Shown here one piece after another: positions 1-64,000 of a stretch of DNA of 64,000 bases. The notes under the pieces were generated by a model that was not told where the DNA came from, made no database searches, and saw nothing but the letters and a program-made list of their open reading frames with translations. The stretch covers positions 5,835-69,834 of the forward strand of contig CAWFYM010000013.1 of assembly GCA_963820065.1 (NCBI GenBank), read 5' to 3'. Source of the stretch: an uncultured Actinomycetota bacterium (lineage in GTDB: Bacteria > Actinomycetota > Actinomycetes > DATJPE01). Every line of letters starts with the position of its first letter. Position 1 is the stretch's first letter. Both the position numbers and the translations under genes were made by a program.

Positions 1-1108
1 CATAGGGGAACACCGTCCGCGACAGACCGAGCTTGCCGTCGAAGGCCGCCCGATCGTCGTCGGTGGCCAACAGCTCGCGATACTCGCTGACGACCCGGTC
101 TCGCTCGGCGTGCAGGGCCGCGATGGGACGGGCCAGGTCGACCCCCTCACGCACTTTGGCGATGTAGTCGCGGATGAATCCGAAGGGGATCTCGACGTTC
201 TCGATCCAGATCTTGTCGGAGTGATAGAAGCCCGAGCCCGCGGAGAAGTTGAACCATGGCTCGCAGGCTTCCTCCCAGGCAACCAGCCAGGCGTCGCCCG
301 CTTCGGTTCCGCGAAGGGCGTCGCGCACTGACTCAGGGTCGCCAGCGAAGTGGTCAGCGATCCCGGATTCGACGGCCATCCTGGCGAGCTTCTTCAACTC
401 GTCGTCGGGCCGGAACAGGTCGACGTCGACGCCGGCGACCATCTTCGCGATCGCGAGGTCGGGGATGCTCGGGAACGCCTCCTTGCAGAAGCCGAAGAAG
501 TCGAGATACGCGGCATACCCGAGGTTGAGGAACTCGAAATGGTATTGCCACAGCTGGAGTGAGAGGTCGAGGAGCTTGCGGTAAGTGGCCTGTAGGTCGT
601 AACCGGAACCGATCCCCCGGCCCGAGGTGATCACCTCAAGATCTTCCTTCTCGGGGAGCGGTTCGACGCGCAGTTCGGTCATCTCCTGAACCAGAGCGCG
701 GATCTTCACCAGCCACTTGTCGTAGAGCTCGTCCCAGTTGCCGAAGTAGAAGCCGGCCCGCTCCATGAAGTGCGGTACACGCGCGCCAATCTCTTCCGGG
801 TCGGCCACGCCGACCGGGGCCAAGTAGGCGTAGCCGTTGAGGATCCGGAAGTCGACCCCGAGCGCCGGCGGGATCAGGTAGTGGCGGGTGTTGTACTGCG
901 ACAGCGAGGCGAGTGCGTACTCGTAGAACGTCGCGTCCCAGGGCGTCATCACCTCTGGCCAGTGCACGCCGTCCTGGAACCAGAAACCCGCGTCCTCATA
1001 CTCGCGGCGATCCTCGCTGAACAGCGATGAGTAGCTGTAGAGCGCCTCCCACCCCTCAGCGCCCGTGGGGGTCTCGATGTCGAACGGGCTTGGGAAACGA
1101 TCGGCCAT
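1..1108 (-). CDS. PEP-utilizing enzyme family protein (N-terminal part in window; C-terminus runs off window start)
   Basis: Unlisted minus-strand ORF starting ATG 1108 with GGAGG RBS 7 nt upstream (ACCCGGAGGTCCGCAATG). Translation begins MADRFPSPFDIETPTGAEGWEALYSYSSLFSEDRREYEDAGFWFQDGVHWPEVMTPWDATFYEYAL..., remembered as the N-terminal region of PEP-synthase-like 'PEP-utilizers' proteins. Lies 15 nt downstream of the PPDK_N gene stop. Confidence 0.55.
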   Translation of the reverse strand, partial: MADRFPSPFDIETPTGAEGWEALYSYSSLFSEDRREYEDAGFWFQDGVHWPEVMTPWDATFYEYALASLSQYNTRHYLIPPALGVDFRILNGYAYLAPVGVADPEEIGARVPHFMERAGFYFGNWDELYDKWLVKIRALVQEMTELRVEPLPEKEDLEVITSGRGIGSGYDLQATYRKLLDLSLQLWQYHFEFLNLGYAAYLDFFGFCKEAFPSIPDLAIAKMVAGVDVDLFRPDDELKKLARMAVESGIADHFAGDPESVRDALRGTEAGDAWLVAWEEACEPWFNFSAGSGFYHSDKIWIENVEIPFGFIRDYIAKVREGVDLARPIAALHAERDRVVSEYRELLATDDDRAAFDGKLGLSRTVFPY

Positions 1109-1123
1109 TGCGGACCTCCGGGT

Positions 1124-2194
1124 CTAGTCCTTGCGGGAGTACAACGGGTTGACGAGGGTGCTGACGATGCTGCTCATGAGGTCGGTCGTGCCGTGGGTGA
1201 CGGCGCGGTCCTTCTTGCTCCACACCGTCTCCGGCCGGGACTGAAGGAGAACCACGCTCGAGCCCTGGGGCAGGTCGGCGTCGATGGCCCATTCGATGTC
1301 CTGTGGGCAGCCGTAGTGCTTCTCGGCTGTGCGCGCCAAGCGCGCCACCGCCTGGATCTCCGCGTCGGTAACGCTGGGCACGTTGACCCGCTCGGGCTCG
1401 ACTTCCAGGAACTCCACCTGCTGACCGTCTACGAGGCGGTATTCGTGGGTCTTGGGTGAGATGGTCCGCCGGCTGATCGCGTAGAGCACCTTGTCGACGA
1501 GGAAGTTGTCGGGGGTCACCTCGCCGGAGACCACGCCTTCGCCGAACCCCCACGCACTGTCGATGGCGATCGTCGACCGGTCTCCGTTGCCAGGATTGAG
1601 CGTGAAGGCGACCCCGGCAGCCTTGGGCCGAATCATCTTCTGAACCGCAACGCTCATGGCCACGTCGAGGTGGGAGTAACCCATCTCGACCCGGTAGCAC
1701 AGCGCCCGGTCGGTGTACAGGCTGGCCCAGCACTGCCGTACGTGCTGACTGACGGCTTCGGCCCCGCAGATCCAAAGGTAGGTGTCGTGCTCGCCGGCAA
1801 ACGAGGCGTCCGGGGAGTCTTCGCTCGTCGCCGATGAGCGCACAGCCACGGGGACGTCGGCCATCTCGCACTGTTCGCACAGACTCGCGTAGGCCTCGGC
1901 GATCTCTGCCTCGACGTCGGTCGGCATAGGCCAGGACATGATCAACTGCCGGATGGCGGTCGCGCGCCGGGACACCGCTGGGAGATCGTCCACGTCCAGG
2001 CCCTCGAGGAGCTCGGCGATGTGATCGACGATCCCGGACTCGTCCCGTGCGCGACGGAACGCCTCGGTGGTCACCGCGAACCCTGGTGGTACGGGGAGCC
2101 CTGCCGCGACCATCTCACCGAGGCTGGCGCTCTTGCCGCCCACGGAAGCGCGCTGCTCCGGCACGAACGCGTCGAACCACACCACCACGCTCAT
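1124..2194 (-). CDS. PEP synthase/pyruvate phosphate dikinase N-terminal (PPDK_N, ATP-grasp-like) domain protein
   Basis: 356-aa ORF. GGKSASLGEM...PVPPGFAVTTEAF motif typical of the PEP/pyruvate-binding nucleotide domain. Start overlaps the upstream gene stop (ATGA). Confidence 0.7.
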   Translation of the reverse strand: MSVVVWFDAFVPEQRASVGGKSASLGEMVAAGLPVPPGFAVTTEAFRRARDESGIVDHIAELLEGLDVDDLPAVSRRATAIRQLIMSWPMPTDVEAEIAEAYASLCEQCEMADVPVAVRSSATSEDSPDASFAGEHDTYLWICGAEAVSQHVRQCWASLYTDRALCYRVEMGYSHLDVAMSVAVQKMIRPKAAGVAFTLNPGNGDRSTIAIDSAWGFGEGVVSGEVTPDNFLVDKVLYAISRRTISPKTHEYRLVDGQQVEFLEVEPERVNVPSVTDAEIQAVARLARTAEKHYGCPQDIEWAIDADLPQGSSVVLLQSRPETVWSKKDRAVTHGTTDLMSSIVSTLVNPLYSRKD

Positions 2195-3330
2195 CGGACC
2201 CCTCCTGCGGCGAGCTCCGTCGTGGTTCGCGCCGACCAGTCCGGCAGTTCCTCGGCTGCTGGTACATGAACTTCTTGGACGCGATTGCGATAGAGGACGA
2301 GCGCAGTGACGCCCCCATCGATCAGGCGGACTCGGACGAACTCGGTGTTGAAGGGCTCTCCGGGGTCATAACCCATGGCCCAGGTGGCGAAAGCTCGGAT
2401 CGGGCCGGAGTGCGTCGTGACCACGAGGGTCCGACCCGCCGATTCCTCGGCTACCCGCAGCAGGCCGGTCCAGAAGCGTCGTACACATGAGGTGGGTGGT
2501 TCGAGGTAGAGCATCGGCATCGTCAGCCAGTGGGTGATCGGATCGCCGCCCCCGTCTTGGATGCCCCAGAACCTGTCGACCTCGACGAGCCATCCCGGGC
2601 GCTCGCCGAGTGCCGTGCGTTCGTAGCGTTCCATCTCGCGCTGATAGAGACGGAACGCCGCCGTGATGTCACGGAAGCCTTCGGGGGTCCACACCCTGAA
2701 GTTGGAGAACTCGTCGTAGGCGGTGACCTCGCCGACCTCGGCCGTACGGCCGTACAACGACATCCCGTCGAGCAGCCCCCGCTTGAGGTGTTCGGCGGTC
2801 TGCCGTGCCCGGTTGGTGTCGGCGCTGGCCAGCGCCACCCGATGCCCGTCGTAGACCCGGCGGGCGATCTCCCGTCCGCGGTTGTGGGACTGCCACGATC
2901 CCAGCGGTGTGAGCCCCGCTTCCGAGGAATACCCCTGGGTCTCGCCGTGCCTGACGAAGTAGACGTCCGTGACGACATCGGCCGCCTGCTCGCGTCGTTC
3001 CGGCACGATCTCCTTGGTCCGGGTCACTTCCGCCCAGGCGCGTGTGGCGGCGAGCTCGGCGCCGTCCCACGTCGGGCGTGCCCGCTCGGTCGGCGCGTCC
3101 GCTCGAGCCGCGTCGCCGTCGTGGTGGCGGTCACGGAAGCGCCGTAGATACAGCGGGATGGTTCCGGCGTCGTCGGAGGGATTGAGGTCGCCCGCGCGGT
3201 TCTCCGCCTGACGTTGGCGATAGCGGGTGAGGTAAGCCGGAGCGTCCGGACGCTCTGTGCGGGGCAACTCGACACGCTGAGCGCCGGCGGACGGAGTCGC
3301 GTCGGTGTCCTGCATCCGGAACGCGGTCAC
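2191..3330 (-). CDS. histidine phosphatase (phosphoglycerate mutase) family protein with long low-complexity N-terminus
   Basis: 379-aa ORF, GTG start. VYFVRHGETQGY (catalytic RHG motif) precedes the core domain. The N-terminal ~120 aa are R/A/D-rich, so the true start may be later. Confidence 0.6.
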   Translation of the reverse strand: MTAFRMQDTDATPSAGAQRVELPRTERPDAPAYLTRYRQRQAENRAGDLNPSDDAGTIPLYLRRFRDRHHDGDAARADAPTERARPTWDGAELAATRAWAEVTRTKEIVPERREQAADVVTDVYFVRHGETQGYSSEAGLTPLGSWQSHNRGREIARRVYDGHRVALASADTNRARQTAEHLKRGLLDGMSLYGRTAEVGEVTAYDEFSNFRVWTPEGFRDITAAFRLYQREMERYERTALGERPGWLVEVDRFWGIQDGGGDPITHWLTMPMLYLEPPTSCVRRFWTGLLRVAEESAGRTLVVTTHSGPIRAFATWAMGYDPGEPFNTEFVRVRLIDGGVTALVLYRNRVQEVHVPAAEELPDWSARTTTELAAGGVR

Positions 3331-3340
3331 GAGCGAACCA

Positions 3341-4252
3341 TCATGAGTGCACCGTCAGGAACTTCTGGTCGACAACGCCGTCGTAGTAGAACAGGGCACG
3401 ACCCATCTCCGCCTCGGTCCAGGTGGTCGGTTCCGCATCGGGGTCCACCCAGTAGCCGCCCGTGAACACCTCGTTTCGGTTGCCACAGGGGTCGAAGAAG
3501 TAGAGACAGTGGCCGCGCGTTGCTCCGTGACGCGTGGGGTTCGTCTCGAGCCGGACCCCGTGGTACGCGCAGATGTCCGCGGCATTGCGGAGGTCTGTCC
3601 ACTCGTCCACCCAGAACGCGACGTGGTGCAGCCCACCATTGGGCCCGGTGATCAGGGCGATGTCATGCGAGCTGTGTGAGACCTCGAGCCACGTGGCAAT
3701 CTTGAATCCGTCGTCGCCGACGACCTGCTCGGTGACTCGAAAGTCCAGGACCTCGGTGAAGAACTCCGTGACCCCAGCGACATCCTCCGCAGTGAGGAAG
3801 ACGTGGTCGATCCTTGGCGGTGCTATTCCCACGAGGCCAAGCGGTCGGGGCGGTGGATTGGTCAGGGGCAACAAGTTGCCGACCTGCTCCATGGCGTGAA
3901 CCAGTTCCATGCTGTGGCCACTGGGAAGGTCGAATCGGACTGATTCGCCATGACCTGCTGCCCACTCCCCAGGCTGGAGACGCTTGACCGCGATTCCCGC
4001 GTTCTCGAGCCGCGCCTGATAGAGGTCGAGGTCTGCGGCCTCCGTGACCTTGAACCCCAGGTGGGCCAGCCCATGTGTTGGTGCGTCAGTGAGCACGATC
4101 GAGTGGTGTTGGTGCTCGTCCCAGCACTTGAGGAAGACGCGTTCAGGCTCCCGCGCCGTCTCGACCATCCCCACAACCTCGGAGTAGTAGGCGGCGGCTA
4201 GCTCGAGGTCGGGCTGACGCAGCTCGACGTGCGACAGGCGCAGGATGCTCAT
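3341..4252 (-). CDS. catechol 2,3-dioxygenase (type I extradiol dioxygenase, VOC fold)
   Basis: 303 aa. C-terminal ...HHVAFWVDEW...YFFDPCGNRNEVFTGGY...KFLTVHS matches the XylE/DmpB family end. ATG overlaps the stop of the upstream paralog (ATGA at 4252). Confidence 0.85.
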   Translation of the reverse strand: MSILRLSHVELRQPDLELAAAYYSEVVGMVETAREPERVFLKCWDEHQHHSIVLTDAPTHGLAHLGFKVTEAADLDLYQARLENAGIAVKRLQPGEWAAGHGESVRFDLPSGHSMELVHAMEQVGNLLPLTNPPPRPLGLVGIAPPRIDHVFLTAEDVAGVTEFFTEVLDFRVTEQVVGDDGFKIATWLEVSHSSHDIALITGPNGGLHHVAFWVDEWTDLRNAADICAYHGVRLETNPTRHGATRGHCLYFFDPCGNRNEVFTGGYWVDPDAEPTTWTEAEMGRALFYYDGVVDQKFLTVHS

Positions 4253-5160
4253 CAGGTGTGGACCTTCATGAAACGCTCGTTGAGCTCGCCCTCGTAGTAG
4301 AAGATGGCGCGCCCGACGTTGTCCTCGGTCCAGGTGATGGTCGGGAAATCTGGATCTGGGCGGTAACCGCCGGTGAAGACCTCGTTGCGGGTGCCCAACG
4401 GGTCGAAGAAGTAAATCGTCGTGCCGCGGGTGATGCCGTGCCTCGTTGGCCCGACGTCGATCTGGATGCCGTTGTAGGCCAAGATGTCGGCCGAGCGCCG
4501 CACGTGGTCCCAGTCGTCCAGCCAGTAGGCGAAATGATGGAGGCCACCATTGGGCCCGGTGACGACGGCAAGGTCGTGCGGGGAGTGGGAACGCTCCATC
4601 CAGGTGCCGATCTGGTGACCATTGCCGTCGAGCAGCTGCTCGGTCACCCGGAAACCCAGCACCTCCGTGTAGAACGTCGTGGCCTCGCCGACCTCTTCGG
4701 CCGTGACCAGGAGGTGGTCCATCCGCGGCGGTGCGATCCCTGGGATTCCTTGGGCGAAGGGCGGTGGGTTGATCTTGGGCAGGACGCCGCCCACCCGCTC
4801 GACGTCTCGGACCAGTTCCATGGTGTGCCCCGACGGGGTAGCAAACCGGATGGACTCGCCCTGGCCGACGGATTCACCCTTGCTGATCCGCTGGACGGGG
4901 AATCCATAGCGAGACACGGCGTTCTCGAGGTCGGCTAGGTCGTCCTCGTGCTCGACCTTGAACGCCATCAGGTCGAGGCCGACTCGGGGGGCGTAGGCGA
5001 GGCGCAAGGAATGATGGTCCGCCTCGTCCCAGCACTTCAGGTAGACCGAGTCCTCGTCACGTCCAGAGACGAGCATGCCCATGACCTCGGTGTAGTAGGC
5101 GGTAGCGAGGTCGAGGTCGGTGACCGTGACGTCGACATGGGCCATCCGCAGCACGCCCAC
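4252..5160 (-). CDS. catechol 2,3-dioxygenase paralog (extradiol dioxygenase)
   Basis: 302 aa, collinear similarity to the neighbouring dioxygenase (HHFAYWLDDW...YFFDPLGTRNEVFTGGY...RFMKVHT). Confidence 0.85.
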   Translation of the reverse strand: MGVLRMAHVDVTVTDLDLATAYYTEVMGMLVSGRDEDSVYLKCWDEADHHSLRLAYAPRVGLDLMAFKVEHEDDLADLENAVSRYGFPVQRISKGESVGQGESIRFATPSGHTMELVRDVERVGGVLPKINPPPFAQGIPGIAPPRMDHLLVTAEEVGEATTFYTEVLGFRVTEQLLDGNGHQIGTWMERSHSPHDLAVVTGPNGGLHHFAYWLDDWDHVRRSADILAYNGIQIDVGPTRHGITRGTTIYFFDPLGTRNEVFTGGYRPDPDFPTITWTEDNVGRAIFYYEGELNERFMKVHT

Positions 5161-5228
5161 GGGCCACCTCGCAGTCTGATGCTTCGTGCGTCGGGTCGGT
5201 GTCGCCGACGCTACGACGCGGTGTCCCG

Positions 5229-5982
5229 CATGACAGGACCACGTGCCGCCATGCGGGACGGGGTGGTCTACGGTCCACGGATGGAGTCACCACGCCCCGA
5301 GGACATGCGTGCCCTCGTCGCTGACTTCGTCCGGTCCCTCCACGTGGCCTACCTCGATCAGGCAAGGCTGCTCCCACCGGCCGAGCGGGCAAGGCTCCCG
5401 TTGCTCGCCGCCCCGGACCTCGTCGTCGCCGCTGCGGCTGCCCGGCAGCTACATCTGGTCGCCACCGCTGACGCCTTTCCCCCTCCGACCGGCCCCGAGG
5501 TCGTCGTGGCCGACGAGCTTCCCGGTCTGTCCTGGTCGGTTCGATTCTTCGACCCCGTCGTGCTCCCTGAGTTGGGGTTGCTGGGCGACAGCGGTGAGGC
5601 GGCAGCTTCCGACGTCCGGCGGGTGCTTGGGGTGGGTCGGATGGTCTATCACCTATCCGTCAGCCCGGGCGGCGGCTTGACCCCCCACCACGCCCAGCAT
5701 GCCGGCACTGGTCTGGCCAATCAGCACGCCGCTGCCGCTCGCGATTTCGAGGCGTTGCGGGCAGCTGTCGGCGCCCGCGCAGAGTTGGTTGACGAGATGG
5801 CCGTCGCCGAGCGGGTCGGCCTGACTCAGGCGGTGGCCTTGCTCGCCGAGGCGATCCTGCCGGGAGACCCGAGCGTCCGCCTCGCCGCACGCGAGAGATC
5901 CGCAGAAGCGGTGCGTCGCGCCCTCCTGAGCGCTGTGCGCGGGCAACTGCCGACGCAGACGTCGGGAGCTCCCCGTGGTTGA
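5229..5982 (+). CDS. hypothetical protein
   Basis: In-frame portion of listed ORF 4948..5982 downstream of the dioxygenase gene end (ATG at 5229, alternatives 5251/5283). No recognisable motif. Confidence 0.3.
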
Positions 5983-6793
5983 TGACAAGCGGTCCACCGG
6001 TGGAACGCAGGTGCTCACGAGCGTCGCGAATGCCGCCCGGTTGCTCAAAGAGTTCGGTCGGGGCGGAGAGCGGGAGCTGGGAGTGAGCGAGCTGGCCCGA
6101 CGCCTGGGTATCGGCAAGAGCACCGCCCACCGGCTGGTGCACACCCTGGCGAGCGAGCGATTGTTGGAACAAGACCCCGAGACCGGCGCTTATCGCCTCG
6201 GGCTCGTGGTGCACGAGATGGGCGCCAGCGTGCAAAGCGGCATGGACATCCACTCTGCCGCGACGCCCGTGATGGAGCAGTTGCGCAACCTGACCAAGGA
6301 GACCGTGCAGATCGCGGTGCTCGACTTCCGCGAGGTGGTCTACATCGAACGGCGCGAGAGCCCTCAGACGATTCGACTCTTCGGGCGGGTCGGTCACCGA
6401 AACAGCGCCAATTCGACTTCGACGGGCAAGGTGTTGTTGGCCTTCCTTCCTCCAGAGGAGCTTGACCTCGTGCTCAAGGATTGGCGGCTCCCTCGCAAGA
6501 CGCCCTTCACGGTCACTGACCAGCGCACACTTCGCACCCAGCTGCAGGTGGTCCGAGCTAAGGGATACGCCGAAAATGTCCAGGAGACCGAGATCGGCGT
6601 CGGCTCACTCGCTGCGCCGATCCGCGGCGCCCTGGGCGACGTCGTGGCAGCGCTGTCCGTCGCTGGACCCGTGCAGCGGTTGGACGGTGACAGCATGCAG
6701 CGCTTCGCCCGCCCCGTTGTGGAGTCTGCGGCTGCTATCAGCCGCAGACTGGGTTGGCGCGATCACTCTGTGGCCCGAGGGGGACCGGCATGA
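5975..6793 (+). CDS. IclR family transcriptional regulator
   Basis: 272 aa. N-terminal HTH (LGVSELARRLGIGKSTAHRLVHTL) plus IclR effector domain. Sits at the head of the meta-pathway operon. Confidence 0.85.
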   Translation: MVDDKRSTGGTQVLTSVANAARLLKEFGRGGERELGVSELARRLGIGKSTAHRLVHTLASERLLEQDPETGAYRLGLVVHEMGASVQSGMDIHSAATPVMEQLRNLTKETVQIAVLDFREVVYIERRESPQTIRLFGRVGHRNSANSTSTGKVLLAFLPPEELDLVLKDWRLPRKTPFTVTDQRTLRTQLQVVRAKGYAENVQETEIGVGSLAAPIRGALGDVVAALSVAGPVQRLDGDSMQRFARPVVESAAAISRRLGWRDHSVARGGPA

Positions 6794-7578
6794 CGTTGAC
6801 GAGCGCAGAGGCTGATGGGCTGGCCGACGCCATCTACTCCGCCCGGCGTACGGGGGTCTCGATCGCGCCGCTCACCGAGGCCCGCCCCGACCTATCGGTA
6901 GCCGAGGCCTACCTCGTGCAGCAAGGCGTCGTCAGGCGCTACCTGGAAGACGGCGACCGTATTGTCGGCTACAAGCTGGGCTTGACCAGCGCACCCATGC
7001 AGCAGCTGTTCGGGGTCGAGTCGCCCGACTTCGCCCCCGTGATGGCATCCCACGTCCATGCGGATGCGGCCGCGGTCCCTGCGGAAAGCTTCATCGCCCC
7101 ACGAGTGGAAGCCGAGATCGCTCTGGTGCTCGGCGCGGACCTCGCGGGGCCCGACTGCACCGCTGTCGACGTGCTGCGCGCGACGGAAGGGGCCGTCGCC
7201 GCGCTCGAGCTGGTCGACAGCCGGATCCGGGACTGGACGATCACCTTGGCCGACACGGTGGCCGACATGGCCAGCAGCGGCGCGATCGTCCTCGGCGGCC
7301 GAGCGGTCCCGCTCGCGGACATCGACCTCCGGCTGATCGGCATGGTGTTCAGCCGCAACGGCGAGGTCATGGCTAGCGGCGCGGGGGCGGCGGCGCTCGG
7401 CAATCCAGCCGCGGCCGTGGCGTGGCTCGTCCGGACCCTGCACGAGTTGGGGACTTCGCTCTCGGCGGGTGACGTGGTCATGACTGGTGCGCTTCACGCC
7501 GCGTTACCCGTTGCGCCGGGTGAGGTCTACCGGGCAGATTTCGACCGGCTCGGTCCGGTCTCCTTGCGGATCGTCTGA
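6790..7578 (+). CDS. 2-keto-4-pentenoate (2-oxopent-4-enoate) hydratase
   Basis: MhpD/DmpE/XylJ family ([22 protein letters not shown]...GYKLGLTS). ATG at 6790 overlaps the IclR stop. Confidence 0.8.
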
Positions 7579-7589
7579 GAGGGCTCGAC

Positions 7590-8498
7590 ATGGGATACCC
7601 CTGCGCGATCATCGGATCCGGCAACATCGGCACCGATCTGATGATCAAGATTGGCCGCTCGGAAGTCCTCGACCTGGTCGCCCTCATTGGCATCGATCCG
7701 GCGAGCGAGGGGTTGGCCCGCGCACGCAGCCTGGGAGTCGAAGCTTCTGCCGACGGCATCGACTGGGTATCGGATCATCCAGACGCGGTCCGGTTGGTAT
7801 TCGACGCAACCAGTGCCTACGTCCACGTCCGCCACGCCAAGGTCTTGGCTGCGCTCGGGATCAAGGCTGTCGACCTGACTCCGGCTGCGCGGGGGCCCAA
7901 AGTCATCCCCTCGGTGAACCTCGATGCCCACCTCGACGCGCCGAACGTCAACATGGTGACCTGCGGCGGTCAGGCCACGACGCCGATGGTCGCGGCGGTG
8001 AGCCGGGTGACCCGCGTGCCCTACGCGGAGATGGTGTCCACCGTCGCCTCGGCGTCGGCCGGGCCGGGCACCCGGCAGAACATCGATGAGTTCACCCGCA
8101 CCACGGCGCGGGCCCTGGAAGAGGTGGGCGGCGCCGAGCGCGGAAAAGCGATCATCATCCTCAATCCGGCCGATCCACCGATCCTCATGCGCAACACGGT
8201 CTATTGCGGGCTACCTGAGGGGACCGACCACGCAGCAGTGCTCGCCTCGATCGAGGCCATGGTGGCCGACGTGGCGAAATACGTTCCCGGCTATCGGCTC
8301 AAGCAGCCCCCGGTGATTGAGCAGGGCCCGTTCAACACCCCTGGCGGGGCGGTTCCCTTCCGAAGTGTGGTGCTCCTGGAGGTCGAGGGAGCCGGAGACT
8401 TCCTTCCCACCTACGCGGGAAACCTCGACATCATGACGGCTGCGGCCGTACGGGTCGGGGAGGCCATGGCTCTGGCCGACGCGGGGGTGTCCGTATGA
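7590..8498 (+). CDS. acetaldehyde dehydrogenase (acetylating)
   Basis: 302 aa, N-terminal [16 protein letters not shown], DmpF/MhpF/BphJ family. Confidence 0.9.
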
Positions 8499-9577
8499 GC
8501 GTCATCGAAACGGACGGGGCCGCGAGCGCAGTCACGCCGGACTTCCGACTCATCGACTCGACGCTGCGCGACGGGTCGCATGCGGTCTCCCACCAGTACA
8601 CGGTTGACGATGTTGTGGCCATCGTGCGCGGGCTCGACCGGGCTGGCGTGCAGGTCATCGAGATCGCGCACGGCGACGGGCTCGGGGGCTCGTCCTTCAA
8701 CTACGGGTTCTCCGCGGTCGACGAGAAGGAACTTGTGGCCCGGGCGGTCGAGGCGACGACCAACGCCAAGATCGCCTGCATGTTGCTGCCGGGCATCGGG
8801 GTCGCCGAGGACCTGAGGGACGTACGCGAGCTCGGCGTGGAGGTCGCGCGGATCGCCGTCCACTGCACCGAGGCCGACATCACCCAGCAGCACATCGCGC
8901 TGGCGAAGGAGCTGGGGATGGAGGCCATCGGTTTCATGATGATGAGCCACATGAACACGCCGGAAGGCTTGCTGGAGCAAGGGAAGTTGTTGCAGTCCTA
9001 CGGCGCAGACGCGGTCTACATCGCCGACTCAGCGGGGGCGATGACGACGGCCGACGTACGCGCCCGCATCGCAACGCTCGTCGATGGCCTCGACGTCCCG
9101 GTGGGCCTCCACGCACACAACAACCTGTCGATGGCGGTCGCGAACTCGATCGCCGCCTTCGAGGAGGGTGCCGGCAACCTCGACGGCACGAGCGCCGGTC
9201 TGGGGGCCGGCGCAGGCAACTGCCCGACCGAGATCCTCGCCGCCGTGTGCGACAAGTACTCCATCGCCACCGGCGTCGACGCGCTCGGACTGATGGACGT
9301 GGCCGAGGAGATCGTCCGCCCGATGATGCCCCGCCAGCAGGTGATCGACCGGGCTGGTCTGTTGCTCGGCTATGCGGGTGTCTACGGGTCATTCCTGCTG
9401 CATGCCGAGCGTGCCGCCGAACGCTATGGGGTGTCGCAAGCAGACATCCTGCTCGAGCTGGGCCGCCGCAAGGTGGTCGGCGGTCAGGAGGACATGATCA
9501 TCGACGTCGCGGTGGAGCTGGCTCGGGCGCACGCCGCGGCACCAGCTCAGGACTCGGCCACCGGAGGTTCGGCATGA
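8495..9577 (+). CDS. 4-hydroxy-2-oxovalerate aldolase
   Basis: 360 aa, [13 protein letters not shown]...[13 protein letters not shown], DmpG/MhpE/BphI family. Overlaps both neighbours (ATGA). Confidence 0.9.
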
Positions 9578-10365
9578 GTGGCGCCGATCAGCTGGACACC
9601 GCGCCCCTGGTGCAGACCTTGATCGCGGCCGTGCGTGACCGGACGGCCGTGACTCCGCTCACGAACACCATCAACGGTCTGGATGTGGCGACCGCCTACT
9701 CGGTCCAAGACGCTGTTGTCGATGCTCGCGTCGCTGCGGGGGCTGAGGTGGTGGGAGCGAAGCTCGGTCTGACCAGCGAGGCCAAGCAGCGTCAGATGAA
9801 GGTCGACTCGCCGATCTACGGCTGGCTCACCGGCGACATGCAGCTCGACGCCGGCGAGGCGCTGGTCTGCGAGCGTTACATCCAGCCGCGGTGCGAGCCG
9901 GAAGTGGCCTTCCTTCTGGACCGGGACCTGGCAGGGGCTCATGTCACCGCCGCGCATGTGCTGGCAGCGACCGATGCGTTGTTCGCGGCCGTCGATGTCC
10001 TCGACTCGCGTTTCGCGGGCTACGCGTTCACCCTTCCCGACGTGGTTGCCGACAACGCCTCGTCGGCCGGGTTCGTCCTGAGCGGCACCGCCATCGACCC
10101 ACGAGGGATCGATCTGCGCCTGGTCGGGTGCGTGCTCGAGAAGAACGGGGAGCTGATCGCCACGGCCGCTGGCGCGGCCGTCCTCGGTCACCCCGCTGCC
10201 TCCGTGGCTTGGCTCGTCCGCGCGCTTGCGGCCCGCGGGCGCGGTCTTCGGGCCGGACAGATCGTGATGGCGGGGGCTCTCACCGAGGCCGTTGCCGTCG
10301 CTCCGGGAGACACAATCGTGGCGCGCTTCGACCGTCTGGGCACGATCGAGATCGCTTGCCGGTGA
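9574..10365 (+). CDS. 4-oxalocrotonate decarboxylase (hydratase/decarboxylase family paralog)
   Basis: Real start is ATG 9574 inside listed ORF 9247..10365. Second MhpD-family paralog (GAKLGLTSEAKQ...), positioned as dmpH/xylI before the tautomerase. Confidence 0.75.
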   Translation: MSGADQLDTAPLVQTLIAAVRDRTAVTPLTNTINGLDVATAYSVQDAVVDARVAAGAEVVGAKLGLTSEAKQRQMKVDSPIYGWLTGDMQLDAGEALVCERYIQPRCEPEVAFLLDRDLAGAHVTAAHVLAATDALFAAVDVLDSRFAGYAFTLPDVVADNASSAGFVLSGTAIDPRGIDLRLVGCVLEKNGELIATAAGAAVLGHPAASVAWLVRALAARGRGLRAGQIVMAGALTEAVAVAPGDTIVARFDRLGTIEIACR

Positions 10366-10378
10366 AGGAGATTGAGCC

Positions 10379-10621
10379 ATGCCGCTGATCCAGGTCACGA
10401 TGGTGGCCGGGCGTACTCCGGAACAGAAGCAGGCCTTGATCCATGGGCTCTCCGAGGCGGCCGCTGCTGCCCTTGACACCCCGATCGACCGGGTGCGGGT
10501 CGCCATCTATGAGGTCTCCGCCGACGAGTGGGGAATCGGTGGTCGCTCCTACGCCGAGGTGCGCGCACCAGCGGCCCAGCCCCAGGTGCAAGCCGTAGCT
10601 AGTCGCACGGAGGATGCGTGA
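10379..10621 (+). CDS. 4-oxalocrotonate tautomerase (extended, 80 aa)
   Basis: MPLIQVTMVAGRTPEQKQALI: catalytic Pro1 right after Met, 4-OT family. About 18 aa longer than canonical 62-aa 4-OTs. Confidence 0.8.
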   Translation: MPLIQVTMVAGRTPEQKQALIHGLSEAAAAALDTPIDRVRVAIYEVSADEWGIGGRSYAEVRAPAAQPQVQAVASRTEDA

Positions 10622-12087
10622 ACAACAGCCCACGCCAGGTCAAGCACTTCATCGACGGTGCCTTTGTCGACAGCCTCGATGGAAAGACCTTCGAGTCTGT
10701 GTCGCCTATCGACAACCGCGTGGTGGCTGTCGTGGCCGAGGGGTCCACGTCCGACGCGGATCGCGCGGTCGAGTCGGCACGGCGAGCGTTCGACGAGGGA
10801 CCATGGCCCCGAATGAGCCCGGCCCAGCGTCGCGTGATTCTCTACCGCGCCGCGGCCTTGATCGAGGATCGACTCGAGGACCTGGCTTCGTGGGAAACCC
10901 TCGACATGGGAAAGCCGATCAGCGAGGCACGGGCCAAGGACGTGCCGCGGACGGCGTACAACTTCCGGTTCTTCGCCGACCTGGCCGAGCACGCCCACAG
11001 CGAGGCCTTCCCCAAACCATGGGACCGGGTGCTGACCTACACGATCCGCGAGCCCGTGGGGGTGTCCGCGTGTATCGCGCCCTGGAACTTCCCGCTCATG
11101 CTCGAGTCTTGGAAGGTCGCCCCTGCTCTGGCGTTCGGCAACACGGTGGTCCTCAAACCGGCTGAGCAAAGCCCTGTCACCGCGTCGATGCTCGTGGAGT
11201 GCTTCGCCGACGCGGGGATGCCGGACGGAGTGTTCAACGTCGTGCAGGGCTTCGGTCCCGGCGCTGCGGGCGAGCGGTTGACGACACACCCTGGCGTCGA
11301 CCTGATCACGTTCACCGGTGAGAGCGCCACGGGCAAGACGATCATGGCGAACGCTGCTGGCACGCTGAAGCGGTGCTCCTTCGAGCTGGGGGGAAAGAGC
11401 GCAAGCATCGTCATGGCGGACGCCGATCTCGACCTCGCGTTGGCCGGCACGATCGACGGCATCTTCCGCAACCAAGGCGAAGTTTGTCTGGCTGGCTCGC
11501 GGTTACTGGTGCAGCGGCCAGTCTACGAGGAGTTCCTCGCGCGCTACGTCGATGCAGCCGAGGCCCTCGTCGTCGGGGATCCGCGGGAACCGGAGACCCA
11601 CGTAGGGCCGATGGTGTCCACCGAGCACCTGGACAAGGTCATGTCCTACGTGGAGCTCGCACAGGGTGAAGGCGCCAAGCTCATGACCGGGGGAACGCGC
11701 GTCACGTCGGGCCACCTCGGAGCGGGAAACTTCATCGCCCCGACCGTTTTTGCCGACGTTGACAACTCCGGACGAGTCGCACAGGAGGAGGTGTTCGGAC
11801 CGCTCCAGGTCGTCATGCCGTTCGACACCGTCGACGAGGCGATCGCCTTGGCCAACAACAGTCGCTACGGCCTCGCCGGGATGGTCTGGACGACCAATCT
11901 CAACACGGCGCACCGCGTCGCGCACGAGGTCCGTACCGGAACGATGTGGGTGAACTGCTTCTTCGTCCGAGATCTGCGCGCCCCCTTCGGTGGCATGAAG
12001 GACTCCGGTCTCGGCCGTGAAGGCGGCGCCTACTCCGAGGAGTTCTTCACCGAGGCCAAGGCAGTCGTCCTCAGGTTTCCCGAGTGA
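10618..12087 (+). CDS. 2-hydroxymuconic semialdehyde dehydrogenase (NAD+ aldehyde dehydrogenase)
   Basis: 489 aa, ALDH superfamily, GTG start overlapping the 4-OT stop. Placement matches dmpC/xylG. Confidence 0.85.
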   Translation: MNNSPRQVKHFIDGAFVDSLDGKTFESVSPIDNRVVAVVAEGSTSDADRAVESARRAFDEGPWPRMSPAQRRVILYRAAALIEDRLEDLASWETLDMGKPISEARAKDVPRTAYNFRFFADLAEHAHSEAFPKPWDRVLTYTIREPVGVSACIAPWNFPLMLESWKVAPALAFGNTVVLKPAEQSPVTASMLVECFADAGMPDGVFNVVQGFGPGAAGERLTTHPGVDLITFTGESATGKTIMANAAGTLKRCSFELGGKSASIVMADADLDLALAGTIDGIFRNQGEVCLAGSRLLVQRPVYEEFLARYVDAAEALVVGDPREPETHVGPMVSTEHLDKVMSYVELAQGEGAKLMTGGTRVTSGHLGAGNFIAPTVFADVDNSGRVAQEEVFGPLQVVMPFDTVDEAIALANNSRYGLAGMVWTTNLNTAHRVAHEVRTGTMWVNCFFVRDLRAPFGGMKDSGLGREGGAYSEEFFTEAKAVVLRFPE

Positions 12088-12464
12088 GCGAGTCTGGGGC
12101 GACGCAGCGGGTGTGCCCCGTGGGCGACCTGGCGGATGGGGCCTGCCGTCGGGCCGAGTTCGAGGGAGGCGCGGCCCTGGTCGCCATGGTCGAGGGTCGC
12201 CCGTACGCAGTCTCGGATGTATGTCTTCACCGCCAGGGTCGACTGTCCGACGGCGTGCTTCGAGACGGCGTGATCACTTGCCCCGAGCACTGGTGGCGCT
12301 ATGACGTCACGACCGGGGCGCGGACCGACGAGCCATCCGACGTTCTTGCGTCCTACCCGGCCCGGATCATCGACGGCTGGGTCGAGGTCGACGTCCCCGC
12401 GGTCGAGCCAGCGCGATCCTTGCGCGACGTCCTGCTCGCGCACGCGCGCGGCCTGGATGTGTGA
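12084..12464 (+). CDS. Rieske [2Fe-2S] ferredoxin
   Basis: 126 aa with CLHRQG...CPEHWW (CxH-x17-CxxH Rieske ligands). Translationally coupled to the dehydrogenase. Confidence 0.75.
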   Translation: MSESGATQRVCPVGDLADGACRRAEFEGGAALVAMVEGRPYAVSDVCLHRQGRLSDGVLRDGVITCPEHWWRYDVTTGARTDEPSDVLASYPARIIDGWVEVDVPAVEPARSLRDVLLAHARGLDV

Positions 12465-12493
12465 GTCGCTGCGCCGCGGGCGGTTCCTGGTCG

Positions 12494-13090
12494 TTAGCTG
12501 TGCTTGCCCACCTCCCAGCCCTTGTCACCGATCAGCTGCGAGGCCTTGGCCGTGGGGAGTTCTTCCAGGGGGGTGCCGAGTGAGTCGTTCCATCGGTTGA
12601 AGACTCCGAACATGCAGACGACCGCGAGGATCTCCACGATCTCGTCCTCGGACCAATGTTCGGCCAGCGCCCGGTAGGACTCGTCCGTGACGGCGTTGGG
12701 CACCGAGGCGGCCTCCAGCGCGAAGTCGAGCGCGACCCGCTCCTTGGCGGTGAACAGCGGGCTGGTCGGATAGTCGTAGATCGCGGCCATCTTCTGGTCG
12801 TCGATGCCGTGGCGCGTGGCACTCACGGTCGTGTGGGCCTTGCAGTACTGGCACCCCGAGGCGAAGCTGGCCATGTGGGCGACGAGTCGCTTGAGACCTA
12901 GGTCGACGCGGCCGTTGGCGTCGAACACCGCCCGGTTCAGCCCGACCACGGCTTTGGCTATGCCGGGTACGCGCTGCATCGTGAGCAGGCTGTTGGGGAC
13001 GAAGCCGAGGGTGCGCGTGAAGTGTCCTAGCGCCTCTGCGAGGTCCGGGTCGGTGCATTCCTCCAACGGGATGGGGTCCATCCGCGCCAT
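12494..13090 (-). CDS. carboxymuconolactone decarboxylase / AhpD-like family protein
   Basis: 198 aa, CQYCKAHT (AhpD-like CxxC-H motif). Confidence 0.7.
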   Translation of the reverse strand: MARMDPIPLEECTDPDLAEALGHFTRTLGFVPNSLLTMQRVPGIAKAVVGLNRAVFDANGRVDLGLKRLVAHMASFASGCQYCKAHTTVSATRHGIDDQKMAAIYDYPTSPLFTAKERVALDFALEAASVPNAVTDESYRALAEHWSEDEIVEILAVVCMFGVFNRWNDSLGTPLEELPTAKASQLIGDKGWEVGKHS

Positions 13091-13247
13091 GGGCTCGCTC
13101 CTTGGGTTCGTCGGACCGGACGCGCTGCCGACGGATCATGTTCTCAGCGGGGAGGTGTCTCCCGTACGGTCGTTCTGCTCCGCGGAACGCTAGGAGTGCC
13201 AGCCGCGGGAAACGGCTGCGCCGCGAGGTGGATTCGGGAACAATCAC

Positions 13248-14693
13248 GTGGTGACAAAGTCTGCGGCGCCCTCGGCCCATCAGCGATCTCGGCACGACCG
13301 GGTCGCGCATCTGACTCCTGACCAGCGCGTGGCGCGGGGTCGGGCGGCGCGCACCGCGGTCCCCCGCGCCAGTCACGCGGGCTTCGAGCCGCACGCCAGC
13401 CGGCGTGATCCGATCTCGATCCTCCAGGATCAGGCCGCCGCGCGGGTGCCCGAGCTCGTTCCCGTGCGCTACGGCCGGATGGCTGCCTCTCCGTTCGCCT
13501 TCTACCGCGGTGCGGCTGCTGTCATGGCCGCTGACCTGGCCAGCACGCCGCGATCCGGCCTCACGGTCCAGGCCTGCGGCGACGCGCACCTGGTGAACTT
13601 CGGCATCTACTTCTCCCCGGAACGCCAGCTCGTCTTCGACATCAACGACTTCGACGAGACCCTTCCTGGCCCCTGGGAGTGGGATGTGAAGCGCCTGGCG
13701 GCCTCGGTGGTGGTTGCCGCCCGCGCCAACGGCTTCTCCCGCAGCGATCGCGCCGACGCGGTGCGCGAGACCATGGTCGGCTACCGCACGGCGATGTCCG
13801 AGTTCGCAGCGATGCCGAACCTGGACGTCTGGTACGCGCGGTTGGACCTCTCCTCGATCATCCAGGCGCTCGAGCCACACATCGACGCCAAACGGCGCAA
13901 GTTCCTGCGCGGCGTGCAGACCAAGGCGCAGTCCCGAGACAACCTGCAGGCGTTGTCCAAGCTCACCACCGTGGTTGATGGTGAACCCCGGTTCGTCTCG
14001 ATGCCGCCGCTCATCGTCCCCATCGAGGAACTGGCCGAAGGTCAAGAGAGCGAGAAGCTGGAAGAGGCCTTGCGGGCCTGGCTGCGCGGCTATCGAGTGA
14101 CCCTCTCGGACGATCGTCGCCACCTCGTCGAGGAGTACGAGCTCCAGCACGTCGCCCGCAAGGTGGTCGGAGTCGGGAGCGTGGGTACGCGCGCGTGGGT
14201 CGCCCTCCTTCGGGGCAGGGACTCGGATGATCCGTTGCTCCTCCAGATCAAGCAGGCGCTGCCGTCTGTCCTCGAGCCGTATGTCGGTCGCAGTGCGTAT
14301 GACAACGCGGGGCGCCGTGTCGTGGCCGGTCAGCGACTCATGCAGGCGGCCAGTGACATCTTCTTGGGGTGGCACAGAGCCCAGGGGATTGACGGGCTCA
14401 GCCGTGACTTCTACGTCCGTCAGCTGCGCGACGGTAAGGGCGGATTCGACCCGACGATCCTGAAGCCGGAGGGCTTGGGCCTCTACGGCCGGACCTGCGG
14501 ATGGACCCTGGCCCGGGCGCACGCGCGATCGGGGGACTCCATCGCCATCGCCGCCTACGTCGGGACCGGGAACTCGTTCGACCGGGCCGTCCTCGCGTTC
14601 GCGGAGGCGTACGCCGACCAGAACGAACGCGACCACGCGGCCTTGGTGGCGGCCATAGCGGACGGGCGAGTGCCCGCGGTCGAAGGCGTCTGA
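13248..14693 (+). CDS. DUF2252 domain protein
   Basis: 481 aa; remembered family signature (RYGRMAASPFAFYRGAA...QACGDAHLVNFG...DINDFDET). Confidence 0.6.
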   Translation: MVTKSAAPSAHQRSRHDRVAHLTPDQRVARGRAARTAVPRASHAGFEPHASRRDPISILQDQAAARVPELVPVRYGRMAASPFAFYRGAAAVMAADLASTPRSGLTVQACGDAHLVNFGIYFSPERQLVFDINDFDETLPGPWEWDVKRLAASVVVAARANGFSRSDRADAVRETMVGYRTAMSEFAAMPNLDVWYARLDLSSIIQALEPHIDAKRRKFLRGVQTKAQSRDNLQALSKLTTVVDGEPRFVSMPPLIVPIEELAEGQESEKLEEALRAWLRGYRVTLSDDRRHLVEEYELQHVARKVVGVGSVGTRAWVALLRGRDSDDPLLLQIKQALPSVLEPYVGRSAYDNAGRRVVAGQRLMQAASDIFLGWHRAQGIDGLSRDFYVRQLRDGKGGFDPTILKPEGLGLYGRTCGWTLARAHARSGDSIAIAAYVGTGNSFDRAVLAFAEAYADQNERDHAALVAAIADGRVPAVEGV

Positions 14694-14761
14694 AGCCGTT
14701 CTCGTCAGGTGGGGTCGGCCCCGATCGCGTGGAGGCGCCCCCGACGTGTGAGGATCGTTGG

Positions 14762-15682
14762 GTGACAACGGATACGCCCTTCGACGGTTGGCCGGACGAG
14801 CTCGTGGCCCTACCCGACCACCTGACCCTCAATGTCCGCGCGGCCCCGGCGGCTGAGGATGCCCAGCCTGCGGTGCTGGTGCATGGACTCGGCGGCTCCT
14901 CCCTCAACTGGACCGCCCTCATGGGCCTGATGGGAGATCGCCTGGACAGCCGGGCTCCGGATCTTCCCGGCTTCGGGCACAGCCCACCGCCGCATGACGG
15001 GGACTACAGCCTCGGTGGACACGCCCGCGCGGTCATCTACCTGATCGAGTCGGCCGGGCGAGGCCCGGTTCACCTGTTCGGCAACTCGATGGGCGGTGCC
15101 ATCGCCACCACGGTGGCCGCAGACCGACCGGATCTGGTGCGAACGCTCACCTTGGTGTCACCCGCCTTGCCAGACCTGGCTCCCGGGCGCTGGCGCTCTC
15201 AGGTCGTCCTCCTGGCCGCACCAGGGCTCGGCCCGCTGGTGGCGCGCAAGGTGGCCGAGCTGTCGCCGCAGAAGCGGGTCGATGCCCTCATCGAGCTGTG
15301 CTTCGCCGAGCCAGGCGCGGTCCCGGACGAGTGGCGTGCTGCCGCCGAGCGCGACGTGGCGGCTCGTCAGCGGCTGCCGTACGGCCCCGACGCCGTGGTG
15401 CGCTCGACGCACGGGATCGTCCGTGCGTACCTCGACCGAAGCAAGAACTCCTTGTGGGCCAAGGCGTCTCGGGTAGAGGCGCCGACCTTGCTGGTGTACG
15501 GGAACCAGGACCGTCTGGTCCGACCGGCCATGGCGGCGCGAGCGAAGAACACCTTCCGGAACAGCCAGGCTGTGATCCTTCCGGCGACCGGGCACGTCGC
15601 TCAGATCGAGCGGCCAGCCGTGGTGGCCCGGCTGGTCGGTGAGCACCTCGACCGTTACGCCCGATCCGCCGTTGCAGGCTGA
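14762..15682 (+). CDS. alpha/beta hydrolase fold protein
   Basis: In-frame GTG 14762 after the upstream stop (listed ORF 14501.. overlaps the upstream gene). HGLGGSS...GNSMGG nucleophile elbow. Confidence 0.75.
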   Translation: MTTDTPFDGWPDELVALPDHLTLNVRAAPAAEDAQPAVLVHGLGGSSLNWTALMGLMGDRLDSRAPDLPGFGHSPPPHDGDYSLGGHARAVIYLIESAGRGPVHLFGNSMGGAIATTVAADRPDLVRTLTLVSPALPDLAPGRWRSQVVLLAAPGLGPLVARKVAELSPQKRVDALIELCFAEPGAVPDEWRAAAERDVAARQRLPYGPDAVVRSTHGIVRAYLDRSKNSLWAKASRVEAPTLLVYGNQDRLVRPAMAARAKNTFRNSQAVILPATGHVAQIERPAVVARLVGEHLDRYARSAVAG

Positions 15683-15684
15683 AC

Positions 15685-16587
15685 GTGGACGCTGAGCTGG
15701 AGGCTGTCCTCGACAGCTTTCCGGTTCTGGCCGGTCGCGGGCGCGTCGTCGACGAGCTGGCGGGCGGTCTGTCCAACCGCAGCGTCCGGGTCCGCACCAG
15801 CGAGGGGTGCTACGTCGTCCGTCTCGGGTCGGGTGCCGTGGGTCGGGGCGTCGACCGCGAGCAAGAGCTTCGGGCCAGCGCCGCGGCCGCCGACGTCGGC
15901 GCGGGCCCTGCCGTGCTCGACCACCGGACCGACCCAGATGTGTGGATCCGCGGATGGGTCGAGGGACGAGCGCTCACCAGCGATGACCTTGAGGACGAGG
16001 CGCGCCTCGGCCGGGTCGCGCAGGCGTTGACGCGTCTGCACGCGGCCGTCGGGTTGGTCGGGTCCTTCGACCTCGCCGGCCACAGGGAGACCTGCCTCGA
16101 GCGAGTGAGTCAGGGGGCGGCCGCCCTGCCTGACTGGTACCTCACGGTCCTGCCCCAGGTGCGGCGGCTGGAGCGGGTCCTGGCCGCAGAACCGGAAGGT
16201 CTAGTGGCGTCGCACAACGACCTGGTGCCGGGGAACCTCATCGACGACGGGACGACCGTGTGGGTCATCGACCTCGAGCACGCGGCACCGAACGAGCCCA
16301 GCTTCGACCTCGGGACCCTCATGGTCGAGGGCAGCCTCGGCGATGACGCGGCCGCCTCCCTGATCGCGGCCTACTGGGGGTCGCCGTCCCCGCGCAAGTA
16401 CGCCCGAGCCCGCGCCTGGGGCGAGCTCGCGCGCTACACCTGGATCGCCTGGGCTCTGGCCCAGCCGGTCGAACCCGGCGCCACCGACTGGCGGGGGTGG
16501 GCAGTCGAGCGGTACGACTCGGTGAGGGCTGCTCTGACCGGCGACTCGTACGACGATCTCCTGGCTGGCGTCTCCGCTCCGCGCTGA
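15685..16587 (+). CDS. phosphotransferase (APH/choline-kinase-like) family protein
   Basis: 300 aa; SHNDLVPGNLI...VIDLEHA catalytic loop/DxE motifs typical of APH-fold kinases. Confidence 0.65.
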   Translation: MDAELEAVLDSFPVLAGRGRVVDELAGGLSNRSVRVRTSEGCYVVRLGSGAVGRGVDREQELRASAAAADVGAGPAVLDHRTDPDVWIRGWVEGRALTSDDLEDEARLGRVAQALTRLHAAVGLVGSFDLAGHRETCLERVSQGAAALPDWYLTVLPQVRRLERVLAAEPEGLVASHNDLVPGNLIDDGTTVWVIDLEHAAPNEPSFDLGTLMVEGSLGDDAAASLIAAYWGSPSPRKYARARAWGELARYTWIAWALAQPVEPGATDWRGWAVERYDSVRAALTGDSYDDLLAGVSAPR

Positions 16588-16664
16588 GCCCCCCAGCAGC
16601 CCGCGCCCCGATCGCGGCGGTCGCCCCCGCCGCGCGCTGGCGCGCCGGGCGTCATGATGGAGGA

Positions 16665-17381
16665 GTGACCGTCCCGCACACGCTGCTGCGTCCCCAGCGA
16701 GGAGGCAACGCCTTCGAGACGACGGTCGAGCGGCTGGTGCAGACCATCAAGCTGGGCGTGGTGGCCACCGGCGAGCGGCTGCCCCCCGAGCGGGAGCTGG
16801 CGGACGCCCTTCAGGTGGGTCGCACGACCCTTCGCGAGGCCTTGGAGGCCCTGCGGAAGGCCGGATACGTCGAGACCCGCCGGGGACGAGGCGGCGGCAC
16901 CTTCGTCCTGTACGACCCGGACGTGCATCGAGGCGCGGACGCGGGGTCGATCGCGCGTGACATGGGGGAGGGGCTCTCGGATGCCCTGGACTTTCGTCGG
17001 GTCGTCGAGCCGGGCGCGGCTGGGTTGGCCGCGACGAGAGATCTGTCCGCTGCGGAGCGCGCCCGTTTGCGCGAAACCCTGCTCGCGTGCACCGACGCGT
17101 CCGCGGACTCTCTTCGCAGGGGTGCCGACAGCAAGCTGCACCTGCTCATCGCCGAGCTCGCTGGCTCTGACCTGCTCCTTGCAGCGGTGGCCGATGTCCA
17201 GCTGCGGGTGGGCCAACTGCTGGCGGCCATCCCCGTGCTCGAGCGAAACATCGTCCACTCAGACGCCCAGCACACGGTCGTCGTCGAGGCGGTCCTTGCG
17301 GGAGACACGGGCCGGGCGCGGCTGGCGATGGAGGAGCACTGTGACGCGACCTCGGCTTTGCTGAGAGGGTTCTTGTCGTGA
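16665..17381 (+). CDS. GntR family (FadR/FCD subfamily) transcriptional regulator
   Basis: GTG 16665 in frame of listed ORF 16497... GntR HTH (GERLPPERELADALQVGRTTLREAL) plus FCD C-terminal domain. Confidence 0.75.
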   Translation: MTVPHTLLRPQRGGNAFETTVERLVQTIKLGVVATGERLPPERELADALQVGRTTLREALEALRKAGYVETRRGRGGGTFVLYDPDVHRGADAGSIARDMGEGLSDALDFRRVVEPGAAGLAATRDLSAAERARLRETLLACTDASADSLRRGADSKLHLLIAELAGSDLLLAAVADVQLRVGQLLAAIPVLERNIVHSDAQHTVVVEAVLAGDTGRARLAMEEHCDATSALLRGFLS

Positions 17382-18274
17382 CAGGCACCCGCGGTGACCC
17401 TGACGGCCTGGTCAGACTGGCCGACGAGGTCGGATCACTTGACCGGCCGGTGCTCGTGCACGCCTTGACGGGTTTCGTCGACGCCGGCGGCGCCGTACAG
17501 CTGACCGCTGACCATCTGTTGTCGTCGCTGCCGCACCGCGACGTGGCGACCTTCGACGTGGACGTGCTCCATGACTATCGCGCGCGTCGACCGCCGATGG
17601 TCTTTGTGGAGGACCACTGGGAGAGCGTCGACGCGCCATCGCTCACCGTGAAGGCCGTCACCGATCCTTCCGGTAAGGACTTCTTGCTCATGGTCGGGCC
17701 CGAACCGGACAACCAGTGGGAGCGCTTCATCGGCGCCGTGGCCTGGCTGGTCGGCGAGTTGGACGTCTCGCTCACCGTCGGGCTGACGGCGATTCCCATG
17801 GGCATCCCTCACACCCGACCGGTTCGGCTGACAGCGCACGCGACCCGAGCCGAGCTGGTCTCCGGCTACACCCCTTGGGTCGGCACCGTCGTCGTGCCAG
17901 GCAGCGCGGGCAACCTCCTGGAGTTCCGCTTCGGCGAGCGCGGGCTGGACGCGATGGGGCTGGTGGCCGGCGTCCCCCACTACCTGGTCCAGGTGCCTTA
18001 CCCGCCAGCCAGCGTGGCGCTCATCGAAGGACTGGCGGGGGCCGCGGGGCTGACGCTGCCGGACGCGGACCTTCGGGAAGCCGGGGAGCAGACCCGGATC
18101 GCGGTCGACAGCCAGCTGAGCGACTCCACCGAGGGGGCGGCGCTCGTGGAAAGTCTGGAGCAGCAGTACGACGCTGGGCTGGCGGCCAGCGAGCTGCCCA
18201 CCGCTGATGAACTGGGGGCCGAGCTCGAGCGGTTCCTCGCCAATCAGCCACGACCCGATGACCCGCGCGGCTGA
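17378..18274 (+). CDS. PAC2 (proteasome assembly chaperone-like) family protein
   Basis: 298 aa, family recalled from sequence character. Overlaps the GntR stop. Confidence 0.5.
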   Translation: MTGTRGDPDGLVRLADEVGSLDRPVLVHALTGFVDAGGAVQLTADHLLSSLPHRDVATFDVDVLHDYRARRPPMVFVEDHWESVDAPSLTVKAVTDPSGKDFLLMVGPEPDNQWERFIGAVAWLVGELDVSLTVGLTAIPMGIPHTRPVRLTAHATRAELVSGYTPWVGTVVVPGSAGNLLEFRFGERGLDAMGLVAGVPHYLVQVPYPPASVALIEGLAGAAGLTLPDADLREAGEQTRIAVDSQLSDSTEGAALVESLEQQYDAGLAASELPTADELGAELERFLANQPRPDDPRG

Positions 18275-18342
18275 CCCGCGTCGCTGTCGTTCCCGACCAA
18301 GCCCGTTCTCCCTCCCAACCCGATCCCGACTCGGAGGCTCTG

Positions 18343-19113
18343 ATGGCCCTTGATCGTTTGACCAACCGGGTGGCCGTCATCACCGGGGGTGCCAGTGGCA
18401 TCGGCCTCGCCTCGGCACGACGGCTGGCGTCGGAGGGCGCCCGCGTCGTCGTGGTTGACCTCAATGGTGAGGCGGGTGAACAGGTCGCGGAGGAGCTCGA
18501 TGGTCTCTTTGTCGCCGCCGACGTCACGAGCCCCGAGGACAACGCGCGAATCTATGACACTGCCGTGGAGACCTACGGGCGCGTGGACATCGCCTTCCAC
18601 AATGCTGGCATCTCCCCGCCGGAGGACGACTCGATCCTCGAGACGGGTCTGGAGGTCTGGCGGCGGGTGCAGGAGGTGAACCTCACCTCCGTCTACCTCG
18701 GCTGCCAGGCGGTGATCCCGCACATGCAGCGGCAGGGCAAGGGCTCGATCATCAACACCGCGTCGTTCGTGGCCACGATGGCTGCCGCCACCTCGCAGAT
18801 CTCCTACACCGCGTCGAAGGGTGGGGTGCTGGCCATGACACGCGAGCTGGGCGTCCAGTTCGCACGCGAGGGGATCCGGGTCAACGCGTTGTCGCCGGGA
18901 CCGGTGAACACGCCACTTCTCAAGGAGCTGTTTGCTTCGGATCCGGAGCGGGCGGCGCGGCGGCTCGTCCACATCCCGGTCGGTCGGTTCGGCGAGCCAG
19001 AGGAGATCGCTGCCGCGGTGGCCTTCCTCGCCTCGGACGACTCGTCGTTCATCACGGCGTCGAACTTCCTGGTGGACGGCGGCATCTCGGCGGCGTACGT
19101 CACTCCGCTGTAG
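18343..19113 (+). CDS. SDR family NAD(P)-dependent oxidoreductase
   Basis: VAVITGGASGIGLA (TGxxxGxG), NAG, YxxxK motifs. Confidence 0.9.
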   Translation: MALDRLTNRVAVITGGASGIGLASARRLASEGARVVVVDLNGEAGEQVAEELDGLFVAADVTSPEDNARIYDTAVETYGRVDIAFHNAGISPPEDDSILETGLEVWRRVQEVNLTSVYLGCQAVIPHMQRQGKGSIINTASFVATMAAATSQISYTASKGGVLAMTRELGVQFAREGIRVNALSPGPVNTPLLKELFASDPERAARRLVHIPVGRFGEPEEIAAAVAFLASDDSSFITASNFLVDGGISAAYVTPL

Positions 19114-19141
19114 CCGGCCGTTCTCGTCCAGGCTGGGCGAG

Positions 19142-19939
19142 CTAGAGGGGCTGGTGCACGGGGCAGAACTGGAGGGGGCGACCACCCACGACGAGGGTCA
19201 GGAGCTCGGTGCCGCAGCGCCGACAGTGCGTGCGGTGGTAGACGTAGAGCCGGTCCTCCGGCCGCATCCGGCTGACCGAGCGGCCGATCTCGGCGGGGTC
19301 GGTGGTGACGATGCGGCCAAGTCGCAGTCCGCGCTTGAGCTGGCGGACCGTCTCGTCCCACAGCGCGCCGACGTCGGCGTCGGTGAGCGAGCTCGCGGCC
19401 CGCAGAGGGTGGATGCCTTGCAGGAACAGCAGTTCTGCCCGATAGACGTTCCCGATGCCGGCGATCACCGTCTGATCAAGGAGGACCGCCCCGAGCGGCG
19501 AGCTTCGGCGACTCATGCGCTCCCGCATCCGTGGGAGGTCGGGGCGCTGACGGAGCGGGTCGGCGCCGAGGGGCTCCAGGATCGCCTTCTTCTCCGCCGG
19601 AGTCACCAGGGAACACCGCGTGGGCCCGGTGAGCTGCCAGGCGTGCTCGTCTGTGGCGAGACGCAGCCGTACGCCTGGGCCAGGGACACGGGTCGGAGGA
19701 ACGGGCTGGAACTTGCCGATGAGCCCGAGGTGGACGTGCACGATGCGCGCCGCCGGGCCGGCGCCGAAGTGCAAGAACAAGTACTTGCCCCACGCATCGG
19801 TACGGCTCAGAGCAAGCCCATCGACGAGAGCGGCGCTGTCGGCGAAGCGACCTTGGGGCGAGGTGGCACGTACCGACGTGCCCCGCAACGTCTTGCGGAG
19901 GTCACGAGCCAGCGCGTGAGTGACGTGACCTTCGGGCAT
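19142..19939 (-). CDS. nei: Fpg/Nei family DNA glycosylase (endonuclease VIII-like)
   Basis: MPEGHV N-terminus (catalytic Pro2/Glu3), H2TH region, C-terminal CRRCGTEL...C zinc finger. Confidence 0.8.
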   Translation of the reverse strand: MPEGHVTHALARDLRKTLRGTSVRATSPQGRFADSAALVDGLALSRTDAWGKYLFLHFGAGPAARIVHVHLGLIGKFQPVPPTRVPGPGVRLRLATDEHAWQLTGPTRCSLVTPAEKKAILEPLGADPLRQRPDLPRMRERMSRRSSPLGAVLLDQTVIAGIGNVYRAELLFLQGIHPLRAASSLTDADVGALWDETVRQLKRGLRLGRIVTTDPAEIGRSVSRMRPEDRLYVYHRTHCRRCGTELLTLVVGGRPLQFCPVHQPL

Positions 19940-19981
19940 GGGGCATCCATTGTCGTCGATGGCGTGTCGTCGTGTGGACGA

Positions 19982-20686
19982 TCAGGCGGGGCGAGCCGCT
20001 TCGACGAGCGCTTCGAACAGGCGCGGGTCGTCGGCGACCTCGGGGTGCCACAGCACGCCGACGGCGAACCGCTTTGTCGGGTCCTCGACCGCCTCGATGG
20101 TGTCGTCGTCGGCCCAGGCGGTCACGGTGAGGTTGCCCGCGGACTCGACGCCTTGATGGTGGTAGGACGCGACGTCGGCGCGGCTGCCGAGAAGCGAGCC
20201 GATGAGGGAGTCTTCGGCGATCCGTACGGGGTGGAGGTTGAACACTCCTACTTCGGCTCGGTGCTTCTCGTGGCCCACGACACGAGGCAGGTGCTGGTGA
20301 AGCGAGCCTCCCGCAGCGATCGCCATCAGCTGCATGCCACGACAGATGCCCAGCGTCGGGAGGTCACGGTCGAGCGCCGCGTCGAGCGCGGCCACCTCGC
20401 CGGCGTCCCGATCGGGTCGGACCCCGAGGGTCTCCGGCTCGGTGGCGGCGCCGTACAGCTCGGGTCCCAGGTCCGCACCTCCCGCCAGCAGCAACCCGTC
20501 GAGGGCACGGATCACTTCCGTCGCGTCGGCGGCGTTCGGCGGGACGATTACCACGGCGCCGCCGGCCTTCTCGACGGCCTCGACATAGGTGTAGGGAAGC
20601 AGCGCGGCCGGCATCTCCCAGGTTCCCCAGCGGGCTTGCTCGACGTAGCAGGTGATCCCGATCAGCGGGCGACGTCCCTCGGTCAT
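19982..20686 (-). CDS. gamma-glutamyl-gamma-aminobutyrate hydrolase family (class I glutamine amidotransferase-like)
   Basis: Start taken at MTEGRRPLIGITCY (ATG 20686) rather than the extended 20770. GICRGMQL nucleophile motif, HH...E C-terminal. Confidence 0.75.
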   Translation of the reverse strand: MTEGRRPLIGITCYVEQARWGTWEMPAALLPYTYVEAVEKAGGAVVIVPPNAADATEVIRALDGLLLAGGADLGPELYGAATEPETLGVRPDRDAGEVAALDAALDRDLPTLGICRGMQLMAIAAGGSLHQHLPRVVGHEKHRAEVGVFNLHPVRIAEDSLIGSLLGSRADVASYHHQGVESAGNLTVTAWADDDTIEAVEDPTKRFAVGVLWHPEVADDPRLFEALVEAARPA

Positions 20687-20724
20687 GGACCCAGTCTGAC
20701 ACCCGATTCGGCCGCCGTGATCCC

Positions 20725-20785
20725 GTTGATCTTGAGAGATGCACGCTGGATACGGCGTGTCGCCGTACATCTCTCAAGATCAACC
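20725..20785. repeat. 61-nt near-perfect palindromic element, copy 1 (GTTGATCTTGAGAGATGCACG...CGTACATCTCTCAAGATCAAC)
   Basis: 21-nt arms with one mismatch plus an inner TACGGCG/CGCCGTA stem. Intergenic between divergent genes (hydrolase and moeZ). A second copy is at 31596..31656. Confidence 0.8.
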
Positions 20786-20869
20786 GTCTGGGCGCGGGAG
20801 GCGGTGGCCTGGAACAGGGCGGTGCCTGGCAGCGTTGTAGCCACGGATGACGTCTGAAGTACGTCCCCG

Positions 20870-22075
20870 ATGAGTGTCCAAGAGTTCCGAGGAGCACCTG
20901 CCGTGTCGCTGCCACCCCTGGTCGAGCCCGCTGACGAGCTGACCGTCGATGAGGTCATGCGCTACAGCCGCCACCTGATCATCCCGGACGTCGGGATGAC
21001 CGGGCAGAAGCGGCTGAAGAACGCCAAGGTGCTGTGCGTCGGAGCCGGTGGGCTCGGCTCGCCCGCGCTCATGTACCTCGCCGCGGCCGGTGTCGGGACG
21101 CTCGGGATCGTCGAGTACGACACCGTCGACGAGTCCAACCTGCAACGCCAGATCATCCACGGGCAGTCCGACGTCGGGCGTTCCAAGGCGGAGTCAGCGC
21201 GCGACTCGGTGAAGGAGATCAACCCCTACGTCGACGTACGCCTGCACGAGGTGCGTCTGGACTCCGACAACGTGCTGGAGATCTTCGCGCAGTACGACTT
21301 GATCCTCGACGGCACCGACAACTTCGCCACGCGCTACCTGGTCAACGACGCGTGCGTCCTCCTCGGCAAGCCGTACGTCTGGGGCTCGATCTACCGGTTC
21401 GAAGGACAAGCCTCGGTGTTCTGGGCCGAGCACGGCCCGCAGTACCGCGACCTCTACCCCGAGCCACCGCCCCCGGGCATGGTGCCCAGCTGCGCTGAAG
21501 GCGGCGTGCTGGGTGTCTTGTGTGCGTCGATCGGATCGATCATGGTCACCGAGGCGATCAAGCTCATCACCGGGATCGGCGAGCCGCTGCTTGGCCGACT
21601 GATGGTCTACGACGCCCTGGAGATGACCTACCGGACGCTCAAGCTGCGCAAGGATCCGACCGGGGCGCCGGTGACCGGGCTCATCGACTACGACGCGTTC
21701 TGCGGGACGATCAGCGACGAGGCTGCTGAGGCGGCCAGGGAATCGACGATCAGCGTCCGCCAGCTCGAGGGAATGCTCGAGGCGCGCGACAAGGGCGAGA
21801 CCGATTTCCTCCTGGTGGACGTCCGCGAGCCGAACGAGGCCGAGATCGTGAGCATCCCCGGGGCGGTCCTCACCCCCAAGAACGAGTTCCTCATCGGCGA
21901 CGGGCTCAGCCACCTGCCCCAGGACAAGCCGGTGATCCTCTATTGCAAGGTCGGCAGCCGATCAGCCGAGGTGCTCGCCGTGCTCAAGGCCGCTGGTTTC
22001 TCCGACAGCCAGCACGTCGGAGGCGGCGTGCTCGCCTGGGTCAACCAGATCGACCCCAGCCAGCCCGTCTACTGA
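20870..22075 (+). CDS. moeZ: molybdopterin-synthase adenylyltransferase/sulfurtransferase MoeZ (ThiF-family E1 + rhodanese)
   Basis: 401 aa. ThiF/MoeB domain (VLCVGAGGLGSP), CxxC pairs, C-terminal rhodanese with catalytic CKVGSRS. Confidence 0.9.
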   Translation: MSVQEFRGAPAVSLPPLVEPADELTVDEVMRYSRHLIIPDVGMTGQKRLKNAKVLCVGAGGLGSPALMYLAAAGVGTLGIVEYDTVDESNLQRQIIHGQSDVGRSKAESARDSVKEINPYVDVRLHEVRLDSDNVLEIFAQYDLILDGTDNFATRYLVNDACVLLGKPYVWGSIYRFEGQASVFWAEHGPQYRDLYPEPPPPGMVPSCAEGGVLGVLCASIGSIMVTEAIKLITGIGEPLLGRLMVYDALEMTYRTLKLRKDPTGAPVTGLIDYDAFCGTISDEAAEAARESTISVRQLEGMLEARDKGETDFLLVDVREPNEAEIVSIPGAVLTPKNEFLIGDGLSHLPQDKPVILYCKVGSRSAEVLAVLKAAGFSDSQHVGGGVLAWVNQIDPSQPVY

Positions 22076-22077
22076 CC

Positions 22078-22151
22078 CAACCTCACCCACGACTCGCCGG
22101 CGATGGGCGCGCTCGACGCGTGACCTCGCCGGCGAGTCGTGGGTGAGGTTG
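22078..22151. terminator. long hairpin (25-bp perfect stem, 24-nt loop) between convergent genes; probable bidirectional terminator
   Basis: CAACCTCACCCACGACTCGCCGGCG ... CGCCGGCGAGTCGTGGGTGAGGTTG, directly after the moeZ stop and before the stop of the minus-strand membrane gene. Confidence 0.55.
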
Positions 22152-22157
22152 CCGGGG

Positions 22158-24578
22158 TTAGAGGGCGTCGCGGCGTTGGAGGAACTGGAAGGCGACCCAG
22201 CCCGGCGCGACCGGCAGCCAGTACGTCACCACGCGGAACAGCAACACCGCCGACACTGCTGTGGCGCCGTCGAGCCCGGCTGCCGTCAGCCCCGCCGCCA
22301 ACGCGGCCTCGACGGCGCCGAGCCCGCCAGGTGTCGGCGCCACCGAGCCGATCGCGCTCCCGGTCAGATAGACGACGGCGACCGCCGGCCACGCCAGCTC
22401 ACCGCCGAAGGCGCGCACCGACGCGACCAGGGCCCCGCAATAGGCCAGGTTGAGCAGGATGTTGCCGCCGATGCCTTCCGCGAGCTTGCTGGGTCGCTGG
22501 GCCACGGCGAACAGGGCGGGGATCACCCGCCCCGCCACATCGGTGATCCGGGCGACCACGACCCGCCGCCCCCAGGGCAGAGAGATGACGACGGCGGCCA
22601 CCAGGAGCAGCAGCACGGCCCCGAGGATGGCGCCCTGCGGCGGGTCGAACGATGTCTCGGCCTGGGTCCCGGCGATGACCCCGAAGAGGATCAGCATCAC
22701 GATGTGCACCAGGAACGCCATCGCCTGCCAGACGCCGACGGTGGCCACCGCCACGGATGGGTCGACGCCGGCCTTCTGCAGGAACCGCGCGTTCAGCGCC
22801 ATGCCACCCACGGCCGGTGGCGCGACCAGGCTGACGAAGGACGCCGCCACCTGCGCCAGGAAGGCGCGCACGTACGACACCGACTTGAGCACGAATCCAG
22901 TGAGGCTCAGCGCCGCGCCGATGTACGTCGCCAGCGAGAACCCCAGAGCCACCACCGCCCACCGCCAGTCGGCGGTCGAGATCAGCGTTGAGAGGTCGAC
23001 GTTGCTGAGCTGGGTGAGGACGATGTAGCCAGCGACGCTTCCACCGACAACCACGAACAGCGTCCGGGCAGACAGTCGCTCGAGCCGGACGTCGTGGGTG
23101 GGCACGACGATGTCCTGGGGCAGCACCGCAAGGATCGCCGCGCGGATCTGACGGAGGATCTGCTTGTCGTGGCGCACCGCTTGTCGGCTGGTCCACGTAA
23201 GAGCCAACGGCTGGAGCACGGGCAGGGCTTCGGCAAGCGTCGTGGTCCCCAGCCGTTCGGCAGCTGTGGCTACGGCCCGCTCCGCGCCGACGCAGAGCGC
23301 CACGGTCGTCAGCATCTGAGCGACGTCGATGCGCAGGGCCAGCTCCGAGGCGGCGACCTCTCCGCCGCGGAGTCCGCTCAGGACCACCCGACCCTCGCTC
23401 GAGACGAGGACGGTGCTACCGCTGAGGCCCCGATGGGCGATCCGTGCTCTCCGGAGCGCCGCGAGCTGCGCCCACGCGTCGTCGAGGACCGGGTCAGTGA
23501 CCTCCTCGACGTCCAGCGTTTCCAAGGGCCGGGCGGGCATCTGTTCGAAGGCCATGAGCGCGGCGTAGGGGCCCACCTCGGTGGTGGCCACGAGCGCGGG
23601 TGTACGCGCTCCCGCAGCAGTCACCGCCAGTGTGAGGAGCGCGTCGTGCTCGAGAGATCGGCGCACGGAGACGTACGCCCGCCCGGCGGCATGTCGGCGG
23701 ACCCGCGCTATCCGCCACAGCCGGTAGGCCAGGCCGGCGCCTTCCTGATCTCGGTCGAGCACGACGACGTCCAGCGCCGGGGCGTCGACCCGGTCGGCCA
23801 GGTAGCGACGACCCTCACGTGCCATCACACCCACCCGCGCGAGGCGCGTCAGGCTGACACCAGCGCGAATCAGGGCAAGCGCGATCTCCTCGCCGCCGGG
23901 ACGCGACGCCTGGGTGCCTAGTGCATAGCGCACCAACACCCCGACGGCCAAGCCGAGGAGTGCGCTGGCCGCCAGTGACGCCAGCGTGAGCTGGCCGCCG
24001 ATCAAGGCGGTCATGACGAAGCCGGTCACGACCACCCAGGCACCTACGAGGCCAAGACGTCGGGACCCGACCCGAGCGACCATGAAGAAGGCGCAGATCC
24101 CCGTCATCAGGGCGACGAAGGGCGAGGTAGCCCCTCCCGGCTTGGTCAAGGCGGCCAACAGCCGGGCCGCACCGTCAGCGTTGAGGATGACCGCGTCAAG
24201 GATGGCGACGACAAGGATGGCCACGGCGACGCCGAGAAGGGCGTCCAGCAGCATGCGACCACGTCGCCTGAGGATCAGGTCGACGCCCACGACGATCGGC
24301 AACCCCAGGAATCCGAAGCCGACCACGAGGTTGATGACGAACAGCACCGGCCCCGGCAGCAGGGAGACCGCATCGGTCACGTCGCTCTCGACGCCGTCGC
24401 TCGTCTCGGTAGCGAACGTGGCTAGGACGAGCAGCGCAGCAAGGAGCGCCAGCAGGAACGCCAGCCGGATCAGGTCGCTCGGCATCCGGACGCGGTCGGC
24501 CTTCTCGGGCTCCACGATCTCGACCCCGAGCAAGTCTGGATGGCGGGCCTCGCCCACCCCCACCTCGCCGCCGCTCAC
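22158..24578 (-). CDS. large polytopic membrane protein (flippase-like / lysyl-phosphatidylglycerol-synthase TM-domain-like), function unknown
   Basis: 806-aa ORF with many hydrophobic segments and clear coding character. Family assignment is from memory only. Confidence 0.45.
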   Translation of the reverse strand: MSGGEVGVGEARHPDLLGVEIVEPEKADRVRMPSDLIRLAFLLALLAALLVLATFATETSDGVESDVTDAVSLLPGPVLFVINLVVGFGFLGLPIVVGVDLILRRRGRMLLDALLGVAVAILVVAILDAVILNADGAARLLAALTKPGGATSPFVALMTGICAFFMVARVGSRRLGLVGAWVVVTGFVMTALIGGQLTLASLAASALLGLAVGVLVRYALGTQASRPGGEEIALALIRAGVSLTRLARVGVMAREGRRYLADRVDAPALDVVVLDRDQEGAGLAYRLWRIARVRRHAAGRAYVSVRRSLEHDALLTLAVTAAGARTPALVATTEVGPYAALMAFEQMPARPLETLDVEEVTDPVLDDAWAQLAALRRARIAHRGLSGSTVLVSSEGRVVLSGLRGGEVAASELALRIDVAQMLTTVALCVGAERAVATAAERLGTTTLAEALPVLQPLALTWTSRQAVRHDKQILRQIRAAILAVLPQDIVVPTHDVRLERLSARTLFVVVGGSVAGYIVLTQLSNVDLSTLISTADWRWAVVALGFSLATYIGAALSLTGFVLKSVSYVRAFLAQVAASFVSLVAPPAVGGMALNARFLQKAGVDPSVAVATVGVWQAMAFLVHIVMLILFGVIAGTQAETSFDPPQGAILGAVLLLLVAAVVISLPWGRRVVVARITDVAGRVIPALFAVAQRPSKLAEGIGGNILLNLAYCGALVASVRAFGGELAWPAVAVVYLTGSAIGSVAPTPGGLGAVEAALAAGLTAAGLDGATAVSAVLLFRVVTYWLPVAPGWVAFQFLQRRDAL

Positions 24579-24680
24579 CGGGTGATCGTGTCACGGCGGG
24601 ATCGAGCGGTCGGGGATCCGGGCTCCCGGGTGAGGGACTCCCTCCCGGCGTTAGGCAGAACGCCTGAGAGATCAGCCAGG

Positions 24681-24986
24681 ATGAATGGCGTGCTGCCTAC
24701 TCCCTACGCCGAGCAGGTCCTCGACCTCGTCGCGCAGATCCCCTCTGGTCGGGTCATGACGTACGGCGACGTCGCCGGTCACGTGGGAGGCGCCGCGATC
24801 TCGGTCGGGCGTGTGATGAGCCGGTTCGGCTCCGGCGTTCCCTGGTGGAGGGTGATTCGCGCAGGCGGACTGATGCCCCCCGGTCACGAGGACGAGGCGG
24901 CTCGACGTCTCGCGAGCGAGCATGCGCCGTTCCGCGAACCTGGGGTTCGCGTCGACGTCGCCCGATGCCGCTGGGTCCCCGACTGA
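24681..24986 (+). CDS. MGMT-family (alkyltransferase-like, DNA-binding domain) protein
   Basis: ATG 24681. GRVMTYGDVAGHVGGAAISVGRVM...PWWRVIRAGG matches the methylated-DNA-protein-cysteine methyltransferase C-terminal fold without an obvious PCHR cysteine. Confidence 0.65.
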   Translation: MNGVLPTPYAEQVLDLVAQIPSGRVMTYGDVAGHVGGAAISVGRVMSRFGSGVPWWRVIRAGGLMPPGHEDEAARRLASEHAPFREPGVRVDVARCRWVPD

Positions 24987-25041
24987 CTCGGACCCGCCCG
25001 TCGGAGGTCGAGGCGTCGGCGCGGTCTGGTTCGCTGCACCT

Positions 25042-28000
25042 ATGAGTTCCACGCCGGCGACTGCAGGCCCACGCCGGGCCGCTTCAGGCCGGGCCCCTTT
25101 CCGGCTGGTTGCCGAGACTCTGCCGGCGGTCGTGCCTCCGACCCTCGATGAAGCCCAGGAAGCAGTGGTCCGAGTCGTGGGCACCCCCGGCCACGGGCCC
25201 TTGCTGGTGCTCGCCGGACCGGGCACCGGGAAGACCACCACGCTGGTCGAAGCAGTCTGCGCGAGAGTCGCGTCGGGCACCGCGCCCGATCGCATCCTGA
25301 CCCTGACCTTCTCCCGCCGCGCCGCCAGCGAGCTGCGCGACCGCATCGCCGCGAGGCTCGGCCGCACCGTCGAAGCGCAGTCGGCGTGGACCTTCCACGC
25401 CTTCGCCTACGCCCTCGCCGGGGAAACCCGACCCAGTGAAGACCTCGGGCGCCCGCTGCGGCTGCTGTCCGGACCGGAGCAGGACGTCGTCGTTCGCGAG
25501 CTGCTCGCCGGTGACCGGGCCGATGGGCTGCGCGAGTGGCCTGAAGAGCTCGCGGTCGCGCTGGGCACCCGAGGTTTCGCCGACGAGGTGCGCACCCTGC
25601 TCGCCCGGGCGAGGGGCTTTGGGCTCGAGCCGCCCGACCTCGCGCAGTTCGCGGCTGAGGCTGGGGCCCGTGCTGACTGGCGGGCCGCCGCGCGGTTCCT
25701 TGAGCAATACCTCGAGGTCCTCGATCAGCTGGGAGCGCTCGACTACGCCGAGCTCGTCCATCGCGCCGTCGTGCACGCGGAGTCGTCGTCCGGTCGGGCG
25801 GCCCTGCGGGCCCGCTACGACCTCGTCGTGGTCGATGAATACCAGGACACCGACCCGGCCCAGGAGCGCCTGCTCTCGGCGATCGCCGGTGATGGCCGCG
25901 ACCTCGTCGTCGTCGGCGACCCCGACCAGTCCATCTACAGCTTTCGTGGGGCCGAGGTCCGCGGGCTCCTCGACTTTCGAACCCGCTTCCTGACCGGGGA
26001 CGGCGACCCGGCAGGGGTCGCCTCACTGCGCGTCTCGCGGCGGGCCGGCGCAGACCTGCTGGCCGCCTCTCGGTCGGTGGCCCGACGCATGCCGCTCGCT
26101 GGCGGAGGCCTCGCCGACGCGCTGCGCCAGCATCGGGCTCTCGCCCCAGCCGGCGGGCTCCCGGCCGGTGACGTCGACGTCTGGACCTATCCCTCGCCGT
26201 CGGCACAGCTCGACGCCGTCGCTGACGTACTCCGCCGCGCTCACCTCGACGACGGTCTTCCGTGGTCGCAGATGGCCGTGCTGGTCCGATCCGGCGTTCG
26301 GTCGTTGCCCTACCTCCGTCGCGTGCTCGGCGCCTCGGGTGTGCCGGTGGAGGTGGCCTCGGATGAGCTGCCGCTGGCGCGCGAGCCCGCCGTGGCCCCG
26401 CTCCTGCTCGCCTTGCGGGTCGTGGCCGAGCCGGCTCTGCTCACCCAGGAGGCGGCAGCCGACCTGCTGCTGAGCCCGCTCGGTGGGATGGAGGCGTCCG
26501 GCCTGCGCCGGCTTGGGCGGCTGTTGCGCGACGAGGAGCGTGCGACATCCGCAGCAGCGCTGCCCAGGCCCAGCGCCGAGCTCGTCCGCGAGGTGCTCGC
26601 CGAGCCCGAACGCCTCGTGGCTCTCGACGACGCGATCGTCGGACCGGCCTCGCGACTCGCGGCCCTTCTCGCCAAGGCGCGGGAGGTCTCGCTCGACGGC
26701 GGCTCGGCTTATGACGTGCTCTGGTCGTTGTGGGACGGCACGTCCCTGCCGCGTCGCCTCGAGCGAGCGAGCTGGGCTGGCGGTCCAGCCGGCCGGCTGG
26801 CCGATCGTGACCTCGACGCCGTCGTCGCGCTGTTCGAGGCGGCTTCGCGGTTCGAGGACCGCACGGAGCGCCGAGGCGTCCGCACCTTCCTCGAGGAGCT
26901 CGAGGCCCAGCAGATTCCCGCCGACACTCTCGCCGAGCGCGCCCTGCGCGGCGACGCCGTTCGGCTGCTCACAGCCCACCGGAGCAAGGGTCTCGAGTGG
27001 GACCTCGTCGTGGTCATCGATGTCCAGGAGGACGGCTGGCCAGACCTCCGGCGACGCGGCTCCCTGCTCGAGGCCGAGCAGCTGACCTCCGACGGCCACG
27101 CGCCGCCGCCGGCGCCGGCCGAGCTGCTCGCGGAGGAGCGCCGACTGTTCTACGTCGCGGTCACCCGAGCCCGCCGTCGCCTCGTCGTCACCGCGGTCGA
27201 CTCGCCGGAGGACGACGGCTCGCGGCCCAGCCGGTTCGTCGCCGAGCTCGGCGTCCCCGTGGTCCCCGTCGCCGAGCGTCCGCGCCGCCCGCTGACGCTG
27301 ACCGCCCTCGTCGCCGAGCTGCGGGCGACGGCCGCCGACCCGAGCGTCGACGAGCCGATGCGTCGAGCAGCAGCCGTACGCCTCGCGCGACTCGCGTCCG
27401 CCACCTCCGCCGAGGGCACCCCGCTCGTGCCGGGGGCGCACCCCGACCACTGGTGGGGACTCGAAGACCTCACTGACCCCCAACACCCGCTGCACCCAGA
27501 CGGCGCACCGATCCGGCTGTCGGGTTCCTCGCTCTCGGGGCTCCTCGACTGCCCGCTGCGCTGGTTCCTCGAGCACGAAGCCAAGGCCGCCACCGCGCGG
27601 AGCACGGCCCTGGGGTTCGGGTCCGTGGTCCACACCATCGCCGACGACGTCGCCAAGGGCACGAGTCCCGCCGAGATCGAACCGCTCATGCTGCTGCTCG
27701 ACCGGGTCTGGGACGCCTTGGCGTTCGAGGCCCGATGGCAGTCGGTGCGTCAGCGCATCGAGGCTCGCAAGGCGCTTGAACGGTTCCTGACCTGGCACAC
27801 CGAGGACCGCGGCCGCCGCCTCGTCGCCTCCGAGCACCCGTTCACCGTGAGCTTGGCTGTCGGTGACCGTGAGGTCGTGCTCCGCGGCTCCATGGACCGG
27901 GTGGAGGTCGACCGCGACGGGCTGGTCCACGTCATCGACCTCAAGACCGGGAAGAGCCTGCCCACCGGCCCCAAGGTCGCTGAGCACCCCCAGCTCGGCG

Positions 28001-28305
28001 TCTACCAGGTCGCGGTCCGTGAGGGCGCCGTCGCCGACCTCGAGGGGCTCGATGACGCCGTCAGCGGCGGAGCCGAGCTCGTCCAGCTCCGTGCCGGCAG
28101 CAAGGGCGGTCGACCGAAGGTGCAGGGGCAGCCACCGCTAGCCGTCCACGAGGACGGCACCACCGACGTCGATCGCCACCTGGCCGAGGCCGTCCGCACC
28201 ATGACGGCGGAGGAGTTCCCGCCTACCCCCGGCGAGTCGTGCAGCTATTGCCAGTTCAAGGCGTCGTGCCCGGCGCGCGACGAAGGCCGGCAGGTGGTCC
28301 GGTGA
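25042..28305 (+). CDS. adnA: ATP-dependent helicase-nuclease subunit, AdnA-like (UvrD-like motor + C-terminal PD-(D/E)xK nuclease)
   Basis: Listed ORF 24922..28305 would overlap the MGMT gene by 65 nt; the in-frame ATG 25042 is preferred. Walker A GPGTGKTT, UvrD motifs, C-terminal RecB-like nuclease with CxxC...C cluster (SCSYCQFKASCP). Confidence 0.75.
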   Translation: MSSTPATAGPRRAASGRAPFRLVAETLPAVVPPTLDEAQEAVVRVVGTPGHGPLLVLAGPGTGKTTTLVEAVCARVASGTAPDRILTLTFSRRAASELRDRIAARLGRTVEAQSAWTFHAFAYALAGETRPSEDLGRPLRLLSGPEQDVVVRELLAGDRADGLREWPEELAVALGTRGFADEVRTLLARARGFGLEPPDLAQFAAEAGARADWRAAARFLEQYLEVLDQLGALDYAELVHRAVVHAESSSGRAALRARYDLVVVDEYQDTDPAQERLLSAIAGDGRDLVVVGDPDQSIYSFRGAEVRGLLDFRTRFLTGDGDPAGVASLRVSRRAGADLLAASRSVARRMPLAGGGLADALRQHRALAPAGGLPAGDVDVWTYPSPSAQLDAVADVLRRAHLDDGLPWSQMAVLVRSGVRSLPYLRRVLGASGVPVEVASDELPLAREPAVAPLLLALRVVAEPALLTQEAAADLLLSPLGGMEASGLRRLGRLLRDEERATSAAALPRPSAELVREVLAEPERLVALDDAIVGPASRLAALLAKAREVSLDGGSAYDVLWSLWDGTSLPRRLERASWAGGPAGRLADRDLDAVVALFEAASRFEDRTERRGVRTFLEELEAQQIPADTLAERALRGDAVRLLTAHRSKGLEWDLVVVIDVQEDGWPDLRRRGSLLEAEQLTSDGHAPPPAPAELLAEERRLFYVAVTRARRRLVVTAVDSPEDDGSRPSRFVAELGVPVVPVAERPRRPLTLTALVAELRATAADPSVDEPMRRAAAVRLARLASATSAEGTPLVPGAHPDHWWGLEDLTDPQHPLHPDGAPIRLSGSSLSGLLDCPLRWFLEHEAKAATARSTALGFGSVVHTIADDVAKGTSPAEIEPLMLLLDRVWDALAFEARWQSVRQRIEARKALERFLTWHTEDRGRRLVASEHPFTVSLAVGDREVVLRGSMDRVEVDRDGLVHVIDLKTGKSLPTGPKVAEHPQLGVYQVAVREGAVADLEGLDDAVSGGAELVQLRAGSKGGRPKVQGQPPLAVHEDGTTDVDRHLAEAVRTMTAEEFPPTPGESCSYCQFKASCPARDEGRQVVR

Positions 28306-31300
28306 CCCAGCTGTCGTTCCTTGACGCACCCGATCCAGGGCCGCCCATGACCCCGAGCTCCCTGCGCGAGCTCTTCGGTGTCCCGTTCACCGACCAACAG
28401 CTCGCCGCGATCACCGCGCCGCTCGAGCCCGGTGTCGTCATCGCCGGCGCCGGCTCCGGGAAGACCACCGTGATGGCCGCCCGGGTCGTGTGGCTGGTCG
28501 GCACCGGTGCCGTACGCCCCGAGGAGGTGCTGGGGCTCACGTTCACCAACAAAGCCGCGGCCGAGCTCGCCGTCCGCATCCGCACCGCCTTGGCGCTGCT
28601 GCCGTCGCCCAAGCCGACCGAGGCCTCGGGTGACCCAGCCTCCGACGCGCTGCCGGTCGACGGCGAGCCGACGGTCGCGACCTACCACGCCTACGCGGGA
28701 CGACTGCTGCGCGACCATGGACTGCGCATCGGCGTCGAGCCGGGGGCGCGGCTGCTCGCCGACGCGACGCGCTTCCAGCTCGCGGAGCGGGTGCTGCGGC
28801 GGGCCCCGGGTCCGTTCGACAGCCTCGACAAGACCGTGCCCTCTCTCGTCGGGGAGATCGTGGCGCTCGACAGCGAGCTGTCCGAGCATCTCGTCTCCAC
28901 CGTGAAGCTGCGAGTCCACGATGAGGCGCTGGTCCGCGAGATCGGCCGGGTCGCCAAGCCGGTCGCCGACGTGCTCAAGACCCGCGATGCAGCCCTCCAG
29001 CGGGGCGAGCTGGCGCAGGTGGTCGACCTGCTCCGTCAGGAGAAGGTCAGCCTCGGCGTGCTCGACTTCGGTGACCAGCTGGCGGAAGCCGTACGCCTGG
29101 TCCGCGAGCACCCGTCGGTGGCCGCCGCCGAGCGGCGGCGCTACAAGGTCGTGCTCCTCGACGAATACCAAGACACGTCGGTAGCCCAGATGGTCCTGCT
29201 CACATCGCTCTTCCGCGACGGCCACCCCGTCACCGCTGTCGGTGACCCGTGTCAGGCGATCTACGGCTGGCGCGGCGCCTCGGTCGGCAACATTGATGCC
29301 TTCCCCGACGACTTCCCCCAGACCGACGGGATGCCGGCGCGGCGCTTCGACCTCGCGCAGAACAACCGCAGCGGTGGCCTGCTCCTCAAGCTGGCCAACG
29401 CGCTGTCGGCCGACCTGCGGGCGAGGCACCCAGGTTTGCTCGAGCTCGCGCCAAGACCCGGCGTCGAGGCCGACGGCCGCACCGTGGTGGGCCTCTTCGA
29501 GCGGCAGGCCGACGAGGTCGAGTGGGTGGCCGATTCAGTCGCCCGCCAGCTGCAAGACCCGAACACCCGCCCCCGCGACATCGCGGTGCTCGTGCGGGTG
29601 CGCGCAGACTTCGCGCCCTACCACGACGCGCTGGTTGCCCGCGGGGTCCCGGTGGAGGTCGTCGGGCTCGGTGGGTTGCTCGCCCTCCCCGAGGTGGCCG
29701 ATCTCGTCGCGACCTTGGACGTCTTGATCGACGCGACGGCCAACACCTCGCTCGTACGGCTGCTGACCGGACCGCGGTGGCGCATCGGTCCGCGTGACCT
29801 CGTGCTGCTCGGTCGTCGCGCCGCCGACCTCGTACGCACCGGTCCGGGTGCCCCTGACCCCGACGACGCCGCTTCGGTTAACGAGGGCGCGGACGTCGAT
29901 GCGGTCGACGTCGAGCAGTTGCTCGAAGAGGCCGTGGCGGGTGTGGACCCGGCCGAGGTCGTGTCGCTCACCGAGGCGCTCGAGCGACCGGGCGGCGCGG
30001 CCTACTCGCCCGAGGCGCGCGGACGGTTCGCCCGTCTGGACGCCGAGCTGCGCGGCCTGCGCCGCCACGTCGGTGACCCGCTCCTCGACCTGCTCCACCG
30101 GGTGCTCGCCACGACGGGTCTCGAGGTCGAGGTGGGCGCCGCGCCCAACGCGCCGCGCACCCGCCGATCGGAGGCCCTGGCCTCGTTCCTCGACCACGCG
30201 GCGGCCTTCGCCGACCTCGACGGCGACGCCGGCGTCCGCGCGTTCCTCGCCTACCTGGCCGCGGCCGAGCGGTTCGAGCGGGGGCTCGACACGGCGGCGC
30301 CGACTTCCGGTGACACGGTCAAGCTGATGACCGTCCACAAGGCCAAAGGTCTCGAGTGGCCGATCGTCGTCGTGCCTGACGTGACTCGAGGGGTTTTCCC
30401 GTCGGGGCGCGGGCGGTCGTCCTGGATCACGAGCGGGTCCGCTCTGCCGACGGGGTTGCGCGGGGACGCGTCCGACTTCCCCCTCTCGCCCCAGTGGTCG
30501 ACCAAGGGGCTGGCCGCCTTCAAGGCAGAGATGAAGGCCCTCGACGAGCTCGAGGAGCGACGGCTGGCCTATGTGGCCTTGACCCGTGCGAAGGACACGC
30601 TTGTGGTGACCGGTCACTGGTGGGGTCCGACGCAGAAGCGGCGGCGCGGCCCGTCGCCCTTCCTCGAGGAGGTCCACGCCCACTGCCTGGCCGGCCACGG
30701 GACGGTCGCGGTGTGGACCGAGGCTCCCGAGGTTGAGGCCAACCCATGGCTCGCCGAGGCCGGCGGCGAGGGCTTCACCTGGCCGCTGCCTCTCGACGAG
30801 GATGCCTTGGCCGAGCGCCGCCACGCCCGCGACCTCGTCCTCACCTCCCTCGCCGAGCTCGAGGATCCTCGCGATCAGGGACGCTCCGTGCTTCCAGGCG
30901 CCGGCGGAGCAGGCGGTCCGGAGGTCGACGGGGAGCTGACGGCGGCCTGGGACCGAGATGCGGCCGCCCTTCTCGAGGAGGCCCGCACGCTGCACACGGC
31001 CGTTCACGACGTACCGGTGCCAGCCGCGCTCTCCGCGTCCTCGCTCGTACGCCTCGCGGCCGATCCCGACGGGCTGGCCCGCGCCCTGGCCCGACCGATG
31101 CCTCGACCTCCAGCTCCTGCAGCCCGGCGCGGCACGCGGTTCCACGGCTGGGTGGAGGGTTTGTTCGGCGAGCAACCGCTCCTCGATCGCAGCGACCTCG
31201 AGGGCGCAGCCGACGACGACCGCGTCGGCGATGCTGACCTCGAGTCGCTGCAGGCGGCCTTCCTCGCCGGCCCCTACGCCACGACACCCCCCCTCCGCGT

Positions 31301-31589
31301 CGAGGCACCGTTCCAGCTCGTGCTCGGCGGTCGCGTCGTCCGCGGCCGGATCGACGCGGTCTACCTTCGGCCCGACGGCGGCTACGACGTCATCGACTGG
31401 AAGACCGGCACGCAGTCGTCCGACCCGCTCCAGCTCGCCGTCTACCGCGCCGCCTGGGCGCAGATCGCCCGGGTCCCGGAGTCAGTGGTCGGGGCAGCCT
31501 TCTACTACGTGGCCCGCGGGGAGATCGTGCGCCACGACGACCTCCCCGGCGTCGCCGAGCTCACCGCGCTCGTCAGCCGCGCCAGCTGA
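28302..31589 (+). CDS. adnB: ATP-dependent helicase-nuclease subunit, AdnB-like (UvrD/Rep helicase + RecB-family nuclease)
   Basis: GTG 28302 overlaps the adnA stop (GTGA). Canonical UvrD N-terminus FTDQQLAAITAP...AGAGSGKTTV, DEYQDT motif, C-terminal nuclease domain. Confidence 0.8.
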   Translation: MTQLSFLDAPDPGPPMTPSSLRELFGVPFTDQQLAAITAPLEPGVVIAGAGSGKTTVMAARVVWLVGTGAVRPEEVLGLTFTNKAAAELAVRIRTALALLPSPKPTEASGDPASDALPVDGEPTVATYHAYAGRLLRDHGLRIGVEPGARLLADATRFQLAERVLRRAPGPFDSLDKTVPSLVGEIVALDSELSEHLVSTVKLRVHDEALVREIGRVAKPVADVLKTRDAALQRGELAQVVDLLRQEKVSLGVLDFGDQLAEAVRLVREHPSVAAAERRRYKVVLLDEYQDTSVAQMVLLTSLFRDGHPVTAVGDPCQAIYGWRGASVGNIDAFPDDFPQTDGMPARRFDLAQNNRSGGLLLKLANALSADLRARHPGLLELAPRPGVEADGRTVVGLFERQADEVEWVADSVARQLQDPNTRPRDIAVLVRVRADFAPYHDALVARGVPVEVVGLGGLLALPEVADLVATLDVLIDATANTSLVRLLTGPRWRIGPRDLVLLGRRAADLVRTGPGAPDPDDAASVNEGADVDAVDVEQLLEEAVAGVDPAEVVSLTEALERPGGAAYSPEARGRFARLDAELRGLRRHVGDPLLDLLHRVLATTGLEVEVGAAPNAPRTRRSEALASFLDHAAAFADLDGDAGVRAFLAYLAAAERFERGLDTAAPTSGDTVKLMTVHKAKGLEWPIVVVPDVTRGVFPSGRGRSSWITSGSALPTGLRGDASDFPLSPQWSTKGLAAFKAEMKALDELEERRLAYVALTRAKDTLVVTGHWWGPTQKRRRGPSPFLEEVHAHCLAGHGTVAVWTEAPEVEANPWLAEAGGEGFTWPLPLDEDALAERRHARDLVLTSLAELEDPRDQGRSVLPGAGGAGGPEVDGELTAAWDRDAAALLEEARTLHTAVHDVPVPAALSASSLVRLAADPDGLARALARPMPRPPAPAARRGTRFHGWVEGLFGEQPLLDRSDLEGAADDDRVGDADLESLQAAFLAGPYATTPPLRVEAPFQLVLGGRVVRGRIDAVYLRPDGGYDVIDWKTGTQSSDPLQLAVYRAAWAQIARVPESVVGAAFYYVARGEIVRHDDLPGVAELTALVSRAS

Positions 31590-31595
31590 AATCGT

Positions 31596-31656
31596 GTTGA
31601 TCTTGAGAGATGCACGGTCTCGCACGGCGTGTCGTCGTGCATCTCTCACGATCAAC
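31596..31656. repeat. 61-nt palindromic element, copy 2 (GTTGATCTTGAGAGATGCACG...CGTGCATCTCTCACGATCAAC)
   Basis: Same family as 20725..20785. Lies 7 nt after the adnB stop and overlaps the last codons of the convergent EEP gene. Confidence 0.8.
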
Positions 31657-32539
31657 TCGCTGCGGGGTGGCGGGCCGTGGCGGCGTCGAGGTCGACGTCG
31701 ACCGCCAGGGCGCAGTGGTCGCTGATCCCCAGGCGCACCACGTGCTCGGCCCGCACGTCCTCGCTGCCGATGCCCAGACCGAGAATGTGGTCGAGCTGCA
31801 CACGCGGGCGATAGCTGGGGTACGTCGCTCCGCGTGCGAGTGACTCCCAGCCGGTGGCCAGCCGCGGCAAGGCTCCCGGCAGGTTGAAGTCCCCGAGCAG
31901 CAGGACCGGTTTCGGCATCCGGGCTACCCACTGCGCGACAGCTCTCAGCTGTCGCCAGTTGTAGCCGGGGACGAACGACAGGTGGCAGGTCACGGCGGTG
32001 AAGCTCCCGGCGGGACCGTCGATGAGGGCGGCCAGCGCGACGCGTGGCTCGTCCGGGATCCGCAGCAGGCGCGGCCGCGGCTCCTGGGGCACCAGCAGCG
32101 GCAGCGAGAACGGCGCTGGCTCAAAGCGGCGCACCCACCAGCGGCGCACCGGAAAGCGAGACACCATGCCGACTCCGTACGTCGCCCCGTCGGTCTCCCT
32201 CCCGTCGTCGGTGCTGGCGGGGGACCAGTCGGCCTCCACACCCGGGGTCCCGTGGATCGCGGGCACGAAGCGCCAGTGCGGGGTCTCCATGACAGCCGCC
32301 GCGACCTCGACCTGGTCGATCACGCCTGACCGCTCCTGGTGCCGGTCGACCTCCTGCAGGCCCAACAGGTCGGCCGACAGATCCTGGATCGCGGCCTCCA
32401 GTCCGTCGGAGTCGCCGACGCTCAACGAGGGCTCGGCGAGCCCAGGAACCGACGGCAGCGTCATCCCATGGAGAAGGTTGAACGTCGCCACCCGGGCGGC
32501 GCCGTCCGGGGCGGGGTCGATCGAGGCTCGGGCTGGCAT
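31652..32539 (-). CDS. endonuclease/exonuclease/phosphatase (EEP) family protein
   Basis: 295 aa; FNLLHG...GLQEVD N-terminal motif and C-terminal SDHCAL motif of the EEP fold. Confidence 0.75.
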   Translation of the reverse strand: MPARASIDPAPDGAARVATFNLLHGMTLPSVPGLAEPSLSVGDSDGLEAAIQDLSADLLGLQEVDRHQERSGVIDQVEVAAAVMETPHWRFVPAIHGTPGVEADWSPASTDDGRETDGATYGVGMVSRFPVRRWWVRRFEPAPFSLPLLVPQEPRPRLLRIPDEPRVALAALIDGPAGSFTAVTCHLSFVPGYNWRQLRAVAQWVARMPKPVLLLGDFNLPGALPRLATGWESLARGATYPSYRPRVQLDHILGLGIGSEDVRAEHVVRLGISDHCALAVDVDLDAATARHPAAS

Positions 32540-32573
32540 GCCTTGACGGTACGGGTCTCATAGGGTCGCCCCC

Positions 32574-33535
32574 ATGGCTGGTGCGGTCGGGGGAGTCGGG
32601 CGACCGCCCCGGGGGGGCAACGGCGGGGGAGCCCCGCTGGTGGACCTGGCGCTCGCCCGCACGGCGATCGACGCCGTCGGTGAACGACGCAAGGACGCCT
32701 CGTGGGTCGCGGCGGCTTGGGCGGACCCGAGGGCCCGCGTCGTGCTGATCCACGACGGCCGGACCTACGTCTCCGGCGACCGACTGGCCGGCCTACGCCC
32801 CGACGCCGCGGGTGACGTCGAGCCGATCCTGCTCGGCGTCGACGCTGAGGGGGCGCCCTGGTTCGCCGCCCTGAGCGAGCAGCCGCTGCAGGACGTGCCG
32901 GAGCGGGCCGTGGCCGGACTGCGTGAGGTCGGCGCGCGCCTGGACGACCGCGACGCAGGGTTGTTCGTCCAGTCGGTCGCGCTCACCCACTGGCACCGGA
33001 CGCATCCGCACTGCGCCCGCTGCGGGGCCGCGACGGACATGGCGGCGGCCGGCCACACCCGCCGTTGTCCGGTCTGCCAGGCCGAGCACTTTCCGCGTAC
33101 GGACCCGGCGGTCATCGTGCTCGTCACCGACGATGACGATCGCGGGCTGCTCGGCCACAACCCCAGCTGGCCGGACCGGCGCTACTCCACTCTCGCCGGA
33201 TTCGTCGAGCCCGGGGAGTCCCTCGAGCGCGCCGTGCAACGAGAAGTGGAGGAGGAGGTCGGGGTCGCGGTGACCGACGTGTCCTACCTCGGGTCGCAGC
33301 CCTGGCCGTTCCCGGCCTCACTGATGGTGGGCTTCAGGGCCGCTGCCACGACCCGACCACGTTGCGCGTCGACGGCGACGAGATCAGCGACGCGGCCTGG
33401 TTCACTCGCGCCGAGTTGGAGGCGGCGGTCGTGTCGGGTGACGTGGTGCTCCCGCCAGGGCTGTCCATCGCCCGTAGGCTCATCGAGCACTGGTGGGGAG
33501 GCGCTCTGCCTGGTCGGGGAGTCGCCCGTTGGTGA
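32574..33535 (+). pseudogene. nudC: NAD+ diphosphatase NudC (zinc-ribbon + Nudix) carrying an apparent 1-nt frameshift near 33346-33350
   Basis: Up to ...SQPWPFPASLMVGFRAAAT the protein shows the NudC N-domain, zinc ribbon (CARCG...CPVCQ) and Nudix box (GFVEPGESLERAVQREVEEEVGV). The conserved C-terminus (DPTTLRVDGDEISDAAWFTRAELEAAVVSGDVVLPPGLSIARRLIEHWWGG, stop 33535) continues in the +1 frame. The listed 361-aa ORF reads through in the wrong frame. Confidence 0.7.
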
Positions 33536-33552
33536 GCCGTACGTCTCCGGTC

Positions 33553-33798
33553 TCAGGCCGACTGGGCCAACAGCTCCTGCACCTGGAACACGCTCGGGTT
33601 GGTCAGCGTCGCCCCGTCCGGGAAGACCACCGTGGGCACGGTTTGGTTGCCGTGGTTGACCGACTCCACGAACTGCGCGGCCGCGGGGTCGCGCTCGATG
33701 TCGACGATCTCGTAGTCGATCGCCGCGCGATCGAGCTGAGCCTTCAGCCGGTGGCAGGGTCCGCACCAGGGCGTCGTGTAGATCGTCAAGGTGGCCAA
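33553..33798 (-). CDS. mycoredoxin/glutaredoxin-like small redoxin
   Basis: 81 aa, TIYTTPWCGPCHRLK active-site CxxC in a thioredoxin fold. Matches the Mrx1 position between nudC and uvrD2 in mycobacteria. Confidence 0.75.
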   Translation of the reverse strand: MATLTIYTTPWCGPCHRLKAQLDRAAIDYEIVDIERDPAAAQFVESVNHGNQTVPTVVFPDGATLTNPSVFQVQELLAQSA

Positions 33799-33885
33799 GG
33801 TGCGTCCCGTCCTGATCGGTTCGGCAGCGGAATTGCGTCAGTCTTCAACTAACGCCGCCCGGCTGGCAAACCTTCCCCCGCGAGT

Positions 33886-36135
33886 GTGGTGTCCACCACG
33901 TCGGCGACCGGGCGCGTCGCCGTCGGCGGAGCCGGGCAGGATGGGTCCGTGCCCTCGCCCGACGAGATCCTTGCCGCTCTCGACCCTGAGCAGCGTGCCG
34001 TCGCGACTGCCCCGAGCGGCCCGCTGTGCGTGTTGGCTGGGGCCGGCACGGGCAAGACCCGGGCTCTGACCCACCGCATCGCCTACGGCGTCCAGGCCGG
34101 CCTCCACCCGGCCCAGTCGGTGCTCGCGGTGACGTTCACCACGAGGGCTGCCGGCGAGCTGCGTGGGCGGCTGCGCGCGCTGGGGGTCGGGGGTGTCCAG
34201 GCCCGCACCTTCCACGCGGCTGCCTTGCGCCAGCTTCGATACTTCTGGCCGCGTGTGGTCGGTGGCCCGTCGCCGCGCCTGACCGAGCGCAAGGTGCCGC
34301 TGCTCGCCGAGGCGGCCGGACGCTTGCGGCTGGCGCCGGGGCCAACCGGGTTGCGCGACCTGGCCGCGGAGGTCGAGTGGGCCAAGGTGACGCGCACGTC
34401 GCCCGAGGACTACCCCGCGGCGGCGGCGGCCGCGGGCCGCACCCCGCCTATGGATCTTGACGCAGCGACCATGGGTCGGGTGTTCGGCGGCTACGAGATC
34501 GCCAAGCGCGCCAAGGATGTCATCGACTTCGAGGACGTCCTGCTCCTCACCGTCGCTGCGCTCGAGGAGCGGCCCGACGTCGCCGAGGAGGTCCGCTCGG
34601 CCTACCGCCACTTCGTGGTCGACGAATACCAGGACGTCAACCCGCTCCAGCAGCGGCTGCTCGAGCTGTGGCTCGGTGATCGCACCTCGGTGTGCGTGGT
34701 CGGTGACGCCAGCCAGACCATCTACTCCTTCACGGGTGCGTCCTCGCGCTACCTGCTCGACTTCCCGCGCCGGTGGCCGGGCGCCGAGGTCGTCCGGTTG
34801 GTGCGTGACTACCGCTCCACCCCCCAGGTCGTCGACCTGGCCAACCGCGTGCTCGCGGCCGCGACCGGCCCGACCGCCGCCGCACGTCTCGAGCTGGTCG
34901 CCCAGCGCCCTCCAGGCCCGGCCCCGACCCTGCGCGGTTGGCCCGACGAGCAGGCCGAGGCGGCAGGTGTGGCGGCAGCGATCAAGGACCTCATCGACGC
35001 AGGCACCTCCGCGTCGGAGGTCGCGGTGTTGTTTCGCATCAACGCGCAGTCCGAGGCCTACGAAGACGCCCTGACGGCTCTGGGCATCGCCTACGTGCTT
35101 CGGGGAGGGGAGCGGTTCTTCGAGCGGCCGGAGGTGAAGGAGTCGGTCATGCTCCTGCGTGGCGCCGCACGGGCTTCGGGCGGGGGCGACGTCGTCGCGG
35201 AAACCACCGACGTGCTGGCGGCCACCGGCTGGGACCCGGCGGCGGCTCCGGCGGGAGGTGCCGCGCGCGAACGGTGGGAGAGCGTGGCGGCGCTCGTACG
35301 ACTGGCCGAAGACCTGGCGCGGACACGGCCGGGCGCCACCCTCGCCGATCTCGTGACTGAGCTCGACGAGCGTGCTGCGGCCCAACACGTGCCGACCGTC
35401 GAGGGCGTCACCCTCGCGTCACTGCACGCCGCCAAGGGTCTCGAGTGGGACGCGGTCTTCATCGTGGGAGCCGTCGAAGGAATGCTCCCGCTGGTTCACG
35501 CCCAGACGGCCGAGGCGATCGAGGAGGAGCGGCGACTGCTCTACGTCGGCGTGACACGCGCCCGCGAGCACCTGTCCGTGTCGTGGGGCTGGGCGCGCAA
35601 CCCCGGCGGCTCCCGGTCCCGCGAACCGTCCCGGTTCCTCGAGGGGTTGCACGAAGGGCGCGCGGCTGTCTCCGGTTCCGGACGCGCAACCGGTCGCACC
35701 CGTCGATCGGACCGGTCACGCGGTCGCCTCGACAAGCACTGCCAGACCTGCGGCGGCGTTCTCGCTTCCGCGGCTGAACGCAAACGAGGTCGTTGCGCGG
35801 CCTGCCCGCCGTCCTACGACGAAGGGCTCTACGACGGACTCCGGGCGTGGCGCTTGGCTCGCTCCCGGGCCGACTCAGTGCCCGCCTTCGTGGTGTTCAC
35901 CGACGCCACCCTGGAGGCGATCGCCGTGCGTCGTCCGACCAGCCGGGGCGAGCTTGCGACCATCAGCGGCGTCGGTGCGACCAAGCTGGAGCGCTATGCC
36001 ACGGCGGTCCTCGCGCTGGTCGGCGGGGCCGCGCCCGAGTCGCTGGTCGAGGGCTCCGACGAGGCAGAACAGCTCGACCTTGACGCCCCGAGATCCGAGA
36101 CTTCGGCACCACGGGAACAGGCGCTGTCCGACTGA
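33886..36135 (+). CDS. uvrD2: ATP-dependent DNA helicase UvrD2 (UvrD/Rep motor + tetracysteine module + HRDC domain)
   Basis: Walker A AGAGTGKTRAL, DEYQD, C-terminal CQTCGG...CAAC and HRDC-like region (AFVVFTDATLEAIAVRRPTSRGELATISGVG). Start is uncertain: GTG 33886, or GTG ~33952 giving VPSPDEIL. Confidence 0.85.
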   Translation: MVSTTSATGRVAVGGAGQDGSVPSPDEILAALDPEQRAVATAPSGPLCVLAGAGTGKTRALTHRIAYGVQAGLHPAQSVLAVTFTTRAAGELRGRLRALGVGGVQARTFHAAALRQLRYFWPRVVGGPSPRLTERKVPLLAEAAGRLRLAPGPTGLRDLAAEVEWAKVTRTSPEDYPAAAAAAGRTPPMDLDAATMGRVFGGYEIAKRAKDVIDFEDVLLLTVAALEERPDVAEEVRSAYRHFVVDEYQDVNPLQQRLLELWLGDRTSVCVVGDASQTIYSFTGASSRYLLDFPRRWPGAEVVRLVRDYRSTPQVVDLANRVLAAATGPTAAARLELVAQRPPGPAPTLRGWPDEQAEAAGVAAAIKDLIDAGTSASEVAVLFRINAQSEAYEDALTALGIAYVLRGGERFFERPEVKESVMLLRGAARASGGGDVVAETTDVLAATGWDPAAAPAGGAARERWESVAALVRLAEDLARTRPGATLADLVTELDERAAAQHVPTVEGVTLASLHAAKGLEWDAVFIVGAVEGMLPLVHAQTAEAIEEERRLLYVGVTRAREHLSVSWGWARNPGGSRSREPSRFLEGLHEGRAAVSGSGRATGRTRRSDRSRGRLDKHCQTCGGVLASAAERKRGRCAACPPSYDEGLYDGLRAWRLARSRADSVPAFVVFTDATLEAIAVRRPTSRGELATISGVGATKLERYATAVLALVGGAAPESLVEGSDEAEQLDLDAPRSETSAPREQALSD

Positions 36136-36170
36136 TCGCGAGTGGGCTTCGGACGGATTCAAGAACACGC

Positions 36171-36212
36171 CGAAAAAAGTGTTTGCCACATCCGGTGTTG
36201 GTTCCCTACTCT
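36171..36212 (+). promoter_or_regulatory. candidate whiB7 promoter: AT-rich tract (GAAAAAAGTG) abutting -35 TTGCCA (36183-36188), 18-nt spacer, -10 TACTCT (36207-36212)
   Basis: This is the only AT-rich tract in the high-GC stretch. In mycobacteria the WhiB7 AT-hook binds an AT-rich site just upstream of its own -35. Spacing and hexamers were read directly from the sequence. Confidence 0.45.
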
Positions 36213-36275
36213 TCCAGGACCGGCTTGCCGGGCGACCGAGCCCGGCAGCAGCGACGAGTAGAGGAGGTGACCCCA

Positions 36276-36434
36276 GTGGAGAACATGAGCTTCGTGACGG
36301 AGACCAGCACCCTGGGCGCCTTCTCGCACGCCTTCAACCGGGCGTCCGTGATCGTGCCCACGTTCGGTGTCACGGGTGCAGTGTGCCCGCCCGCCGCCGC
36401 TGGCAAGTCCCGCGCCTGGAGCCCACCGGTCTAA
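36276..36434 (+). CDS. whiB7 leader upstream ORF (uORF; ~49-52 aa: [VEN]MSFVTETSTLGAFSHAFNRASVIVPTFGVTGAVCPPAAAGKSRAWSPPV)
   Basis: GGAGG RBS (36264-36268) 7 nt before GTG 36276, with an in-frame ATG at 36285. The ORF ends ~25 nt before the terminator hairpin. Listed ORF 36183..36434 is an over-extension of this frame from a TTG. Confidence 0.45.
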   Translation: MENMSFVTETSTLGAFSHAFNRASVIVPTFGVTGAVCPPAAAGKSRAWSPPV

Positions 36435-36458
36435 CCATCCCAAGACCGGCAGCCTCCA

Positions 36459-36500
36459 GGCCGCGGACCCCCCACCAGGGATCCGCGGCCTTTCTCTTTG
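36459..36500 (+). terminator. intrinsic terminator/attenuator in the whiB7 leader (GGCCGCGGA...TCCGCGGCC + TTTCTCTTTG)
   Basis: 9-bp GC stem with a 14-nt loop followed by a T-rich tract, located between the uORF stop and the whiB7 RBS (GGAGG 36524-36528). Confidence 0.55.
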
Positions 36501-36537
36501 TCCCCCACCCATGAGGTCAACCCGGAGGTGAAACCCG

Positions 36538-36843
36538 ATGATCGCGCTCGAGACCTACGAGCCCGACCTAGTCGGTTCGCTGCTTCCGTGCCGGTCGTTC
36601 GACCCGGAGCTCTTCTTCGCTGAGTCTCCGCAAGACGTCGAGTACGCGAAGTCTCTCTGTACCGACTGCCCCATTCGCGCCCTCTGCCTCACCGGTGCCC
36701 TTGAGCGCCGCGAGCCTTGGGGTGTCTGGGGCGGTGAGCTGTTCATCCAGGGCGTCGTGGTGCCGCGCAAGCGGCCCCGGGGGCGCCCCAGGAAGTCCGA
36801 GGTTGCTCCGGCAGCCGCGGCGCCAGCGGCTGACGCCGCGTGA
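36538..36843 (+). CDS. whiB7: WhiB-family transcription factor with C-terminal AT-hook (WhiB7 ortholog)
   Basis: Four-Cys Fe-S ligands (C...CTDCPIRALC), GVWGG turn, C-terminal RKRPRGRPRKS AT-hook. Adjacent to uvrD2 as in mycobacteria. Confidence 0.85.
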   Translation: MIALETYEPDLVGSLLPCRSFDPELFFAESPQDVEYAKSLCTDCPIRALCLTGALERREPWGVWGGELFIQGVVVPRKRPRGRPRKSEVAPAAAAPAADAA

Positions 36844-37253
36844 ACCGCGACCACGGTCCCCGATCCCAGATCGAGACCCGCTCGACCCCAACAAGCACAG
36901 GCGGGTTGCTGACGCAGCCCGACCACACACCAAGGAGCCTTGCCATGTACCACCTTCAAGCAGAACATCTGGCGCAGGCGCATCAACAGCGTCTCGCCCA
37001 GGCCGAGCAGGAACGCCTGGTGCGTCGGCTGCGGGTCCACCGGCGCGCACAGCGTCGGCTCCGCAAGGCCGAGCACGCCGCGTTGCGGGCTCGGTTGCAC
37101 CTCGCCTCCGCGTGACGGGCATCGGTCAGCAGCACGACAGGCCCCGCACGTGCGGCAATGCACGACCCGGCCCCCGCTGGGAGTGACGAGAAAGTGTGCG
37201 ACACCAACGGTGTCGCAGGCGGACCGTCACCTCCCAGCGGGGGTTCTTGCCGT

Positions 37254-38567
37254 TCAGCGAGGAGAGAAGCCAGGAAGCCAGCGCTCGAGCTCGGAGCGCA
37301 CCGGGACCTCCGCCTCGAGCTGGCACAGGACTCCGACCCCTCCGGCCCAGACCCGGTGGACGAGGAGGTATTCGGGCGGGAGGTTGAGCTTCAGACCGGT
37401 CGACCAGTTTTCGTTGCGCGGATCGTTGACCCGTTTGAACTGGGTCTGCATCCACGGCCTGTCGAAGCGGAAGGTGTCGTGGGAAGCCGGCTCGACGAAC
37501 GGAGCCAGATAGCCCAGCACCGCCTCCGCGTCGACGGAGGTTCGTGCCTTGATGAAGCCCTCCTCGCGCAGTCCGGCCTCGACCGTGGCGGCATCCCCGT
37601 CGAGGGCCACGGCGAGCAGCCGACCGATGGACGCCGGGAGCCCGTGCGGCAGCCTGGCCACGGCCCCGAAGTCGAGCACTCCGAGCCGGCCGTCGGGGAG
37701 CACCCGGAAGTTGCCCGGGTGGGGATCGGCGTGGAGCATCCCAACCTTCTCGGGGGAGGCAAACAGAAAGTGGACGTAGTGACAGCCCGCGTGGTCGCGC
37801 TCAGCCTGGGTGCCCGACCGGATGATCTGCGACAGCGGTCTGCCGTCCATCCACTCCGACACCAGGACGTGCTCGCCGCCGTCCAGCACCTCGGGCACGG
37901 CGATGTCGCTGTCGCCGGAATACGCCGCGGCGAAGGCCGCCTGCGCCTCTCGCTCGAGGCGGTAGTCGAGCTCCTCGACCATCCGCTCGCGCAGCTCGGC
38001 CACCAGGGGCTTGACGTCGAACCCCGGGATCATCGAGCCGAACAAGCGGGCCATCCGGACGACCTGGTCGAGGTCGGCCCGAAGGGCCTGGTCGGCTCCC
38101 GGATATTGCACCTTGACGGCGACCTCGCGTCCGTCCTTCCACACCGCGCGGTGGACCTGGCCGATGGATGCGGCGGCCGCCGGAACGTCGTCGAAGGAGG
38201 TGAAGCGGCGGCGCCACTGACGGCCGAAGGTCTCAGCCAGGACCCGGTGGACCGTGGCCGCGTCCATGGCAGGACCGGCCTCCTGGAGCTTGGTCAGCGC
38301 CTCGCGATACGGGCCGGCCAGCTCGTCGGGAAAGGCGGCCTCGAAGACGCTCATCGCCTGGCCGAACTTCATGGCCCCGCCCTTGAGATCTCCGAGCACC
38401 CGGAACATCTGTTCGGCGGTGGCACGCTGGATCTCGGCGGTGACCAGCTCGGCGGGGCGACCGCCTACCCGCTTGCCGACGCCGAGCGCGGTCCGACCGG
38501 CGAACCCGAGCGGAAGTCCCGCCAGCTTGGCCGTGCGGGTCACGGCTCTTCGAGGCAGCTCGGTCAC
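37254..38567 (-). CDS. ABC1/UbiB atypical kinase family protein
   Basis: 437 aa, ASIGQVHRA...VAVKVQYPG and HADPHPGNF...DFG motifs. GTG start. Confidence 0.8.
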
Positions 38568-38571
38568 TCGG

Positions 38572-39687
38572 TCATTGTCTCCCTCCCCAGCTGCAACCGC
38601 AGCGGGGATGCTCGGAGTAGATCCGCCGGCGCGTCCGACCGCCGGGCAGCCGCAGGACGTACGACGTCCCGGGCTCCCACCCCTCCTGGCCGTCCCCTCC
38701 CTCAGTCGGCCCGTCAGCGTCGAGCCAGGCTAGGACTTGGAGGGCGGCGAGTGACGCGGCGGCCGTGGCCAGAACCACGTCGCACGCGTCGACCGCGCCC
38801 TTGGCGACTCCTGCGGCGGGACCTGGGTCGTCGCGGTCGCGGCTGAGCTGGGCCGCGACGAGTGGCCAGTCCCTGTCGCGGTCCTGCCGGTGCAGGTCCA
38901 CGCATCGAAGGCAGGGCCCCTGTCCGGGGCGGACGAGCGGGCCGACCACGGCCGTGGTCTCCACCAGCGTGATGGGCAGGTGGGCTACCCCGGCCGCGAC
39001 CAAGTCGTCCGAATCAGCCGGGTTGATCACCGGCTCGTCGGTCAGAACCACGAGATCGGGGCGACCGGCTCGATCGCGGGCCAGCGAAGGCGTCGTCCGC
39101 CGGGCCGCCTCGACCGCTGCGTCGGAGCGAGGACGACCGATCGAGTCCTGCGCCGGACCGAGCGGCGCGACGTCAGCCGGGGCGACAGCGCCGTCGTCGA
39201 TCACTGTCACCGCCCCCACGCCTGCCGCGGCCAGCAGCGTCGTCACCGCGGCTCCGACGCGACCAGCGCCGCGCACCTCGACGTGCCCGCGCCGTCGACG
39301 GGCCAGCTCGGGGAGCCCCAGCGACCGGCCCGCGCCGCTGAGCGACAGGGCCGCGAGGTCTGCGGCCAGGCGCCCCCGGTCAGCCGGGTCGAGGGCGGCG
39401 ACTCCTCGGGCATCGGAGGCACCGTCGGCCAGACAGCCCGCGGCGTCGACGAGCCCGAGCAGCTGTTCGGCCCTTGAGGTGGTGAGTCCCCGCACGCTCG
39501 CCTGGCGCAGCGCGGCTGCATGGTCGTGGCGTCCGTCAAGGTCGAGCAAGAACTGGACGTCGTGGGGATCGAGTCCGGCGAGCACGACAGGGCGTTCGGT
39601 GGCCACGCCCAGCTGCAGGCGGTTGGTGCCGCGCCACACGCGCATCAGGGAGGGGATCAGGAGCGGTCGACGTACCGGAGCGGCCAT
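38572..39687 (-). CDS. ThiF/E1-like family protein (Rossmann fold, C-terminal Cys cluster)
   Basis: 371 aa, GAGRVGAAVTTLLAAAGVG nucleotide-binding loop, C-terminal CLRC...CGC. Ends 4 nt before the ABC1 kinase start. Confidence 0.5.
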   Translation of the reverse strand: MAAPVRRPLLIPSLMRVWRGTNRLQLGVATERPVVLAGLDPHDVQFLLDLDGRHDHAAALRQASVRGLTTSRAEQLLGLVDAAGCLADGASDARGVAALDPADRGRLAADLAALSLSGAGRSLGLPELARRRRGHVEVRGAGRVGAAVTTLLAAAGVGAVTVIDDGAVAPADVAPLGPAQDSIGRPRSDAAVEAARRTTPSLARDRAGRPDLVVLTDEPVINPADSDDLVAAGVAHLPITLVETTAVVGPLVRPGQGPCLRCVDLHRQDRDRDWPLVAAQLSRDRDDPGPAAGVAKGAVDACDVVLATAAASLAALQVLAWLDADGPTEGGDGQEGWEPGTSYVLRLPGGRTRRRIYSEHPRCGCSWGGRQ

Positions 39688-39870
39688 CGGATGACTCTGG
39701 ACCTCAGCGGGTGTGGACAGAGCCAGCCGTCCCCAGGTGCCTTCTGCTACCGGCAGGGCCGATGATCCCCGTGTTCGCTGACCCCAGAGGCCCCGGACGT
39801 CGCGAAGCGGCCGCCCTGGGGGGCGACCGCTTCGCGAGCCGTGCTGGACGTGCTTGTGCGTGAGTGGGGC

Positions 39871-40028
39871 TCAGGCCTTACCGAGGATCCGGTTGACCTT
39901 CGTGCCGCAGACAGGGCAGAGGCCCTGAGCCATGCGGCGGCCAGACGCGCTCACCTTGATCTCGCCGGTGAAGTCGCGCTTCGCCTTGCACTTCACGCAG
40001 TAGGCCTCGCCGGTGTAGTCGTCGGCCA
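39871..40028 (-). CDS. small zinc-ribbon protein (DUF5679-like)
   Basis: MADDYTGEAYCVKCKAKRDF...CPVCGTKVNRILGKA with GAGGAGG RBS 6 nt upstream of ATG 40028. The longer listed ORF (to 40089) lacks an RBS. Confidence 0.5.
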
Positions 40029-40629
40029 TCGCGGTCCTCCTCATTGCCTCGGCGCACGCTCGGGTGCGTGCGCTGCGATCGGCGGTCACCTTACGTCACG
40101 CGGGGCTCGCCGCGGCGTCGGCGCACCGCAGGTGGGATGCGCCGATCCGTCGAGGGTCGCCTCAGCGTGGGTGAGACCGGGTCGGTTTCAGGGCCGATCC
40201 GAGCCTCGTCGGGGCGGGATCGGGCCCGCATCGGCGGGTTCGGTCCTGCCCCAGGACGTACAGACGGGGCTCCCGAGTCGCACGCCGTCACCGTCCGCCT
40301 TCCCCTTGCGGACGCCTTGGCGAGTTTTCTCGGGAGCCCCGATGGGCGGGGACGCTATGCGCGCCGGACCCGAATCGTCAACGGGCGACCGCCTCAGCCT
40401 GTGGACGAAGGTGTGGACGTCCTGGGGACGTCGTGGCGCGTCCCTGTGGACCAACGGTGCGGGGCCTGGGGACGGCGCCGATTCTTGCCCGATCTCCAGC
40501 GGCTGACCTGCGCGAACGCCGTCCCCCGGCTGTGGAGAAGTATTGCTCGCTGTTTCTGTCACCGTTTCGGGCCGCAGTTGGAGGCGTACGCCCCCGAAGG
40601 GTGTCGCCGCGGCGCCGTAGCATCGCGGG

Positions 40630-41139
40630 ATGCCCGAGGTGGAGGTCCGTCGCAGCGCGCGTCGCCGTCGCACGGTCAGCGCCTACCGCGACGGCGACCG
40701 GACCGTCGTCCTGCTGCCCGCCCGGATGTCGAAGGCCGAGGAAGCCGAGTGGGTCGGGGTCATGGTCCAGCGCCTCGAGCGAGCCGAGCGTCGGCGCCGA
40801 CCGACCGATGAGGCGCTCTCAGCCAGAGCCGAGTCGTTGTCCCGCACCTACCTGGGCGGCCGAGCGACACCGACCTCGGTGCGCTGGGTCGACAACCAGA
40901 AGGGCCGATGGGGTTCCTGCACCCCCGCCGACGGGACGATTCGGCTGTCCCGCCGTCTCGAGGGGATGCCGTCCTACGTCGTTGACTACGTGCTCCTTCA
41001 CGAGCTCGCCCATCTGCTCGTCCCCGGCCATGGGGCGGAGTTCTGGGCGGAGCTGTCCGCCTACCCCAAGACCGAACGAGCCAGGGGCTATCTCGACGGG
41101 TTCTCCACCGCCGGCCACCTCGAGCTCACCGACGACTGA
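40630..41139 (+). CDS. M48/WLM-like zinc metallopeptidase (DUF45/YgjP family)
   Basis: 169 aa with HELAHL (HExxH) motif. Confidence 0.7.
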   Translation: MPEVEVRRSARRRRTVSAYRDGDRTVVLLPARMSKAEEAEWVGVMVQRLERAERRRRPTDEALSARAESLSRTYLGGRATPTSVRWVDNQKGRWGSCTPADGTIRLSRRLEGMPSYVVDYVLLHELAHLLVPGHGAEFWAELSAYPKTERARGYLDGFSTAGHLELTDD

Positions 41140-41183
41140 CCTTCCGCACCGGGGCCGGTTTCGGAGTCATCGTTGGCTGGCAG

Positions 41184-41768
41184 TCACTTCGTCGGATGCA
41201 CGGTTGGGTCGGCGGCGAGGCGGTCCCGTGCCGCGGCGATCAGATCGACGACTGAGCGATCCGCGGGCACGTCGTCGGCCGGAAACCAGCGCACGTCCAA
41301 CGACTCGCTGCTCACCTGGGGCGTCGCGGCGGCGTCGGCGAGTGCGAGGTACTGCACATCGAGGTGTCTGCGCGCCTCAGGGTTTCGACAGTTCACCTGG
41401 TGGGCGTCAAGCAGCAGCGGGCCTCCGGCGACGAGCGTGAGGTCGTCGATGCCGCTCTCCTCGTGACCTTCCCGCAGCGCAGCACCGACCAGCGTCGTGT
41501 CCTCGGGCTCAGCGTGCCCACCGAACTGCAGCCACCGGCCGCTGCGCGCGTGAAGAGTCAGCAGCGCCCGATCCTCGTCCGAAGCGAGGCCCGGTCCCGG
41601 AGACACGACGAGCAGGCTGGCTGTGATGTGGTCCGGTGCGCAGCTTCGTGACAGCCCGTCAGGATGCGTCGCAAGGTGGGTCAGGAACTCCTGCCGCAGC
41701 CGCTCCTGGGCCTCGTCGGGGGCGACCCAGGTCTCGAGCGTGCGTACGGCGTCGGCGAGCAGGCTCAT
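41184..41768 (-). CDS. NUDIX hydrolase
   Basis: Nudix box GGHAEPEDTTLVGAALREGHEESG. Confidence 0.8.
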   Translation of the reverse strand: MSLLADAVRTLETWVAPDEAQERLRQEFLTHLATHPDGLSRSCAPDHITASLLVVSPGPGLASDEDRALLTLHARSGRWLQFGGHAEPEDTTLVGAALREGHEESGIDDLTLVAGGPLLLDAHQVNCRNPEARRHLDVQYLALADAAATPQVSSESLDVRWFPADDVPADRSVVDLIAAARDRLAADPTVHPTK

Positions 41769-43183
41769 CCCTCGGGGGCGTCCGGGTCTTTGCCGCTGGA
41801 GTCCTCGTCGCCGGAATTCGCGTCGCTGGACTCCTCGGCGCTGGGATCGGAGGGAGTCGGATCAGCGCTTGTGGGCTCCGGGTTCGCCGGCAGATCGTCC
41901 AGCGAGGACAGGTCGAACGCATCCCCCGAGCTGCCAGCCACGAATGCAGCTGGGTCGTCCAGGTCTTCGCCTCCAGGGAGGAGATCAGGGTGCTCCCAGA
42001 GTGCGTCGCGTCCTTGCGTGCCCCGAGCCTCGGCCAGCGCCTCCCACAGCGCAGCCGCTTCGCGCAGCCGACGTGGCCTCAGCTCGAGGCCAACGAGGGT
42101 GGCGAAGGTCTGTTCGGCCGGTCCACCCGTGGCCCGGCGGCGGCGGACCGTCTCCCGCATCGCCCCCGACGACGGCAGAGCCGAGGAGGCGCCGGTGACC
42201 ACGACGTCGACCCACCCCTCGACCAGAGCGAGGAGGGTTTCGAGGCGCTCCAGGGCCTGGCGCTGGGCGGGTGTGTCCTCCGGGGCGAGCAGCCCCTGCT
42301 CGAGGGCGCCCTGCACCTCCGACAGGTCGTTGGGGTCGATCCCGCGCACCATCTCCTCGAGCCGCCCCGTGTCGACGGTGATCCCTGCCGCGTAATCCGA
42401 GACCGCGGCACGGAGCGCGCCGTCGAGCCAGGGCACGTGAGCGAACAGCCGGTGGTGGGCGGCCTCGCGCAGAGCCAGGTAGAGCCGGACCTCATCGTCG
42501 GGGAGGCCGAGGCCGGCCCCGAACTCGCGGATGTTCGCCGGCACCAGCACGGCAACCGAGCGGGGTCCGAGCGGCAACCCGACGTCGGAGCCGGTCACGA
42601 CTTCAGTGGCCAGCTGTCCGACGCCCTGCCCGACCTGACCACCAAACATCGCCCCGGTCAGCTGCTGGGCCATCCCCACCATGGGGCCGGCCATCTCTCG
42701 CATCTGCTCGGGGATCGCCGTCGCGGAGGTCTCCACGACCTTCTGCGCTACCGGTTCGACGAGCCGCTGCCACGCCGGCAGGGTTCCCTCGACCCACTCC
42801 GCCCGGCTCCAGGCCTGGGCGGAGGTCGCGCCGGCCGGCAGTTCCGTCGCTCCGTCGAGCCAGACCTCGGCCAGGTGTACGGCCTCTTCGACGGCCCGAC
42901 GATCGGACGCGGACACGGAGGGGTCGCCAGAGGCCGCGGCGACCTGTCGGGCTGTGTCGCGGGCGAGGTCCCAGTTGACCGGGCCGCCCTCGTACGACAG
43001 CAGCTTTCCAAGGCTTTGGAGGGCGGCGCCGATGTCGGCCGGTCCGCCTCCGCCACCGAACAGGGCAGCGAGGGGGTTGTCCTGGCCGAACGGCATGCCG
43101 GCCGGCGAGCCAGACCCGCTCTCGGTGCCGTCGTCGGGGTCGTCGCTACCTGGGGTGAAGCCGAAAGGATCGTTGGTCACCAT
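41765..43183 (-). CDS. zinc-dependent metalloprotease family protein (DUF2342-like)
   Basis: Start taken at MVTNDPFGF (ATG 43183) within listed ORF 41765..43297. HHRLFAHVPW motif, acidic disordered C-terminus. Confidence 0.55.
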   Translation of the reverse strand: MVTNDPFGFTPGSDDPDDGTESGSGSPAGMPFGQDNPLAALFGGGGGPADIGAALQSLGKLLSYEGGPVNWDLARDTARQVAAASGDPSVSASDRRAVEEAVHLAEVWLDGATELPAGATSAQAWSRAEWVEGTLPAWQRLVEPVAQKVVETSATAIPEQMREMAGPMVGMAQQLTGAMFGGQVGQGVGQLATEVVTGSDVGLPLGPRSVAVLVPANIREFGAGLGLPDDEVRLYLALREAAHHRLFAHVPWLDGALRAAVSDYAAGITVDTGRLEEMVRGIDPNDLSEVQGALEQGLLAPEDTPAQRQALERLETLLALVEGWVDVVVTGASSALPSSGAMRETVRRRRATGGPAEQTFATLVGLELRPRRLREAAALWEALAEARGTQGRDALWEHPDLLPGGEDLDDPAAFVAGSSGDAFDLSSLDDLPANPEPTSADPTPSDPSAEESSDANSGDEDSSGKDPDAPEG

Positions 43184-43352
43184 GCACCTCGTGTCACTGG
43201 GCGATCTCGTGGGCGGACGCGCGCTCCTGGTCGGAGCGGTCAGGGCGAACCGACCCGACTCCACGGTAACGAGCGGGGCGCCTGGCTGACTCCCCATGGG
43301 TCCTCAGGTTCGCTGACGGCGCAGCGTCGCGGCGCGCCAATCTCGGCCTAGG

Positions 43353-43847
43353 GTGTCAGCCGTGAGCGACCAGGGGAACGGGCCCGAGGCCGGTGAGGCG
43401 GTGCCGCCCGAAGACGTCGAGGCTGCCGCCCGGGTCCGAATCGTGAGTCTGCGCTCCACACCGCTGTCCGTCGACGAGCTGCGGCTCGCTGTGGCTGACC
43501 CGACGGCCGGCGGCCATGCCTTGTTCGTCGGCACCGTCCGCGATCACGATGAAGGCCAGCACGTCGTCGGGTTGTCCTACTCCGCGCACCCCTCGGCATC
43601 CCGGGCGCTGTGGAAGGTGGCCGTACGCGTGGCGCGCGCCGAAGGCGTCGTGGCCGTGGCTGCTGAGCACCGCCTCGGTGACCTCGAGGTCGGCGATCTG
43701 GCCGTCGTGGTCGCGGTCTCGGCGGCCCACCGGGCGGAGGCATTCGCGGCCTGCCGCACACTGATCGACGAGCTGAAGCACGAGGTGCCGATCTGGAAGC
43801 ACCAGCGATTCGCGAGCGGGGAGGCCGAGTGGGTCGGCGCGCCATGA
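43353..43847 (+). CDS. moaE: molybdopterin synthase catalytic subunit MoaE
   Basis: 164 aa; GAxxxFxGxVRD, VAVSAAHRAEAF and VPIWKHQRF motifs characteristic of MoaE. Confidence 0.7.
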   Translation: MSAVSDQGNGPEAGEAVPPEDVEAAARVRIVSLRSTPLSVDELRLAVADPTAGGHALFVGTVRDHDEGQHVVGLSYSAHPSASRALWKVAVRVARAEGVVAVAAEHRLGDLEVGDLAVVVAVSAAHRAEAFAACRTLIDELKHEVPIWKHQRFASGEAEWVGAP

Positions 43848-43869
43848 CGCGGCGACCTACCCTGGTCCC

Positions 43870-44133
43870 GTGACCGTCCTGTACTGGCTTGTCGTGCCGC
43901 TGGTGGCGACGGCACTGGCGGCTGTGTGGGTCGCGTTCACCCATCGCACGCGCCCACGGGCCGATGCCCAGGACTCGATGGCTGAGCACCAGCGTTTCCG
44001 GCAGGCCATGGAACGCCAGTCTCCTCAGGGTGGCGCCGGGCCCGTTGACGCCCAGGGCGTCGCCGAACCGATTGAGGGGTCCGCAGATCGCGAGGACCGC
44101 GGCCGCGTCGGCGACACCGACCTGTCGGCCTGA
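43870..44133 (+). CDS. hypothetical small membrane protein
   Basis: 87 aa, GTG start, single N-terminal hydrophobic helix. Weak support. Confidence 0.3.
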   Translation: MTVLYWLVVPLVATALAAVWVAFTHRTRPRADAQDSMAEHQRFRQAMERQSPQGGAGPVDAQGVAEPIEGSADREDRGRVGDTDLSA

Positions 44134-45182
44134 TGTCGCCGCGCCTGCTGCGCCAGCTGTTGGCGGGCGCGTTCCTCGTCGTGCTCGTCGTCGTTGGCGT
44201 CATGCTCCCCGTCCCGTACGTGGCCCTGTCCCCGGGTCCCGTCTATGACACGTTGGGAGAAGTCAACGGTGAGCAGCTGATCACGATCGAGGGCGCCGAG
44301 ACCTATCCCACGGCCGGGCAGCTCGACCTGACGACCGTCTCGGAGAACGGTGGCCCGGCGCGGCCGATCTCCCTCATCCAGGCCCTGGCGGGATGGGTCC
44401 GCCCCTCGGTCGCTGTGGTTCCCGAGGCGCTCCTCTACCCGCCCGACGTACCTCAGGACCAGATCGACCAGCAGAACACCGAGGACATGCTGCAGAGCCA
44501 GGACGCAGCCACCGTGGCCGCCCTGCGCCAGGCCGGCATCCCCATGACATCGACTGTGGTCGTGTCGTCGGTCGATCCGGAGGGTCCTTCCGAGGGGTTG
44601 CTCGAGGTGGACGACGTCATCCTCGCGGTCAACGGGAAGCCGGTCGCTGACCCCGACGAGCTGCGTGCGGCCATCGGTCGGGTCAAGCCAGGCGATGACG
44701 TACGGCTGCGGGTGGAGCGGTCCGACGCCCGACAGCGCGTCGTCGTGACCACTGCCGCTGCACCTGACGATGCCAGCCGCCCGGTGATCGGGATCATCCC
44801 GCGGGAGGGCTACTCCTCCGAGGTGACCGTCCAGATCCAGCTCGACAATGTCGGCGGCCCGAGCGCTGGCCTGATGTTCGCCCTCGGCATCTACGACCAG
44901 CTCACTCCTGGCGCGTTGACCGGTGGGTTGCACATCGCCGGGACGGGCACCATGGACGTCGACGGAATGGTCGGGCCCATCGGGGGGATCCAGCAGAAGA
45001 TGCGGGGCGCTCGCGGCGAGGGCGCGACGCTGTTCTTGGTTCCTGCCGACAACTGCGAGGAAGCTGTTCCGGCGGCTCCTCCCGGCCTCCGTTTGATCAA
45101 GGTGGACAGCCTGGCTAGCGCGACTGGTTCGCTGGAAGCTTTGGACGCCGACGGCGTCAGCGCGCAGCTGCCGACCTGCTGA
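44133..45182 (+). CDS. PDZ domain + Lon-like (S16) protease domain membrane-anchored protein (YlbL/SepM-like)
   Basis: N-terminal TM helix, PDZ (VDDVILAVNGKPV), C-terminal Lon-like GGPSAGLMFALG motif. Confidence 0.75.
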   Translation: MSPRLLRQLLAGAFLVVLVVVGVMLPVPYVALSPGPVYDTLGEVNGEQLITIEGAETYPTAGQLDLTTVSENGGPARPISLIQALAGWVRPSVAVVPEALLYPPDVPQDQIDQQNTEDMLQSQDAATVAALRQAGIPMTSTVVVSSVDPEGPSEGLLEVDDVILAVNGKPVADPDELRAAIGRVKPGDDVRLRVERSDARQRVVVTTAAAPDDASRPVIGIIPREGYSSEVTVQIQLDNVGGPSAGLMFALGIYDQLTPGALTGGLHIAGTGTMDVDGMVGPIGGIQQKMRGARGEGATLFLVPADNCEEAVPAAPPGLRLIKVDSLASATGSLEALDADGVSAQLPTC

Positions 45183-45200
45183 CGACGAGAGGCCGTCCGG

Positions 45201-45731
45201 TCAGTCGGCGAAGGTGGCGCTGAGGGCCTCTGCCAGCCCCGGTGCGAGGTTGTCTCCGGACAGGACGGACTGCTCGTTGTCGTGGCTGCGGAAGCGGATG
45301 GTGCACGCCTGCCCACCCGCGCGGAGCACGGCGACCCCCAGACGCATGTCCTGCCGCTGCGGATGCGCGGCCACCGCCCGCAGGATCTCCGCCTGGTCAG
45401 CCGGCAGGTCCCCTTCCACGTCTGCCGGCAGCATCACGCGCTCGACCACCAGCGCCGCGCCGGCCACGGCCTCGGGCCACGCGAGCTGGTGCAGCAGCTC
45501 CTCCAAGGTCTCGGCTCGGGGCAGCTCGTCCTGCTCGATCGATGTCCAGGGAGCGGCGGTGTCGGGCCCCAGGGTCTCGGCGAGCGTGGGCTCGTGGGCG
45601 AGCAGCTCGGCGGTTTCGACGAGGGCGAACAGTCGCCACGGCTGGTCCCAGCCGGCGGCCGAGGCGTGCCGCTCGAGGTCGAGCAGGACGGCCGTGAGCG
45701 GGTCGGGGGCGGGGGGAAGAGAGGTCGTCAC
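45201..45731 (-). CDS. hypothetical protein
   Basis: 176 aa with protein-like composition, divergent from the UPF0182 gene. No motif recognised. Confidence 0.4.
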   Translation of the reverse strand: MTTSLPPAPDPLTAVLLDLERHASAAGWDQPWRLFALVETAELLAHEPTLAETLGPDTAAPWTSIEQDELPRAETLEELLHQLAWPEAVAGAALVVERVMLPADVEGDLPADQAEILRAVAAHPQRQDMRLGVAVLRAGGQACTIRFRSHDNEQSVLSGDNLAPGLAEALSATFAD

Positions 45732-45860
45732 CCGATCATCCTGCCGGATCGCCGGTCACGGTGGTCGGGCGTCACGGAGCGGTATCGATCCGGCCGCACG
45801 GCTTGCCTCGATGCCGCGAATGCCGGAGAGGCCAGGTACTTTGTCGAAGTGTCGTACGAG

Positions 45861-48839
<2,979 letters not shown>

Positions 48840-48912
48840 CTCCGCTGGGCGTACCACCATGCCGCCCGCGTTTGTCCCGAAGGTGAGTGGTCGTCTACAG
48901 TGGGGGAACCGA

Positions 48913-48989
48913 CGCGGGGTGGAGCAGCTCGGTAGCTCGCTGGGCTCATAACCCAGAGGTCGCAGGTTCAAATCCTGCCCCCGCTACCA
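48913..48989 (+). tRNA. initiator tRNA-fMet (anticodon CAT), CCA encoded
   Basis: CGCGGGGTGGAGCAGCTCGGTAGCTCGCTGGGCTCATAACCCAGAGGTCGCAGGTTCAAATCCTGCCCCCGCTACCA. Near-identical to E. coli tRNA-fMet as recalled, including the 1:72 mismatch and three G:C pairs in the anticodon stem. Confidence 0.85.
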
Positions 48990-49003
48990 ACGTTTATGCA
49001 GGT

Positions 49004-49032
49004 CAGGGCCATGATCATCGATCATGGCCCTG
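49004..49032 (+). terminator. 13-bp perfect hairpin immediately 3' of the tRNA (CAGGGCCATGATC atc GATCATGGCCCTG)
   Basis: Perfect inverted repeat read directly. No T-tract follows, so function as a terminator is tentative. Confidence 0.35.
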
Positions 49033-49284
49033 ATTGCGTGTAGGCAGAATGTCAGCAAAGCCTGTCGGCGGATGTGGCCGGACAGCGGTGGATCCGGGTG
49101 GTTGGGTCCCGTTGTTGAGAGAGTCAGCGCCCCAGCCGCTCACCTCGCGGTCGTGGCGGCACATCGATCCCGAACTCGACTGGAGCTTGCGCCTGGCGTG
49201 GGCCGACAGCGGCTAAGCATGGATTACGTCCCGGGAGGGCATGAGTAATCGGAGCCGCTCCCGGCGGCTGGGGCCTCGCGGAGC

Positions 49285-49949
49285 CTAGGCAGGCGGTAGC
49301 CGGGCGGCCAGGTGCGCGTGAATGCGCTGGCGAGCCGCTCCGTCCAAAGGCCCTGAGGTCCGTAGCGCGGCCGCGGTGTCCTTGGGCCCGAGCAACGGGA
49401 CGTTGGCGATACGCAGCGTGGTCATCAACGGGAGGTACGCGCCAAGGAAGCACATCACCGGCTTTACGGGCAGGTGCTCTGCACCGGGTAGCGCGTCCAG
49501 CGCGTGTCTCACCGCGGTGACCTGCCTTGAGACGGACTGCAGGAGGTGAGTGCGGTCCCGCCCGCCGATGAACAGTTGCTCACGGGTCTCGGAGAACCAG
49601 CCGCCTGACCGGCGCACCTCGACCTTTCTTCTCGTCATAGTGCTTCGCGTCGATCACGTAGACCCCGGAGGGTGCGATAGCGATGTGATCGATGTCGCCG
49701 CGGCTCGAGCCGCCAAGTCGACGGTTGTGGAGGAAGAGGGCGGTTTCTCCGGCACGATTCTCCAAGGAAGCGGCGATCTCCCTCTACGATGGTGTCTGTG
49801 GCGAACGCCCGGGTGGATGCGGGTTCATCGGTGACGGCCAGGATGAGGCCACCGATGCGCGGGTGCTTAGCCCGTACCCGGCCCTCCCGAGCTGTCATAC
49901 GCTTCTCGTGCTCTCGCCGTAGCGACGCGCCCGGCGCACCCGGCTCCAC
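49285..49949 (-). pseudogene. NERD-domain nuclease gene split over three reading frames (two frameshifts)
   Basis: NERD signature GDIDHIAIAPSGVYVIDAKHY lies in ORF 49580..49765. Flanking pieces 49635..49949 and 49285..49638 are in the other two frames. Confidence 0.5.
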
Positions 49950-50162
49950 CGGGGTGCTCCGGGAGGTGGCGAGGAATCGCTGTCGGGACAGATGACTGAC
50001 TTCGTCGCCGTGTCCCAGCCGGCCTGAGCTCCTGCTGGCACCTCAACGCCACAGGCGCATGCGCCCGCGTAGCGGAGCCGCATCACCTTGACCCGGTCAC
50101 CCGATGCATCGCCCACCGTCCGGTCGACGGTGCCCGGAGCCCAGGACTTCAGCGCCGACAGG

Positions 50163-50418
50163 CTAGGCCGCCGGGTCTGGGTGCTGAGGTCTTTGGCGGT
50201 TGATGTAGTCGGTGAGGGCATCAGCCGGGATGCGTCGTAGCCGGCCGACGTGGATCGACTTGGATCTCGCCGACCGCGATCAGTTCGTAGAGCAGGCTAC
50301 GGCTGATCTCGAGGCGGCGGGCTGCCTCCACGACCGTGAGGAGCAGGCGATCGTCGGCTTGAACGGTCAGGTTCACAACGGGTGACGTGAAGTCGCCCGG
50401 CTGGCGACGATTGGTCAT
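50163..50418 (-). pseudogene. xis: excisionase-family (MerR-like HTH) DNA-binding protein with +1 frameshift
   Basis: MTNRRQPGDFTSPVVNLTVQADDRLLLTVVEAARRLEISRSLLYELIAVGEIQ then a one-nucleotide slip (extra A in ATCCAAGTCG). The canonical continuation SIHVGRLRRIPADALTDYINRQRPQHPDPAA* follows in the next frame. Confidence 0.6.
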
Positions 50419-50640
50419 CGTCGCGGTGATCAACTGCAGGGCGGGTGCGTTCGCGGGTGCTCGTCCCATTGCGGCTCTCCTCTGTCGGGGGTGCCACCGT
50501 GCCGGGGCCCGGTTGCAGCGGGGCTGGCGCGAGCGGCCGTGTGCTATACAGGTTCTGCGGCAGTAGCAATGGGCAGGCATCCCCCGGTTGTCATGGGGCT
50601 GGCGCGAGGCTGTCGCGACGGCCTGCCTCGACGCAGGTGA

Positions 50641-51519
50641 GTGGTGAATCCGCAGGTCGGAGGGCTCATGCGTTGGCGCCAGCCCCGTGACAACCCCCTC
50701 CGCGGAGCGTTCCCGGTGTCCGTCACCCCACCGGGAGGTTCTCCATGTTCACGACCGACCCCAGCACCCAAGTCCGTTCATCAGTTGGCACGCATGACGA
50801 CTGTGGTTCAGCTGTCTCCCGAGACCGCGAGGGTCTGCTCACGCTCCTGGAAGACATCGATCGAGCCGGCTGGAACTCCCGTCCCGCGGCGACGCTGCTC
50901 GAGTACATCCGTGCCACGGCGCCGCCCAAACGTTGCCGCCACGGGGCTTTCAGGCCCGGCCGCCGACCAGGCTGAAGCGACCGCATGGGAGGCAACCTGG
51001 GAGGCGATGACCCTGCCGTCCCTGAGGTCAGCGCGCTCGCCATGGGGGGTGCTCTGGGCGACCGCGCGACGCGCGGCTAATGGGCGAGCCGGGGCGGGGA
51101 TGTACTGCACGGACGTCCGAGCTGCCTGGCGGGCGGCCCGACCCGACGCCGCGGACAACGTCGCCAGCGATCAGGCAGCGGATACGCGAGGCGCCTTCCG
51201 TCACGACCCTCCGGTGAGTCTCACCGACCTTGAGGGGCGGGGAATGGGATTGCCTGCGTCCCCGACGTCGACCGGGACTGAGTCGAGCGACCTTCTGCCC
51301 ATCGTCGTGCGTGCTTTGGTCGAGGCGGGCTGGATGGAACGTCCGGCCGCGGAGATCGTCGATGCCGTCTCTGGTGGCTCCGCTGACGACAGCCGCACCC
51401 GTTCGGGAGCTCGCGGCGGCCTACAACTAGCGGAGGTCCTCGATGTCCCTCCGTGGCATGTTCGCGGGTCGACGGTCGTGATGCTCGGCCTTCAGGACTG
51501 CGGACTCTCGAGGCGCTGA
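50641..51519 (+). CDS. hypothetical ORF (unassignable, possibly degraded)
   Basis: 292-aa ORF with poor protein-like composition and no motif recognised in any frame of 50.6-51.8 kb. Confidence 0.15.
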   Translation: MVNPQVGGLMRWRQPRDNPLRGAFPVSVTPPGGSPCSRPTPAPKSVHQLARMTTVVQLSPETARVCSRSWKTSIEPAGTPVPRRRCSSTSVPRRRPNVAATGLSGPAADQAEATAWEATWEAMTLPSLRSARSPWGVLWATARRAANGRAGAGMYCTDVRAAWRAARPDAADNVASDQAADTRGAFRHDPPVSLTDLEGRGMGLPASPTSTGTESSDLLPIVVRALVEAGWMERPAAEIVDAVSGGSADDSRTRSGARGGLQLAEVLDVPPWHVRGSTVVMLGLQDCGLSRR

Positions 51520-52128
51520 TTGCCGACGGTCCGGATGTCCTGGCCGATCCCTGCATGCGTGCGGCCCTTCGTTCGACGGTCGTCGCTTGGTGGCCGAGCC
51601 CAGCCACAGCGGCGAGGCGGGCAGGAAGAACGACGTCATCGAGCCGAAGTCACGCAGCGTGATCTTGAGAAGTGAGAGGGGCCGACTCGCGTGTTGGCCC
51701 CTCTTCTGCACACCTCCCTGTATGACGCGAGCGCAAATTCTGCATAGCGGCACCACGAAAGGGTGGTCATCCACAGCTTCGACTCCTACGGGTTCCTTGT
51801 CTGTGGGACGGGTGTAGGAAGGCTCTCGAGACGGGGAAGGCCTCGCCAGCAGGTGGGTGATTCGCGTTTCGGAGGCGGTGATCCCTCATGCGAGGTGGAC
51901 GCCGCTGGCCTTCGGGTACTGGCGGCAACAGTGGCACTCGCCGTCGTCTTGGCGGCGAGTGCTTGCGACAGCACCTCCACCTCGCAGCCCGACTCTTCGA
52001 ACAGCTCGTCGCCAAGCCCTACCGCTACCACCACGGCTGCCGATGTGAGCAGCGTTACGGTCAACCGGGGAGTCTGCTCGAGCCAGGATGTAGACCGAGG
52101 GGTCACTCGTCGAGTTCCGCGATGGGAA

Positions 52129-52497
52129 CTATCTCGCGATGAGGCAGAACGGGTGTCCCGCCGGGTCGACGTAGACACGAAACCGTCCTTCTGTCGATGG
52201 TTGGTGCTCGTGCACCCGAGCGCCCGCGCTTAGCACCGAGGGCTCAGCGGTGCCGATGTCATCGACGGACAGATCAAGGTGGAACTGCTGTGGATGCTCA
52301 CCGCCAGGCCAGGTCGGTTCCACCCAGTCTGTGATGGCATGGAACGCCAAGGTCGGACGGGCGTCGGTGTCGTTCCCGGAGGTGATGCTCTTCGGTGGCA
52401 CCAGTTTGGCCCAAATCGGGCTAGCGCCTTCGTCCAACTCCCAACCAAGCACCGCCGAGTAGAACCGCGCTAGGACCAACGCGTCCAGGGCAGTCAA
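52129..52497 (-). CDS. VOC/glyoxalase-family protein
   Basis: 122 aa; FYSAVLGWEL...RFRVYVDPAGHPFCL typical of the glyoxalase/bleomycin-resistance fold. Confidence 0.5.
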   Translation of the reverse strand: MTALDALVLARFYSAVLGWELDEGASPIWAKLVPPKSITSGNDTDARPTLAFHAITDWVEPTWPGGEHPQQFHLDLSVDDIGTAEPSVLSAGARVHEHQPSTEGRFRVYVDPAGHPFCLIAR

Positions 52498-52599
52498 GGA
52501 TGATCAGCTCCAGTTTCGGTCGCCTTAACGTCCCATCGTTCATGATCCCGAACGGTAGCGACCGCTACCAAACGCAGTAGCTGCCAGCCGACCCCAACG

Positions 52600-53140
52600 G
52601 GGCCTGAAACGGTTGATGATGGCCGCGATGCGACGGCTGGCACCCGAGCTGCTGGTCACCGCGAAGACCGAGCGGTTGAAGCCCGGGGAGTTCTGAGGCA
52701 CCCTCGTCGAGGGCGAGATCGCCTCCCGGTCGAGTCCAACCTCCGCACCTGGATGAGGCGGGGCCGCGTTCCCCGTCGCCAAGCGACTCGAGGACTTCGA
52801 CGACACCGCCTTCATCGATCCCAACCGCCACGCTCGAAACCTTTCCTCCTCGGAGGGGATCCGCGCCGGCGAGAACGTCTGCCTCATCAGGCCCGCCGGC
52901 ACCGGGAAGTCCCACAACCTCATCGCGCTGAGCATCGCTGGGGCCGACACCGGTGGACAGAGTTCCGATACTTCACCGCCGCGGACTATTCAAGGCCCAC
53001 TACCGCGGACTGGCGGACAGCCACTCCGTCGGGGACCTCATCGACACACTGTTGCGTAACGAACTCCTCATCGTCGCCGAGCTCGGGTTCGGAAACAGAT
53101 GCGATCTCACTGGGGCCGCTCGGTTTGCCGTACCTTGATC
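52600..53140 (+). mobile_element. IS21-family IstB (ATP-binding helper) gene remnant, multiply frameshifted, no istA
   Basis: Fragments across three frames: ...RLEDFDDTAFIDPNRHARNL...ENVCLIRPAGTGKSHNLIALSIAG (Walker A), RYFTAADY, DLIDTLLRNELLIVAELGF (DExx box). Confidence 0.5.
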
Positions 53141-53203
53141 TTTCCAAGGCGAACTCAACGATTGTCCTCTCAAGGGCATCAAGGTTCGTAGGCGGGAGTG
53201 TTG

Positions 53204-53695
53204 CTAGCCACTGGACGACGAGCCCGTAGAGCATCGCGTCGAACTCCGACGTGAAGGGTACCGCTCTGTCTTCAGGTTCGAGGCCCTCCACAGCTTGCTC
53301 CAGAAGGGCGAACCACGCAGGCGCGCCGTTTCGCGATCACTTCTCGCAGGCGGGAATCCTCGAATGGCTTCGCCATATGCGGCGATCCAAACTTGCCAAC
53401 TCTCAAAGGTCTCGGAGTCGTGCGGCATCATTGCCCTAACGAACGCTTGGAGACGTTCCGGACCCTGCGCGTGCGCCTTAACTGCCGCGGCCGCACGAAC
53501 CTGTGGAGCCGCTCTGAAACGAATGTCAAGGTGCTGGCCAACATTTCGGCGCGATTCGGGGTAGTAGTGGTTGAGCATGCCCGTACTCACGCCGGCCTGA
53601 TTTGCCACGGCGCGCATCGTCGTCCCGGCAAACCCGCGCTGAGCAATCACGCGTGCAGCACCGTTGCAGATCTGCCTCCGGCGCACGTCCCCCAT
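53204..53695 (-). CDS. TetR family transcriptional regulator (C-terminus possibly disrupted)
   Basis: HTH RQICNGAARVIAQRGFAGTTMRAVANQAGVSTGMLNHYY. The 3' part abuts or overlaps the IstB remnant, and an alternative C-terminal frame exists (52986..53291). Confidence 0.45.
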   Translation of the reverse strand: MGDVRRRQICNGAARVIAQRGFAGTTMRAVANQAGVSTGMLNHYYPESRRNVGQHLDIRFRAAPQVRAAAAVKAHAQGPERLQAFVRAMMPHDSETFESWQVWIAAYGEAIRGFPPARSDRETARLRGSPFWSKLWRASNLKTERYPSRRSSTRCSTGSSSSG

Positions 53696-54049
53696 CCCCA
53701 GCCTGGGCACCTTCTGATCATCTCCTTCGCGCTGGCGGTCGCCATGCCGACGCACTTCGAGTGCGTCAGCATCATGTCAGGGAGCGCCGAGCCCCCGCAA
53801 AGTCCGGCCGCCGCCGTGAGTCACCTGGGCGCGACGACGAGCTATAGGGTGATCTCGATCTTGCTGGAGTACTGACATCGTTGAGACGCCGCGCTTGCTG
53901 CGACAGCTTGCTTGGCCACCGAGTCAGATGTGTGGACGATTGCGATGATCAGGCCACGACCTCGGCCGTCCGTTGCTGCTCTGACTCGAGTGACCGACCA
54001 GTCCCGCCGGCCAACTCTGGGTTGTCGCGCCCAGGGTCTGATGGGAGGC

Positions 54050-55010
54050 TCTCATTTCACGGAAAGATGGGGAGTTCTGGCAACAGGGGAAGTACCCGGA
54101 GGGGCTTCGGGAGCGGGCGATCCGGTCCCCGGGCGAGGCGAGGCGTGATCCGGTGACGCGGATGGGGGCGTTCCGGCGGGTCTGTGAGCAGTTGGGTCAC
54201 CCCCGAGACGTTGCGTAACTCGATCCAGCAGCCGTAGATCGATGAGGGAGCCAGGGCGGGCACCGTGGGCGGTGATGCTGTGCGCATTGCGCAGTTGGAG
54301 CGGGACAACCGTGGAGCTGCGACGCGCGAACGCGATTTGAAGAGCGCTTCGGCCTTCTTCGCGGCGAGCTCGAACGCCGACAGCGGTGATCGTCGACTAC
54401 ATCGACGCCCACAAGGACACATTCGGGGTCGAGCCGATCTGCGCAGTGCTGCAGGTCGCCCCTAGCACCTACTACGCCCACCGGTCCCGGCCGCCGTCTG
54501 GCAGGTGGGTCAGCGACGCCGCAACGTCCGCGCGGATCGGCAACGTCCCCCTGTCAACTACTGGGTCTATCGGGCGCGGAAGGTCCCATCCGAGTTGAAC
54601 CGCTCGGGACATTCGGTGGCCCGTCACACGGTTGAGCGGTCGATGCGAACGGCTTGGCTGCGCTAGATCTCCCGGGCGAAGGGACCCCACACGACCGTTC
54701 CCGGGCTGGGTCCCGATCATCGCCTGGACCTCGTTGACCGCGACCGCAATAACCAGCTCTGGGTCACTGACATCACCGAGCACCCGACCCGAGAAGGGCA
54801 AGGTCTACTGCGCCGCGGTCCTGGACGCCTTCAGCCGCCGCGATCGTCGGCTGGTCCATCGACTCCCGACCAGGACACCACTCTGGTCATCAACGCCCTC
54901 GACATGGCCATCCGCAACCGACGCCGCGACCCCGGCGGCATCGTCCACGCCGATCACGGCGTCCACGGCGTCCACGGCGGATTCAATCAATCGTCCCAAC
55001 ACCTCGTGAT
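54050..55010 (+). mobile_element. IS3-family insertion sequence remnant (orfA/orfB, multiple frameshifts)
   Basis: OrfA-like KYPEGLRERAI..., ...TPETLRNSIQQP, AQLERDNR...LKSASAFFAA. OrfB-like IVDYIDAHKDTFGVEPICAVLQVAPSTYYAHRSRPPS, NQLWVTDITEHPTREGKVYCAAVLDAFSRR. Pieces are spread over all three frames. Confidence 0.6.
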
Positions 55011-55058
55011 CATGGAGGTGTTCGATGGTTCGTCGTCAACAGGGCGGCAGATCGGGCA

Positions 55059-55400
55059 GTGCGTGAACCCGTGAGGTCGCCGGGGGTGCCGCCGCATCAG
55101 CGCGAGACGCAGCGCTTGTTCTGGATCGAGATCACCAACGGTTCAATTCCCGCGCAGGCGGCGATCGCGGTCGGCGGGCGGCAGGTCGGGCAGCGGTGGT
55201 TCCACAATGCGGGCAGCACGCCACCGTTCGATCTGGAGCCGTTGTCGGGCCGCTACTTGTTGTTTCCTGAGCGTGAGGAGATCGCCCTGCGCACGGCGCA
55301 TGGCGCATGGAGTCTGCGAGATCGCTCGCGCTATCGGTCGTCATCCATCGACGATCTCGTGGGAGGTGCGACGCATCAGTTCTTGCCCGTCAAGTCTGAA
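55059..55400 (+). mobile_element. IS30-family transposase 5' fragment (truncated, frameshifted)
   Basis: QRLFWIEITNGSIPAQAAIAVGGRQVGQRWF...GRYLLFPEREEIAL then, in the next frame, CEIARAIGRHPSTISWEVRR (IS30 N-terminal HTH consensus). No catalytic DDE region follows. Confidence 0.55.
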
Positions 55401-56592
55401 AGCATCGTGGCCATTCGTTGGATTGCTGCCTCACGGCCGTACGCTCTTGCACGACCAGACAGAGACAACGCTAACGCTGCTCGCTGAACCGGATCATGGA
55501 CCAAGCGGCGAATAGTATCGACGCCCGTGCCAGCATCACTCCAAGGGGTCACTACCCCCAAGTCGTAGTCGGACACTTCAACCGCTAGAGGGCTCCGGGC
55601 TCCAGACACGGCAAGAATAGGTGTACCAGCACAAATGGCCGGAATAAGTTTACTCGGAATGAACGATGAACCTGCGTCCTCGACCTCCGTAATTACGAAG
55701 ACTTCTGCGAGGAGCAGCTCCTGGACGAAGCGATCCTCGGGCAAGAAGTCCTCGAAAGAGAAGCGGCCATCGCACGATCTAGCGATCCAGTCTCGGACTG
55801 CGCCAGCTTCAGAACCAGCGCCGAAGATTGACAGCTGAAACGCCAGCGAGGTGTCTGAGGCGATGCGTTCACAGAATTCGATGAGGTTCTGGCTTTCGCC
55901 GAATATTCCCGGCATATAGCATCCTGAGAGTCCCAGGGACCGGAACCGCTGATCGAAAATCGCCTCGCATGTGTGCGAATTTTTCAATCGAAACTTCCAT
56001 GGATCTGTGTAGGAAGTTGGGGGAAGTATTCGACTGGGACAGATATCGTCGAACGATATTCTGTACCTGGTCGACCATGCCCGGCGCGATTGTGCATGTC
56101 TGGTTAGCCCGTTCAAAGAGAAATCTCTGAACGCACTTAGCAAGCCGGGAGCGTATGCCACCAGATAGAATATTACCTGCCGATGCAGCCTCTGCCGGGA
56201 TATCCTGCACATTGAGCAGAATTCGCTCGCCTCGCACGGCCTTTCGAACCGCTGCGATACCCAAGACACGAGATCAACGGGCAGTAGGCGATCACCACGT
56301 CGAACTGTCCTAGAGAGACAATGCCCCGGCATAGGCTAAGAAAGAATGAGATCTCTTGTACGACTCGTTGTTGTACCTTGGCAGGCGACGAAGGAATATA
56401 CATTCCATGACGGTTGATAATAAGAGCACCATTTTGTTCCACGTCGATGCGAATGCCGTTCCGACCGGACTTGTCACGCCATTCGGGGTAATATGGATAG
56501 GCCGTTTGTACGACAACGTCACTTCCGGTATCGACCAACCCGAGCGCTAGGTCGGTAATGACTGAAGCCCCGCCGCCGCGTACCAGGATCAA
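55376..56592 (-). pseudogene. GT4 glycosyltransferase (WcaI-like; PYYPEW motif) in three frame pieces
   Basis: N-terminal 56173..56592 (GGASVITDLALGLV...QTAYPYYPEW), middle 55869..56264, C-terminal 55376..~55900 (EDAGSSFIPSKLIPAICAGTPILAV) in different frames. Confidence 0.55.
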
Positions 56593-56699
56593 AGAGGTTC
56601 GTGACGATCAGTATTCGCATCGGCCAGAACCATAGCCGCCGATTGTCGGGCCGGGCCCGGGGGCGATGAAGCTCACTCTGGCACCAACCAGCGGCGGCG

Positions 56700-57965
56700 C
56701 GGAGACGGCGCCAAGAACATTCGTGGGCGGGGCTCAGGAAAGGTTACGACCATACATCATGGAAGCACGTCGCGGTCGATGTTTCGCATGTCGCAGCCGC
56801 AGTGGCCATTGCATGCCCTTCTCGGCATGCGCGCCGATGTCGCCTTATCTCAAGAGTGCCCGTCGGTCGAGTGGGCCTATGTAGGGTATGGCTTCGATGA
56901 AGGCCGCGTTCGAGGGACGACTTGTCTTGCTCTAGGTCTCGATGCCGATGGTAACGGCGGCATTCAGACATTTCTTGGTTGCTTACGTGAAGCTCTAGAG
57001 GCTCTAGCGAAGGAGACGCGGTGACCCGCCAGGGCAGATGCTTGCTGCGTAGTCAATTCACCCGCAATGCTCGATTCTGTCTGATCATCAGCGCCATAAA
57101 GTCGGTCCTCCGCTGTCCGCCTGACACTCTCATAGTTGCGCACAGAAATCTCCTTCCCTTAGCGTATGTGCTTCGGCGACTTCGTCCTTCGATTGGCGTT
57201 TGTCTGTTCCTCTATGGACGCGAGGTCGAACCGATGTTCTCGCTTCCGGCAAGGTGGTTCCTTCTGGAAGAGAGCGCCGTCTGGTGTGTCGCCATTTTCC
57301 GAGTCCACTAAACGAGTTGCATGCGCTGCCGGCGTGCCGCAACACCGAATAGCGGTCATTCCTCTAACCATTCCACCCTCTCAAATTTCAGAAGCGCCCG
57401 ATATCTTGCTCGCGGCGAAGCCCCGGCCGGGTCTGGCTGTGGTTACGGTGGCGCGACTTGAGTCGGGCAGCGAACGTCAAGAATGTCGATCTTCTGATCG
57501 AAGCAATCGCAAGCCCTGAACTTGATGGGCGACGTATTACTCTGGACATTGTTGGAGACGGAGACCGGCGGGACGAGTTGGAGAAGCTCGCGCACGCCCG
57601 AGGCGTGGGCGACCGAGTTTCTTTCAATGGTTCGGTATCCGACGTGGAGCGCGAGCAGTACCTACCTCGCTTCCGACCTATTTTGCCTTCTGTCGGAACA
57701 GGAGGGCTTTGGGTTGGTGGTGCTCGAGGGATGGCAGCACGGCCTCCGGGTGCTGGTCGCAGACCGACCCGCTCTGAACGAAGTCGTGGAGTCGGGCCGT
57801 AACGGACTCGCTGGAGAGCCACGTGTCAGCGATGTATCGACTGCGTTGGCATGGTTCCACGACAATCCCGATGAGCGGCTCTCAATGGCCCGAATGGGCT
57901 TGCCGCGCTGGGCAGTCAATTTTCTGGATCGATCTTCCAGGAAGCCGTTCGGCGTGAAGTGCTAA
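56700..57965 (+). pseudogene. GT1/GT4 glycosyltransferase with at least 2 frameshifts
   Basis: Pieces: ...AVIPLTIPPSQ...LAVVTVARLES / NVDLLIEAIASPELDGRRITLDIVGDGDRRDELEKLAHARGVGDRVSFNGSVSDVEREQYL / YLASDLFCLLSEQEGFGLVVLEGWQHGLRVLVADRP...RMGLPRWAVNF. The frames switch near 57480 and 57665. Confidence 0.55.
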
Positions 57966-59157
57966 CCGCTCCGAATCCAGCGCTCGTAGATCTCGTGCGG
58001 GTGATTCCGTCCTACACCTCTACGTATGGAGGCCCGGCGGTCGCCCTTCAAGCGATCACATATGAGCTAAATGAACAGGATATTCGCACTGCGATCATTT
58101 CCGCACTGATTCACCTCGGGCAACAGTTGCTTGGAGTTCCCGAGGGCTCCATCAAGATTGCCATAGGGCCCGGCGTCGCGAGTTTGGACCTGGAGCCCAC
58201 TCGCCGTAAGACTTGGCTTGTCCCTCAGGTCCCCGAGCGTTGTTGTTCACGGGATTTGGGGGAGCCAGGTGGCCGACGGAGTGAGGCTCGCGGCTGGGAA
58301 ATTGGCGCCGACTGCTTTGTGTACGCGCATGGAATGCTGGACCAGCACTTCCTTGAGAGGGATCGCCGGAGCCGCCTAGTCAAACAGCTGGTCTATCGCC
58401 TTTCGACTCGGCGGAATCTCGAGCGAGCGACGGCAATTCTGTGGACCTCTGAGCAGGAAGCAGCGGCGTAGCACCGGCTACCCTGGACTTTCAATTCTGC
58501 CGTCGTTTGTAATCCAATATGGCGCAGCACCGATCGGTCAGCCGAAGAACTCCGCAAGTCACGAGACGCCGAGGAACGGGCTAACCCCGTAAATACATAC
58601 TCTTCCTCGGTCGAGTGGTCGAAAAGAAGCGTCCCGCCGAATTGCTGATCGCCTTCGCGCTGATTGCCCGCGAGACTCGAGTGCGCCCTTGTCTTCGCAG
58701 GATCCGTCGATTCTTCTACGCGGGCGGTCATCGAACGGCTTGCCCGGAACTATGGTCTTGAGGACCGCGGTCGTGTGGGCCGGCCATGTAGACGGAAAGC
58801 AAAAGGACGAACTGTTTCAGAATGCGGCGGTGTTCTGTCTCCCGTCATCGCAGGAAAGCTTCGGAGTCCGCGGTTGCCGAGGCGCTTTCGACGGGATGTC
58901 CGGTTGTGCTCTCGGCGGATGTCGCGCTCGCTCCGTTGGTGGCGGACTACGGGGCCGGGGAAGTCGTGGATGGGCGGGATCCCGAATCCGTCGCTCGCGG
59001 GCTCTTTCGACGGGTGTTACGCGAAGGTCGTGCCAACTACGCCGACCTTGCCAGGAACATGTACGAAAACGAGTGCTCTCTGAGCGCTGCTGCCGAGTCG
59101 CTACTGGAGGCGGTCGGCCTCAGTGTCTCGACCAAGGAGCGTAGCGCCAAAGGCTGA
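57959..59157 (+). pseudogene. GT4 glycosyltransferase with frameshifts
   Basis: N-terminal VIPSYTSTYGGPAVALQAITYELNEQDIRTAII (57959..58471). C-terminal pieces DELFQNAAVFCLPSSQESFGV and VAEALSTGCPVVLSADVALAPLVADYGAGEVV... lie in other frames (58689..59157). Confidence 0.5.
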
Positions 59158-59319
59158 GTCCTACGTCTCGTGGCCCAGCAACCGGCTCGTCTCGCACAGC
59201 GTGACCTCGATGCGGTGCGGATGGACTGGATTGGTCGCGCTCCCGAACGGGATCTCAGGGCTGGCTCGGCGAACTGTCGCCCCGGGCACCGGAAGGCACC
59301 ACGTGATGCTCGTCATCGC

Positions 59320-60791
59320 TCAGGTGGAGGCGCTCAACATCGGGCTAAGCACTTGTTTGACGCAGGACTGGATCGCCCCTAGCGGCATGAGTAGGCGGTG
59401 TCCGCGTGGACGCAGGTTCTTCATCGTTCCCGTCGCCCGGCATGCGCATGCGCATGCATTGTGACACGGCCGCCCAACTCGCGGAGGCTCGAGTGCATCG
59501 TTCCGGGAAGCGCAGCCTGGAACGCTCTGGACCCATCTACGGTCAACAGTGCAGCCAGTCCCACCGATCCTGACCCGACCTATACTCACTGTCGACGGCG
59601 CGCGTGTGAATCCTGCGTAGAAATAGAGCGCACATAGCGAAAGGAGTGCACATCCTGCGTGAGCGATCGGCCACCATCGCTCTGGATTCGTTCCGAGAAA
59701 TGCGATTAAGGGAACCAAGAGGAAGAACAATGCGATCAAACGGAAACCGATAAGGCGCCGCGTTCCGGTATGTCTTCAGTTCGGCCACCAGTGGCACGTG
59801 ACCGATATACGCAATCTGCCATATCGACGCCCCGAGGAAAAGGAATGAAATACCACCGGGTATCCGCGGCAGAGCGCTGTGCGCCAAAGGGAGCAGCGGA
59901 ACCATTACAACATACCAGGCAGCTCCTGCGCTCATGGCTACCGCTATCGACGCTTTCGACCGAACAGCACGAGCCAGACTTGAGAGTCAGAATCGTGAGC
60001 ACGGGACCGAGAAAAATCAATGGGCCGGCCAACACCAACGTGGCTCGAGAAGTTGCGAAGCCTTGAACGGAGAGCGCGTAGGCCAAGATTGCAAGGTGAA
60101 TATAGCCAATCGACTGCGCTACGACGGCATCGACAACAAGCGGCCCGGCGGTAGGGTGGATCCATACTTTGTCATGTTCGATAAAGGTTGCTGCCAACGC
60201 AGCATCTCTGCACCCACAGCTTGGCGCTCTCGCCTTATGATGGCCCGACACCAAAATGACCAGTTCGACAGCTACGACGAAGAGCAGCCAACCCAGAATC
60301 AGACCAACTGAACTCGACTTTGTGATGGCGAAGGCCAGGATAGTTGTCGGCCCAAGAAGGAGGAGCCACAAGCAGTCGAGTGCTAAAGCTGAGCGTGGCC
60401 GTGCGGCAAGGAGCGCATACCGCCTCACCTCAAACCGACACAGAGCAGGAACTAGTAAGGCAACGCCGACCACCGTAGCTGGGCCGAACGTGCACAGCAC
60501 CACGCCTACCAATCCAGATATGGCGACCCCCAACTGTAAGCGGCTTGTAGACATGACGGGCGAACGGTTGGCCAGTTGATACTCTGCAAGGGAAGAACGA
60601 GCAACTGATTGAACGACTAGTATGGAACCCCAGGCAAGAGTGAAATTTCTGAACTGGGATGCACTGAGCGAGAGTGCAATAATCTGTGGTAAGAGATTAG
60701 TAATCGACGAAACCGCTTGATCCAAAAATGTGGTAGGGGCAGACGCTGTATTGGAAATTCTGCCCCGCCTACCGCTAGCTATCAGTGCCAT
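59320..60791 (-). pseudogene. Wzx-like polysaccharide flippase (polytopic membrane protein) in three frame pieces
   Basis: Hydrophobic multi-helix ORFs 59736..60791, 59543..59935 and 59320..59739 are contiguous on one strand in different frames. The N-terminus resembles MOP/Wzx flippases. Confidence 0.4.
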
Positions 60792-62410
60792 TCGGTCTCC
60801 TTGGCCGCTGAAGCTTCGCCTCTCCGTTTAGTTGATAAAGCGGCGAGCTGCGACCACGACAATGCAGCGGAGCTGTGAATTGTTGGGCCAACTTAAGCAG
60901 TCGAAGCAGGGAACGGCGAGTCTCGTTGGCAGGGGCCAAGCGGTATGGCGAGACTGCGTCGCGACCACTTCGGACCCCGCATTTAGCCACAGCATCCGTC
61001 GACGGTAGACGTTCATCTTTACCCAGTGTGTTCGACGTGAGGACCACGTGGCGATTTTTCGACGCCTTGCGAACGAGATGTGATGACCGGGGACCTTGGG
61101 GAGACGGACCAGTGGGCAGAACTGCGCCTATGGCAAACACCAAGGCGCTCGTGAGAAGCATGCCTCTGAAGCGCTGACGCGAGGCCAGCCGACAAAATCG
61201 TGGCTCCACTGCGAGCGATAGTCCATCCCCAGAGGGAGAATAGTCCAACTACAATTGGAGAACCTGTCCGTCGGCTGAAAGCGCGGTCGAGGGCACTGAA
61301 TAGAAAGCCTAGGCAGGCACTTCCTGCAACAACTAGTGGAACGCCACCGTTGGCGTACAGTTCAAGTGGATGGCCGACCACCACGCTGGTAAACGAGTCG
61401 GAAGGACCTACCAACCCGACGTGGCGCCCGAATATGTGTCCGAACAGACCAGGATCGGGCTTCGAAGTATCCCAGGAATCGCGGCACCGGTGTATAGACG
61501 ATCCAGGCGAGTGTCTCACCGGCATCCGCTGGCCAGCCCTCGCCTCCCCGTTCCAGACTTTTACCTACGGACACAGTGTCAGACAATCTTCCCAGCACAC
61601 TTTCGAGGCCAGCGCCAAGAAGCTCGTCTTGCCAGTGAGTGAAGGTCTGGATTGTGGTCGAGGCGAGATGCTGGATTGGTTTTCTCGATAAGTCTGTGTG
61701 TTGGTCTCCACGATATGAGCTGATCAATGGAAATACCACGAACGTCGAGACGATTGCGACGAGCGCGATCGCCCTACGTGGAACTTTGCCGCCCGTCACG
61801 ACCGTCGAGATCAGCAGAACAATGAAGGGCAGAAGAACGTTCTCGCGAAGTCTTCCGCTCGGTAGTGCGATAGCGATTTCAAATACAAACAGTGCCACAA
61901 CAAGGTTACTTCCACGCCGAGAGGGTTGCCTGACTTGCGTACTCGCTACCGCTGCCCAATACGATCAAAGGAAGAAGGGAGAAGAGTCGACAGAACCCAG
62001 CCACTGTTTGACGAAACGAGGCTCTCTGAGCGATGGAAGAATGACCCCCTGGCGATTTCCACTAAGCGGGCAATCGTCCCTATTAGGAAGAGAAATGCTG
62101 CAAGTTCTGGCCGCAGAGGTTTCCAACGTTGGACCGGGCCTAGTCGTCTCGACTTCCGACTCTGGGTTCGGTCGAAAAGCCACGAACCGAAAAATCTTCC
62201 AGAGACATGGAGCGCTCCGAGAGCTATGGCTGCGGCCAGAATGTGTTCGTCGAGTTGGTAGCGAGAATCGGACGGAGGCGTGATTCCGAAGTAGAGACCG
62301 CCGAGTCCGTAGGCGACGCCGAAATATCGTGCGGACATACCAATTATACTCGCACCGCCGAGATTCGCCTCCGCCCCAAATGAGCGGACCCGGCGCTGCT
62401 CCAGGTCCAT
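60775..62410 (-). pseudogene. Wzy-like O-antigen/EPS polymerase (membrane protein) in about four frame pieces
   Basis: Consecutive hydrophobic ORFs 61946..62410, 61362..61898, 61019..61525 and 60775..61248 on the minus strand. Assignment rests on context and topology only. Confidence 0.3.
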
Positions 62411-62516
62411 GTACTCACCGATATTACGAGCGTCGCGCTCAATACGAGCAGGGTCATGGCGTGAGAGATTTGCTTGTTGGGTGGTGGCGATTCCGTTGAA
62501 AGGACAACCTGATGAC

Positions 62517-63101
62517 CTAGCGCTCTTCGTAATGTGTGTAATCGTGCCCTGGTCGGGGCGACGCGGCCGTGGAGGGTGCTAGGACTCTTGAAGCGCTCGG
62601 GACTGAACGATGAACAAGTGCCGTCGCCCCGATGAGCGTGTCTGAGCCAATAGTGACGCCACGGAGAATTGTTGCGCGTGCACCAAGCCAAGTTCGATCG
62701 CCAATTCGTACTGGAGCGTTGTCATACTCGAAGGAATGCGAGTCAAATTGATGACTTCCAGTACAGATCAGTACATCCTGAGAAATGCACGTGTTCGACC
62801 CAATTTCGACCGTCTCTAGATTGAGTATCCACGCTCCTTCTCCTATCCAACTGTCGTGTCCGACTTCGAGTTTCCACGGCCAGTGAATAGCCGCACCCGA
62901 TGGCGGATCTGAACACCTAAGACCGATTTGGGCCCCGAACTTGCGCAATATCCACAGCCGGAGGCGATTGGGTACGAACCACGGTTGTACAAGAACGGGC
63001 TGGATCAGAAGCCATGATGCCTGTACCCATACAGAACGGCCCTTCTCGTAGCCGCCTTTCCCGAAGGTGCTGAGGACCATCCGTGCAGAGTCGAGACCCA
63101 T
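62517..63101 (-). CDS. wcaF: WcaF-like colanic-acid/EPS O-acetyltransferase (left-handed beta-helix hexapeptide family)
   Basis: Start ATG 63101 (MGLDSARMVL...). LRLWILRKFGAQIG...HWPWKLEVGHDSWIGEGAWILNLETVEIGSNTCISQDVLICTGSHQFDS...APVRIGDRTWLGARATILRGVTIGSDTLIGATALV aligns with E. coli WcaF as recalled. The listed 430-aa ORF is an upstream over-extension. Confidence 0.7.
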   Translation of the reverse strand: MGLDSARMVLSTFGKGGYEKGRSVWVQASWLLIQPVLVQPWFVPNRLRLWILRKFGAQIGLRCSDPPSGAAIHWPWKLEVGHDSWIGEGAWILNLETVEIGSNTCISQDVLICTGSHQFDSHSFEYDNAPVRIGDRTWLGARATILRGVTIGSDTLIGATALVHRSVPSASRVLAPSTAASPRPGHDYTHYEER

Positions 63102-64000
63102 GCCGGTTTCAGGAGCCCTCGGGGATCTGTACATGCGCCGCAAAGTACCAGCACAGCTTTGCGTCGGCGGTTGTTCGGTCTCGATTGGAGCAGGAGCCCC
63201 GGGGGCCGGTTCGCTATTCCGAGTCGGCGTGCTCCGAGCGCAGTTCGGATTGCGCTGCCGAACTCGCGGCGAAGAGCACTGGTAGATCTGTGCAGCCGGA
63301 CTGGTGCATCGTTGGCGCTCTTCTGCCACGTCAATGTACTGGTCGAAATTCGAACGATTCGCCTGCCCTCTAAGGGGCGAGGGTGTTGGAGCGCGGGCGG
63401 GCTGCTGTGCTGGTCGACGCAGTGGTGTACCGGTGGTTGACCGACCGTGCGTGTTCTTGACCCGACTCGAGCGGGCGTCTATGCGTCCGATACGTCCCGC
63501 TATCTCGTCCACGACGGCGTCTGGGGTGCTCGCGCTCGCGCCCTGCGCGAGTGCGAACCTGGGTTCGACTCGACTGCACGGTGCACTTTCAGGGTCAGTG
63601 CGCCGATCGGGCACCCGGCGGTGTGGCGTGGGCGAGCTGACCGGACCCAGTCCCGAGGCGGCTGCGAGCGCTGCGGCTCCACTGACGGGCTCGCCTATGA
63701 ATGGCACTTCACCATGCAGAACAACAGCGACGAAATGACCCTCCGGGACTATGCCAGAGTGGTGCGGGCGGCGGAAGTCGATCGTCGTCGCGGCGGTGCT
63801 GATCGCCACGGTGGATCGCCCTGGCGCTGTGAGACGCTACGAGACCCCGATCTACGTGGCATCGGCCGGACGTCCTCGTCCAGCCTCGAGGGCCAGACAG
63901 GTTGTTCGACTCGCAGGTGACTGCGCTGAACAACCGGGCCGTCCAGAACCAAGATCCAGGTGATCGAGGGTTGAGGCCATCCCCGCAGGCGTAGGCCGAC

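Follow-up and report, generated by a model that had tools for sequence, protein, structure and literature searches.

Two-component dikinases of the HpeHI, CreHI and PpsAB type phosphorylate the hydroxyl group of phenolic compounds by way of a histidine on a swivel domain, and the characterised two-component members of this group are all catabolic (PMC12167813). The anaerobic PpsABC system has no phosphatase partner, whereas the pairing of such a kinase with a phosphatase is a feature of two aerobic pathways of Actinobacteria, Cre and Hpe, in which CreD and HpeD provide the dephosphorylation step; a Cre-type cluster (L085) holds a dikinase, a P450 and a phosphohydrolase. An earlier note on the DNA studied here had traced the combination of split kinase and phosphatase to anaerobes. 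The split kinase is indeed found there, as PpsAB, but the pairing belongs to the Cre and Hpe pathways, which that note did not mention.

We analysed a stretch of 64,000 nucleotides (the window) from an uncultured actinobacterium, together with related loci. The analysis establishes which genes the cluster contains, their domain architecture and homology, the clade structure and the conservation of synteny, and the cluster is a relative of the few known phosphorylation-initiated phenol pathways. Since the Cre and Hpe pathways are known, the aerobic use of such kinases is not new in itself; the present cluster departs from both in its oxygenase, in the family of its phosphatase and in the pathway that follows, and we found no description of this combination of genes and steps in the literature. 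What is visible here is probably half of a supercluster that is conserved in actinobacteria and degrades a small phenolic compound.

Five genes on the minus strand

The earlier description of the minus strand listed two dioxygenases, a histidine phosphatase and a kinase encoded as two ORFs, the ATP-grasp protein first, and all five ORFs are strongly supported (Table 1). The catechol 2,3-dioxygenases C23O_A and C23O_B are paralogs of 53% identity, both above the TIGR03211 cut-off of 320 bits, and are translationally coupled, as had been claimed, the stop of the first being joined to the start of the second by a TGATG overlap. C23O_A matches 5ZNH, 1MPY and 3HPV with E-values of 1e-76 to 1e-78. 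In C23O_B, whose orthologs across loci show 63-79% identity, the XylE-type ligand and catalytic motifs can be read directly from the sequence.

Table 1. Features of the minus-strand unit, the intergenic region and the divergent operon
Feature	Position	Strand	Evidence
Swivel/substrate-binding dikinase subunit (HpeH/CreH/PpsA-like), N-terminal 369 aa	2..1108	-	PRK08296
ATP-grasp dikinase subunit (HpeI/CreI/PpsB-like), 356 aa	1124..2194	-	PF01326 PPDK_N, 379 bits
Histidine phosphatase (branch 1), ~375 aa, predicted aryl-phosphate phosphatase	2191..3330	-	PF00300, 47.5 bits
Catechol 2,3-dioxygenase paralog B (C23O_B), 303 aa	3341..4252	-	TIGR03211, 362 bits
Catechol 2,3-dioxygenase paralog A (C23O_A), 302 aa, first gene of operon	4252..5160	-	TIGR03211, 381 bits
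Divergent intergenic region, 90 bp, presumed promoters of both operons	5161..5250		C23O_A start 5160, orfX start 5251
Inverted repeat GTCCCGCAT-N19-ATGCGGGAC, candidate IclR operator	5223..5259		9-mer pair
orfX, conserved hypothetical protein, 243 aa, invariant His cluster	5251..5982	+	First gene of divergent operon
IclR-family regulator	5975..6793	+	PF01614, 152 bits; PF09339, 53 bits
2-Oxopent-4-enoate hydratase-like protein	6790..7578	+	TIGR03220 dmpE best match, 265 bits (below cut-off 408.8)
Acetaldehyde dehydrogenase (acylating), ADA	7590..8498	+	TIGR03215, 441 bits (cut-off 282)
4-Hydroxy-2-oxovalerate aldolase	8495..9577	+	TIGR03217, 500 bits (cut-off 286)
4-Oxalocrotonate (2-oxo-3-hexenedioate) decarboxylase-like protein, 4-OD	9574..10365	+	TIGR03218 dmpH best match, 255 bits (below cut-off 350.55); PF01557
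4-Oxalocrotonate tautomerase, 4-OT	10379..10621	+	TIGR00013, 67.7 bits (cut-off 56.9)
2-Hydroxymuconic semialdehyde dehydrogenase-like aldehyde dehydrogenase, HMSD	10618..12087	+	TIGR03216, 582 bits; TIGR02299, 596 bits
Rieske-type [2Fe-2S] ferredoxin, 126 aa	12084..12464	+	PF00355, 53.8 bits

The histidine phosphatase, which starts at GTG 3330 or ATG 3315, is 100% identical to P0001, a protein of 374 aa. Its reported overlap with the kinase is present, but it is the phosphatase stop that lies over the kinase start (the two share ATGA, with AGGAGG upstream) and not start over start. Across the phosphatase family the catalytic motifs RHGE and THSGP do not vary, nor do R122, H123 and H302, and the AF2 model of the core has the His-phosphatase fold. 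The protein belongs to a subfamily of its own, in which the N-terminal extension is conserved and carries conserved, disordered, docking-like motifs.

The kinase had been read as a PPDK_N ORF followed by a PEP-utilizers ORF with its own ribosome-binding site. The first ORF and the site both stand, since a GGAGG lies inside the 15-nt gap between the ATP-grasp stop and the swivel-subunit start (ATG at 1108), but the PEP-utilizers domain was found only in orthologs. The edge of the window cuts the swivel-subunit gene, so that the domain with the catalytic His falls outside; the visible residues gave no match in a Pfam search and match the NCBIfam PRK08296.1-2 sub-models over residues 3-369 (475 bits). 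In full-length orthologs of 600-615 aa, the first 480 aa are assigned to the PRK08296 family and PF00391 is directly at the C-terminal end (residues ~527-598), with nothing after it. The phospho-His swivel domain that the earlier note suggested looking for is represented by this PF00391 match and, in the L081 subunit, by TDVGGMMSH, in keeping with the published motif T/SxxGGxxxH. Synteny and a relative of 84% identity lead us to expect the domain at the present locus.

Affiliation of the split dikinase

Sequence comparison assigns the split enzyme to the two-component phenolic dikinase family of HpeHI, CreHI and PpsAB, with 46-52% identity to each, and not to the PEP synthases. Among solved structures the ATP-grasp subunit is nearest to HpeI, its counterpart in the phenolic dikinase HpeHI (9GOJ; E 1e-82, 46% identity), and identity is 51% to bona fide PpsB and 49-52% to the Cre-type subunit, in agreement with the proposed kinship to phenylphosphate synthase. 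The phylogeny against PpsB-type references that had been called for places the ATP-grasp subunit with the oxygenase-linked dikinases in one separate clade (bootstrap 43/50), with the HpeI, Cre-type and PpsB references outside it.

Pyruvate is the end product of the meta pathway, and a central-metabolic PEP synthase (pyruvate, water dikinase) could turn it into PEP, the phosphatase being an unrelated housekeeping enzyme. The PEP synthase models TIGR01418 and PRK06464 do match both subunits, and PDB homologs were named 'phosphoenolpyruvate synthase' by their depositors, but the scores (348 and 98 bits) are far under the cut-off of 740 and the matches are restricted to the ATP-grasp and swivel parts. 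A domain search found no pyruvate/PEP-binding domain in the orthologous swivel subunits, with their long PRK08296 portion, and the genomic neighbours are aromatic genes and a Rieske oxygenase. The earlier note would have taken a placement among PEP synthases with non-aromatic synteny as decisive against its reading; neither was seen, and aromatic synteny extends over 16 loci. The identity as PEP synthase is contradicted already by domain architecture, and we give it almost no credence.

Both subunits are also matched by the RIF_Ptrans_rph model, and the homology between HpeH and rifampin phosphotransferase (RPH) reaches into the substrate-binding domain. Kinase and phosphatase might thus be a non-catabolic pair that inactivates a phenolic antibiotic or toxin, in the manner of RPH, or, as the docking-like motifs of the phosphatase N-terminus could suggest, a regulatory pair in which the kinase's phospho-His is reset by its partner. 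However, the two subunits score 280 and 120 bits with the RPH model, whose cut-off is 999, and the ATP-grasp subunit matches only the N-terminal third of the PEP synthase and RPH models alike. In 16 loci, moreover, the genes sit within a complete ring-cleavage pathway and are coupled to it, and the characterised two-component members of the family are catabolic. A resistance or regulatory role is therefore very improbable.

A predicted Rieske oxygenase beyond the window and a proposed route to catechol

Among the relatives compared, all of them MAGs, the full five-gene synteny together with the divergent operon is found in 16 loci that span several orders of actinobacteria. Directly after the swivel subunit, 16 loci carry a phthalate-family Rieske oxygenase (~420 aa) and a small 4-Cys protein (orf83), and in three of the 16 oxygenase-bearing loci these two are the only conserved kinase neighbours; the Rieske oxygenase is the most constant partner of the kinase. 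Contig L082 (3.68 Mb) carries the genes for dioxygenases, phosphatase, kinase, oxygenase, HAD, an FNR/[2Fe-2S] reductase and the lower pathway in one direction and close together. Synteny and the 84%-identical relative indicate that the oxygenase and orf83 probably lie just past the left edge of the window, which is why the oxygenase was invisible to the earlier note.

Flavin or diiron phenol hydroxylases, P450s, biotin carboxylases and UbiD carboxylases are found neither in the window nor in the annotated relatives, leaving the kinase-oxygenase-phosphatase module as the only candidate source of catechol. Similarly, the annotated clusters of relatives contain no transporter genes, which fits the idea of trapping by phosphorylation proposed for HpeHI (PMC12167813).

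We favour the view that this cluster, conserved in mostly uncultured actinobacteria, serves to phosphorylate phenolics with ATP, to oxidise and dephosphorylate them to catechol, and to cleave the ring. The two-subunit dikinase would phosphorylate the phenolic hydroxyl (ATP + ArOH -> ArO-PO3 + AMP + Pi) through a phospho-His on its swivel domain, as HpeHI, CreHI and PpsAB do; phenol, a 4-alkylphenol or a guaiacol-type compound are candidate substrates. The Rieske oxygenase would then oxygenate the anionic aryl phosphate adjacent to the phosphoester, either hydroxylating the ortho position or O-demethylating a methoxy group there, with electrons from the Rieske ferredoxin and a reductase. The histidine phosphatase, perhaps helped by the HAD hydrolase that relatives encode downstream, would strip the phosphate to give catechol, and C23O_A and C23O_B would cleave catechol or a 4-substituted catechol. 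The enzymes of the divergent operon would pass the semialdehyde along the dehydrogenase branch (HMSD, 4-OT, 4-OD), after which the hydratase, the aldolase and the acylating dehydrogenase would yield pyruvate and acyl-CoA. We infer the substrate, the type of oxygenase reaction and the order of the second and third steps. The logic is that of the Cre and Hpe pathways, and all computational tests run agree with the original suggestion that a dikinase and a phosphatase may act on a phenolic compound feeding the meta pathway. The HAD hydrolase is a second conserved phosphatase family of the cluster, and the scheme does not account for two families. Also at odds with it are three loci (L017, L031, L036) in which the kinase-oxygenase module has neither dioxygenases nor the histidine phosphatase nearby, the SDR and ALDH neighbours of L015, and oxygenase homologs in unrelated gene contexts.

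Among solved structures, phthalate and isophthalate dioxygenases are the nearest to the oxygenase, and these act on anionic aromatics. Arg233 of RO_CH34, which binds the carboxylate in the phthalate dioxygenase family, aligns with an Ile in this oxygenase, so that an anion-binding pocket cannot be argued by homology. Homologs of 49% identity occur in Burkholderia and Caballeronia in unrelated gene contexts, and one 49%-identical homolog is annotated as an angular phenoxybenzoate dioxygenase, an enzyme that the phthalate oxygenase family includes. Related oxygenases bring about spontaneous loss of sulfonate, halide, amino or phenoxy leaving groups. The Rieske enzyme might similarly act as an ipso/ortho (1,2-) dioxygenase at the phosphoester carbon, giving a gem-hydroxy-phosphate that collapses to catechol and Pi; the histidine phosphatase and HAD would then be accessory, salvaging or proofreading dead-end aryl phosphates or resetting the phospho-enzyme. 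Family membership and the annotated homolog speak for such a reaction, as do L017, L031 and L036, with kinase, oxygenase and orf83 but without a nearby histidine phosphatase, and no dihydrodiol dehydrogenase was found in the cluster of annotated relatives. However, the histidine phosphatase is translationally coupled to the kinase and conserved in 16 loci, and the HAD phosphatase is conserved too, which suggests a main-line dephosphorylation step comparable to those of CreD and HpeD. We regard ipso attack as a rather unlikely alternative.

If instead the kinase masked the hydroxyl of a 4-alkylphenol and the Rieske oxygenase replaced the P450 CreJ on the side chain, the phosphatase would release 4-hydroxybenzyl or 4-hydroxybenzoate products, and the dioxygenases would be merely co-located, with the meta pathway serving another substrate. 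The nearest aerobic precedent has this form (L085; CreHI in PMC12167813), and one member of this dikinase clade, L015, lies next to SDR and ALDH genes, as in a Cre cluster. The cluster itself lacks an alcohol or aldehyde dehydrogenase of its own for a benzylic route, and genes for protocatechuate or hydroxybenzoate metabolism were not found nearby in annotated relatives. In 16 loci, translational coupling or a common direction within one operon links the dioxygenases with the phosphatase, the kinase and the oxygenase. Side-chain oxidation of this kind appears quite improbable, and we retain oxygenation next to the phosphoester as the preferred second step.

The divergent operon

The minus-strand unit had been described as divergent from an IclR-controlled operon of the lower meta pathway, and the plus strand indeed carries orfX, IclR, the lower-pathway genes and, last, the Rieske ferredoxin. 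IclR control is predicted, and the inverted repeat is a candidate operator: its right arm overlaps the orfX start codon, its 9-mer has two copies in the whole 64 kb, both here, and the same 9-mer pair, 28 nt apart, lies in the equivalent region of L001, L003, L004, L007, L081 and L083. The orfX gene overlaps the IclR start by 8 nt and has more than 520 homologs; its product has no match in Pfam or NCBIfam, and its AF2 model (pLDDT 89) has no PDB neighbour better than E = 1.3.

Curated cut-offs are passed by ADA, the aldolase and 4-OT, while the hydratase, 4-OD and HMSD are sub-cut-off best matches; HMSD is called at family level since both of its scores are under the cut-offs. The mechanical start of the hydratase-like ORF is 6754, but ATG 6790, which overlaps the IclR stop, is the likely one. 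The Rieske ferredoxin, overlooked earlier, resembles the AndAb and HcaC ferredoxins and is predicted to donate electrons to the Rieske oxygenase encoded past the left edge of the window; it is kept at the same position in L002, L003, L005-L008 and L081-L083.

Identity of the split enzyme

The five minus-strand genes within 1-5160 were read from the ORF list and by manual translation, in a window whose GC content is ~64-70% over its first 16 kb; they are listed in the table together with the other features. The two catechol 2,3-dioxygenase genes, C23O_A and C23O_B, share a TGATG overlap, the stop codon of the histidine phosphatase gene overlaps the start of the kinase (ATP-grasp) gene in an ATGA preceded by AGGAGG, and the swivel-subunit ORF is preceded by a 15-nt spacer containing GGAGG. 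These junctions are as the earlier note had described them, except that it had the starts of the phosphatase and kinase genes overlapping. It had also called the product of the last ORF a PEP-utilizers protein; there is no Pfam match in the 369 visible residues, so the label was that reader's inference, and the domain is present in the orthologs.

Features of the two divergent operons, with the small protein orf83 of the related loci (positions in the window unless a locus is named)
Feature	Position	Strand	Match or remark
C23O_A	4252-5160	-	NCBIfam TIGR03211 equivalog, 381 bits against a cut-off of 320
C23O_B	3341-4252	-	NCBIfam TIGR03211 equivalog, 362 bits against a cut-off of 320
Histidine phosphatase	2191-3330	-	His_Phos_1, PF00300
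ATP-grasp subunit, 356 aa	1124-2194	-	PF01326 PPDK_N as sole domain, 379 bits
Swivel subunit, 369 residues visible	2-1108, runs off window	-	PRK08296 sub-models, 396-475 bits
Inverted repeat GTCCCGCAT-N19-ATGCGGGAC	5223-5231 and 5251-5259 (span 5223-5259)		Right arm overlaps orfX start codon
orfX	5251-5982	+	First gene of divergent operon, overlaps IclR gene
IclR regulator	5975-6793	+	Second gene of divergent operon
Hydratase	from ATG 6790	+	Best family match, under cut-off
Rieske-type ferredoxin	12084-12464	+	Last gene of divergent operon; ATGA overlap with HMSD gene
orf83	L081:14998-15249; equivalents in L002, L006-L008, L010, L012, L013, L017, L031, L036		CPxC...EYW...WCxxCxW pattern

The split enzyme was compared with the two single-chain enzymes of similar domain content, each taken as a single three-domain protein that reaches its curated score. 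Against the model of PEP synthase (TIGR01418/PRK06464; ~790 aa), the ATP-grasp subunit scored 347.6 bits with a cut-off of 739.75, over model positions 2-338 only, and the swivel subunit scored 97.9 bits. Since the curated score was not reached and only the N-terminal third of the model was matched, we rejected an identity as PEP synthase (pyruvate, water dikinase). Rifamycin phosphotransferase (NF041857; ~865 aa) was rejected in the same manner, because the scores of the two subunits (279.7 and 120.4 bits) are far under the cut-off of 999 and the ATP-grasp subunit aligns to the N-terminal third only.

Domain assignment by HMM and structure instead places the split enzyme with the phenolic dikinases, with the phospho-His swivel domain seen in the orthologs only. 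Two-component phenolic dikinases (HpeHI, CreHI, PpsAB, AcvAB) have a separate ATP-grasp polypeptide of ~350-390 aa, as the window does, and a second subunit of ~600 aa with an RPH-like substrate-binding N-terminal region, to which the PRK08296 match of the swivel subunit corresponds. The top PDB match of the ATP-grasp subunit is the stand-alone HpeI structure 9GOJ (E 1e-82), the ATP-grasp part of HpeHI, a two-component phenolic dikinase from Rhodococcus rhodochrous (depositors' paper, PMC12167813). The window subunit shares 46% identity with HpeI, 49-52% with the Cre-type subunit and 51% with PpsB, and is about as distant from these as they are from each other (42-47%). The visible swivel fragment shares 63-78% identity with its full-length orthologs (600-615 aa), whose sole Pfam domain is a C-terminal PEP-utilizers domain, PF00391 (L008, L081, L082 and L017, all loci of other genomes), that would lie beyond the window edge here. 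Orthologs of 603-607 aa end right after PF00391, without the PEP/pyruvate-binding TIM-barrel domain; the C-terminus of the window's own subunit is outside the window. Measured through L081, the swivel subunit is 55% identical to its Cre-type counterpart and ~51% to PpsA, while the swivel subunits of known dikinases are ~45% identical to each other (PMC12167813). The sequence TDVGGMMSH in the L081 ortholog fits T/SxxGGxxxH, the catalytic-His motif of HpeH, CreH and PpsA (PMC12167813), and its catalytic His is preceded by Ser, a residue shared with CreH and PpsA, whereas HpeH has Cys there.

When species-representative genomes were scanned with the ATP-grasp protein, 80 loci came up, of which the best is only 65% identical. 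In a neighbour-joining tree of 85 ATP-grasp subunits with 50 bootstrap replicates, one clade takes in all oxygenase-linked dikinases (bootstrap 43/50), and L015 is the only member of this clade without a link to an oxygenase. The earlier note had drawn a parallel with phenylphosphate synthase; with PpsB in the tree, the window's dikinase falls in its own clade, which excludes PpsB, HpeI and the Cre-type reference alike. The Cre-type reference groups with loci of Microbacteriaceae and Streptomyces (70-74% identity), PpsB is nearest to Chloroflexi-type (Anaerolineales), archaeal and Desulfobacteraceae loci, and HpeI is ≤49% identical to every one of the 80 loci. One locus, L017, also has a second, divergent dikinase pair on the other strand (L017:15095-17947, minus strand), ~2 kb from the oxygenase-linked one and in the order swivel then ATP-grasp.

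Gene order in related loci and the genes around the dikinase

The whole order, with IclR and orfX divergent from C23O_A, C23O_B, phosphatase, ATP-grasp and swivel genes, is found in 13 of the 80 loci (L001-L009 and L011-L014), most of which also keep the lower pathway behind IclR; L010 starts at the phosphatase gene, which is its contig edge. The relatives of the window cluster are all MAGs, and these 13 come from Nanopelagicales, Acidimicrobiia, Nitriliruptorales, Mycobacteriales and unclassified Actinomycetota. Three further loci with identical order were fetched via the phosphatase: L081, whose DNA shares 84% identity with the window, L082, on a 3.68-Mb contig, and L083, a Nocardioides MAG. 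Compared with window 7643-9590, L081, the closest relative, no longer carries the lower-pathway genes for acetaldehyde dehydrogenase and aldolase, and retains just a 52-aa remnant ORF at L081:5278-5436.

In every related locus long enough to show it, the swivel gene is followed by a gene for a Rieske oxygenase of ~420 aa with Rieske and LigXa_C/VanA_C domains (L002, L005-L013, L017, L021, L031, L036, L081 and L082); in the window's own genome this position falls past the left edge of the window. In the L081 oxygenase, both the Rieske motif (CPH...CGYH) and the iron motif (DPHHVEWLH) are intact, and the CxH...CxxH and DxxHxxxxH motifs are common to the cluster oxygenase and the phthalate-family Rieske oxygenases. 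Among solved structures, the closest are those of the alpha-only phthalate and isophthalate dioxygenases (PDO_KF1, 7FJL; IPDO, 9INA) and of RO_CH34 (7FHR), with E values of 1e-39 to 1e-49; the similarity is moderate and mainly within the first 280 residues. Characterised members of the phthalate family act on anionic aromatics, but their carboxylate-binding Arg is not conserved in the cluster oxygenase. We therefore dropped the idea of an anion-binding pocket by homology to the phthalate-dioxygenase Arg, since Arg233 of RO_CH34 aligns with an Ile. Homologs of the oxygenase at 49% identity are found on Burkholderia and Caballeronia replicons, in an unrelated and uncharacterised gene context.

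The next gene after the oxygenase in most loci is orf83, which encodes a protein of ~83 aa with a conserved four-Cys pattern that, from its sequence, resembles a 4-Cys zinc ribbon or rubredoxin. A HAD hydrolase gene is usually next, and in some loci a third FAA-hydrolase paralog is also encoded, along with a reductase, which is FNR-type with a C-terminal [2Fe-2S] domain in L082 and an FprA-like flavoprotein in L002 and L007. L017, L031 and L036 carry the kinase, oxygenase and orf83 module alone, and thus this module is the conserved core.

The two dioxygenases are 53% identical to each other, and their closest structures are of the XylE type (5ZNH, 1MPY and 3HPV; E 1e-76 to 1e-78). By direct reading, both paralogs have the motifs DH, LHH, NEVF, (S)HD, TRHG and (I/L)YFFDP, whose residues we take, from their roles in XylE, to be the 2-His-1-Glu iron ligands and the catalytic His, His and Tyr. 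Across loci, identity is 64-84% from A to A and 63-79% from B to B, and only 49-55% from A to B, which argues that the duplication is old and that both copies have been kept.

The phosphatase retains R122, H123, G124, R169, R171, H176 and H302 in all 24 sequences compared, together with three invariant N-terminal motifs, LPRTERPDAPAYL, PLYLRRFR and WAEVTRTKEIVPERREQ, which lie in a segment predicted to be disordered. The core of its AF2 model matches histidine phosphatases with a probability of 1.00, with only 12-18% of residues identical to those of any structure. Searching the PDB by sequence turned up nothing for the phosphatase, and the fold search supported the superfamily (branch 1) only; given the lack of a sequence-level match, we regard the protein as a separate subfamily. 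This subfamily is well populated and unstudied: more than 1000 homologs of ~350-400 aa carry the JGI label ‘PhoE’. A plasmid search with the phosphatase found nothing.

The divergent operon runs orfX, IclR, hydratase, acylating acetaldehyde dehydrogenase (ADA), 4-hydroxy-2-oxovalerate aldolase, 4-OD, 4-OT, HMSD and Rieske ferredoxin, with junctions that are mostly overlaps of 4-8 nt and two gaps of 11-13 nt. Curated cut-offs are passed by ADA, the aldolase and 4-OT; the assignments of hydratase, 4-OD and HMSD are best matches under the cut-off. In meta pathways, a dehydrogenase branch without an HMS hydrolase points to catechol or 4-substituted catechols, and of these the former is present and the latter absent among the genes annotated here. 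The ferredoxin, whose position is conserved in the relatives, has no role in the lower meta pathway; it would be expected to pass electrons to the Rieske oxygenase predicted for the other operon, past the window edge. With this ferredoxin and the 4-Cys mini-protein among its partners, the cluster oxygenase differs from the phthalate-family references.

The 90-bp divergent intergenic region holds the sole two copies of the 9-mer GTCCCGCAT in 64 kb. The inverted pair, 28 nt apart, is also present in the equivalent region of six relatives, and from this sequence pattern the pair is a good candidate IclR operator. When the operator was instead sought as a perfect 16-nt palindrome, the one match, elsewhere in the window, was at chance level. 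The first gene of the operon, orfX, is always immediately upstream of the IclR gene. Its 243-aa product has more than 520 homologs with invariant His residues, including an HHAxHxG...H motif, and belongs to no Pfam or NCBIfam family. The AF2 model of orfX is confident (pLDDT 89, pTM 0.82) and has no structural neighbour in the PDB better than E = 1.3; judged from the model, the protein may have a new fold, or may be a ligand- or metal-sensing partner of the regulator.

A proposed route to catechols and the nearest known systems

Among the annotated genes of the window, L081 and L082 clusters, there is no flavin or diiron phenol hydroxylase, P450, biotin carboxylase, UbiD carboxylase or transporter, and the kinase, Rieske oxygenase and phosphatase form the only module that could supply a catechol to the two extradiol dioxygenases. 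Because no other module could do so, and because the Cre and Hpe pathways follow a logic of phosphorylation, modification and dephosphorylation, we propose a route in which the dikinase, by analogy, would convert a phenolic ArOH to ArO-P in an ATP-dependent reaction that yields AMP and Pi, the Rieske oxygenase would convert ArO-P to an ortho-oxygenated ArO-P, and the phosphatase would release the catechol for meta-cleavage. In this route, the phosphate would act as an intracellular trap and as an anionic handle of the kind that characterised phthalate dioxygenases use for substrate binding. For an oxygenase that hydroxylates, the candidate substrates would be phenol and 4-alkylphenols; for one that O-demethylates, guaiacols. 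The chief competing mechanism is an ipso-dioxygenation after which the phosphate would leave spontaneously, so that the phosphatases would be accessory; this would fit the loci that have no phosphatase, but the phosphatase is tightly coupled to the kinase and conserved, as expected if dephosphorylation is a step of the route.

The Cre pathway for 4-cresol in Corynebacterium glutamicum (CreHI-CreJEF-CreD) is, like the window cluster, aerobic and actinobacterial, and shares with it the dikinase order ATP-grasp then swivel, the logic of phosphorylation, oxidation and dephosphorylation, and an IclR regulator. Cre oxidises the methyl side chain with a P450, whereas clusters of the window's type have a Rieske oxygenase; the Cre phosphatase is an HD-domain protein, whereas the window has a histidine phosphatase, to which the relatives add a HAD hydrolase; and the Cre route, which includes SDR and ALDH genes, leads to 4-hydroxybenzoate and ortho cleavage, in contrast to extradiol cleavage here. 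Membership in the Cre type was rejected, since neither a P450 nor an HD-domain gene is found in the window, L081 or L082 and the Cre-type dikinase is in a separate clade. The Cre-type reference was a locus of Rhodococcus oxybenzonivorans plasmid pRB98 (L085, 300383-320173), with genes for IclR, P450, ATP-grasp, swivel, SDR, ferredoxin, reductase, HD phosphohydrolase and ALDH. It lies directly behind a toluene monooxygenase operon, an arrangement that suggests a path from toluene through p-cresol to 4-hydroxybenzoate on one plasmid.

The Hpe pathway of R. rhodochrous GD02 (HpeHI-HpeCBA-HpeD) and AcvAB of Sphingobium SYK-6 likewise use a two-component phenolic dikinase. Hpe also has a dedicated phosphatase after the modifying step and a proposed role in substrate scavenging or trapping. 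Its middle enzyme differs in being a biotin carboxylase, and its phosphatase, a NagD-like HAD protein with a strong preference for the modified intermediate, is followed by a CoA ligase and a hydrolase that lead to vanillate or 4-hydroxybenzoate; the window cluster has no gene of this set. We rejected membership in the Hpe/Acv type: the annotated relatives have no carboxylase or CoA ligase and HpeI is outside the clade; a HAD hydrolase is present in the relatives.

PpsABC with phenylphosphate carboxylase (Thauera, Aromatoleum) has a homologous dikinase with presumably like chemistry on the phenolic OH, but is anaerobic, has the order swivel then ATP-grasp, and lacks a phosphatase, an oxygenase and a dioxygenase. 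The reference ppsA-ppsB-ppsC(CBS)-ppcBDAG-UbiD-UbiX cluster is on Azoarcus KH32C plasmid pAZKH (L086). Here too membership was rejected, on the reversed order, the position of PpsB outside the clade and the lack of a CBS-domain PpsC or UbiD/UbiX carboxylase in the window, L081 and L082.

The classic dmp, xyl and aph operons share with the window C23O, HMSD, 4-OT, 4-OD, hydratase, aldolase and acylating dehydrogenase. Unlike them, the window cluster has two ancient C23O paralogs, an IclR-type regulator preceded by orfX, and the upper module of kinase, Rieske oxygenase and phosphatase, and the selected annotated genes of the window, L081 and L082 include no multicomponent or flavin phenol hydroxylase, plant-type XylT/DmpQ ferredoxin or HMS hydrolase. 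The claim of the earlier note that the combination does not match the dmp/xyl operons is thus borne out, with the lower-pathway genes alone in common.

Implications, occurrence and other features of the window

Phosphorylation-initiated aerobic catabolism of phenolics is a recent finding with few characterised examples (Cre, Hpe/Acv and MarK), in all of which the phosphate is carried during side-chain modification. The pairing of a phenolic dikinase with a phosphatase in aerobic actinobacteria is therefore already known, which explains that part of what had seemed surprising in the earlier note. To our knowledge, aryl phosphates are not a known substrate class of Rieske oxygenases. In full-text searches of the literature, the combination of dikinase, Rieske oxygenase, histidine phosphatase, two extradiol dioxygenases and meta pathway was not found, nor was anything relevant on aryl-phosphate intermediates or on sets of kinase, Rieske and extradiol genes.

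We put forward tentatively, as a reading we hold to be somewhat short of probable, that uncultured soil and freshwater Actinomycetota turn phenols into catechols without a flavin or diiron hydroxylase: an aryl phosphate made with ATP would be the true substrate of a phthalate-family Rieske oxygenase (by ortho-hydroxylation, O-demethylation or ipso-dioxygenation), and the last step of a high-affinity trap-and-oxidise route to meta-cleavage would fall to a dedicated histidine phosphatase of a new subfamily. If true, the principle of phosphorylation would extend from side chains to catechol formation itself and extradiol cleavage, and dikinase, Rieske oxygenase and histidine phosphatase would be added as a new enzyme partnership. 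The cluster is common in metagenomes, in MAGs of Nanopelagicales, Acidimicrobiia, Nitriliruptorales, Mycobacteriales, Nocardioides and Streptosporangiaceae from lakes and soils, and could thus matter quantitatively as a sink for dilute phenols derived from lignin or humic matter. It would also provide new biocatalysts (aryl-phosphate-specific oxygenases and phosphatases, and the two C23O paralogs) and gives a defined gene context to two uncharacterised proteins, orfX and the 4-Cys orf83.

Elsewhere in the window, a tRNA-Met (CAT) gene lies at 48913-48989. In the sequence after it, up to 64000, the GC content falls from ~0.67 to 0.55-0.60 at 55-63 kb, high-GC3 ORFs are few, and an ALIL pseudoknot, the frameshift signal of IS3-family transposases, lies at 54351-54463. 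The stretch 48913-64000 thus probably represents either a horizontally acquired island or an insertion sequence. On the plus strand at 24922-31589 and 33886-36135, genes for two adjacent proteins of ~1120 aa with a UvrD-type helicase and a PD-(D/E)XK nuclease (AdnAB/AddAB-like) are followed by one for a UvrD/HRDC helicase; these are housekeeping DNA repair genes unrelated to the catabolic cluster.

What the first reader, a model, noticed from the sequence alone, without database searches (positions are those of the whole stretch)
20725..20785. Dispersed 61-nt near-perfect palindromic element (two copies in window)
GTTGATCTTGAGAGATGCACG..(TACGGCG tgt CGCCGTA)..CGTACATCTCTCAAGATCAAC at 20725..20785 recurs at 31596..31656 with the same 21-nt arms (two substitutions) but a different central spacer. 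The two genomic contexts differ. Copy 1 lies between divergently transcribed genes, where it could act as an operator or promoter element. Copy 2 lies between convergently transcribed adnB and the EEP gene, overlapping the latter's stop codon, where it could act as a terminator. Conserved arms with a variable loop and an intergenic location suggest a REP/MITE-like repeat family or a binding site for a dimeric regulator or nucleoid protein.
Basis: seen in the sequence. Interest (0 to 1): 0.6.

Follow-up and report, generated by a model that had tools for sequence, protein, structure and literature searches.

The report
Mobile palindromic repeat tied to nuclease gene
The two 60-nt palindromes are real, recently inserted copies of an apparently undescribed dispersed repeat of soil actinobacteria, and the same repeats bracket a DNA-binding nuclease gene elsewhere, much as REP repeats bracket their transposase.

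Summary
There are two near-perfect palindromes, at 20725-20784 and 31596-31656, with 21-nt arms; none is expected by chance. The centres are not unrelated: both carry ACGGCGTGTCG.

The palindromes belong to a family, with 4 further loci in Actinomycetota MAGs and 33 in soil metagenomes. Each member has:
- 14-bp arms GATCWTGAGAGATG / CATCTCTCAWGATC
- a covarying inner stem
- an asymmetric loop motif CGGCGTGTCG.

Members are intergenic, in unrelated contexts, usually within 60 nt of a stop codon, and often supply the stop themselves.

Both window sites are empty in five syntenic relatives. At the adnB/EEP junction the window has about 61 extra bases, and EEP now ends in the element. These are therefore lineage-specific insertions.

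The family is linked to a gene for an AbiEi-type winged-helix domain fused to a DUF559/Vsr-like nuclease. All 7 homologue loci examined carry a palindrome upstream of the gene and 5 of 6 carry one downstream, and the arm sequence changes with the gene lineage.

Best reading: a REP/REPIN-RAYT-like repeat and enzyme pair that uses a different enzyme class. Mobilisation by the nuclease is inferred, not shown. No Rfam, plasmid, phage or literature match was found.

The parts
20725..20784 (+). Copy 1, a 60-nt palindromic element. Strand is assigned by the loop motif CGGCGTGTCG.
   Evidence: 71.6 bits, E 2.6e-20. As RNA it folds at -41.7 (+) and -39.7 (-) kcal/mol, z about -5.7. As DNA it folds at -25.1 kcal/mol, z -5.9.
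20725..20745 (+). Copy 1 left arm, GTTGATCTTGAGAGATGCACG
   Evidence: 0 mismatches
20752..20762 (+). Copy 1 conserved loop motif, ACGGCGTGTCG
20764..20784 (+). Copy 1 right arm, CGTACATCTCTCAAGATCAAC
   Evidence: 1 mismatch to the reverse complement of the left arm
31596..31656 (+). Copy 2, a 61-nt palindromic element. It starts 7 nt after the adnB stop codon and contains the EEP stop codon.
   Evidence: 77.5 bits, E 3.4e-22. RNA fold -41.2 / -36.6 kcal/mol. Absent from the syntenic loci L043-L046.
31596..31616 (+). Copy 2 left arm
31624..31634 (+). Copy 2 conserved loop motif, ACGGCGTGTCG
31636..31656 (+). Copy 2 right arm, CGTGCATCTCTCACGATCAAC. TCA at 31652-31654 is the EEP stop codon on the minus strand.
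19955..19986 (+). Possible decayed half-copy: GGCGTGTCGTCGTG (identical to 31626-31639), then GATCA, which supplies the peptidase C26 stop codon. Uncertain.
   Evidence: The 9-mer alone is expected about 3 times by chance; the 14-nt identity plus the terminal GATCA at a gene 3' end suggests a remnant.
19982..20686 (-). Peptidase C26 / class-I glutamine amidotransferase gene; its start is 38 nt from copy 1
20870..22075 (+). MoeZ-like adenylyltransferase/sulfurtransferase gene. Database homologues start at 20903, so copy 1 lies 85-118 nt upstream.
28239..31589 (+). AdnB-like UvrD helicase + PD-(D/E)xK nuclease gene
31652..32539 (-). Endonuclease/exonuclease/phosphatase (EEP) gene. Its C-terminus is 4-6 residues shorter than in relatives and ends inside copy 2.

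Best explanation
SHOWN: what the element is.
The two palindromes are solo members of a dispersed palindromic repeat family of high-GC Actinomycetota that is present or absent between close relatives. A member consists of:
- 2-3 variable but complementary outer bases
- a 14-bp arm, GATC(T/A)TGAGAGATG
- a 4-7 bp inner stem that covaries between copies
- an asymmetric loop ending in CGGCGTGTCG
- the complementary arm.

SHOWN: how it got here.
Both window copies were inserted in this lineage after it split from its nearest sequenced relatives. Copy 2 landed exactly at the overlapping 3' ends of adnB and the EEP gene and now supplies the EEP stop codon. Family members typically sit within 60 nt of stop codons, often between convergent genes. 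They occur in either orientation relative to transcription.

SHOWN: the gene link.
A gene family encoding an AbiEi-type winged helix fused to a DUF559/Vsr/MTES_1575-like PD-(D/E)xK nuclease, with invariant acidic residues, is bracketed by an inverted pair of these palindromes. The arm sequence differs between gene lineages but is shared by the two copies flanking any one gene.

INFERRED: mechanism.
The winged helix recognises the inverted arms, as AbiEi does at its own inverted-repeat operator. The nuclease domain nicks or cleaves at or near the hairpin or cruciform and its conserved GTGTCG loop side. This would promote copying, or maintenance, of the palindromes. The result would be a REPIN-RAYT-like repeat and enzyme partnership that uses a nuclease instead of an HUH transposase. 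The cognate gene is not in this window.

INFERRED: local consequences.
Both copies fold into very stable hairpins on either strand. Copy 2 probably acts as a U-tract-less 3'-end barrier or stabiliser for both convergent transcripts. Copy 1 sits in the divergent pepC26/moeZ control region, with unknown effect.
For: The family is real.
- The arm pattern was found in 4 loci of 3 Actinomycetota MAGs and in 33 soil-metagenome contigs.
- All are palindromes with the same anatomy.

The hairpin is supported by covariation.
- 87.9% of cells are paired, against 77.9% in shuffles and 33-51% when the partner is slid.
- There are 111 double-sided changes against 49.6 expected, with 0 of 500 shuffles reaching the observed value.
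- The changes are concentrated in the inner stem (columns 25-29/48-52), position 15/62, and the 2-3 flanking pairs.

Copies are dispersed.
- Contexts are unrelated: downstream of a sarcosine-dehydrogenase-like gene, downstream of NAD-GDH, and between an mshD-like GNAT gene and ppk.
- Two copies about 98% identical, including the centre, lie in opposite orientation in one MAG contig.

The window copies are insertions.
- Five syntenic loci from relatives (MoeZ 91-93% identical) carry no copy.
- At the adnB/EEP junction the window has 120 nt between the adnB stop codon and a conserved anchor, against 60 nt in L043.
- The relatives have a 17-nt gene overlap there.
- The window EEP is 4-6 residues shorter and stops inside the element.

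Niche.
- 24 of 41 elements have a gene 3' end within 60 nt.
- 8 are clearly between convergent genes and only 1 is between divergent genes.
- 5 supply the neighbour's TGA from GATCTTGA.

Gene link.
- In L020 and L004, two elements flank a wHTH-nuclease gene.
- Five further loci were chosen by protein homology alone, not by element content: L048/49, L050, L051, L052 and L053. All carry an element roughly 80-150 nt upstream, and L048, L050 and L052 also carry one at the 3' end.
- The arms co-vary with the gene: GAGAGATG (L004, L020, L051), GAAAGATG (L048), GAGCATTG (L050), GAACTTATGG (L052), GAGCTTTT (L053). Both flanking copies share the local variant.
- In each flanking pair the conserved GTGTCG side of the loop faces outward, away from the gene.

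The protein.
- Pfam matches among 50 homologues: AbiEi_4 in 43, MTES_1575 in 26, DUF559 in 24.
- Invariant residues include D176, E221, D254, E268, D270 and H275.
- The AlphaFold model has mean pLDDT 92.3.
- The best PDB match is the AbiEi antitoxin 6y8q, E 1.6e-5, with weak TnsA-like hits for the C-terminal domain.
- The family is large: 3,102 50%-identity cluster representatives at E<=1e-30.
Against: - No biochemical or transcriptomic data exist. Binding and cleavage by the protein are inferred only.
- The cognate gene was not found in the 64-kb window or in the loci of its relatives. L051, which has the most window-like arms, is only presumed to come from a related genome; it is from the same sample as L043 and L044.
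- Four of the seven gene loci share rodA/radical-SAM synteny, so they are not fully independent observations.
- L051 lacks a downstream copy.
- No target-site duplication is visible. The exact element ends cannot be fixed, because relatives are too diverged in the intergenic DNA.
- PD-(D/E)xK nucleases make no covalent intermediate, so a full transposition chemistry is not evident.
- Solo copies could instead be footprints left when a gene unit is deleted by recombination between its flanking palindromes.
- The arm invariance in the metagenome set is partly imposed by my search pattern.
- Copy number per genome could not be measured. My one genome-collection scan used too narrow a pattern.
Confidence: 0.6

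Rival explanations
1. TRIT-like functional terminator or RNA 3'-end element. The palindromes are primarily selected RNA hairpins at gene ends that stop or stabilise transcripts in both directions. The conserved stem sequence would be read by a dsRNA-binding factor. Mobility and the nuclease-gene link would be secondary.
For: - Strong bias to gene 3' ends and convergent gene pairs.
- Very stable hairpins on both strands, -37 to -42 kcal/mol, z about -5.5.
- The 5' flank is C-rich on either strand, which is rut-like: skew -0.27 / +0.37 against about -0.1 at ordinary gene ends.
- There is a precedent in the mycobacterial TRIT motif (PMC3152330).
Against: - There is no U-tract and no terminator-like hit.
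- The asymmetric loop motif shows no orientation preference relative to the transcribed strand, roughly 3 sense to 3-4 antisense in tandem contexts.
- Copy 1 lies between divergent gene starts.
- The sites are empty in close relatives with the same genes.
- The tight, arm-specific association with one gene family is unexplained.
- This reading is compatible with later co-option as a terminator rather than with a primary function.
Confidence: 0.15
2. Operator sites of a regulon. The wHTH protein is a transcription factor, the palindromes are its operators, and the pair flanking its own gene serves autoregulation.
For: - AbiEi-type winged helices bind inverted repeats and autoregulate (own knowledge of the AbiE literature; structural match).
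- An element lies roughly 80-150 nt upstream of the gene in all 7 loci.
- Copy 1 lies in a divergent promoter region.
Against: - Most copies lie at gene 3' ends, overlap stop codons or sit between convergent genes. Only 1 of 41 is clearly between divergent starts.
- Neighbouring genes have no common function.
- Sites are gained and lost between close relatives.
- The invariant nuclease active-site residues are unnecessary for a repressor.
Confidence: 0.1
3. An ordinary MITE: a deletion derivative of a conventional DDE insertion sequence whose terminal inverted repeats are the arms. The nuclease gene would be a passenger in a mobile insertion cassette.
For: - Inverted arms, small size, insertion polymorphism and a gene flanked by two copies all fit.
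- Mobile insertion cassettes with passenger genes are known (own knowledge).
Against: - No target-site duplication was found.
- No transposase lies next to any copy.
- No match was found in the plasmid or phage collections.
- The same gene family is flanked in 7 of 7 loci, with lineage-specific arms. That is not expected for a random passenger.
- Conservation peaks inside the arms and in the loop, not at the termini.
Confidence: 0.1
4. Chance or a local duplication with no family.
For: Only two copies are present in the window.
Against: - 0 matches are expected by chance.
- There are dozens of members elsewhere.
Confidence: 0.01

Closest known systems
REP / REPIN elements with their RAYT transposases (Proteobacteria)
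   Same: - Short extragenic palindromes with two conserved inverted arms around a less conserved spacer, forming a long hairpin.
- Dispersed mostly at gene ends.
- Non-autonomous solo copies.
- A cognate, apparently low-copy gene bracketed by inverted copies, often at a conserved chromosomal locus.
- Repeat sequence co-varies with the gene lineage.
   Different: - The associated protein is a winged helix (AbiEi_4) fused to a DUF559/Vsr-like PD-(D/E)xK nuclease, not a Y1 HUH (IS200-like) transposase.
- There is no GTAG/CGTC tag.
- The hosts are Actinomycetota.
- Copy numbers appear modest: 2 in 64 kb here, and none in 5 x 21 kb of relatives.
- The REPIN/RAYT papers retrieved do not mention Actinobacteria.
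TRIT, the 'Tuberculosis Rho-independent terminator' motif (Gardner et al. 2011, PMC3152330)
   Same: - An actinobacterial, sequence-conserved palindrome.
- Dozens to hundreds of copies.
- Bidirectional.
- Tightly placed at or overlapping stop codons.
- No canonical U-tract.
- The authors also suggested that a protein reads the conserved duplex.
   Different: - TRIT was reported as restricted to Mycobacterium.
- Its consensus could not be compared here, because the figures are not held.
- No associated gene or insertion polymorphism was reported for TRIT.
- The present family has an asymmetric conserved loop.
Bacterial MITEs and small palindromic repeats (Correia, ERIC, RUP, BOX, RPE)
   Same: - Small non-coding inverted-repeat insertions.
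- They can supply stop codons and hairpins to neighbouring genes.
- They are insertion-polymorphic between relatives.
   Different: - No target-site duplication.
- No DDE transposase relative.
- At about 60 nt, this element is shorter than most of them.
- Stem covariation and a conserved loop motif are present.
AbiEi antitoxin and its inverted-repeat operator (type IV toxin-antitoxin system)
   Same: - The N-terminal two thirds of the associated protein resemble AbiEi (Foldseek hit 6y8q, E 1.6e-5; Pfam AbiEi_4 in 43 of 50 homologues).
- AbiEi binds inverted repeats upstream of its own gene.
   Different: - No AbiEii toxin gene lies next to the gene.
- The C-terminal domain is a nuclease fold with conserved catalytic residues.
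- The repeats are dispersed genome-wide.
DUF559 / Vsr-like endonucleases
   Same: The C-terminal domain matches DUF559 and MTES_1575 profiles, with the SPLE...D...ExDG..H motif pattern and a weak hit to PDB 3hrl.
   Different: No function in repeat propagation or palindrome recognition was found for DUF559 proteins in the literature searched.

Membership tests
REP/REPIN-RAYT system | Short, dispersed, extragenic palindromic repeats that form hairpins | tested here: met
REP/REPIN-RAYT system | Cognate gene is a RAYT (Y1 HUH, IS200-like transposase) flanked by the repeats | tested here: not met
   The flanked gene is AbiEi_4 + DUF559/MTES_1575. No Y1_Tnp match was found. The flanking arrangement itself is present.
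REP/REPIN-RAYT system | Conserved GTAG or CGTC tetranucleotide at the 5' end of the REP | tested here: not met
   The element ends are YK-GATC...; neither tag is present.
MITE (derivative of a DDE insertion sequence) | Terminal inverted repeats | tested here: met
MITE (derivative of a DDE insertion sequence) | Target-site duplication flanking the insertion | tested here: not met
   Flanks are complementary for 2-3 nt, not directly repeated. No direct repeat is seen at either window copy.
MITE (derivative of a DDE insertion sequence) | A parent autonomous IS with the same terminal repeats and a transposase | tested here: inconclusive
   None was seen in the loci held or in plasmids and phages. 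Whole genomes could not be scanned.
TRIT (mycobacterial terminator motif) | Conserved palindrome positioned at or overlapping stop codons, bidirectional | tested here: met
   description of TRIT
TRIT (mycobacterial terminator motif) | Match to the TRIT sequence/structure consensus; Mycobacterium host | not testable with these tools
   The consensus is given only in a figure that is not held. No Rfam family matched. Hosts here are non-mycobacterial MAGs, and the nearest named MoeZ relatives are Nanopelagicales and Jiangella.
Canonical intrinsic terminator | GC-rich hairpin followed by a U-tract | tested here: not met
   No terminator-like site in 20600-20950. No T-run follows either window copy.
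Any Rfam RNA family | Score at or above the gathering threshold | tested here: not met
   Only sub-threshold generic hairpin (miRNA precursor) hits were found.
AbiEi (type IV TA antitoxin), for the associated protein | N-terminal wHTH with AbiEi-like fold | tested here: met
AbiEi (type IV TA antitoxin), for the associated protein | Adjacent AbiEii nucleotidyltransferase toxin gene | tested here: not met
   Neighbouring genes are rodA, radical SAM, groES and ppa. No AbiEii gene is present.

The most novel reading that the evidence does not exclude
Actinomycetota harbour a previously unrecognised class of repeat and enzyme partnership. In it, an AbiEi-type winged helix fused to a Vsr/DUF559 PD-(D/E)xK nuclease, rather than an HUH (RAYT) or DDE transposase, recognises its own lineage-specific palindrome. 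It then propagates or maintains a genome-wide population of these palindromes. This would give a function to a very large uncharacterised protein family (>3,000 clusters at 50% identity) and possibly explain TRIT-like conserved 'terminators'.
Probability: 0.35. Interest if true: 0.85.

Novelty: new variant of a known kind. Interest (0 to 1): 0.72.

Why it matters
- Dispersed palindromic repeats with a dedicated enzyme are so far understood mainly through the proteobacterial REP/REPIN-RAYT system. An independent actinobacterial analogue built on a different catalytic fold would show that this genomic lifestyle evolved more than once.
- It would assign a testable function to the abundant 'AbiEi-domain / DUF559' proteins of Actinomycetota.
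- It would offer a concrete candidate for the long-suspected protein partner of sequence-conserved, U-tract-less 'terminator' palindromes in high-GC bacteria.
- On the practical side, the elements rewrite gene 3' ends by supplying stop codons. They are also useful markers of recent divergence between closely related MAGs.

Tried and rejected
- Rfam, at gathering and at E-value thresholds: nothing but generic hairpin hits.
- Literature search for the arm sequence: only unrelated primer matches.
- Keyword searches for actinobacterial palindromic repeats, MITEs, DUF559+palindrome, AbiEi+DUF559 and REPIN+Actinobacteria: no description of this family.
- BLAST of a consensus element against plasmids and phages: no real hit. 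The marginal Azospirillum hits were inspected and are chance.
- tblastn of the nuclease against plasmids: none.
- Viral contig scans: the gapped-arm pattern gave only chance hits and an unrelated GGGATCATGAGAG palindrome. No viral relative of the protein was found.
- Promoter and terminator consensus scan at copy 1: none.
- Known actinobacterial operator motifs recalled from memory (HAIR, CIRCE, SOS box and others): no match; dropped.
- Target-site duplication: none found.
- The idea that elements insert into pre-existing hairpins: flank-to-flank duplex energy is no better for true pairs than for mismatched pairs (-18.2 versus -17.95 kcal/mol, p=0.47).
- Orientation of the loop motif relative to transcription: no bias.
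- The source contig (P0001, 70,890 bp) could not be retrieved.

Full report
**1. Observation**

The arm GTTGATCTTGAGAGATGCACG occurs at 20725-20745 and 31596-31616. Its reverse complement occurs at 20764-20784 and 31636-31656, with one mismatch each. Shuffles of the window give 0.00 expected matches at up to 3 mismatches.

Copy 1 is 60 nt (20725-20784) and copy 2 is 61 nt. The central 18-19 nt are not unrelated. Both contain ACGGCGTGTCG and a small inner hairpin with a compensatory T-A to C-G change.

- Copy 1 lies between a peptidase C26 gene (minus strand, start at 20686) and a MoeZ-like gene (plus strand).
- Copy 2 lies 7 nt after the stop codon of an AdnB-like gene and contains the stop codon of a convergent EEP gene.

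A covariance model built later finds only these two copies in the window, at 77.5 and 71.6 bits; the next hit scores 18.8 bits. Both copies fold into very stable hairpins on either strand. As RNA the energies are -36.6 to -41.7 kcal/mol with z about -5.2 to -5.8. As DNA they are -25.1 kcal/mol with z about -6.

**2. A family, not a pair**

A scan of one genome per species for TTGATCNTGAGAGATGNACG found four loci in three Actinomycetota MAGs. All are palindromes of the same build.

A metagenome scan with a gapped two-arm pattern found 33 soil contigs of GC 0.67-0.76. Once oriented, the members align without difficulty. Each has:
- a 14-bp arm, GATC(T/A)TGAGAGATG
- a 4-7 bp inner stem that differs between copies but stays complementary (CAGGG/CCCTG, GCGCG/CGCGC, CACGG/CCGTG, GGGTCGC/GCGACCC)
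- a loop whose 3' part is CGGCGTGTCG
- the complementary arm.

The 2-3 bases outside GATC are also complementary (CGC/GCG, CGT/ACG, GTT/AAC).

Pair counting gives 87.9% paired cells, against 77.9% in shuffles and 33-51% with slid partners. It gives 111 double-sided changes against 49.6 expected, with 0 of 500 shuffles as high.

Caveat: invariance of GATC.TGAGAG and CTCTCA.GATC in this set is imposed by the search pattern. The free positions (15/62, the inner stem, the flanks) carry the covariation signal.

In a few copies (L040, L032) the apex is a full palindrome, CGACAC-GGC-GTGTCG. In most copies only the GTGTCG side is kept, which gives the element a polarity.

Rfam has no matching family.

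**3. Where the copies sit**

In the MAG loci the neighbours are unrelated: a sarcosine-dehydrogenase-like gene, NAD-glutamate dehydrogenase, and an mshD-like GNAT gene next to ppk.

I called genes with a crude GC3-based method. By that method:
- 24 of 41 elements have a gene 3' end within 60 nt.
- 8 elements are clearly between convergent genes.
- 7 are between tandem genes.
- Only window copy 1 is between divergent starts.
- In five cases the neighbour's stop codon is the TGA inside GATCTTGA.

The polarity given by the loop motif shows no preference relative to the direction of the adjacent gene. This argues against a strand-specific RNA function.

The 20 nt on the 5' side are C-rich and the 20 nt on the 3' side are G-rich, with skew -0.27 and +0.37. 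This is stronger than at ordinary gene ends, where skew is about -0.1. True left and right flanks pair no better with each other than mismatched flanks do. This skew is unexplained.

**4. Both window copies are insertions**

The MoeZ protein has a 100% identical database entry on a 70,890-bp contig, which could not be fetched. It also has 91-93% identical relatives on long contigs.

Five syntenic loci (L043-L047) were retrieved. None contains the element at either site or anywhere else in its 21 kb.

At the adnB/EEP junction, the relatives have the two genes overlapping by 17 nt. The window has 120 nt between the adnB stop codon and a conserved anchor, against 60 nt in L043. The extra bases are the element. 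AdnB C-termini have equal length. The window EEP is 4-6 residues shorter and ends in the element's GTTGATC.

The overlap is conserved in two sub-groups of relatives, so insertion in the window lineage is the parsimonious reading.

At the pepC26/moeZ spacer the relatives also lack the element. That spacer has diverged too far to place exact boundaries.

Within one MAG contig, two copies about 98% identical, including centre and immediate flanks, lie in opposite orientation at unrelated loci. This is a further sign of recent copying.

**5. Link to a gene**

In L020 and L004, two elements about 1.1 kb apart flank a gene of about 320 codons. Both loci lie between rodA and a radical-SAM gene.

The protein has weak AbiEi_4 and MTES_1575 matches. 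Its homologues are annotated as AbiEi-domain, DUF559 or very-short-patch-repair-endonuclease proteins.

I then fetched loci chosen only by protein homology:

| Locus | Protein, identity to L020 | Context | Upstream copy | 3'-end copy | Arm |
|---|---|---|---|---|---|
| L048/49 | P0122, 66% | rodA synteny | yes | yes | GATCTTGAAAGATG |
| L050 | P0127, 52% | next to groES | yes | yes | GATCTTGAGCATTG |
| L051 | P0132, 49% | rodA synteny | yes, plus another 2.6 kb away | no | window-like GTTGATCTTGAGAGATCCACG |
| L052 | P0179, 42%; Catellatospora isolate | not determined | yes | decayed | GATCATGAACTTATGG |
| L053 | P0135, 46% | after ppa | yes | contig ends | GATCTTGAGCTTTT |

Summary of the link:
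- All 7 loci have an element roughly 80-150 nt upstream of the gene.
- 5 of the 6 loci with sequence available have one at the 3' end.
- Arms differ between gene lineages but agree between the two copies around each gene.
- Only GATCWTGA and the loop motif are common to all variants.
- In each pair the conserved GTGTCG side faces outward, away from the gene.

Elements are rare in unselected DNA (none in 5 x 21 kb of relatives). An element beside each of five protein-selected genes therefore cannot be coincidence.

**6. The protein**

- Of 50 homologues, 43 match AbiEi_4, 26 match MTES_1575 and 24 match DUF559.
- D176, E221, D254, E268, D270 and H275 are invariant.
- The AlphaFold model is confident, with mean pLDDT 92.3.
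- Its best PDB match is the AbiEi antitoxin 6y8q, E 1.6e-5. The C-terminal domain gives only weak PD-(D/E)xK hits such as TnsA.
- A profile search of PDB sequences finds only a DUF559-type structure, 3hrl, at E 0.12.
- The family is large: 3,102 cluster representatives at E<=1e-30.
- No homologue lies in the window.

**7. Interpretation**

Shown:
- a dispersed palindromic DNA repeat family, present or absent between close relatives
- two recent insertions in this window, one of which remodelled a gene end
- a specific, arm-matched association with a wHTH-nuclease gene.

Inferred:
- The winged helix reads the inverted arms. AbiEi is known to bind inverted repeats (my knowledge of the AbiE literature).
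- The nuclease acts on the hairpin or cruciform.
- Together these make a REPIN-RAYT-like partnership.

Alternatives:
- Solo copies could be footprints of deleted gene units.
- The copies could be later co-opted as terminators, as in TRIT.
- They could be operators of a regulon.
- They could belong to an ordinary MITE family.

The first two are compatible with the main reading. The last two fit the positional and gene-association data poorly.

**8. Comparison and novelty**

The closest known systems are REP/REPIN-RAYT and the mycobacterial TRIT motif (PMC3152330).
- REP/REPIN-RAYT: same logic, but a different enzyme class, different sequence tags and a different phylum.
- TRIT: same placement and sequence conservation, but no gene link was reported, and its consensus could not be compared here.

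Searches of the literature, Rfam, plasmids, phages and viral contigs found no description of this family.

I rate it a new variant of a known kind. The mechanistic claim that the nuclease mobilises the repeats is the uncertain and most interesting part.

Noticed in passing
window 22078-22151: A perfect palindrome (26-nt arms, 22-nt centre) fills the gap between the moeZ stop codon (22075) and the convergent lysyl-PG-synthase-like gene stop codon (22158). The relatives L043 and L044 have gaps of only 58 and 24 nt there. It appears to be a second, unrelated palindromic insertion family.
   Followed up: partly
window 19955-19986: GGCGTGTCGTCGTG is identical to the loop and inner stem of copy 2 (31626-31639). 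It is followed by GATCA, which supplies the peptidase C26 stop codon. This is a probable decayed half-copy of the element.
   Followed up: partly
L045 9109-9183, L046 9112-9186, L047 9089-9163: The window's relatives carry a palindrome with quite different arms (GCTGAGGGTGACG / CGTCACCCTCAGC) but the same apex, GCGACAC-GCG/GCC-GCGTGTCGC. It lies between the 3' ends of an APH(6)-like gene and the peptidase C26 gene. The apex may be the shared functional core of a wider superfamily.
   Followed up: partly
L048 2913-2948, L050 2918-2946, L051 2944-2950, L052 1431-1452, L053 2942-2950: A motif (TG)TCCACAG, in one or two copies, lies between the upstream palindrome and the start of the wHTH-nuclease gene. 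It resembles the actinobacterial DnaA box TTGTCCACA (own knowledge). Its role is unknown.
   Followed up: partly
flanks of all family members (e.g. window 20705-20724 / 20785-20804; 31576-31595 / 31657-31676): The 20-30 nt on the 5' side are C-rich and those on the 3' side are G-rich, often with G-runs (skew -0.27 / +0.37). This is stronger than at ordinary gene ends, and it is not due to specific flank-to-flank complementarity. It is unexplained; it could reflect target preference, rut-like context or G-quadruplex potential.
   Followed up: partly
L006 5374-5443 and L007 4512-4581 (viral contigs, GC 0.67-0.68): A different palindrome with GGGATCATGAGAG...CTCTCATGATCCC ends and internal repeats of AGTAGGGATCATG. 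It shares only GATCATGAGAG with the family.
   Followed up: no
window 54351-54463 and 48913-48986: An ALIL pseudoknot (the frameshift element of IS3-family insertion sequences) and a tRNA gene. Neither is related to the finding.
   Followed up: no
L003 4440-4485 and 4541-4590: One copy in MAG contig CAWKHA010000004 is flanked by short tandem repeats: ccccccgctcgtt x3 upstream and ggcgcgggggg-like repeats downstream.
   Followed up: no
L045-L047 gene calls: Several relatives' loci show fragmented genes (adnA/adnB and LPG synthase split into pieces). They look like frameshift-rich long-read assemblies, so caution is needed for fine-scale comparisons.
   Followed up: no

What the first reader, a model, noticed from the sequence alone, without database searches (positions are those of the whole stretch)
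36140..36545. whiB7 with complete attenuator-type leader: AT-rich/-35 promoter, RBS-equipped uORF, intrinsic terminator
The WhiB gene at 36538 carries the C-terminal AT-hook (RKRPRGRPRKS) diagnostic of WhiB7 and sits next to uvrD2 as in mycobacteria. Its ~350-nt leader contains a unique AT-rich tract (GAAAAAAGTG) abutting a TTGCCA/-18-/TACTCT promoter, a 49-52 codon uORF with a strong GGAGG RBS (36276/36285..36434), and a GC stem plus T-tract terminator (36459..36500) just before the whiB7 RBS. This is the architecture reported for ribosome-stalling-mediated attenuation of whiB7. The uORF peptide here is long, ending AGKSRAWSPPV.
Basis: partly seen in the sequence, partly recalled or inferred. 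Interest (0 to 1): 0.65.

Follow-up and report, generated by a model that had tools for sequence, protein, structure and literature searches.

The report
whiB7 leader: uORF-controlled transcription attenuator
This is the well-known regulatory leader of the antibiotic-resistance regulator gene whiB7, in which translation of a small upstream reading frame decides whether transcription stops at a terminator. It is complete and typical here, so it is a correct but ordinary finding.

Summary
The gene at 36538..36843 is a WhiB7/WblC orthologue, with a WhiB domain, an EPWGVWGG motif and an RGRP AT-hook. It sits in the synteny NudC–glutaredoxin–UvrD2–WhiB7–ABC1.

The leader contains these parts:
- a conserved promoter: A-tract, TTGCCA, an 18-nt spacer, TACTCT
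- a 52-codon uORF with a GAGGAGG ribosome-binding site
- the strongest hairpin plus U-tract in the whole 64-kb window (−26.5 kcal/mol)

A covariance model built without the window hits 36396..36500 at 75.9 bits (E about 1e-17).

uORF codons −9 to −4 (36407–36421) pair with 36454–36468, which includes the terminator's 5′ arm, and they stack on a hairpin that spans the uORF stop codon. In silico, a ribosome with its A-site on codons 44–53 frees the terminator. A ribosome stalled earlier, or absent, leaves the antiterminator in place.

This is the mechanism published for mycobacteria and Streptomyces (Dinan 2014; Lee, Lee & Roe 2022).

- The uORF is the shortest of the 68 compared, not long.
- It is not alanine-rich.

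One open lead remains: the conserved W-[S/R]-P-P tail of the uORF.

The parts
33886..36135 (+). uvrD2-like helicase (context gene upstream of the leader)
   Evidence: Pfam UvrD-helicase 5e-49, UvrD_C 1.3e-40, HRDC 1.3e-18. The same neighbour is present in relatives L082 and L083.
36172..36182 (+). A-rich tract GAAAAAAGTGT just upstream of the -35; candidate binding site for the WhiB7 AT-hook (autoregulation)
   Evidence: Contains the only A6 or T6 run in 64 kb. An A-tract 2-6 nt upstream of TTGCNN is conserved in 63 of 67 loci. The binding function is inferred from published WhiB7 biology and was not tested here.
36183..36188 (+). -35 element TTGCCA
   Evidence: TTGCNN is conserved with an 18-nt spacer.
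36207..36212 (+). -10 element TACTCT (TANNNT type); predicted TSS about 36219
   Evidence: The TSS is inferred from spacing only.
36223..36249 (+). 5'-proximal hairpin of the leader (GCU.GCCGGGC......GCCCGGC.AGC)
   Evidence: Predicted. Comparable hairpins lie just upstream of the SD in other lineages by eye. Not tested statistically.
36261..36267 (+). Shine-Dalgarno GAGGAGG of the uORF
   Evidence: A (G)AGGAGG sits 6-9 nt before the uORF start in nearly all relatives.
36276..36434 (+). uORF, 52 codons (GTG start) plus TAA: VENMSFVTETSTLGAFSHAFNRASVIVPTFGVTGAVCPPAAAGKSRAWSPPV*
   Evidence: Orthologous 52/52/51-codon ORFs were called on L081, L082 and L083. Frame and length are kept, but the body evolves with nonsynonymous changes far exceeding synonymous ones.
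36407..36421 (+). Antiterminator 5' strand (uORF codons S-R-A-W-S: GUCC CG . GCCUGGAG)
   Evidence: Nascent-RNA fold. CCUGGAG is nearly invariant across loci.
36426..36449 (+). Hairpin spanning the uORF stop codon (CCGGUCU...AGACCGG); inner part of the antiterminator stack
   Evidence: z = -5.2 in the window. Present in 57 of 57 distinct leaders with many different sequences, median z -3.3.
36454..36468 (+). Antiterminator 3' strand (CUCCAGGC CG . GGAC); overlaps the terminator 5' arm at 36458-36468
36458..36491 (+). Intrinsic terminator hairpin (10-bp lower stem plus 3-bp upper stem)
   Evidence: -26.5 kcal/mol and strongest in the window. 98.3% of cells paired with 3 compensatory pairs. It is the RNAalifold consensus. 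Covariance-model hit at 75.9 bits.
36491..36500 (+). U-tract TTTCTCTTTG
   Evidence: A T-rich tail is conserved in the alignment.
36524..36528 (+). Shine-Dalgarno GGAGG of whiB7
36538..36843 (+). whiB7/wblC orthologue, 101 aa
   Evidence: Pfam Whib plus AT_hook. The CX23CX2CX5C cysteines, EPWGVWGG and RKRPRGRPRK are read directly from the sequence. Closest relative is 97% identical, P0001.

Best explanation
The region 36172..36537 is the autoregulated promoter and attenuator leader of whiB7.

Transcription starts about 36219 from an A-tract/TTGCCA/TACTCT promoter. The RNA carries a 52-codon uORF with a strong ribosome-binding site.

The last codons of the uORF (36407-36421) can pair with 36454-36468, a stretch that includes the 5' arm of an intrinsic terminator. 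This helix stacks on a hairpin that spans the uORF stop codon. Together they form the antiterminator.

- Fast translation: the ribosome reaches the last ~10 codons or the stop. It then covers or melts the antiterminator 5' strand and the stop hairpin. The 5' arm is free, the full 10-bp terminator forms next to the U-tract, and RNA polymerase stops 46 nt before whiB7.
- Slowed or blocked translation (ribosome-targeting antibiotics, shortage of charged tRNA): the antiterminator forms first and holds the base of the terminator. Polymerase then reads through into whiB7. WhiB7 in turn boosts its own promoter through the A-tract.

Shown here: the sequence elements, their conservation, the terminator covariation, and the thermodynamic feasibility and conservation of the competing structure.

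Inferred from homology to the experimentally studied mycobacterial and Streptomyces systems: that termination, read-through and autoactivation actually happen in this organism.
For: - Gene identity and synteny.
- Promoter box conserved in 63 of 67 loci against 0 in shuffles; A6 run unique in the window.
- uORF with SD, a conserved 21-29 nt gap to the hairpin, and a conserved tail. It was called independently on relatives. It was recovered in 110 of 120 metagenome leaders anchored on non-coding sequence, 91 of which have a WhiB7 plus AT-hook gene downstream.
- Terminator: strongest in the window; 98.3% of cells paired with compensatory changes, and slid controls fall to 24-54%; it is the RNAalifold consensus; the covariance model built without the window scores 75.9 bits at E about 1e-17, the only significant site in the window.
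- Switch, nascent RNA: 9 of 10 nt of the 5' arm pair with uORF codons. The antiterminator and terminator states are isoenergetic (-61.1 vs -61.0 kcal/mol). A ribosome placed at the stop restores the terminator in the window, and terminator formation rises from a mean of 8.7 to 9.7 of 10.4 arm pairs across 69 leaders.
- Switch, ribosome sweep: the flip occurs sharply between A-site codons 42 and 44.
- Stop-spanning hairpin in 57 of 57 distinct leaders.
- Literature: the same architecture and mechanism are described for M. marinum/M. bovis (PMC4128351) and for Streptomyces/Mycobacterium (Lee, Lee & Roe 2022, as summarised).
Against: - There are no expression data for this organism. TSS, termination and read-through are all predicted.
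- The antiterminator test on fixed alignment columns was weak: 67% of cells paired, and the -1 slide did nearly as well. The cause is that lineages use shifted registers and partly different 5' partners.
- The shuffle control for pairing of the 5' arm is also weak, 7.2 vs 9.3 nt, because any GC-rich sequence pairs readily.
- At equilibrium the antiterminator holds only the 4 basal terminator pairs. The argument that this suffices rests on the general requirement that the stem abut the U-tract.
- The generic terminator scan did not flag the site.
- The uORF is not alanine-rich, unlike the uORFs described by Poulton et al.
Confidence: 0.85

Rival explanations
1. The uORF tail (…A-W-[S/R]-P-P-x-stop) is more than RNA. 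It acts as a peptide-level ribosome-parking signal: a di-proline and/or slow-termination context that holds the ribosome over the antiterminator 5' strand long enough for the terminator to form. This would add to the standard model rather than replace it.
For: - The window and Kribbella differ at 4 sites in the last 8 codons. All 4 are synonymous, and two of them weaken the RNA helix.
- In the AW.PP class, the syn:nonsyn ratio is 223:328 in the last 8 codons against 103:1240 in the 12 codons before them.
- 86 of 100 distinct tails fetched with a non-coding anchor have P-P followed by 1-3 residues and a stop, and both Pro codons use all four synonymous forms.
- The ribosome sweep places this position exactly in the zone where an occupying ribosome favours the terminator.
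- A di-prolyl mutation further upstream in the M. tuberculosis uORF gives constitutive whiB7 (Poulton). This shows that pause position matters.
Against: - The same nucleotides are part of the antiterminator helices, so RNA constraint alone may explain most of the conservation.
- The S/R codon next to them (AGA/AGT/AGC) also varies at position 3 while changing the amino acid. Third-position freedom is therefore not proof of peptide selection.
- Streptomycetaceae tails differ (…PWRDPA, …PWRERT) and some lack Pro-Pro.
- Pair counts are inflated by relatedness.
Confidence: 0.2
2. The hairpin plus U-tract is a constitutive terminator, ending a short uORF transcript or stray read-through from uvrD2. 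whiB7 would then be controlled only at its promoter, with no structural switch.
For: - The terminator itself is very stable, and at equilibrium only its 4 basal pairs are contested.
- The antiterminator covariation test on fixed columns was inconclusive.
Against: - No promoter-like box lies between the hairpin and whiB7, which are 46 nt apart. A constitutive terminator would therefore silence the gene.
- The competing helix, the stop-spanning hairpin and the fixed 21-29 nt geometry are conserved across several actinobacterial lineages (including Streptomycetaceae, Kribbella, Nocardioides and a Mycobacteriales MAG).
- Experiments in related systems show regulated read-through.
Confidence: 0.05
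3. The uORF encodes a small protein with its own function, and its position upstream of whiB7 is operonic rather than regulatory.
For: - Frame and length are conserved.
- There is a strong SD.
- A central block (RASVIVPTFG) is conserved in the four closest leaders.
Against: - Over the body of the uORF, nonsynonymous changes far outnumber synonymous ones (window vs L082: 21 vs 3), and substitutions are not biased toward codon position 3. whiB7 shows the opposite pattern, 3 nonsynonymous vs 9 synonymous.
- Across genera the body cannot be aligned and its length ranges from 52 to 163 codons.
- No Pfam or NCBIfam family matches it.
Confidence: 0.04
4. The leader is a dedicated alanine sensor, as proposed for mycobacteria. 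In that model, alanine codons in the uORF are the regulatory codons.
For: - The window has three consecutive Ala codons (40-42). They sit at the last position where a stalled ribosome still allows the antiterminator.
- The concept is published for mycobacteria.
Against: - Ala is 15.4% of the uORF against 15.6% in neighbouring proteins (p = 0.57).
- None of the 68 uORFs collected reaches 25% Ala.
- The Ala run is absent from the closest relatives L081-L083.
Confidence: 0.08

Closest known systems
whiB7/wblC uORF-mediated transcription attenuator of Mycobacterium and Streptomyces (Dinan et al. 2014, PMC4128351; Lee, Lee & Roe 2022, Mol Microbiol 117:179; Poulton et al. 2023/24)
   Same: - A WhiB7 gene with an AT-hook, downstream of uvrD2.
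- A distal promoter with an A/T tract at the -35.
- An SD-equipped uORF ending just before a stem-loop with a U-rich tail.
- An antiterminator made from the 3' end of the uORF.
- The same logic: completed uORF translation leads to termination, and stalled translation leads to read-through.
- The Streptomyces leaders in my own set align with the window from the uORF tail through the terminator.
   Different: - It is compact. The 52-codon uORF is the shortest of 68, against 83 codons in M. smegmatis and about 100-160 in Streptomycetaceae.
- Only 46 nt separate the terminator from the whiB7 ATG, against up to about 240 nt in Streptomyces.
- The 5' partner of the terminator arm lies directly next to CCUGGAG. 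In Streptomycetaceae it is separated by a 7-nt loop, and Kribbella and Nocardioides use a CGGGUUC:GAACCCG pairing instead.
- The uORF is not alanine-rich.
- I could not read Lee et al. 2022, so I could not compare helix by helix with their drawings.
Leader-peptide attenuators of antibiotic-resistance genes (the erm/cat type, or Listeria rli53–lmo0919 and B. subtilis vmlR)
   Same: A short translated leader senses ribosome stalling, and an RNA rearrangement switches on a resistance function.
   Different: - erm and cat mostly act on translation initiation of the downstream gene, and they depend on drug-specific arrest peptides.
- Here the output is intrinsic termination, the regulated gene is a transcription factor, and the sensor appears generic because the uORF body is not conserved.
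Classical amino-acid biosynthesis attenuators (trp, his, leu; ilvB in Corynebacterium)
   Same: A translated leader plus mutually exclusive terminator and antiterminator hairpins, read out through ribosome position.
   Different: - There is no conserved run of regulatory codons.
- It is a two-state design in which absence of translation gives read-through, not super-attenuation.
- The stop codon lies inside the antiterminator stack.
TnaC-type stop-codon stalling leader (E. coli tnaCAB)
   Same: Only a loose resemblance to the open lead: a conserved Trp a few codons before a Pro-containing C-terminus next to the stop codon.
   Different: - TnaC blocks Rho access and needs free tryptophan.
- Nothing here was tested, and the Trp codon is also part of an RNA helix. 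This is recalled from general knowledge and is a lead, not a result.

Membership tests
WhiB7/WblC subfamily of WhiB-like proteins | WhiB domain with four Fe-S cluster cysteines | tested here: met
   Pfam PF02467 at 1.4e-15. Cys pattern PC…(23)…LCTDCPIRALC read from the translation.
WhiB7/WblC subfamily of WhiB-like proteins | C-terminal AT-hook (RGRP core) | tested here: met
   RKRPRGRPRKS. Pfam AT_hook scores 17.5 bits against a cut-off of 17.4. The same tail is present in 79 of the 80 relatives; L013 appears frameshifted.
WhiB7/WblC subfamily of WhiB-like proteins | EPW/GVWGG turn motif between the cluster domain and the AT-hook (signature recalled from the WhiB7 literature) | tested here: met
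   REPWGVWGGELF is present and conserved in the relatives. That it is diagnostic rests on prior knowledge.
WhiB7/WblC subfamily of WhiB-like proteins | Conserved neighbourhood (uvrD2 upstream; NudC and glutaredoxin further upstream; ABC1-type protein downstream) | tested here: met
WhiB7/WblC subfamily of WhiB-like proteins | Binds the primary sigma factor and activates resistance genes | not testable with these tools
   Needs biochemistry or genetics.
whiB7/wblC uORF–terminator attenuator | Promoter with an A/T-rich site immediately upstream of the -35 (autoregulation site) | tested here: met
   Unique A6 run. The box is conserved in 63 of 67 loci against 0 in shuffles. Binding was not tested.
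whiB7/wblC uORF–terminator attenuator | SD-equipped uORF in the leader that ends shortly before the terminator | tested here: met
   The gap is 23 nt in the window and 21-29 nt in relatives.
whiB7/wblC uORF–terminator attenuator | Rho-independent terminator between the uORF and whiB7 | tested here: met
whiB7/wblC uORF–terminator attenuator | Antiterminator formed by the uORF 3' region, mutually exclusive with the terminator | tested here: met
   Per-sequence folding and the ribosome sweep, plus the stop-spanning hairpin in 57 of 57 leaders. The fixed-column covariation count was inconclusive.
whiB7/wblC uORF–terminator attenuator | Read-through induced by translation inhibitors or amino-acid starvation | not testable with these tools
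   Needs a reporter assay or Term-seq.
whiB7/wblC uORF–terminator attenuator | Alanine-rich uORF (25-40% Ala, as stated by Poulton et al. for the species they compared) | tested here: not met
   15.4% against a 15.6% background, p = 0.57. All 68 uORFs are below 25%. This is a reported property, not a mechanistic requirement.
Any Rfam family | Match to a curated covariance model | tested here: not met
   No match up to E = 1 overlaps the leader elements on the + strand in 35500-37500. The whiB7 leader seems to have no Rfam 15 family.
trp-type amino-acid attenuator | Conserved run of regulatory codons for the sensed amino acid | tested here: not met
   The only run (Ala 40-42) is absent from the closest relatives, and there is no compositional enrichment.

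The most novel reading that the evidence does not exclude
The near-universal uORF tail of this clade, …A-W-[S/R]-P-P-x(1-3)-stop, may be selected as a peptide as well as an RNA. It would be a built-in di-proline or slow-termination pause. The pause would park the ribosome exactly over the antiterminator 5' strand and so set the basal OFF level of whiB7. If so, EF-P activity or termination efficiency would become hidden inputs to intrinsic antibiotic resistance. A related point is that in these lineages the uORF is a generic translation-speed sensor and not an alanine sensor.
Probability: 0.2. Interest if true: 0.5.

Novelty: new member of a known kind. Interest (0 to 1): 0.22.

Why it matters
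WhiB7 is the master switch of intrinsic resistance to ribosome-targeting antibiotics in actinobacteria. Its leader is the sensor that converts slowed translation into resistance.

This instance adds nothing new in kind. It does show that the whole device has been kept almost to the letter in an uncultured or unnamed high-GC actinobacterium and in more than 100 soil-metagenome relatives. The device comprises the promoter box, the SD-uORF, the stop-codon hairpin, the CCUGGAG:CUCCAGG clamp and a palindromic CCGCGG terminator.

Practical by-products:
- The element is conserved enough for a covariance model (75-89 bits on held-out sequences), yet it has no Rfam family.
- The 'alanine-rich uORF' generalisation does not hold outside the species for which it was reported.

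Tried and rejected
- The generic sigma-70 promoter and terminator scan found nothing in 35500-37500. Its rules (loop of 8 nt or less, E. coli-like hexamers) do not fit, so I replaced it with my own scan.
- The Rfam scan gave no relevant hit.
- An exact-sequence look-up of the window's WhiB7 in the contig collection found nothing on record. The organism is therefore not identified. The nearest protein is 97% identical and sits on a 1.3-kb JGI soil contig.
- Lee, Lee & Roe 2022 is not held in the library. The published antiterminator drawings could not be compared directly.
- Counting antiterminator pairs on fixed alignment columns was inconclusive because of register shifts between lineages. 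I replaced it with per-sequence folding.
- The mononucleotide-shuffle control for pairing of the 5' arm discriminates poorly in GC-rich RNA, 7.2 vs 9.3 nt.
- The codon-position test of peptide versus RNA constraint on the uORF tail is suggestive but not decisive.
- In one search I translated the small ORF downstream of whiB7 one base out of frame. This was corrected, and there is still no family hit.
- The suspected nudC frameshift could not be confirmed with Pfam on the short fragments.
- Structure prediction and fold search were not used. They would add nothing to an RNA-level question.
Full report
**Observation**

- An A-tract, GAAAAAAGTGT, at 36172-36182.
- TTGCCA at 36183-36188, an 18-nt spacer, and TACTCT at 36207-36212.
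- GAGGAGG at 36261-36267, followed 8 nt later by GTG at 36276. There is an in-frame ATG at 36285.
- An open frame running to TAA at 36432-36434, which makes 52 codons from the GTG.
- The hairpin AGGCCGCGGAC-CCC…GGG-AUCCGCGGCCU at 36458-36491, followed by the T-tract TTTCTCTTTG, which begins with the hairpin's last nucleotide (36491-36500).
- GGAGG at 36524-36528 and the ATG of a 101-aa protein at 36538.

Pfam calls the 101-aa protein a WhiB domain plus an AT-hook. It calls the upstream gene a UvrD-type helicase with an HRDC domain. Further out lie a NudC-like Nudix protein, a glutaredoxin and a convergent ABC1 kinase-like gene. The same UvrD/HRDC–small ORF–WhiB–ABC1 order is annotated on contigs of relatives.

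**Is it more than chance?**

- The AAAAAA run is the only A6 or T6 in the 64-kb, 67.6%-GC window.
- The simple consensus scan found no promoter or terminator, but its rules exclude a 13-nt upper stem-loop and actinobacterial hexamers.
- My own scan of both strands ranks this hairpin plus U-tract first, at −26.5 kcal/mol. The runner-up scores −20.7 and is a branched fold.

**Comparative evidence**

A genome-collection scan with the WhiB7 protein returned 80 loci from Streptomyces, Kitasatospora, Streptacidiphilus, Kribbella, Nocardioides, Cellulosimicrobium and MAGs. All but one (L013, apparently frameshifted) carry the RKRPRGRPRK tail.

*Terminator.*
- 69 of the 80 loci have the same hairpin, almost letter for letter ((A)GG(G)CCGCGGAACCC–loop–GGGAUCCGCGGCC(C)(U)), followed by a U-tract.
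- On a 51-sequence alignment, 98.3% of terminator cells are paired and three pairs show compensatory changes. Sliding the 3' partner drops pairing to 24-54%.
- RNAalifold returns the terminator as the consensus structure.

*uORF.*
- 68 of these loci, and the window, have a uORF with a (G)AGGAGG SD that ends 21-29 nt before the hairpin. The window's gap is 23 nt.
- uORF length ranges from 52 to 163 codons, with a median of 105. The window's is the shortest.

*Promoter.* The box A≥3…TTGCNN-18-TANNNT lies upstream of the uORF in 63 of 67 loci and essentially never in shuffles.

*Formal membership test.*
- A covariance model built from 50 orthologues without the window matches window 36396..36500 over its full length at 75.9 bits (E≈1e-17).
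- Nothing else in the window is significant. The only other hit is the reverse-strand echo of the palindromic stem.
- The model also finds the element in 8 loci that my crude scan had missed or skipped.

*Closest relatives.*
- A 97%-identical WhiB7 on a soil-metagenome contig, and others at 88% and 75% identity, carry 52-, 52- and 51-codon uORFs.
- The gene callers of those projects had called these ORFs independently.

**The antiterminator**

In the window, the nascent RNA, before the terminator's 3' arm exists, folds as follows:
- GUCC (36407-10) pairs with GGAC (36465-68).
- CG (36411-12) pairs with CG (36462-63).
- GCCUGGAG (36414-21) pairs with CUCCAGGC (36454-61).
- These stack on the hairpin CCGGUCU (36426-32):AGACCGG (36443-49), which contains the first base of the stop codon.

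Together these helices tie up 9 of the 10 nt of the terminator's 5' arm.

With the whole element present, the antiterminator state and the terminator state are isoenergetic, at −61.1 and −61.0 kcal/mol.

I then ran a sweep with a 30-nt ribosome footprint.
- With the A-site on codons 1-42, or with no ribosome, the four basal terminator pairs next to the U-tract stay captured by the antiterminator.
- With the A-site on codons 44-53, the full 10-bp terminator forms.

The same behaviour holds across 69 leaders. On average 9.3 of 10.4 arm nucleotides pair upstream in the nascent state. A ribosome at the stop raises terminator formation from 8.7 to 9.7 pairs.

The blocks CCUGGAG and CUCCAGG are nearly invariant. 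The stop-spanning hairpin between them differs in sequence from lineage to lineage, for example UGAUC:GAUCA, UGAGC:GCUCA and UCUGAC:GUCAGA. It is nevertheless present in all 57 distinct leaders, with a median z of −3.3.

There are weak points. Counting pairs on fixed columns was inconclusive because registers shift between lineages. The simple shuffle control is not very discriminating in GC-rich RNA.

The near-invariance of the terminator sequence is explained by double duty. Its 5' arm must pair with two partners, and the core CCGCGG is self-complementary.

**How it most likely works**

This matches the published model. A distal promoter is activated by WhiB7 itself through an A/T site at the −35. 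uORF translation that runs to completion allows the Rho-independent terminator to form. Ribosome stalling favours an antiterminator and read-through. Sources are:
- Dinan et al. 2014, PMC4128351
- summaries of Lee, Lee & Roe 2022
- Poulton et al. 2023

In this window the elements, their conservation and the energetics are shown. Actual termination, induction and autoactivation are inferred from homology.

**What the uORF is not**

Its body does not evolve like a protein.
- Between the window and L082 there are 21 nonsynonymous and 3 synonymous codon differences, with no third-position bias.
- whiB7 itself shows 3 nonsynonymous and 9 synonymous differences.

It matches no Pfam or NCBIfam family.

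It is also not alanine-rich.
- Ala makes up 15.4% of the uORF against 15.6% in neighbouring proteins (p = 0.57).
- None of the 68 uORFs reaches the 25-40% reported by Poulton et al. for the species they compared.

**An open lead**

The last eight codons behave differently from the body.
- The window and Kribbella share SRAWSPPV* and differ at four sites, all synonymous.
- In this tail class the syn:nonsyn ratio is 0.68, against 0.08 just upstream.

To avoid conditioning on the coding part, I fetched 120 more leaders from metagenomes with a pattern taken only from the non-coding strand plus the terminator arm.
- 110 of them have the uORF.
- 91 have a WhiB7 plus AT-hook gene downstream.
- 86 of 100 distinct tails read …W-[S/R]-P-P-x(1-3)-stop, with all four Pro codons in use.

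However, the adjacent S/R codon also varies at position 3 while changing the amino acid, and all these nucleotides sit in or beside RNA helices. Peptide-level selection, for instance a di-proline or termination pause that parks the ribosome where it blocks the antiterminator, is therefore possible but not demonstrated. I put it at about 0.2.

**Comparison and novelty**

- This is a member of the known whiB7/wblC uORF–terminator attenuator. All structural defining features that could be tested were met. The induction phenotype cannot be tested here.
- It is a compact version, with the shortest uORF of the set and 46 nt from terminator to ATG.
- The 5' partner of the terminator arm is arranged in a lineage-specific way.
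- There is no Rfam family for it.
- The organism is not identified. The exact protein is not on record. The leader and WhiB7 resemble those of Kribbella, Nocardioides and several soil MAGs.

**Verdict**

The finding is ordinary for a specialist, so interest is low. The remaining value lies in the clean comparative picture and two small departures: the uORF is not Ala-rich, and its W-x-P-P tail is conserved.

Noticed in passing
window 36945..37115 (+): A 56-aa, very basic small ORF (MYHLQAEHLAQAHQQRLAQAEQERLVRRLRVHRRAQRRLRKAEHAALRARLHLASA) with an AAGGAG SD lies about 100 nt downstream of whiB7. It is conserved on L081, L082 and L083, where gene callers also called it. L082 vs L083 show 20 synonymous and 10 nonsynonymous codon changes, so it looks like a real gene. 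It has no Pfam or NCBIfam family. Function unknown.
   Followed up: partly
window 36276..36434 and the uORFs of L001-L080: whiB7 uORFs outside mycobacteria are not alanine-rich. The window's is 15.4% Ala against a 15.6% background, and across 68 uORFs the median is 17% and the maximum 24%. This is at odds with the statement that they are 'universally' 25-40% Ala.
   Followed up: yes
window 36409..36434; L086-L205: The uORF tail …A-W-[S/R]-P-P-x(1-3)-stop is conserved in 86 of 100 distinct metagenomic leaders that were retrieved with a non-coding anchor. Trp lies 5-6 codons before the stop in 69 of 72 genome-derived tails. Whether the constraint is on the peptide, the RNA or both is unresolved.
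   Followed up: partly
window 36261..36269 with 36317..36325: In the minimum-energy fold, the uORF's own SD (GAGGAGGUG) pairs with CGCCUUCUC inside the uORF (codons 14-17). The GCCTTC core is kept in all four close leaders. It may modulate uORF initiation.
   Followed up: no
window 36223..36249: A stable 10-bp hairpin lies right after the predicted TSS. Leaders of Streptomyces and Kitasatospora also show a hairpin just upstream of 'CCGAGACGCCGAGAGGAGG'. It may be a 5' stabiliser. Conservation was judged by eye only.
   Followed up: no
window 36340..36370: The nucleotide block CGGGCGTCCGTGATCGTGCCCACGTTCGG (peptide RASVIVPTFG) in the middle of the uORF is almost invariant among the window, L081, L082 and L083, while the flanking uORF sequence diverges freely. 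There is no counterpart in other genera.
   Followed up: no
window 36393..36401: Three consecutive Ala codons (40-42), preceded by Pro-Pro (38-39), sit at the last A-site positions where a stalled ribosome still permits the antiterminator. The run is absent from the closest relatives, so it is probably incidental.
   Followed up: partly
window 32574..33659 (+) and 33362..33535 (+): The NudC-like ORF matches the NUDIX profile only up to position 92 of 134. Its C-terminal ~70 residues look like out-of-frame sequence that overlaps the glutaredoxin gene on the other strand. A 57-aa ORF in another frame reads like a NudC C-terminus (…AAWFTRAELEAAV…LPPGLSIARRLIEHW). This suggests a frameshift or sequencing error. 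Pfam on the fragments gave no hit.
   Followed up: partly
L082 (GCA_035633275.1, DASQFF010000100.1): This MAG is labelled 'Candidatus Limnocylindria bacterium' (Chloroflexota). Yet it carries the actinobacterial UvrD2–uORF–WhiB7–ABC1 block with a WhiB7 88% identical to the window's. The contig is probably mis-binned or mis-labelled.
   Followed up: no
L003, L023, L054, L068: These four WhiB7 loci with an AT-hook show neither the hairpin plus U-tract in my scan nor a covariance-model hit at E≤1. They may use a divergent leader or none.
   Followed up: no
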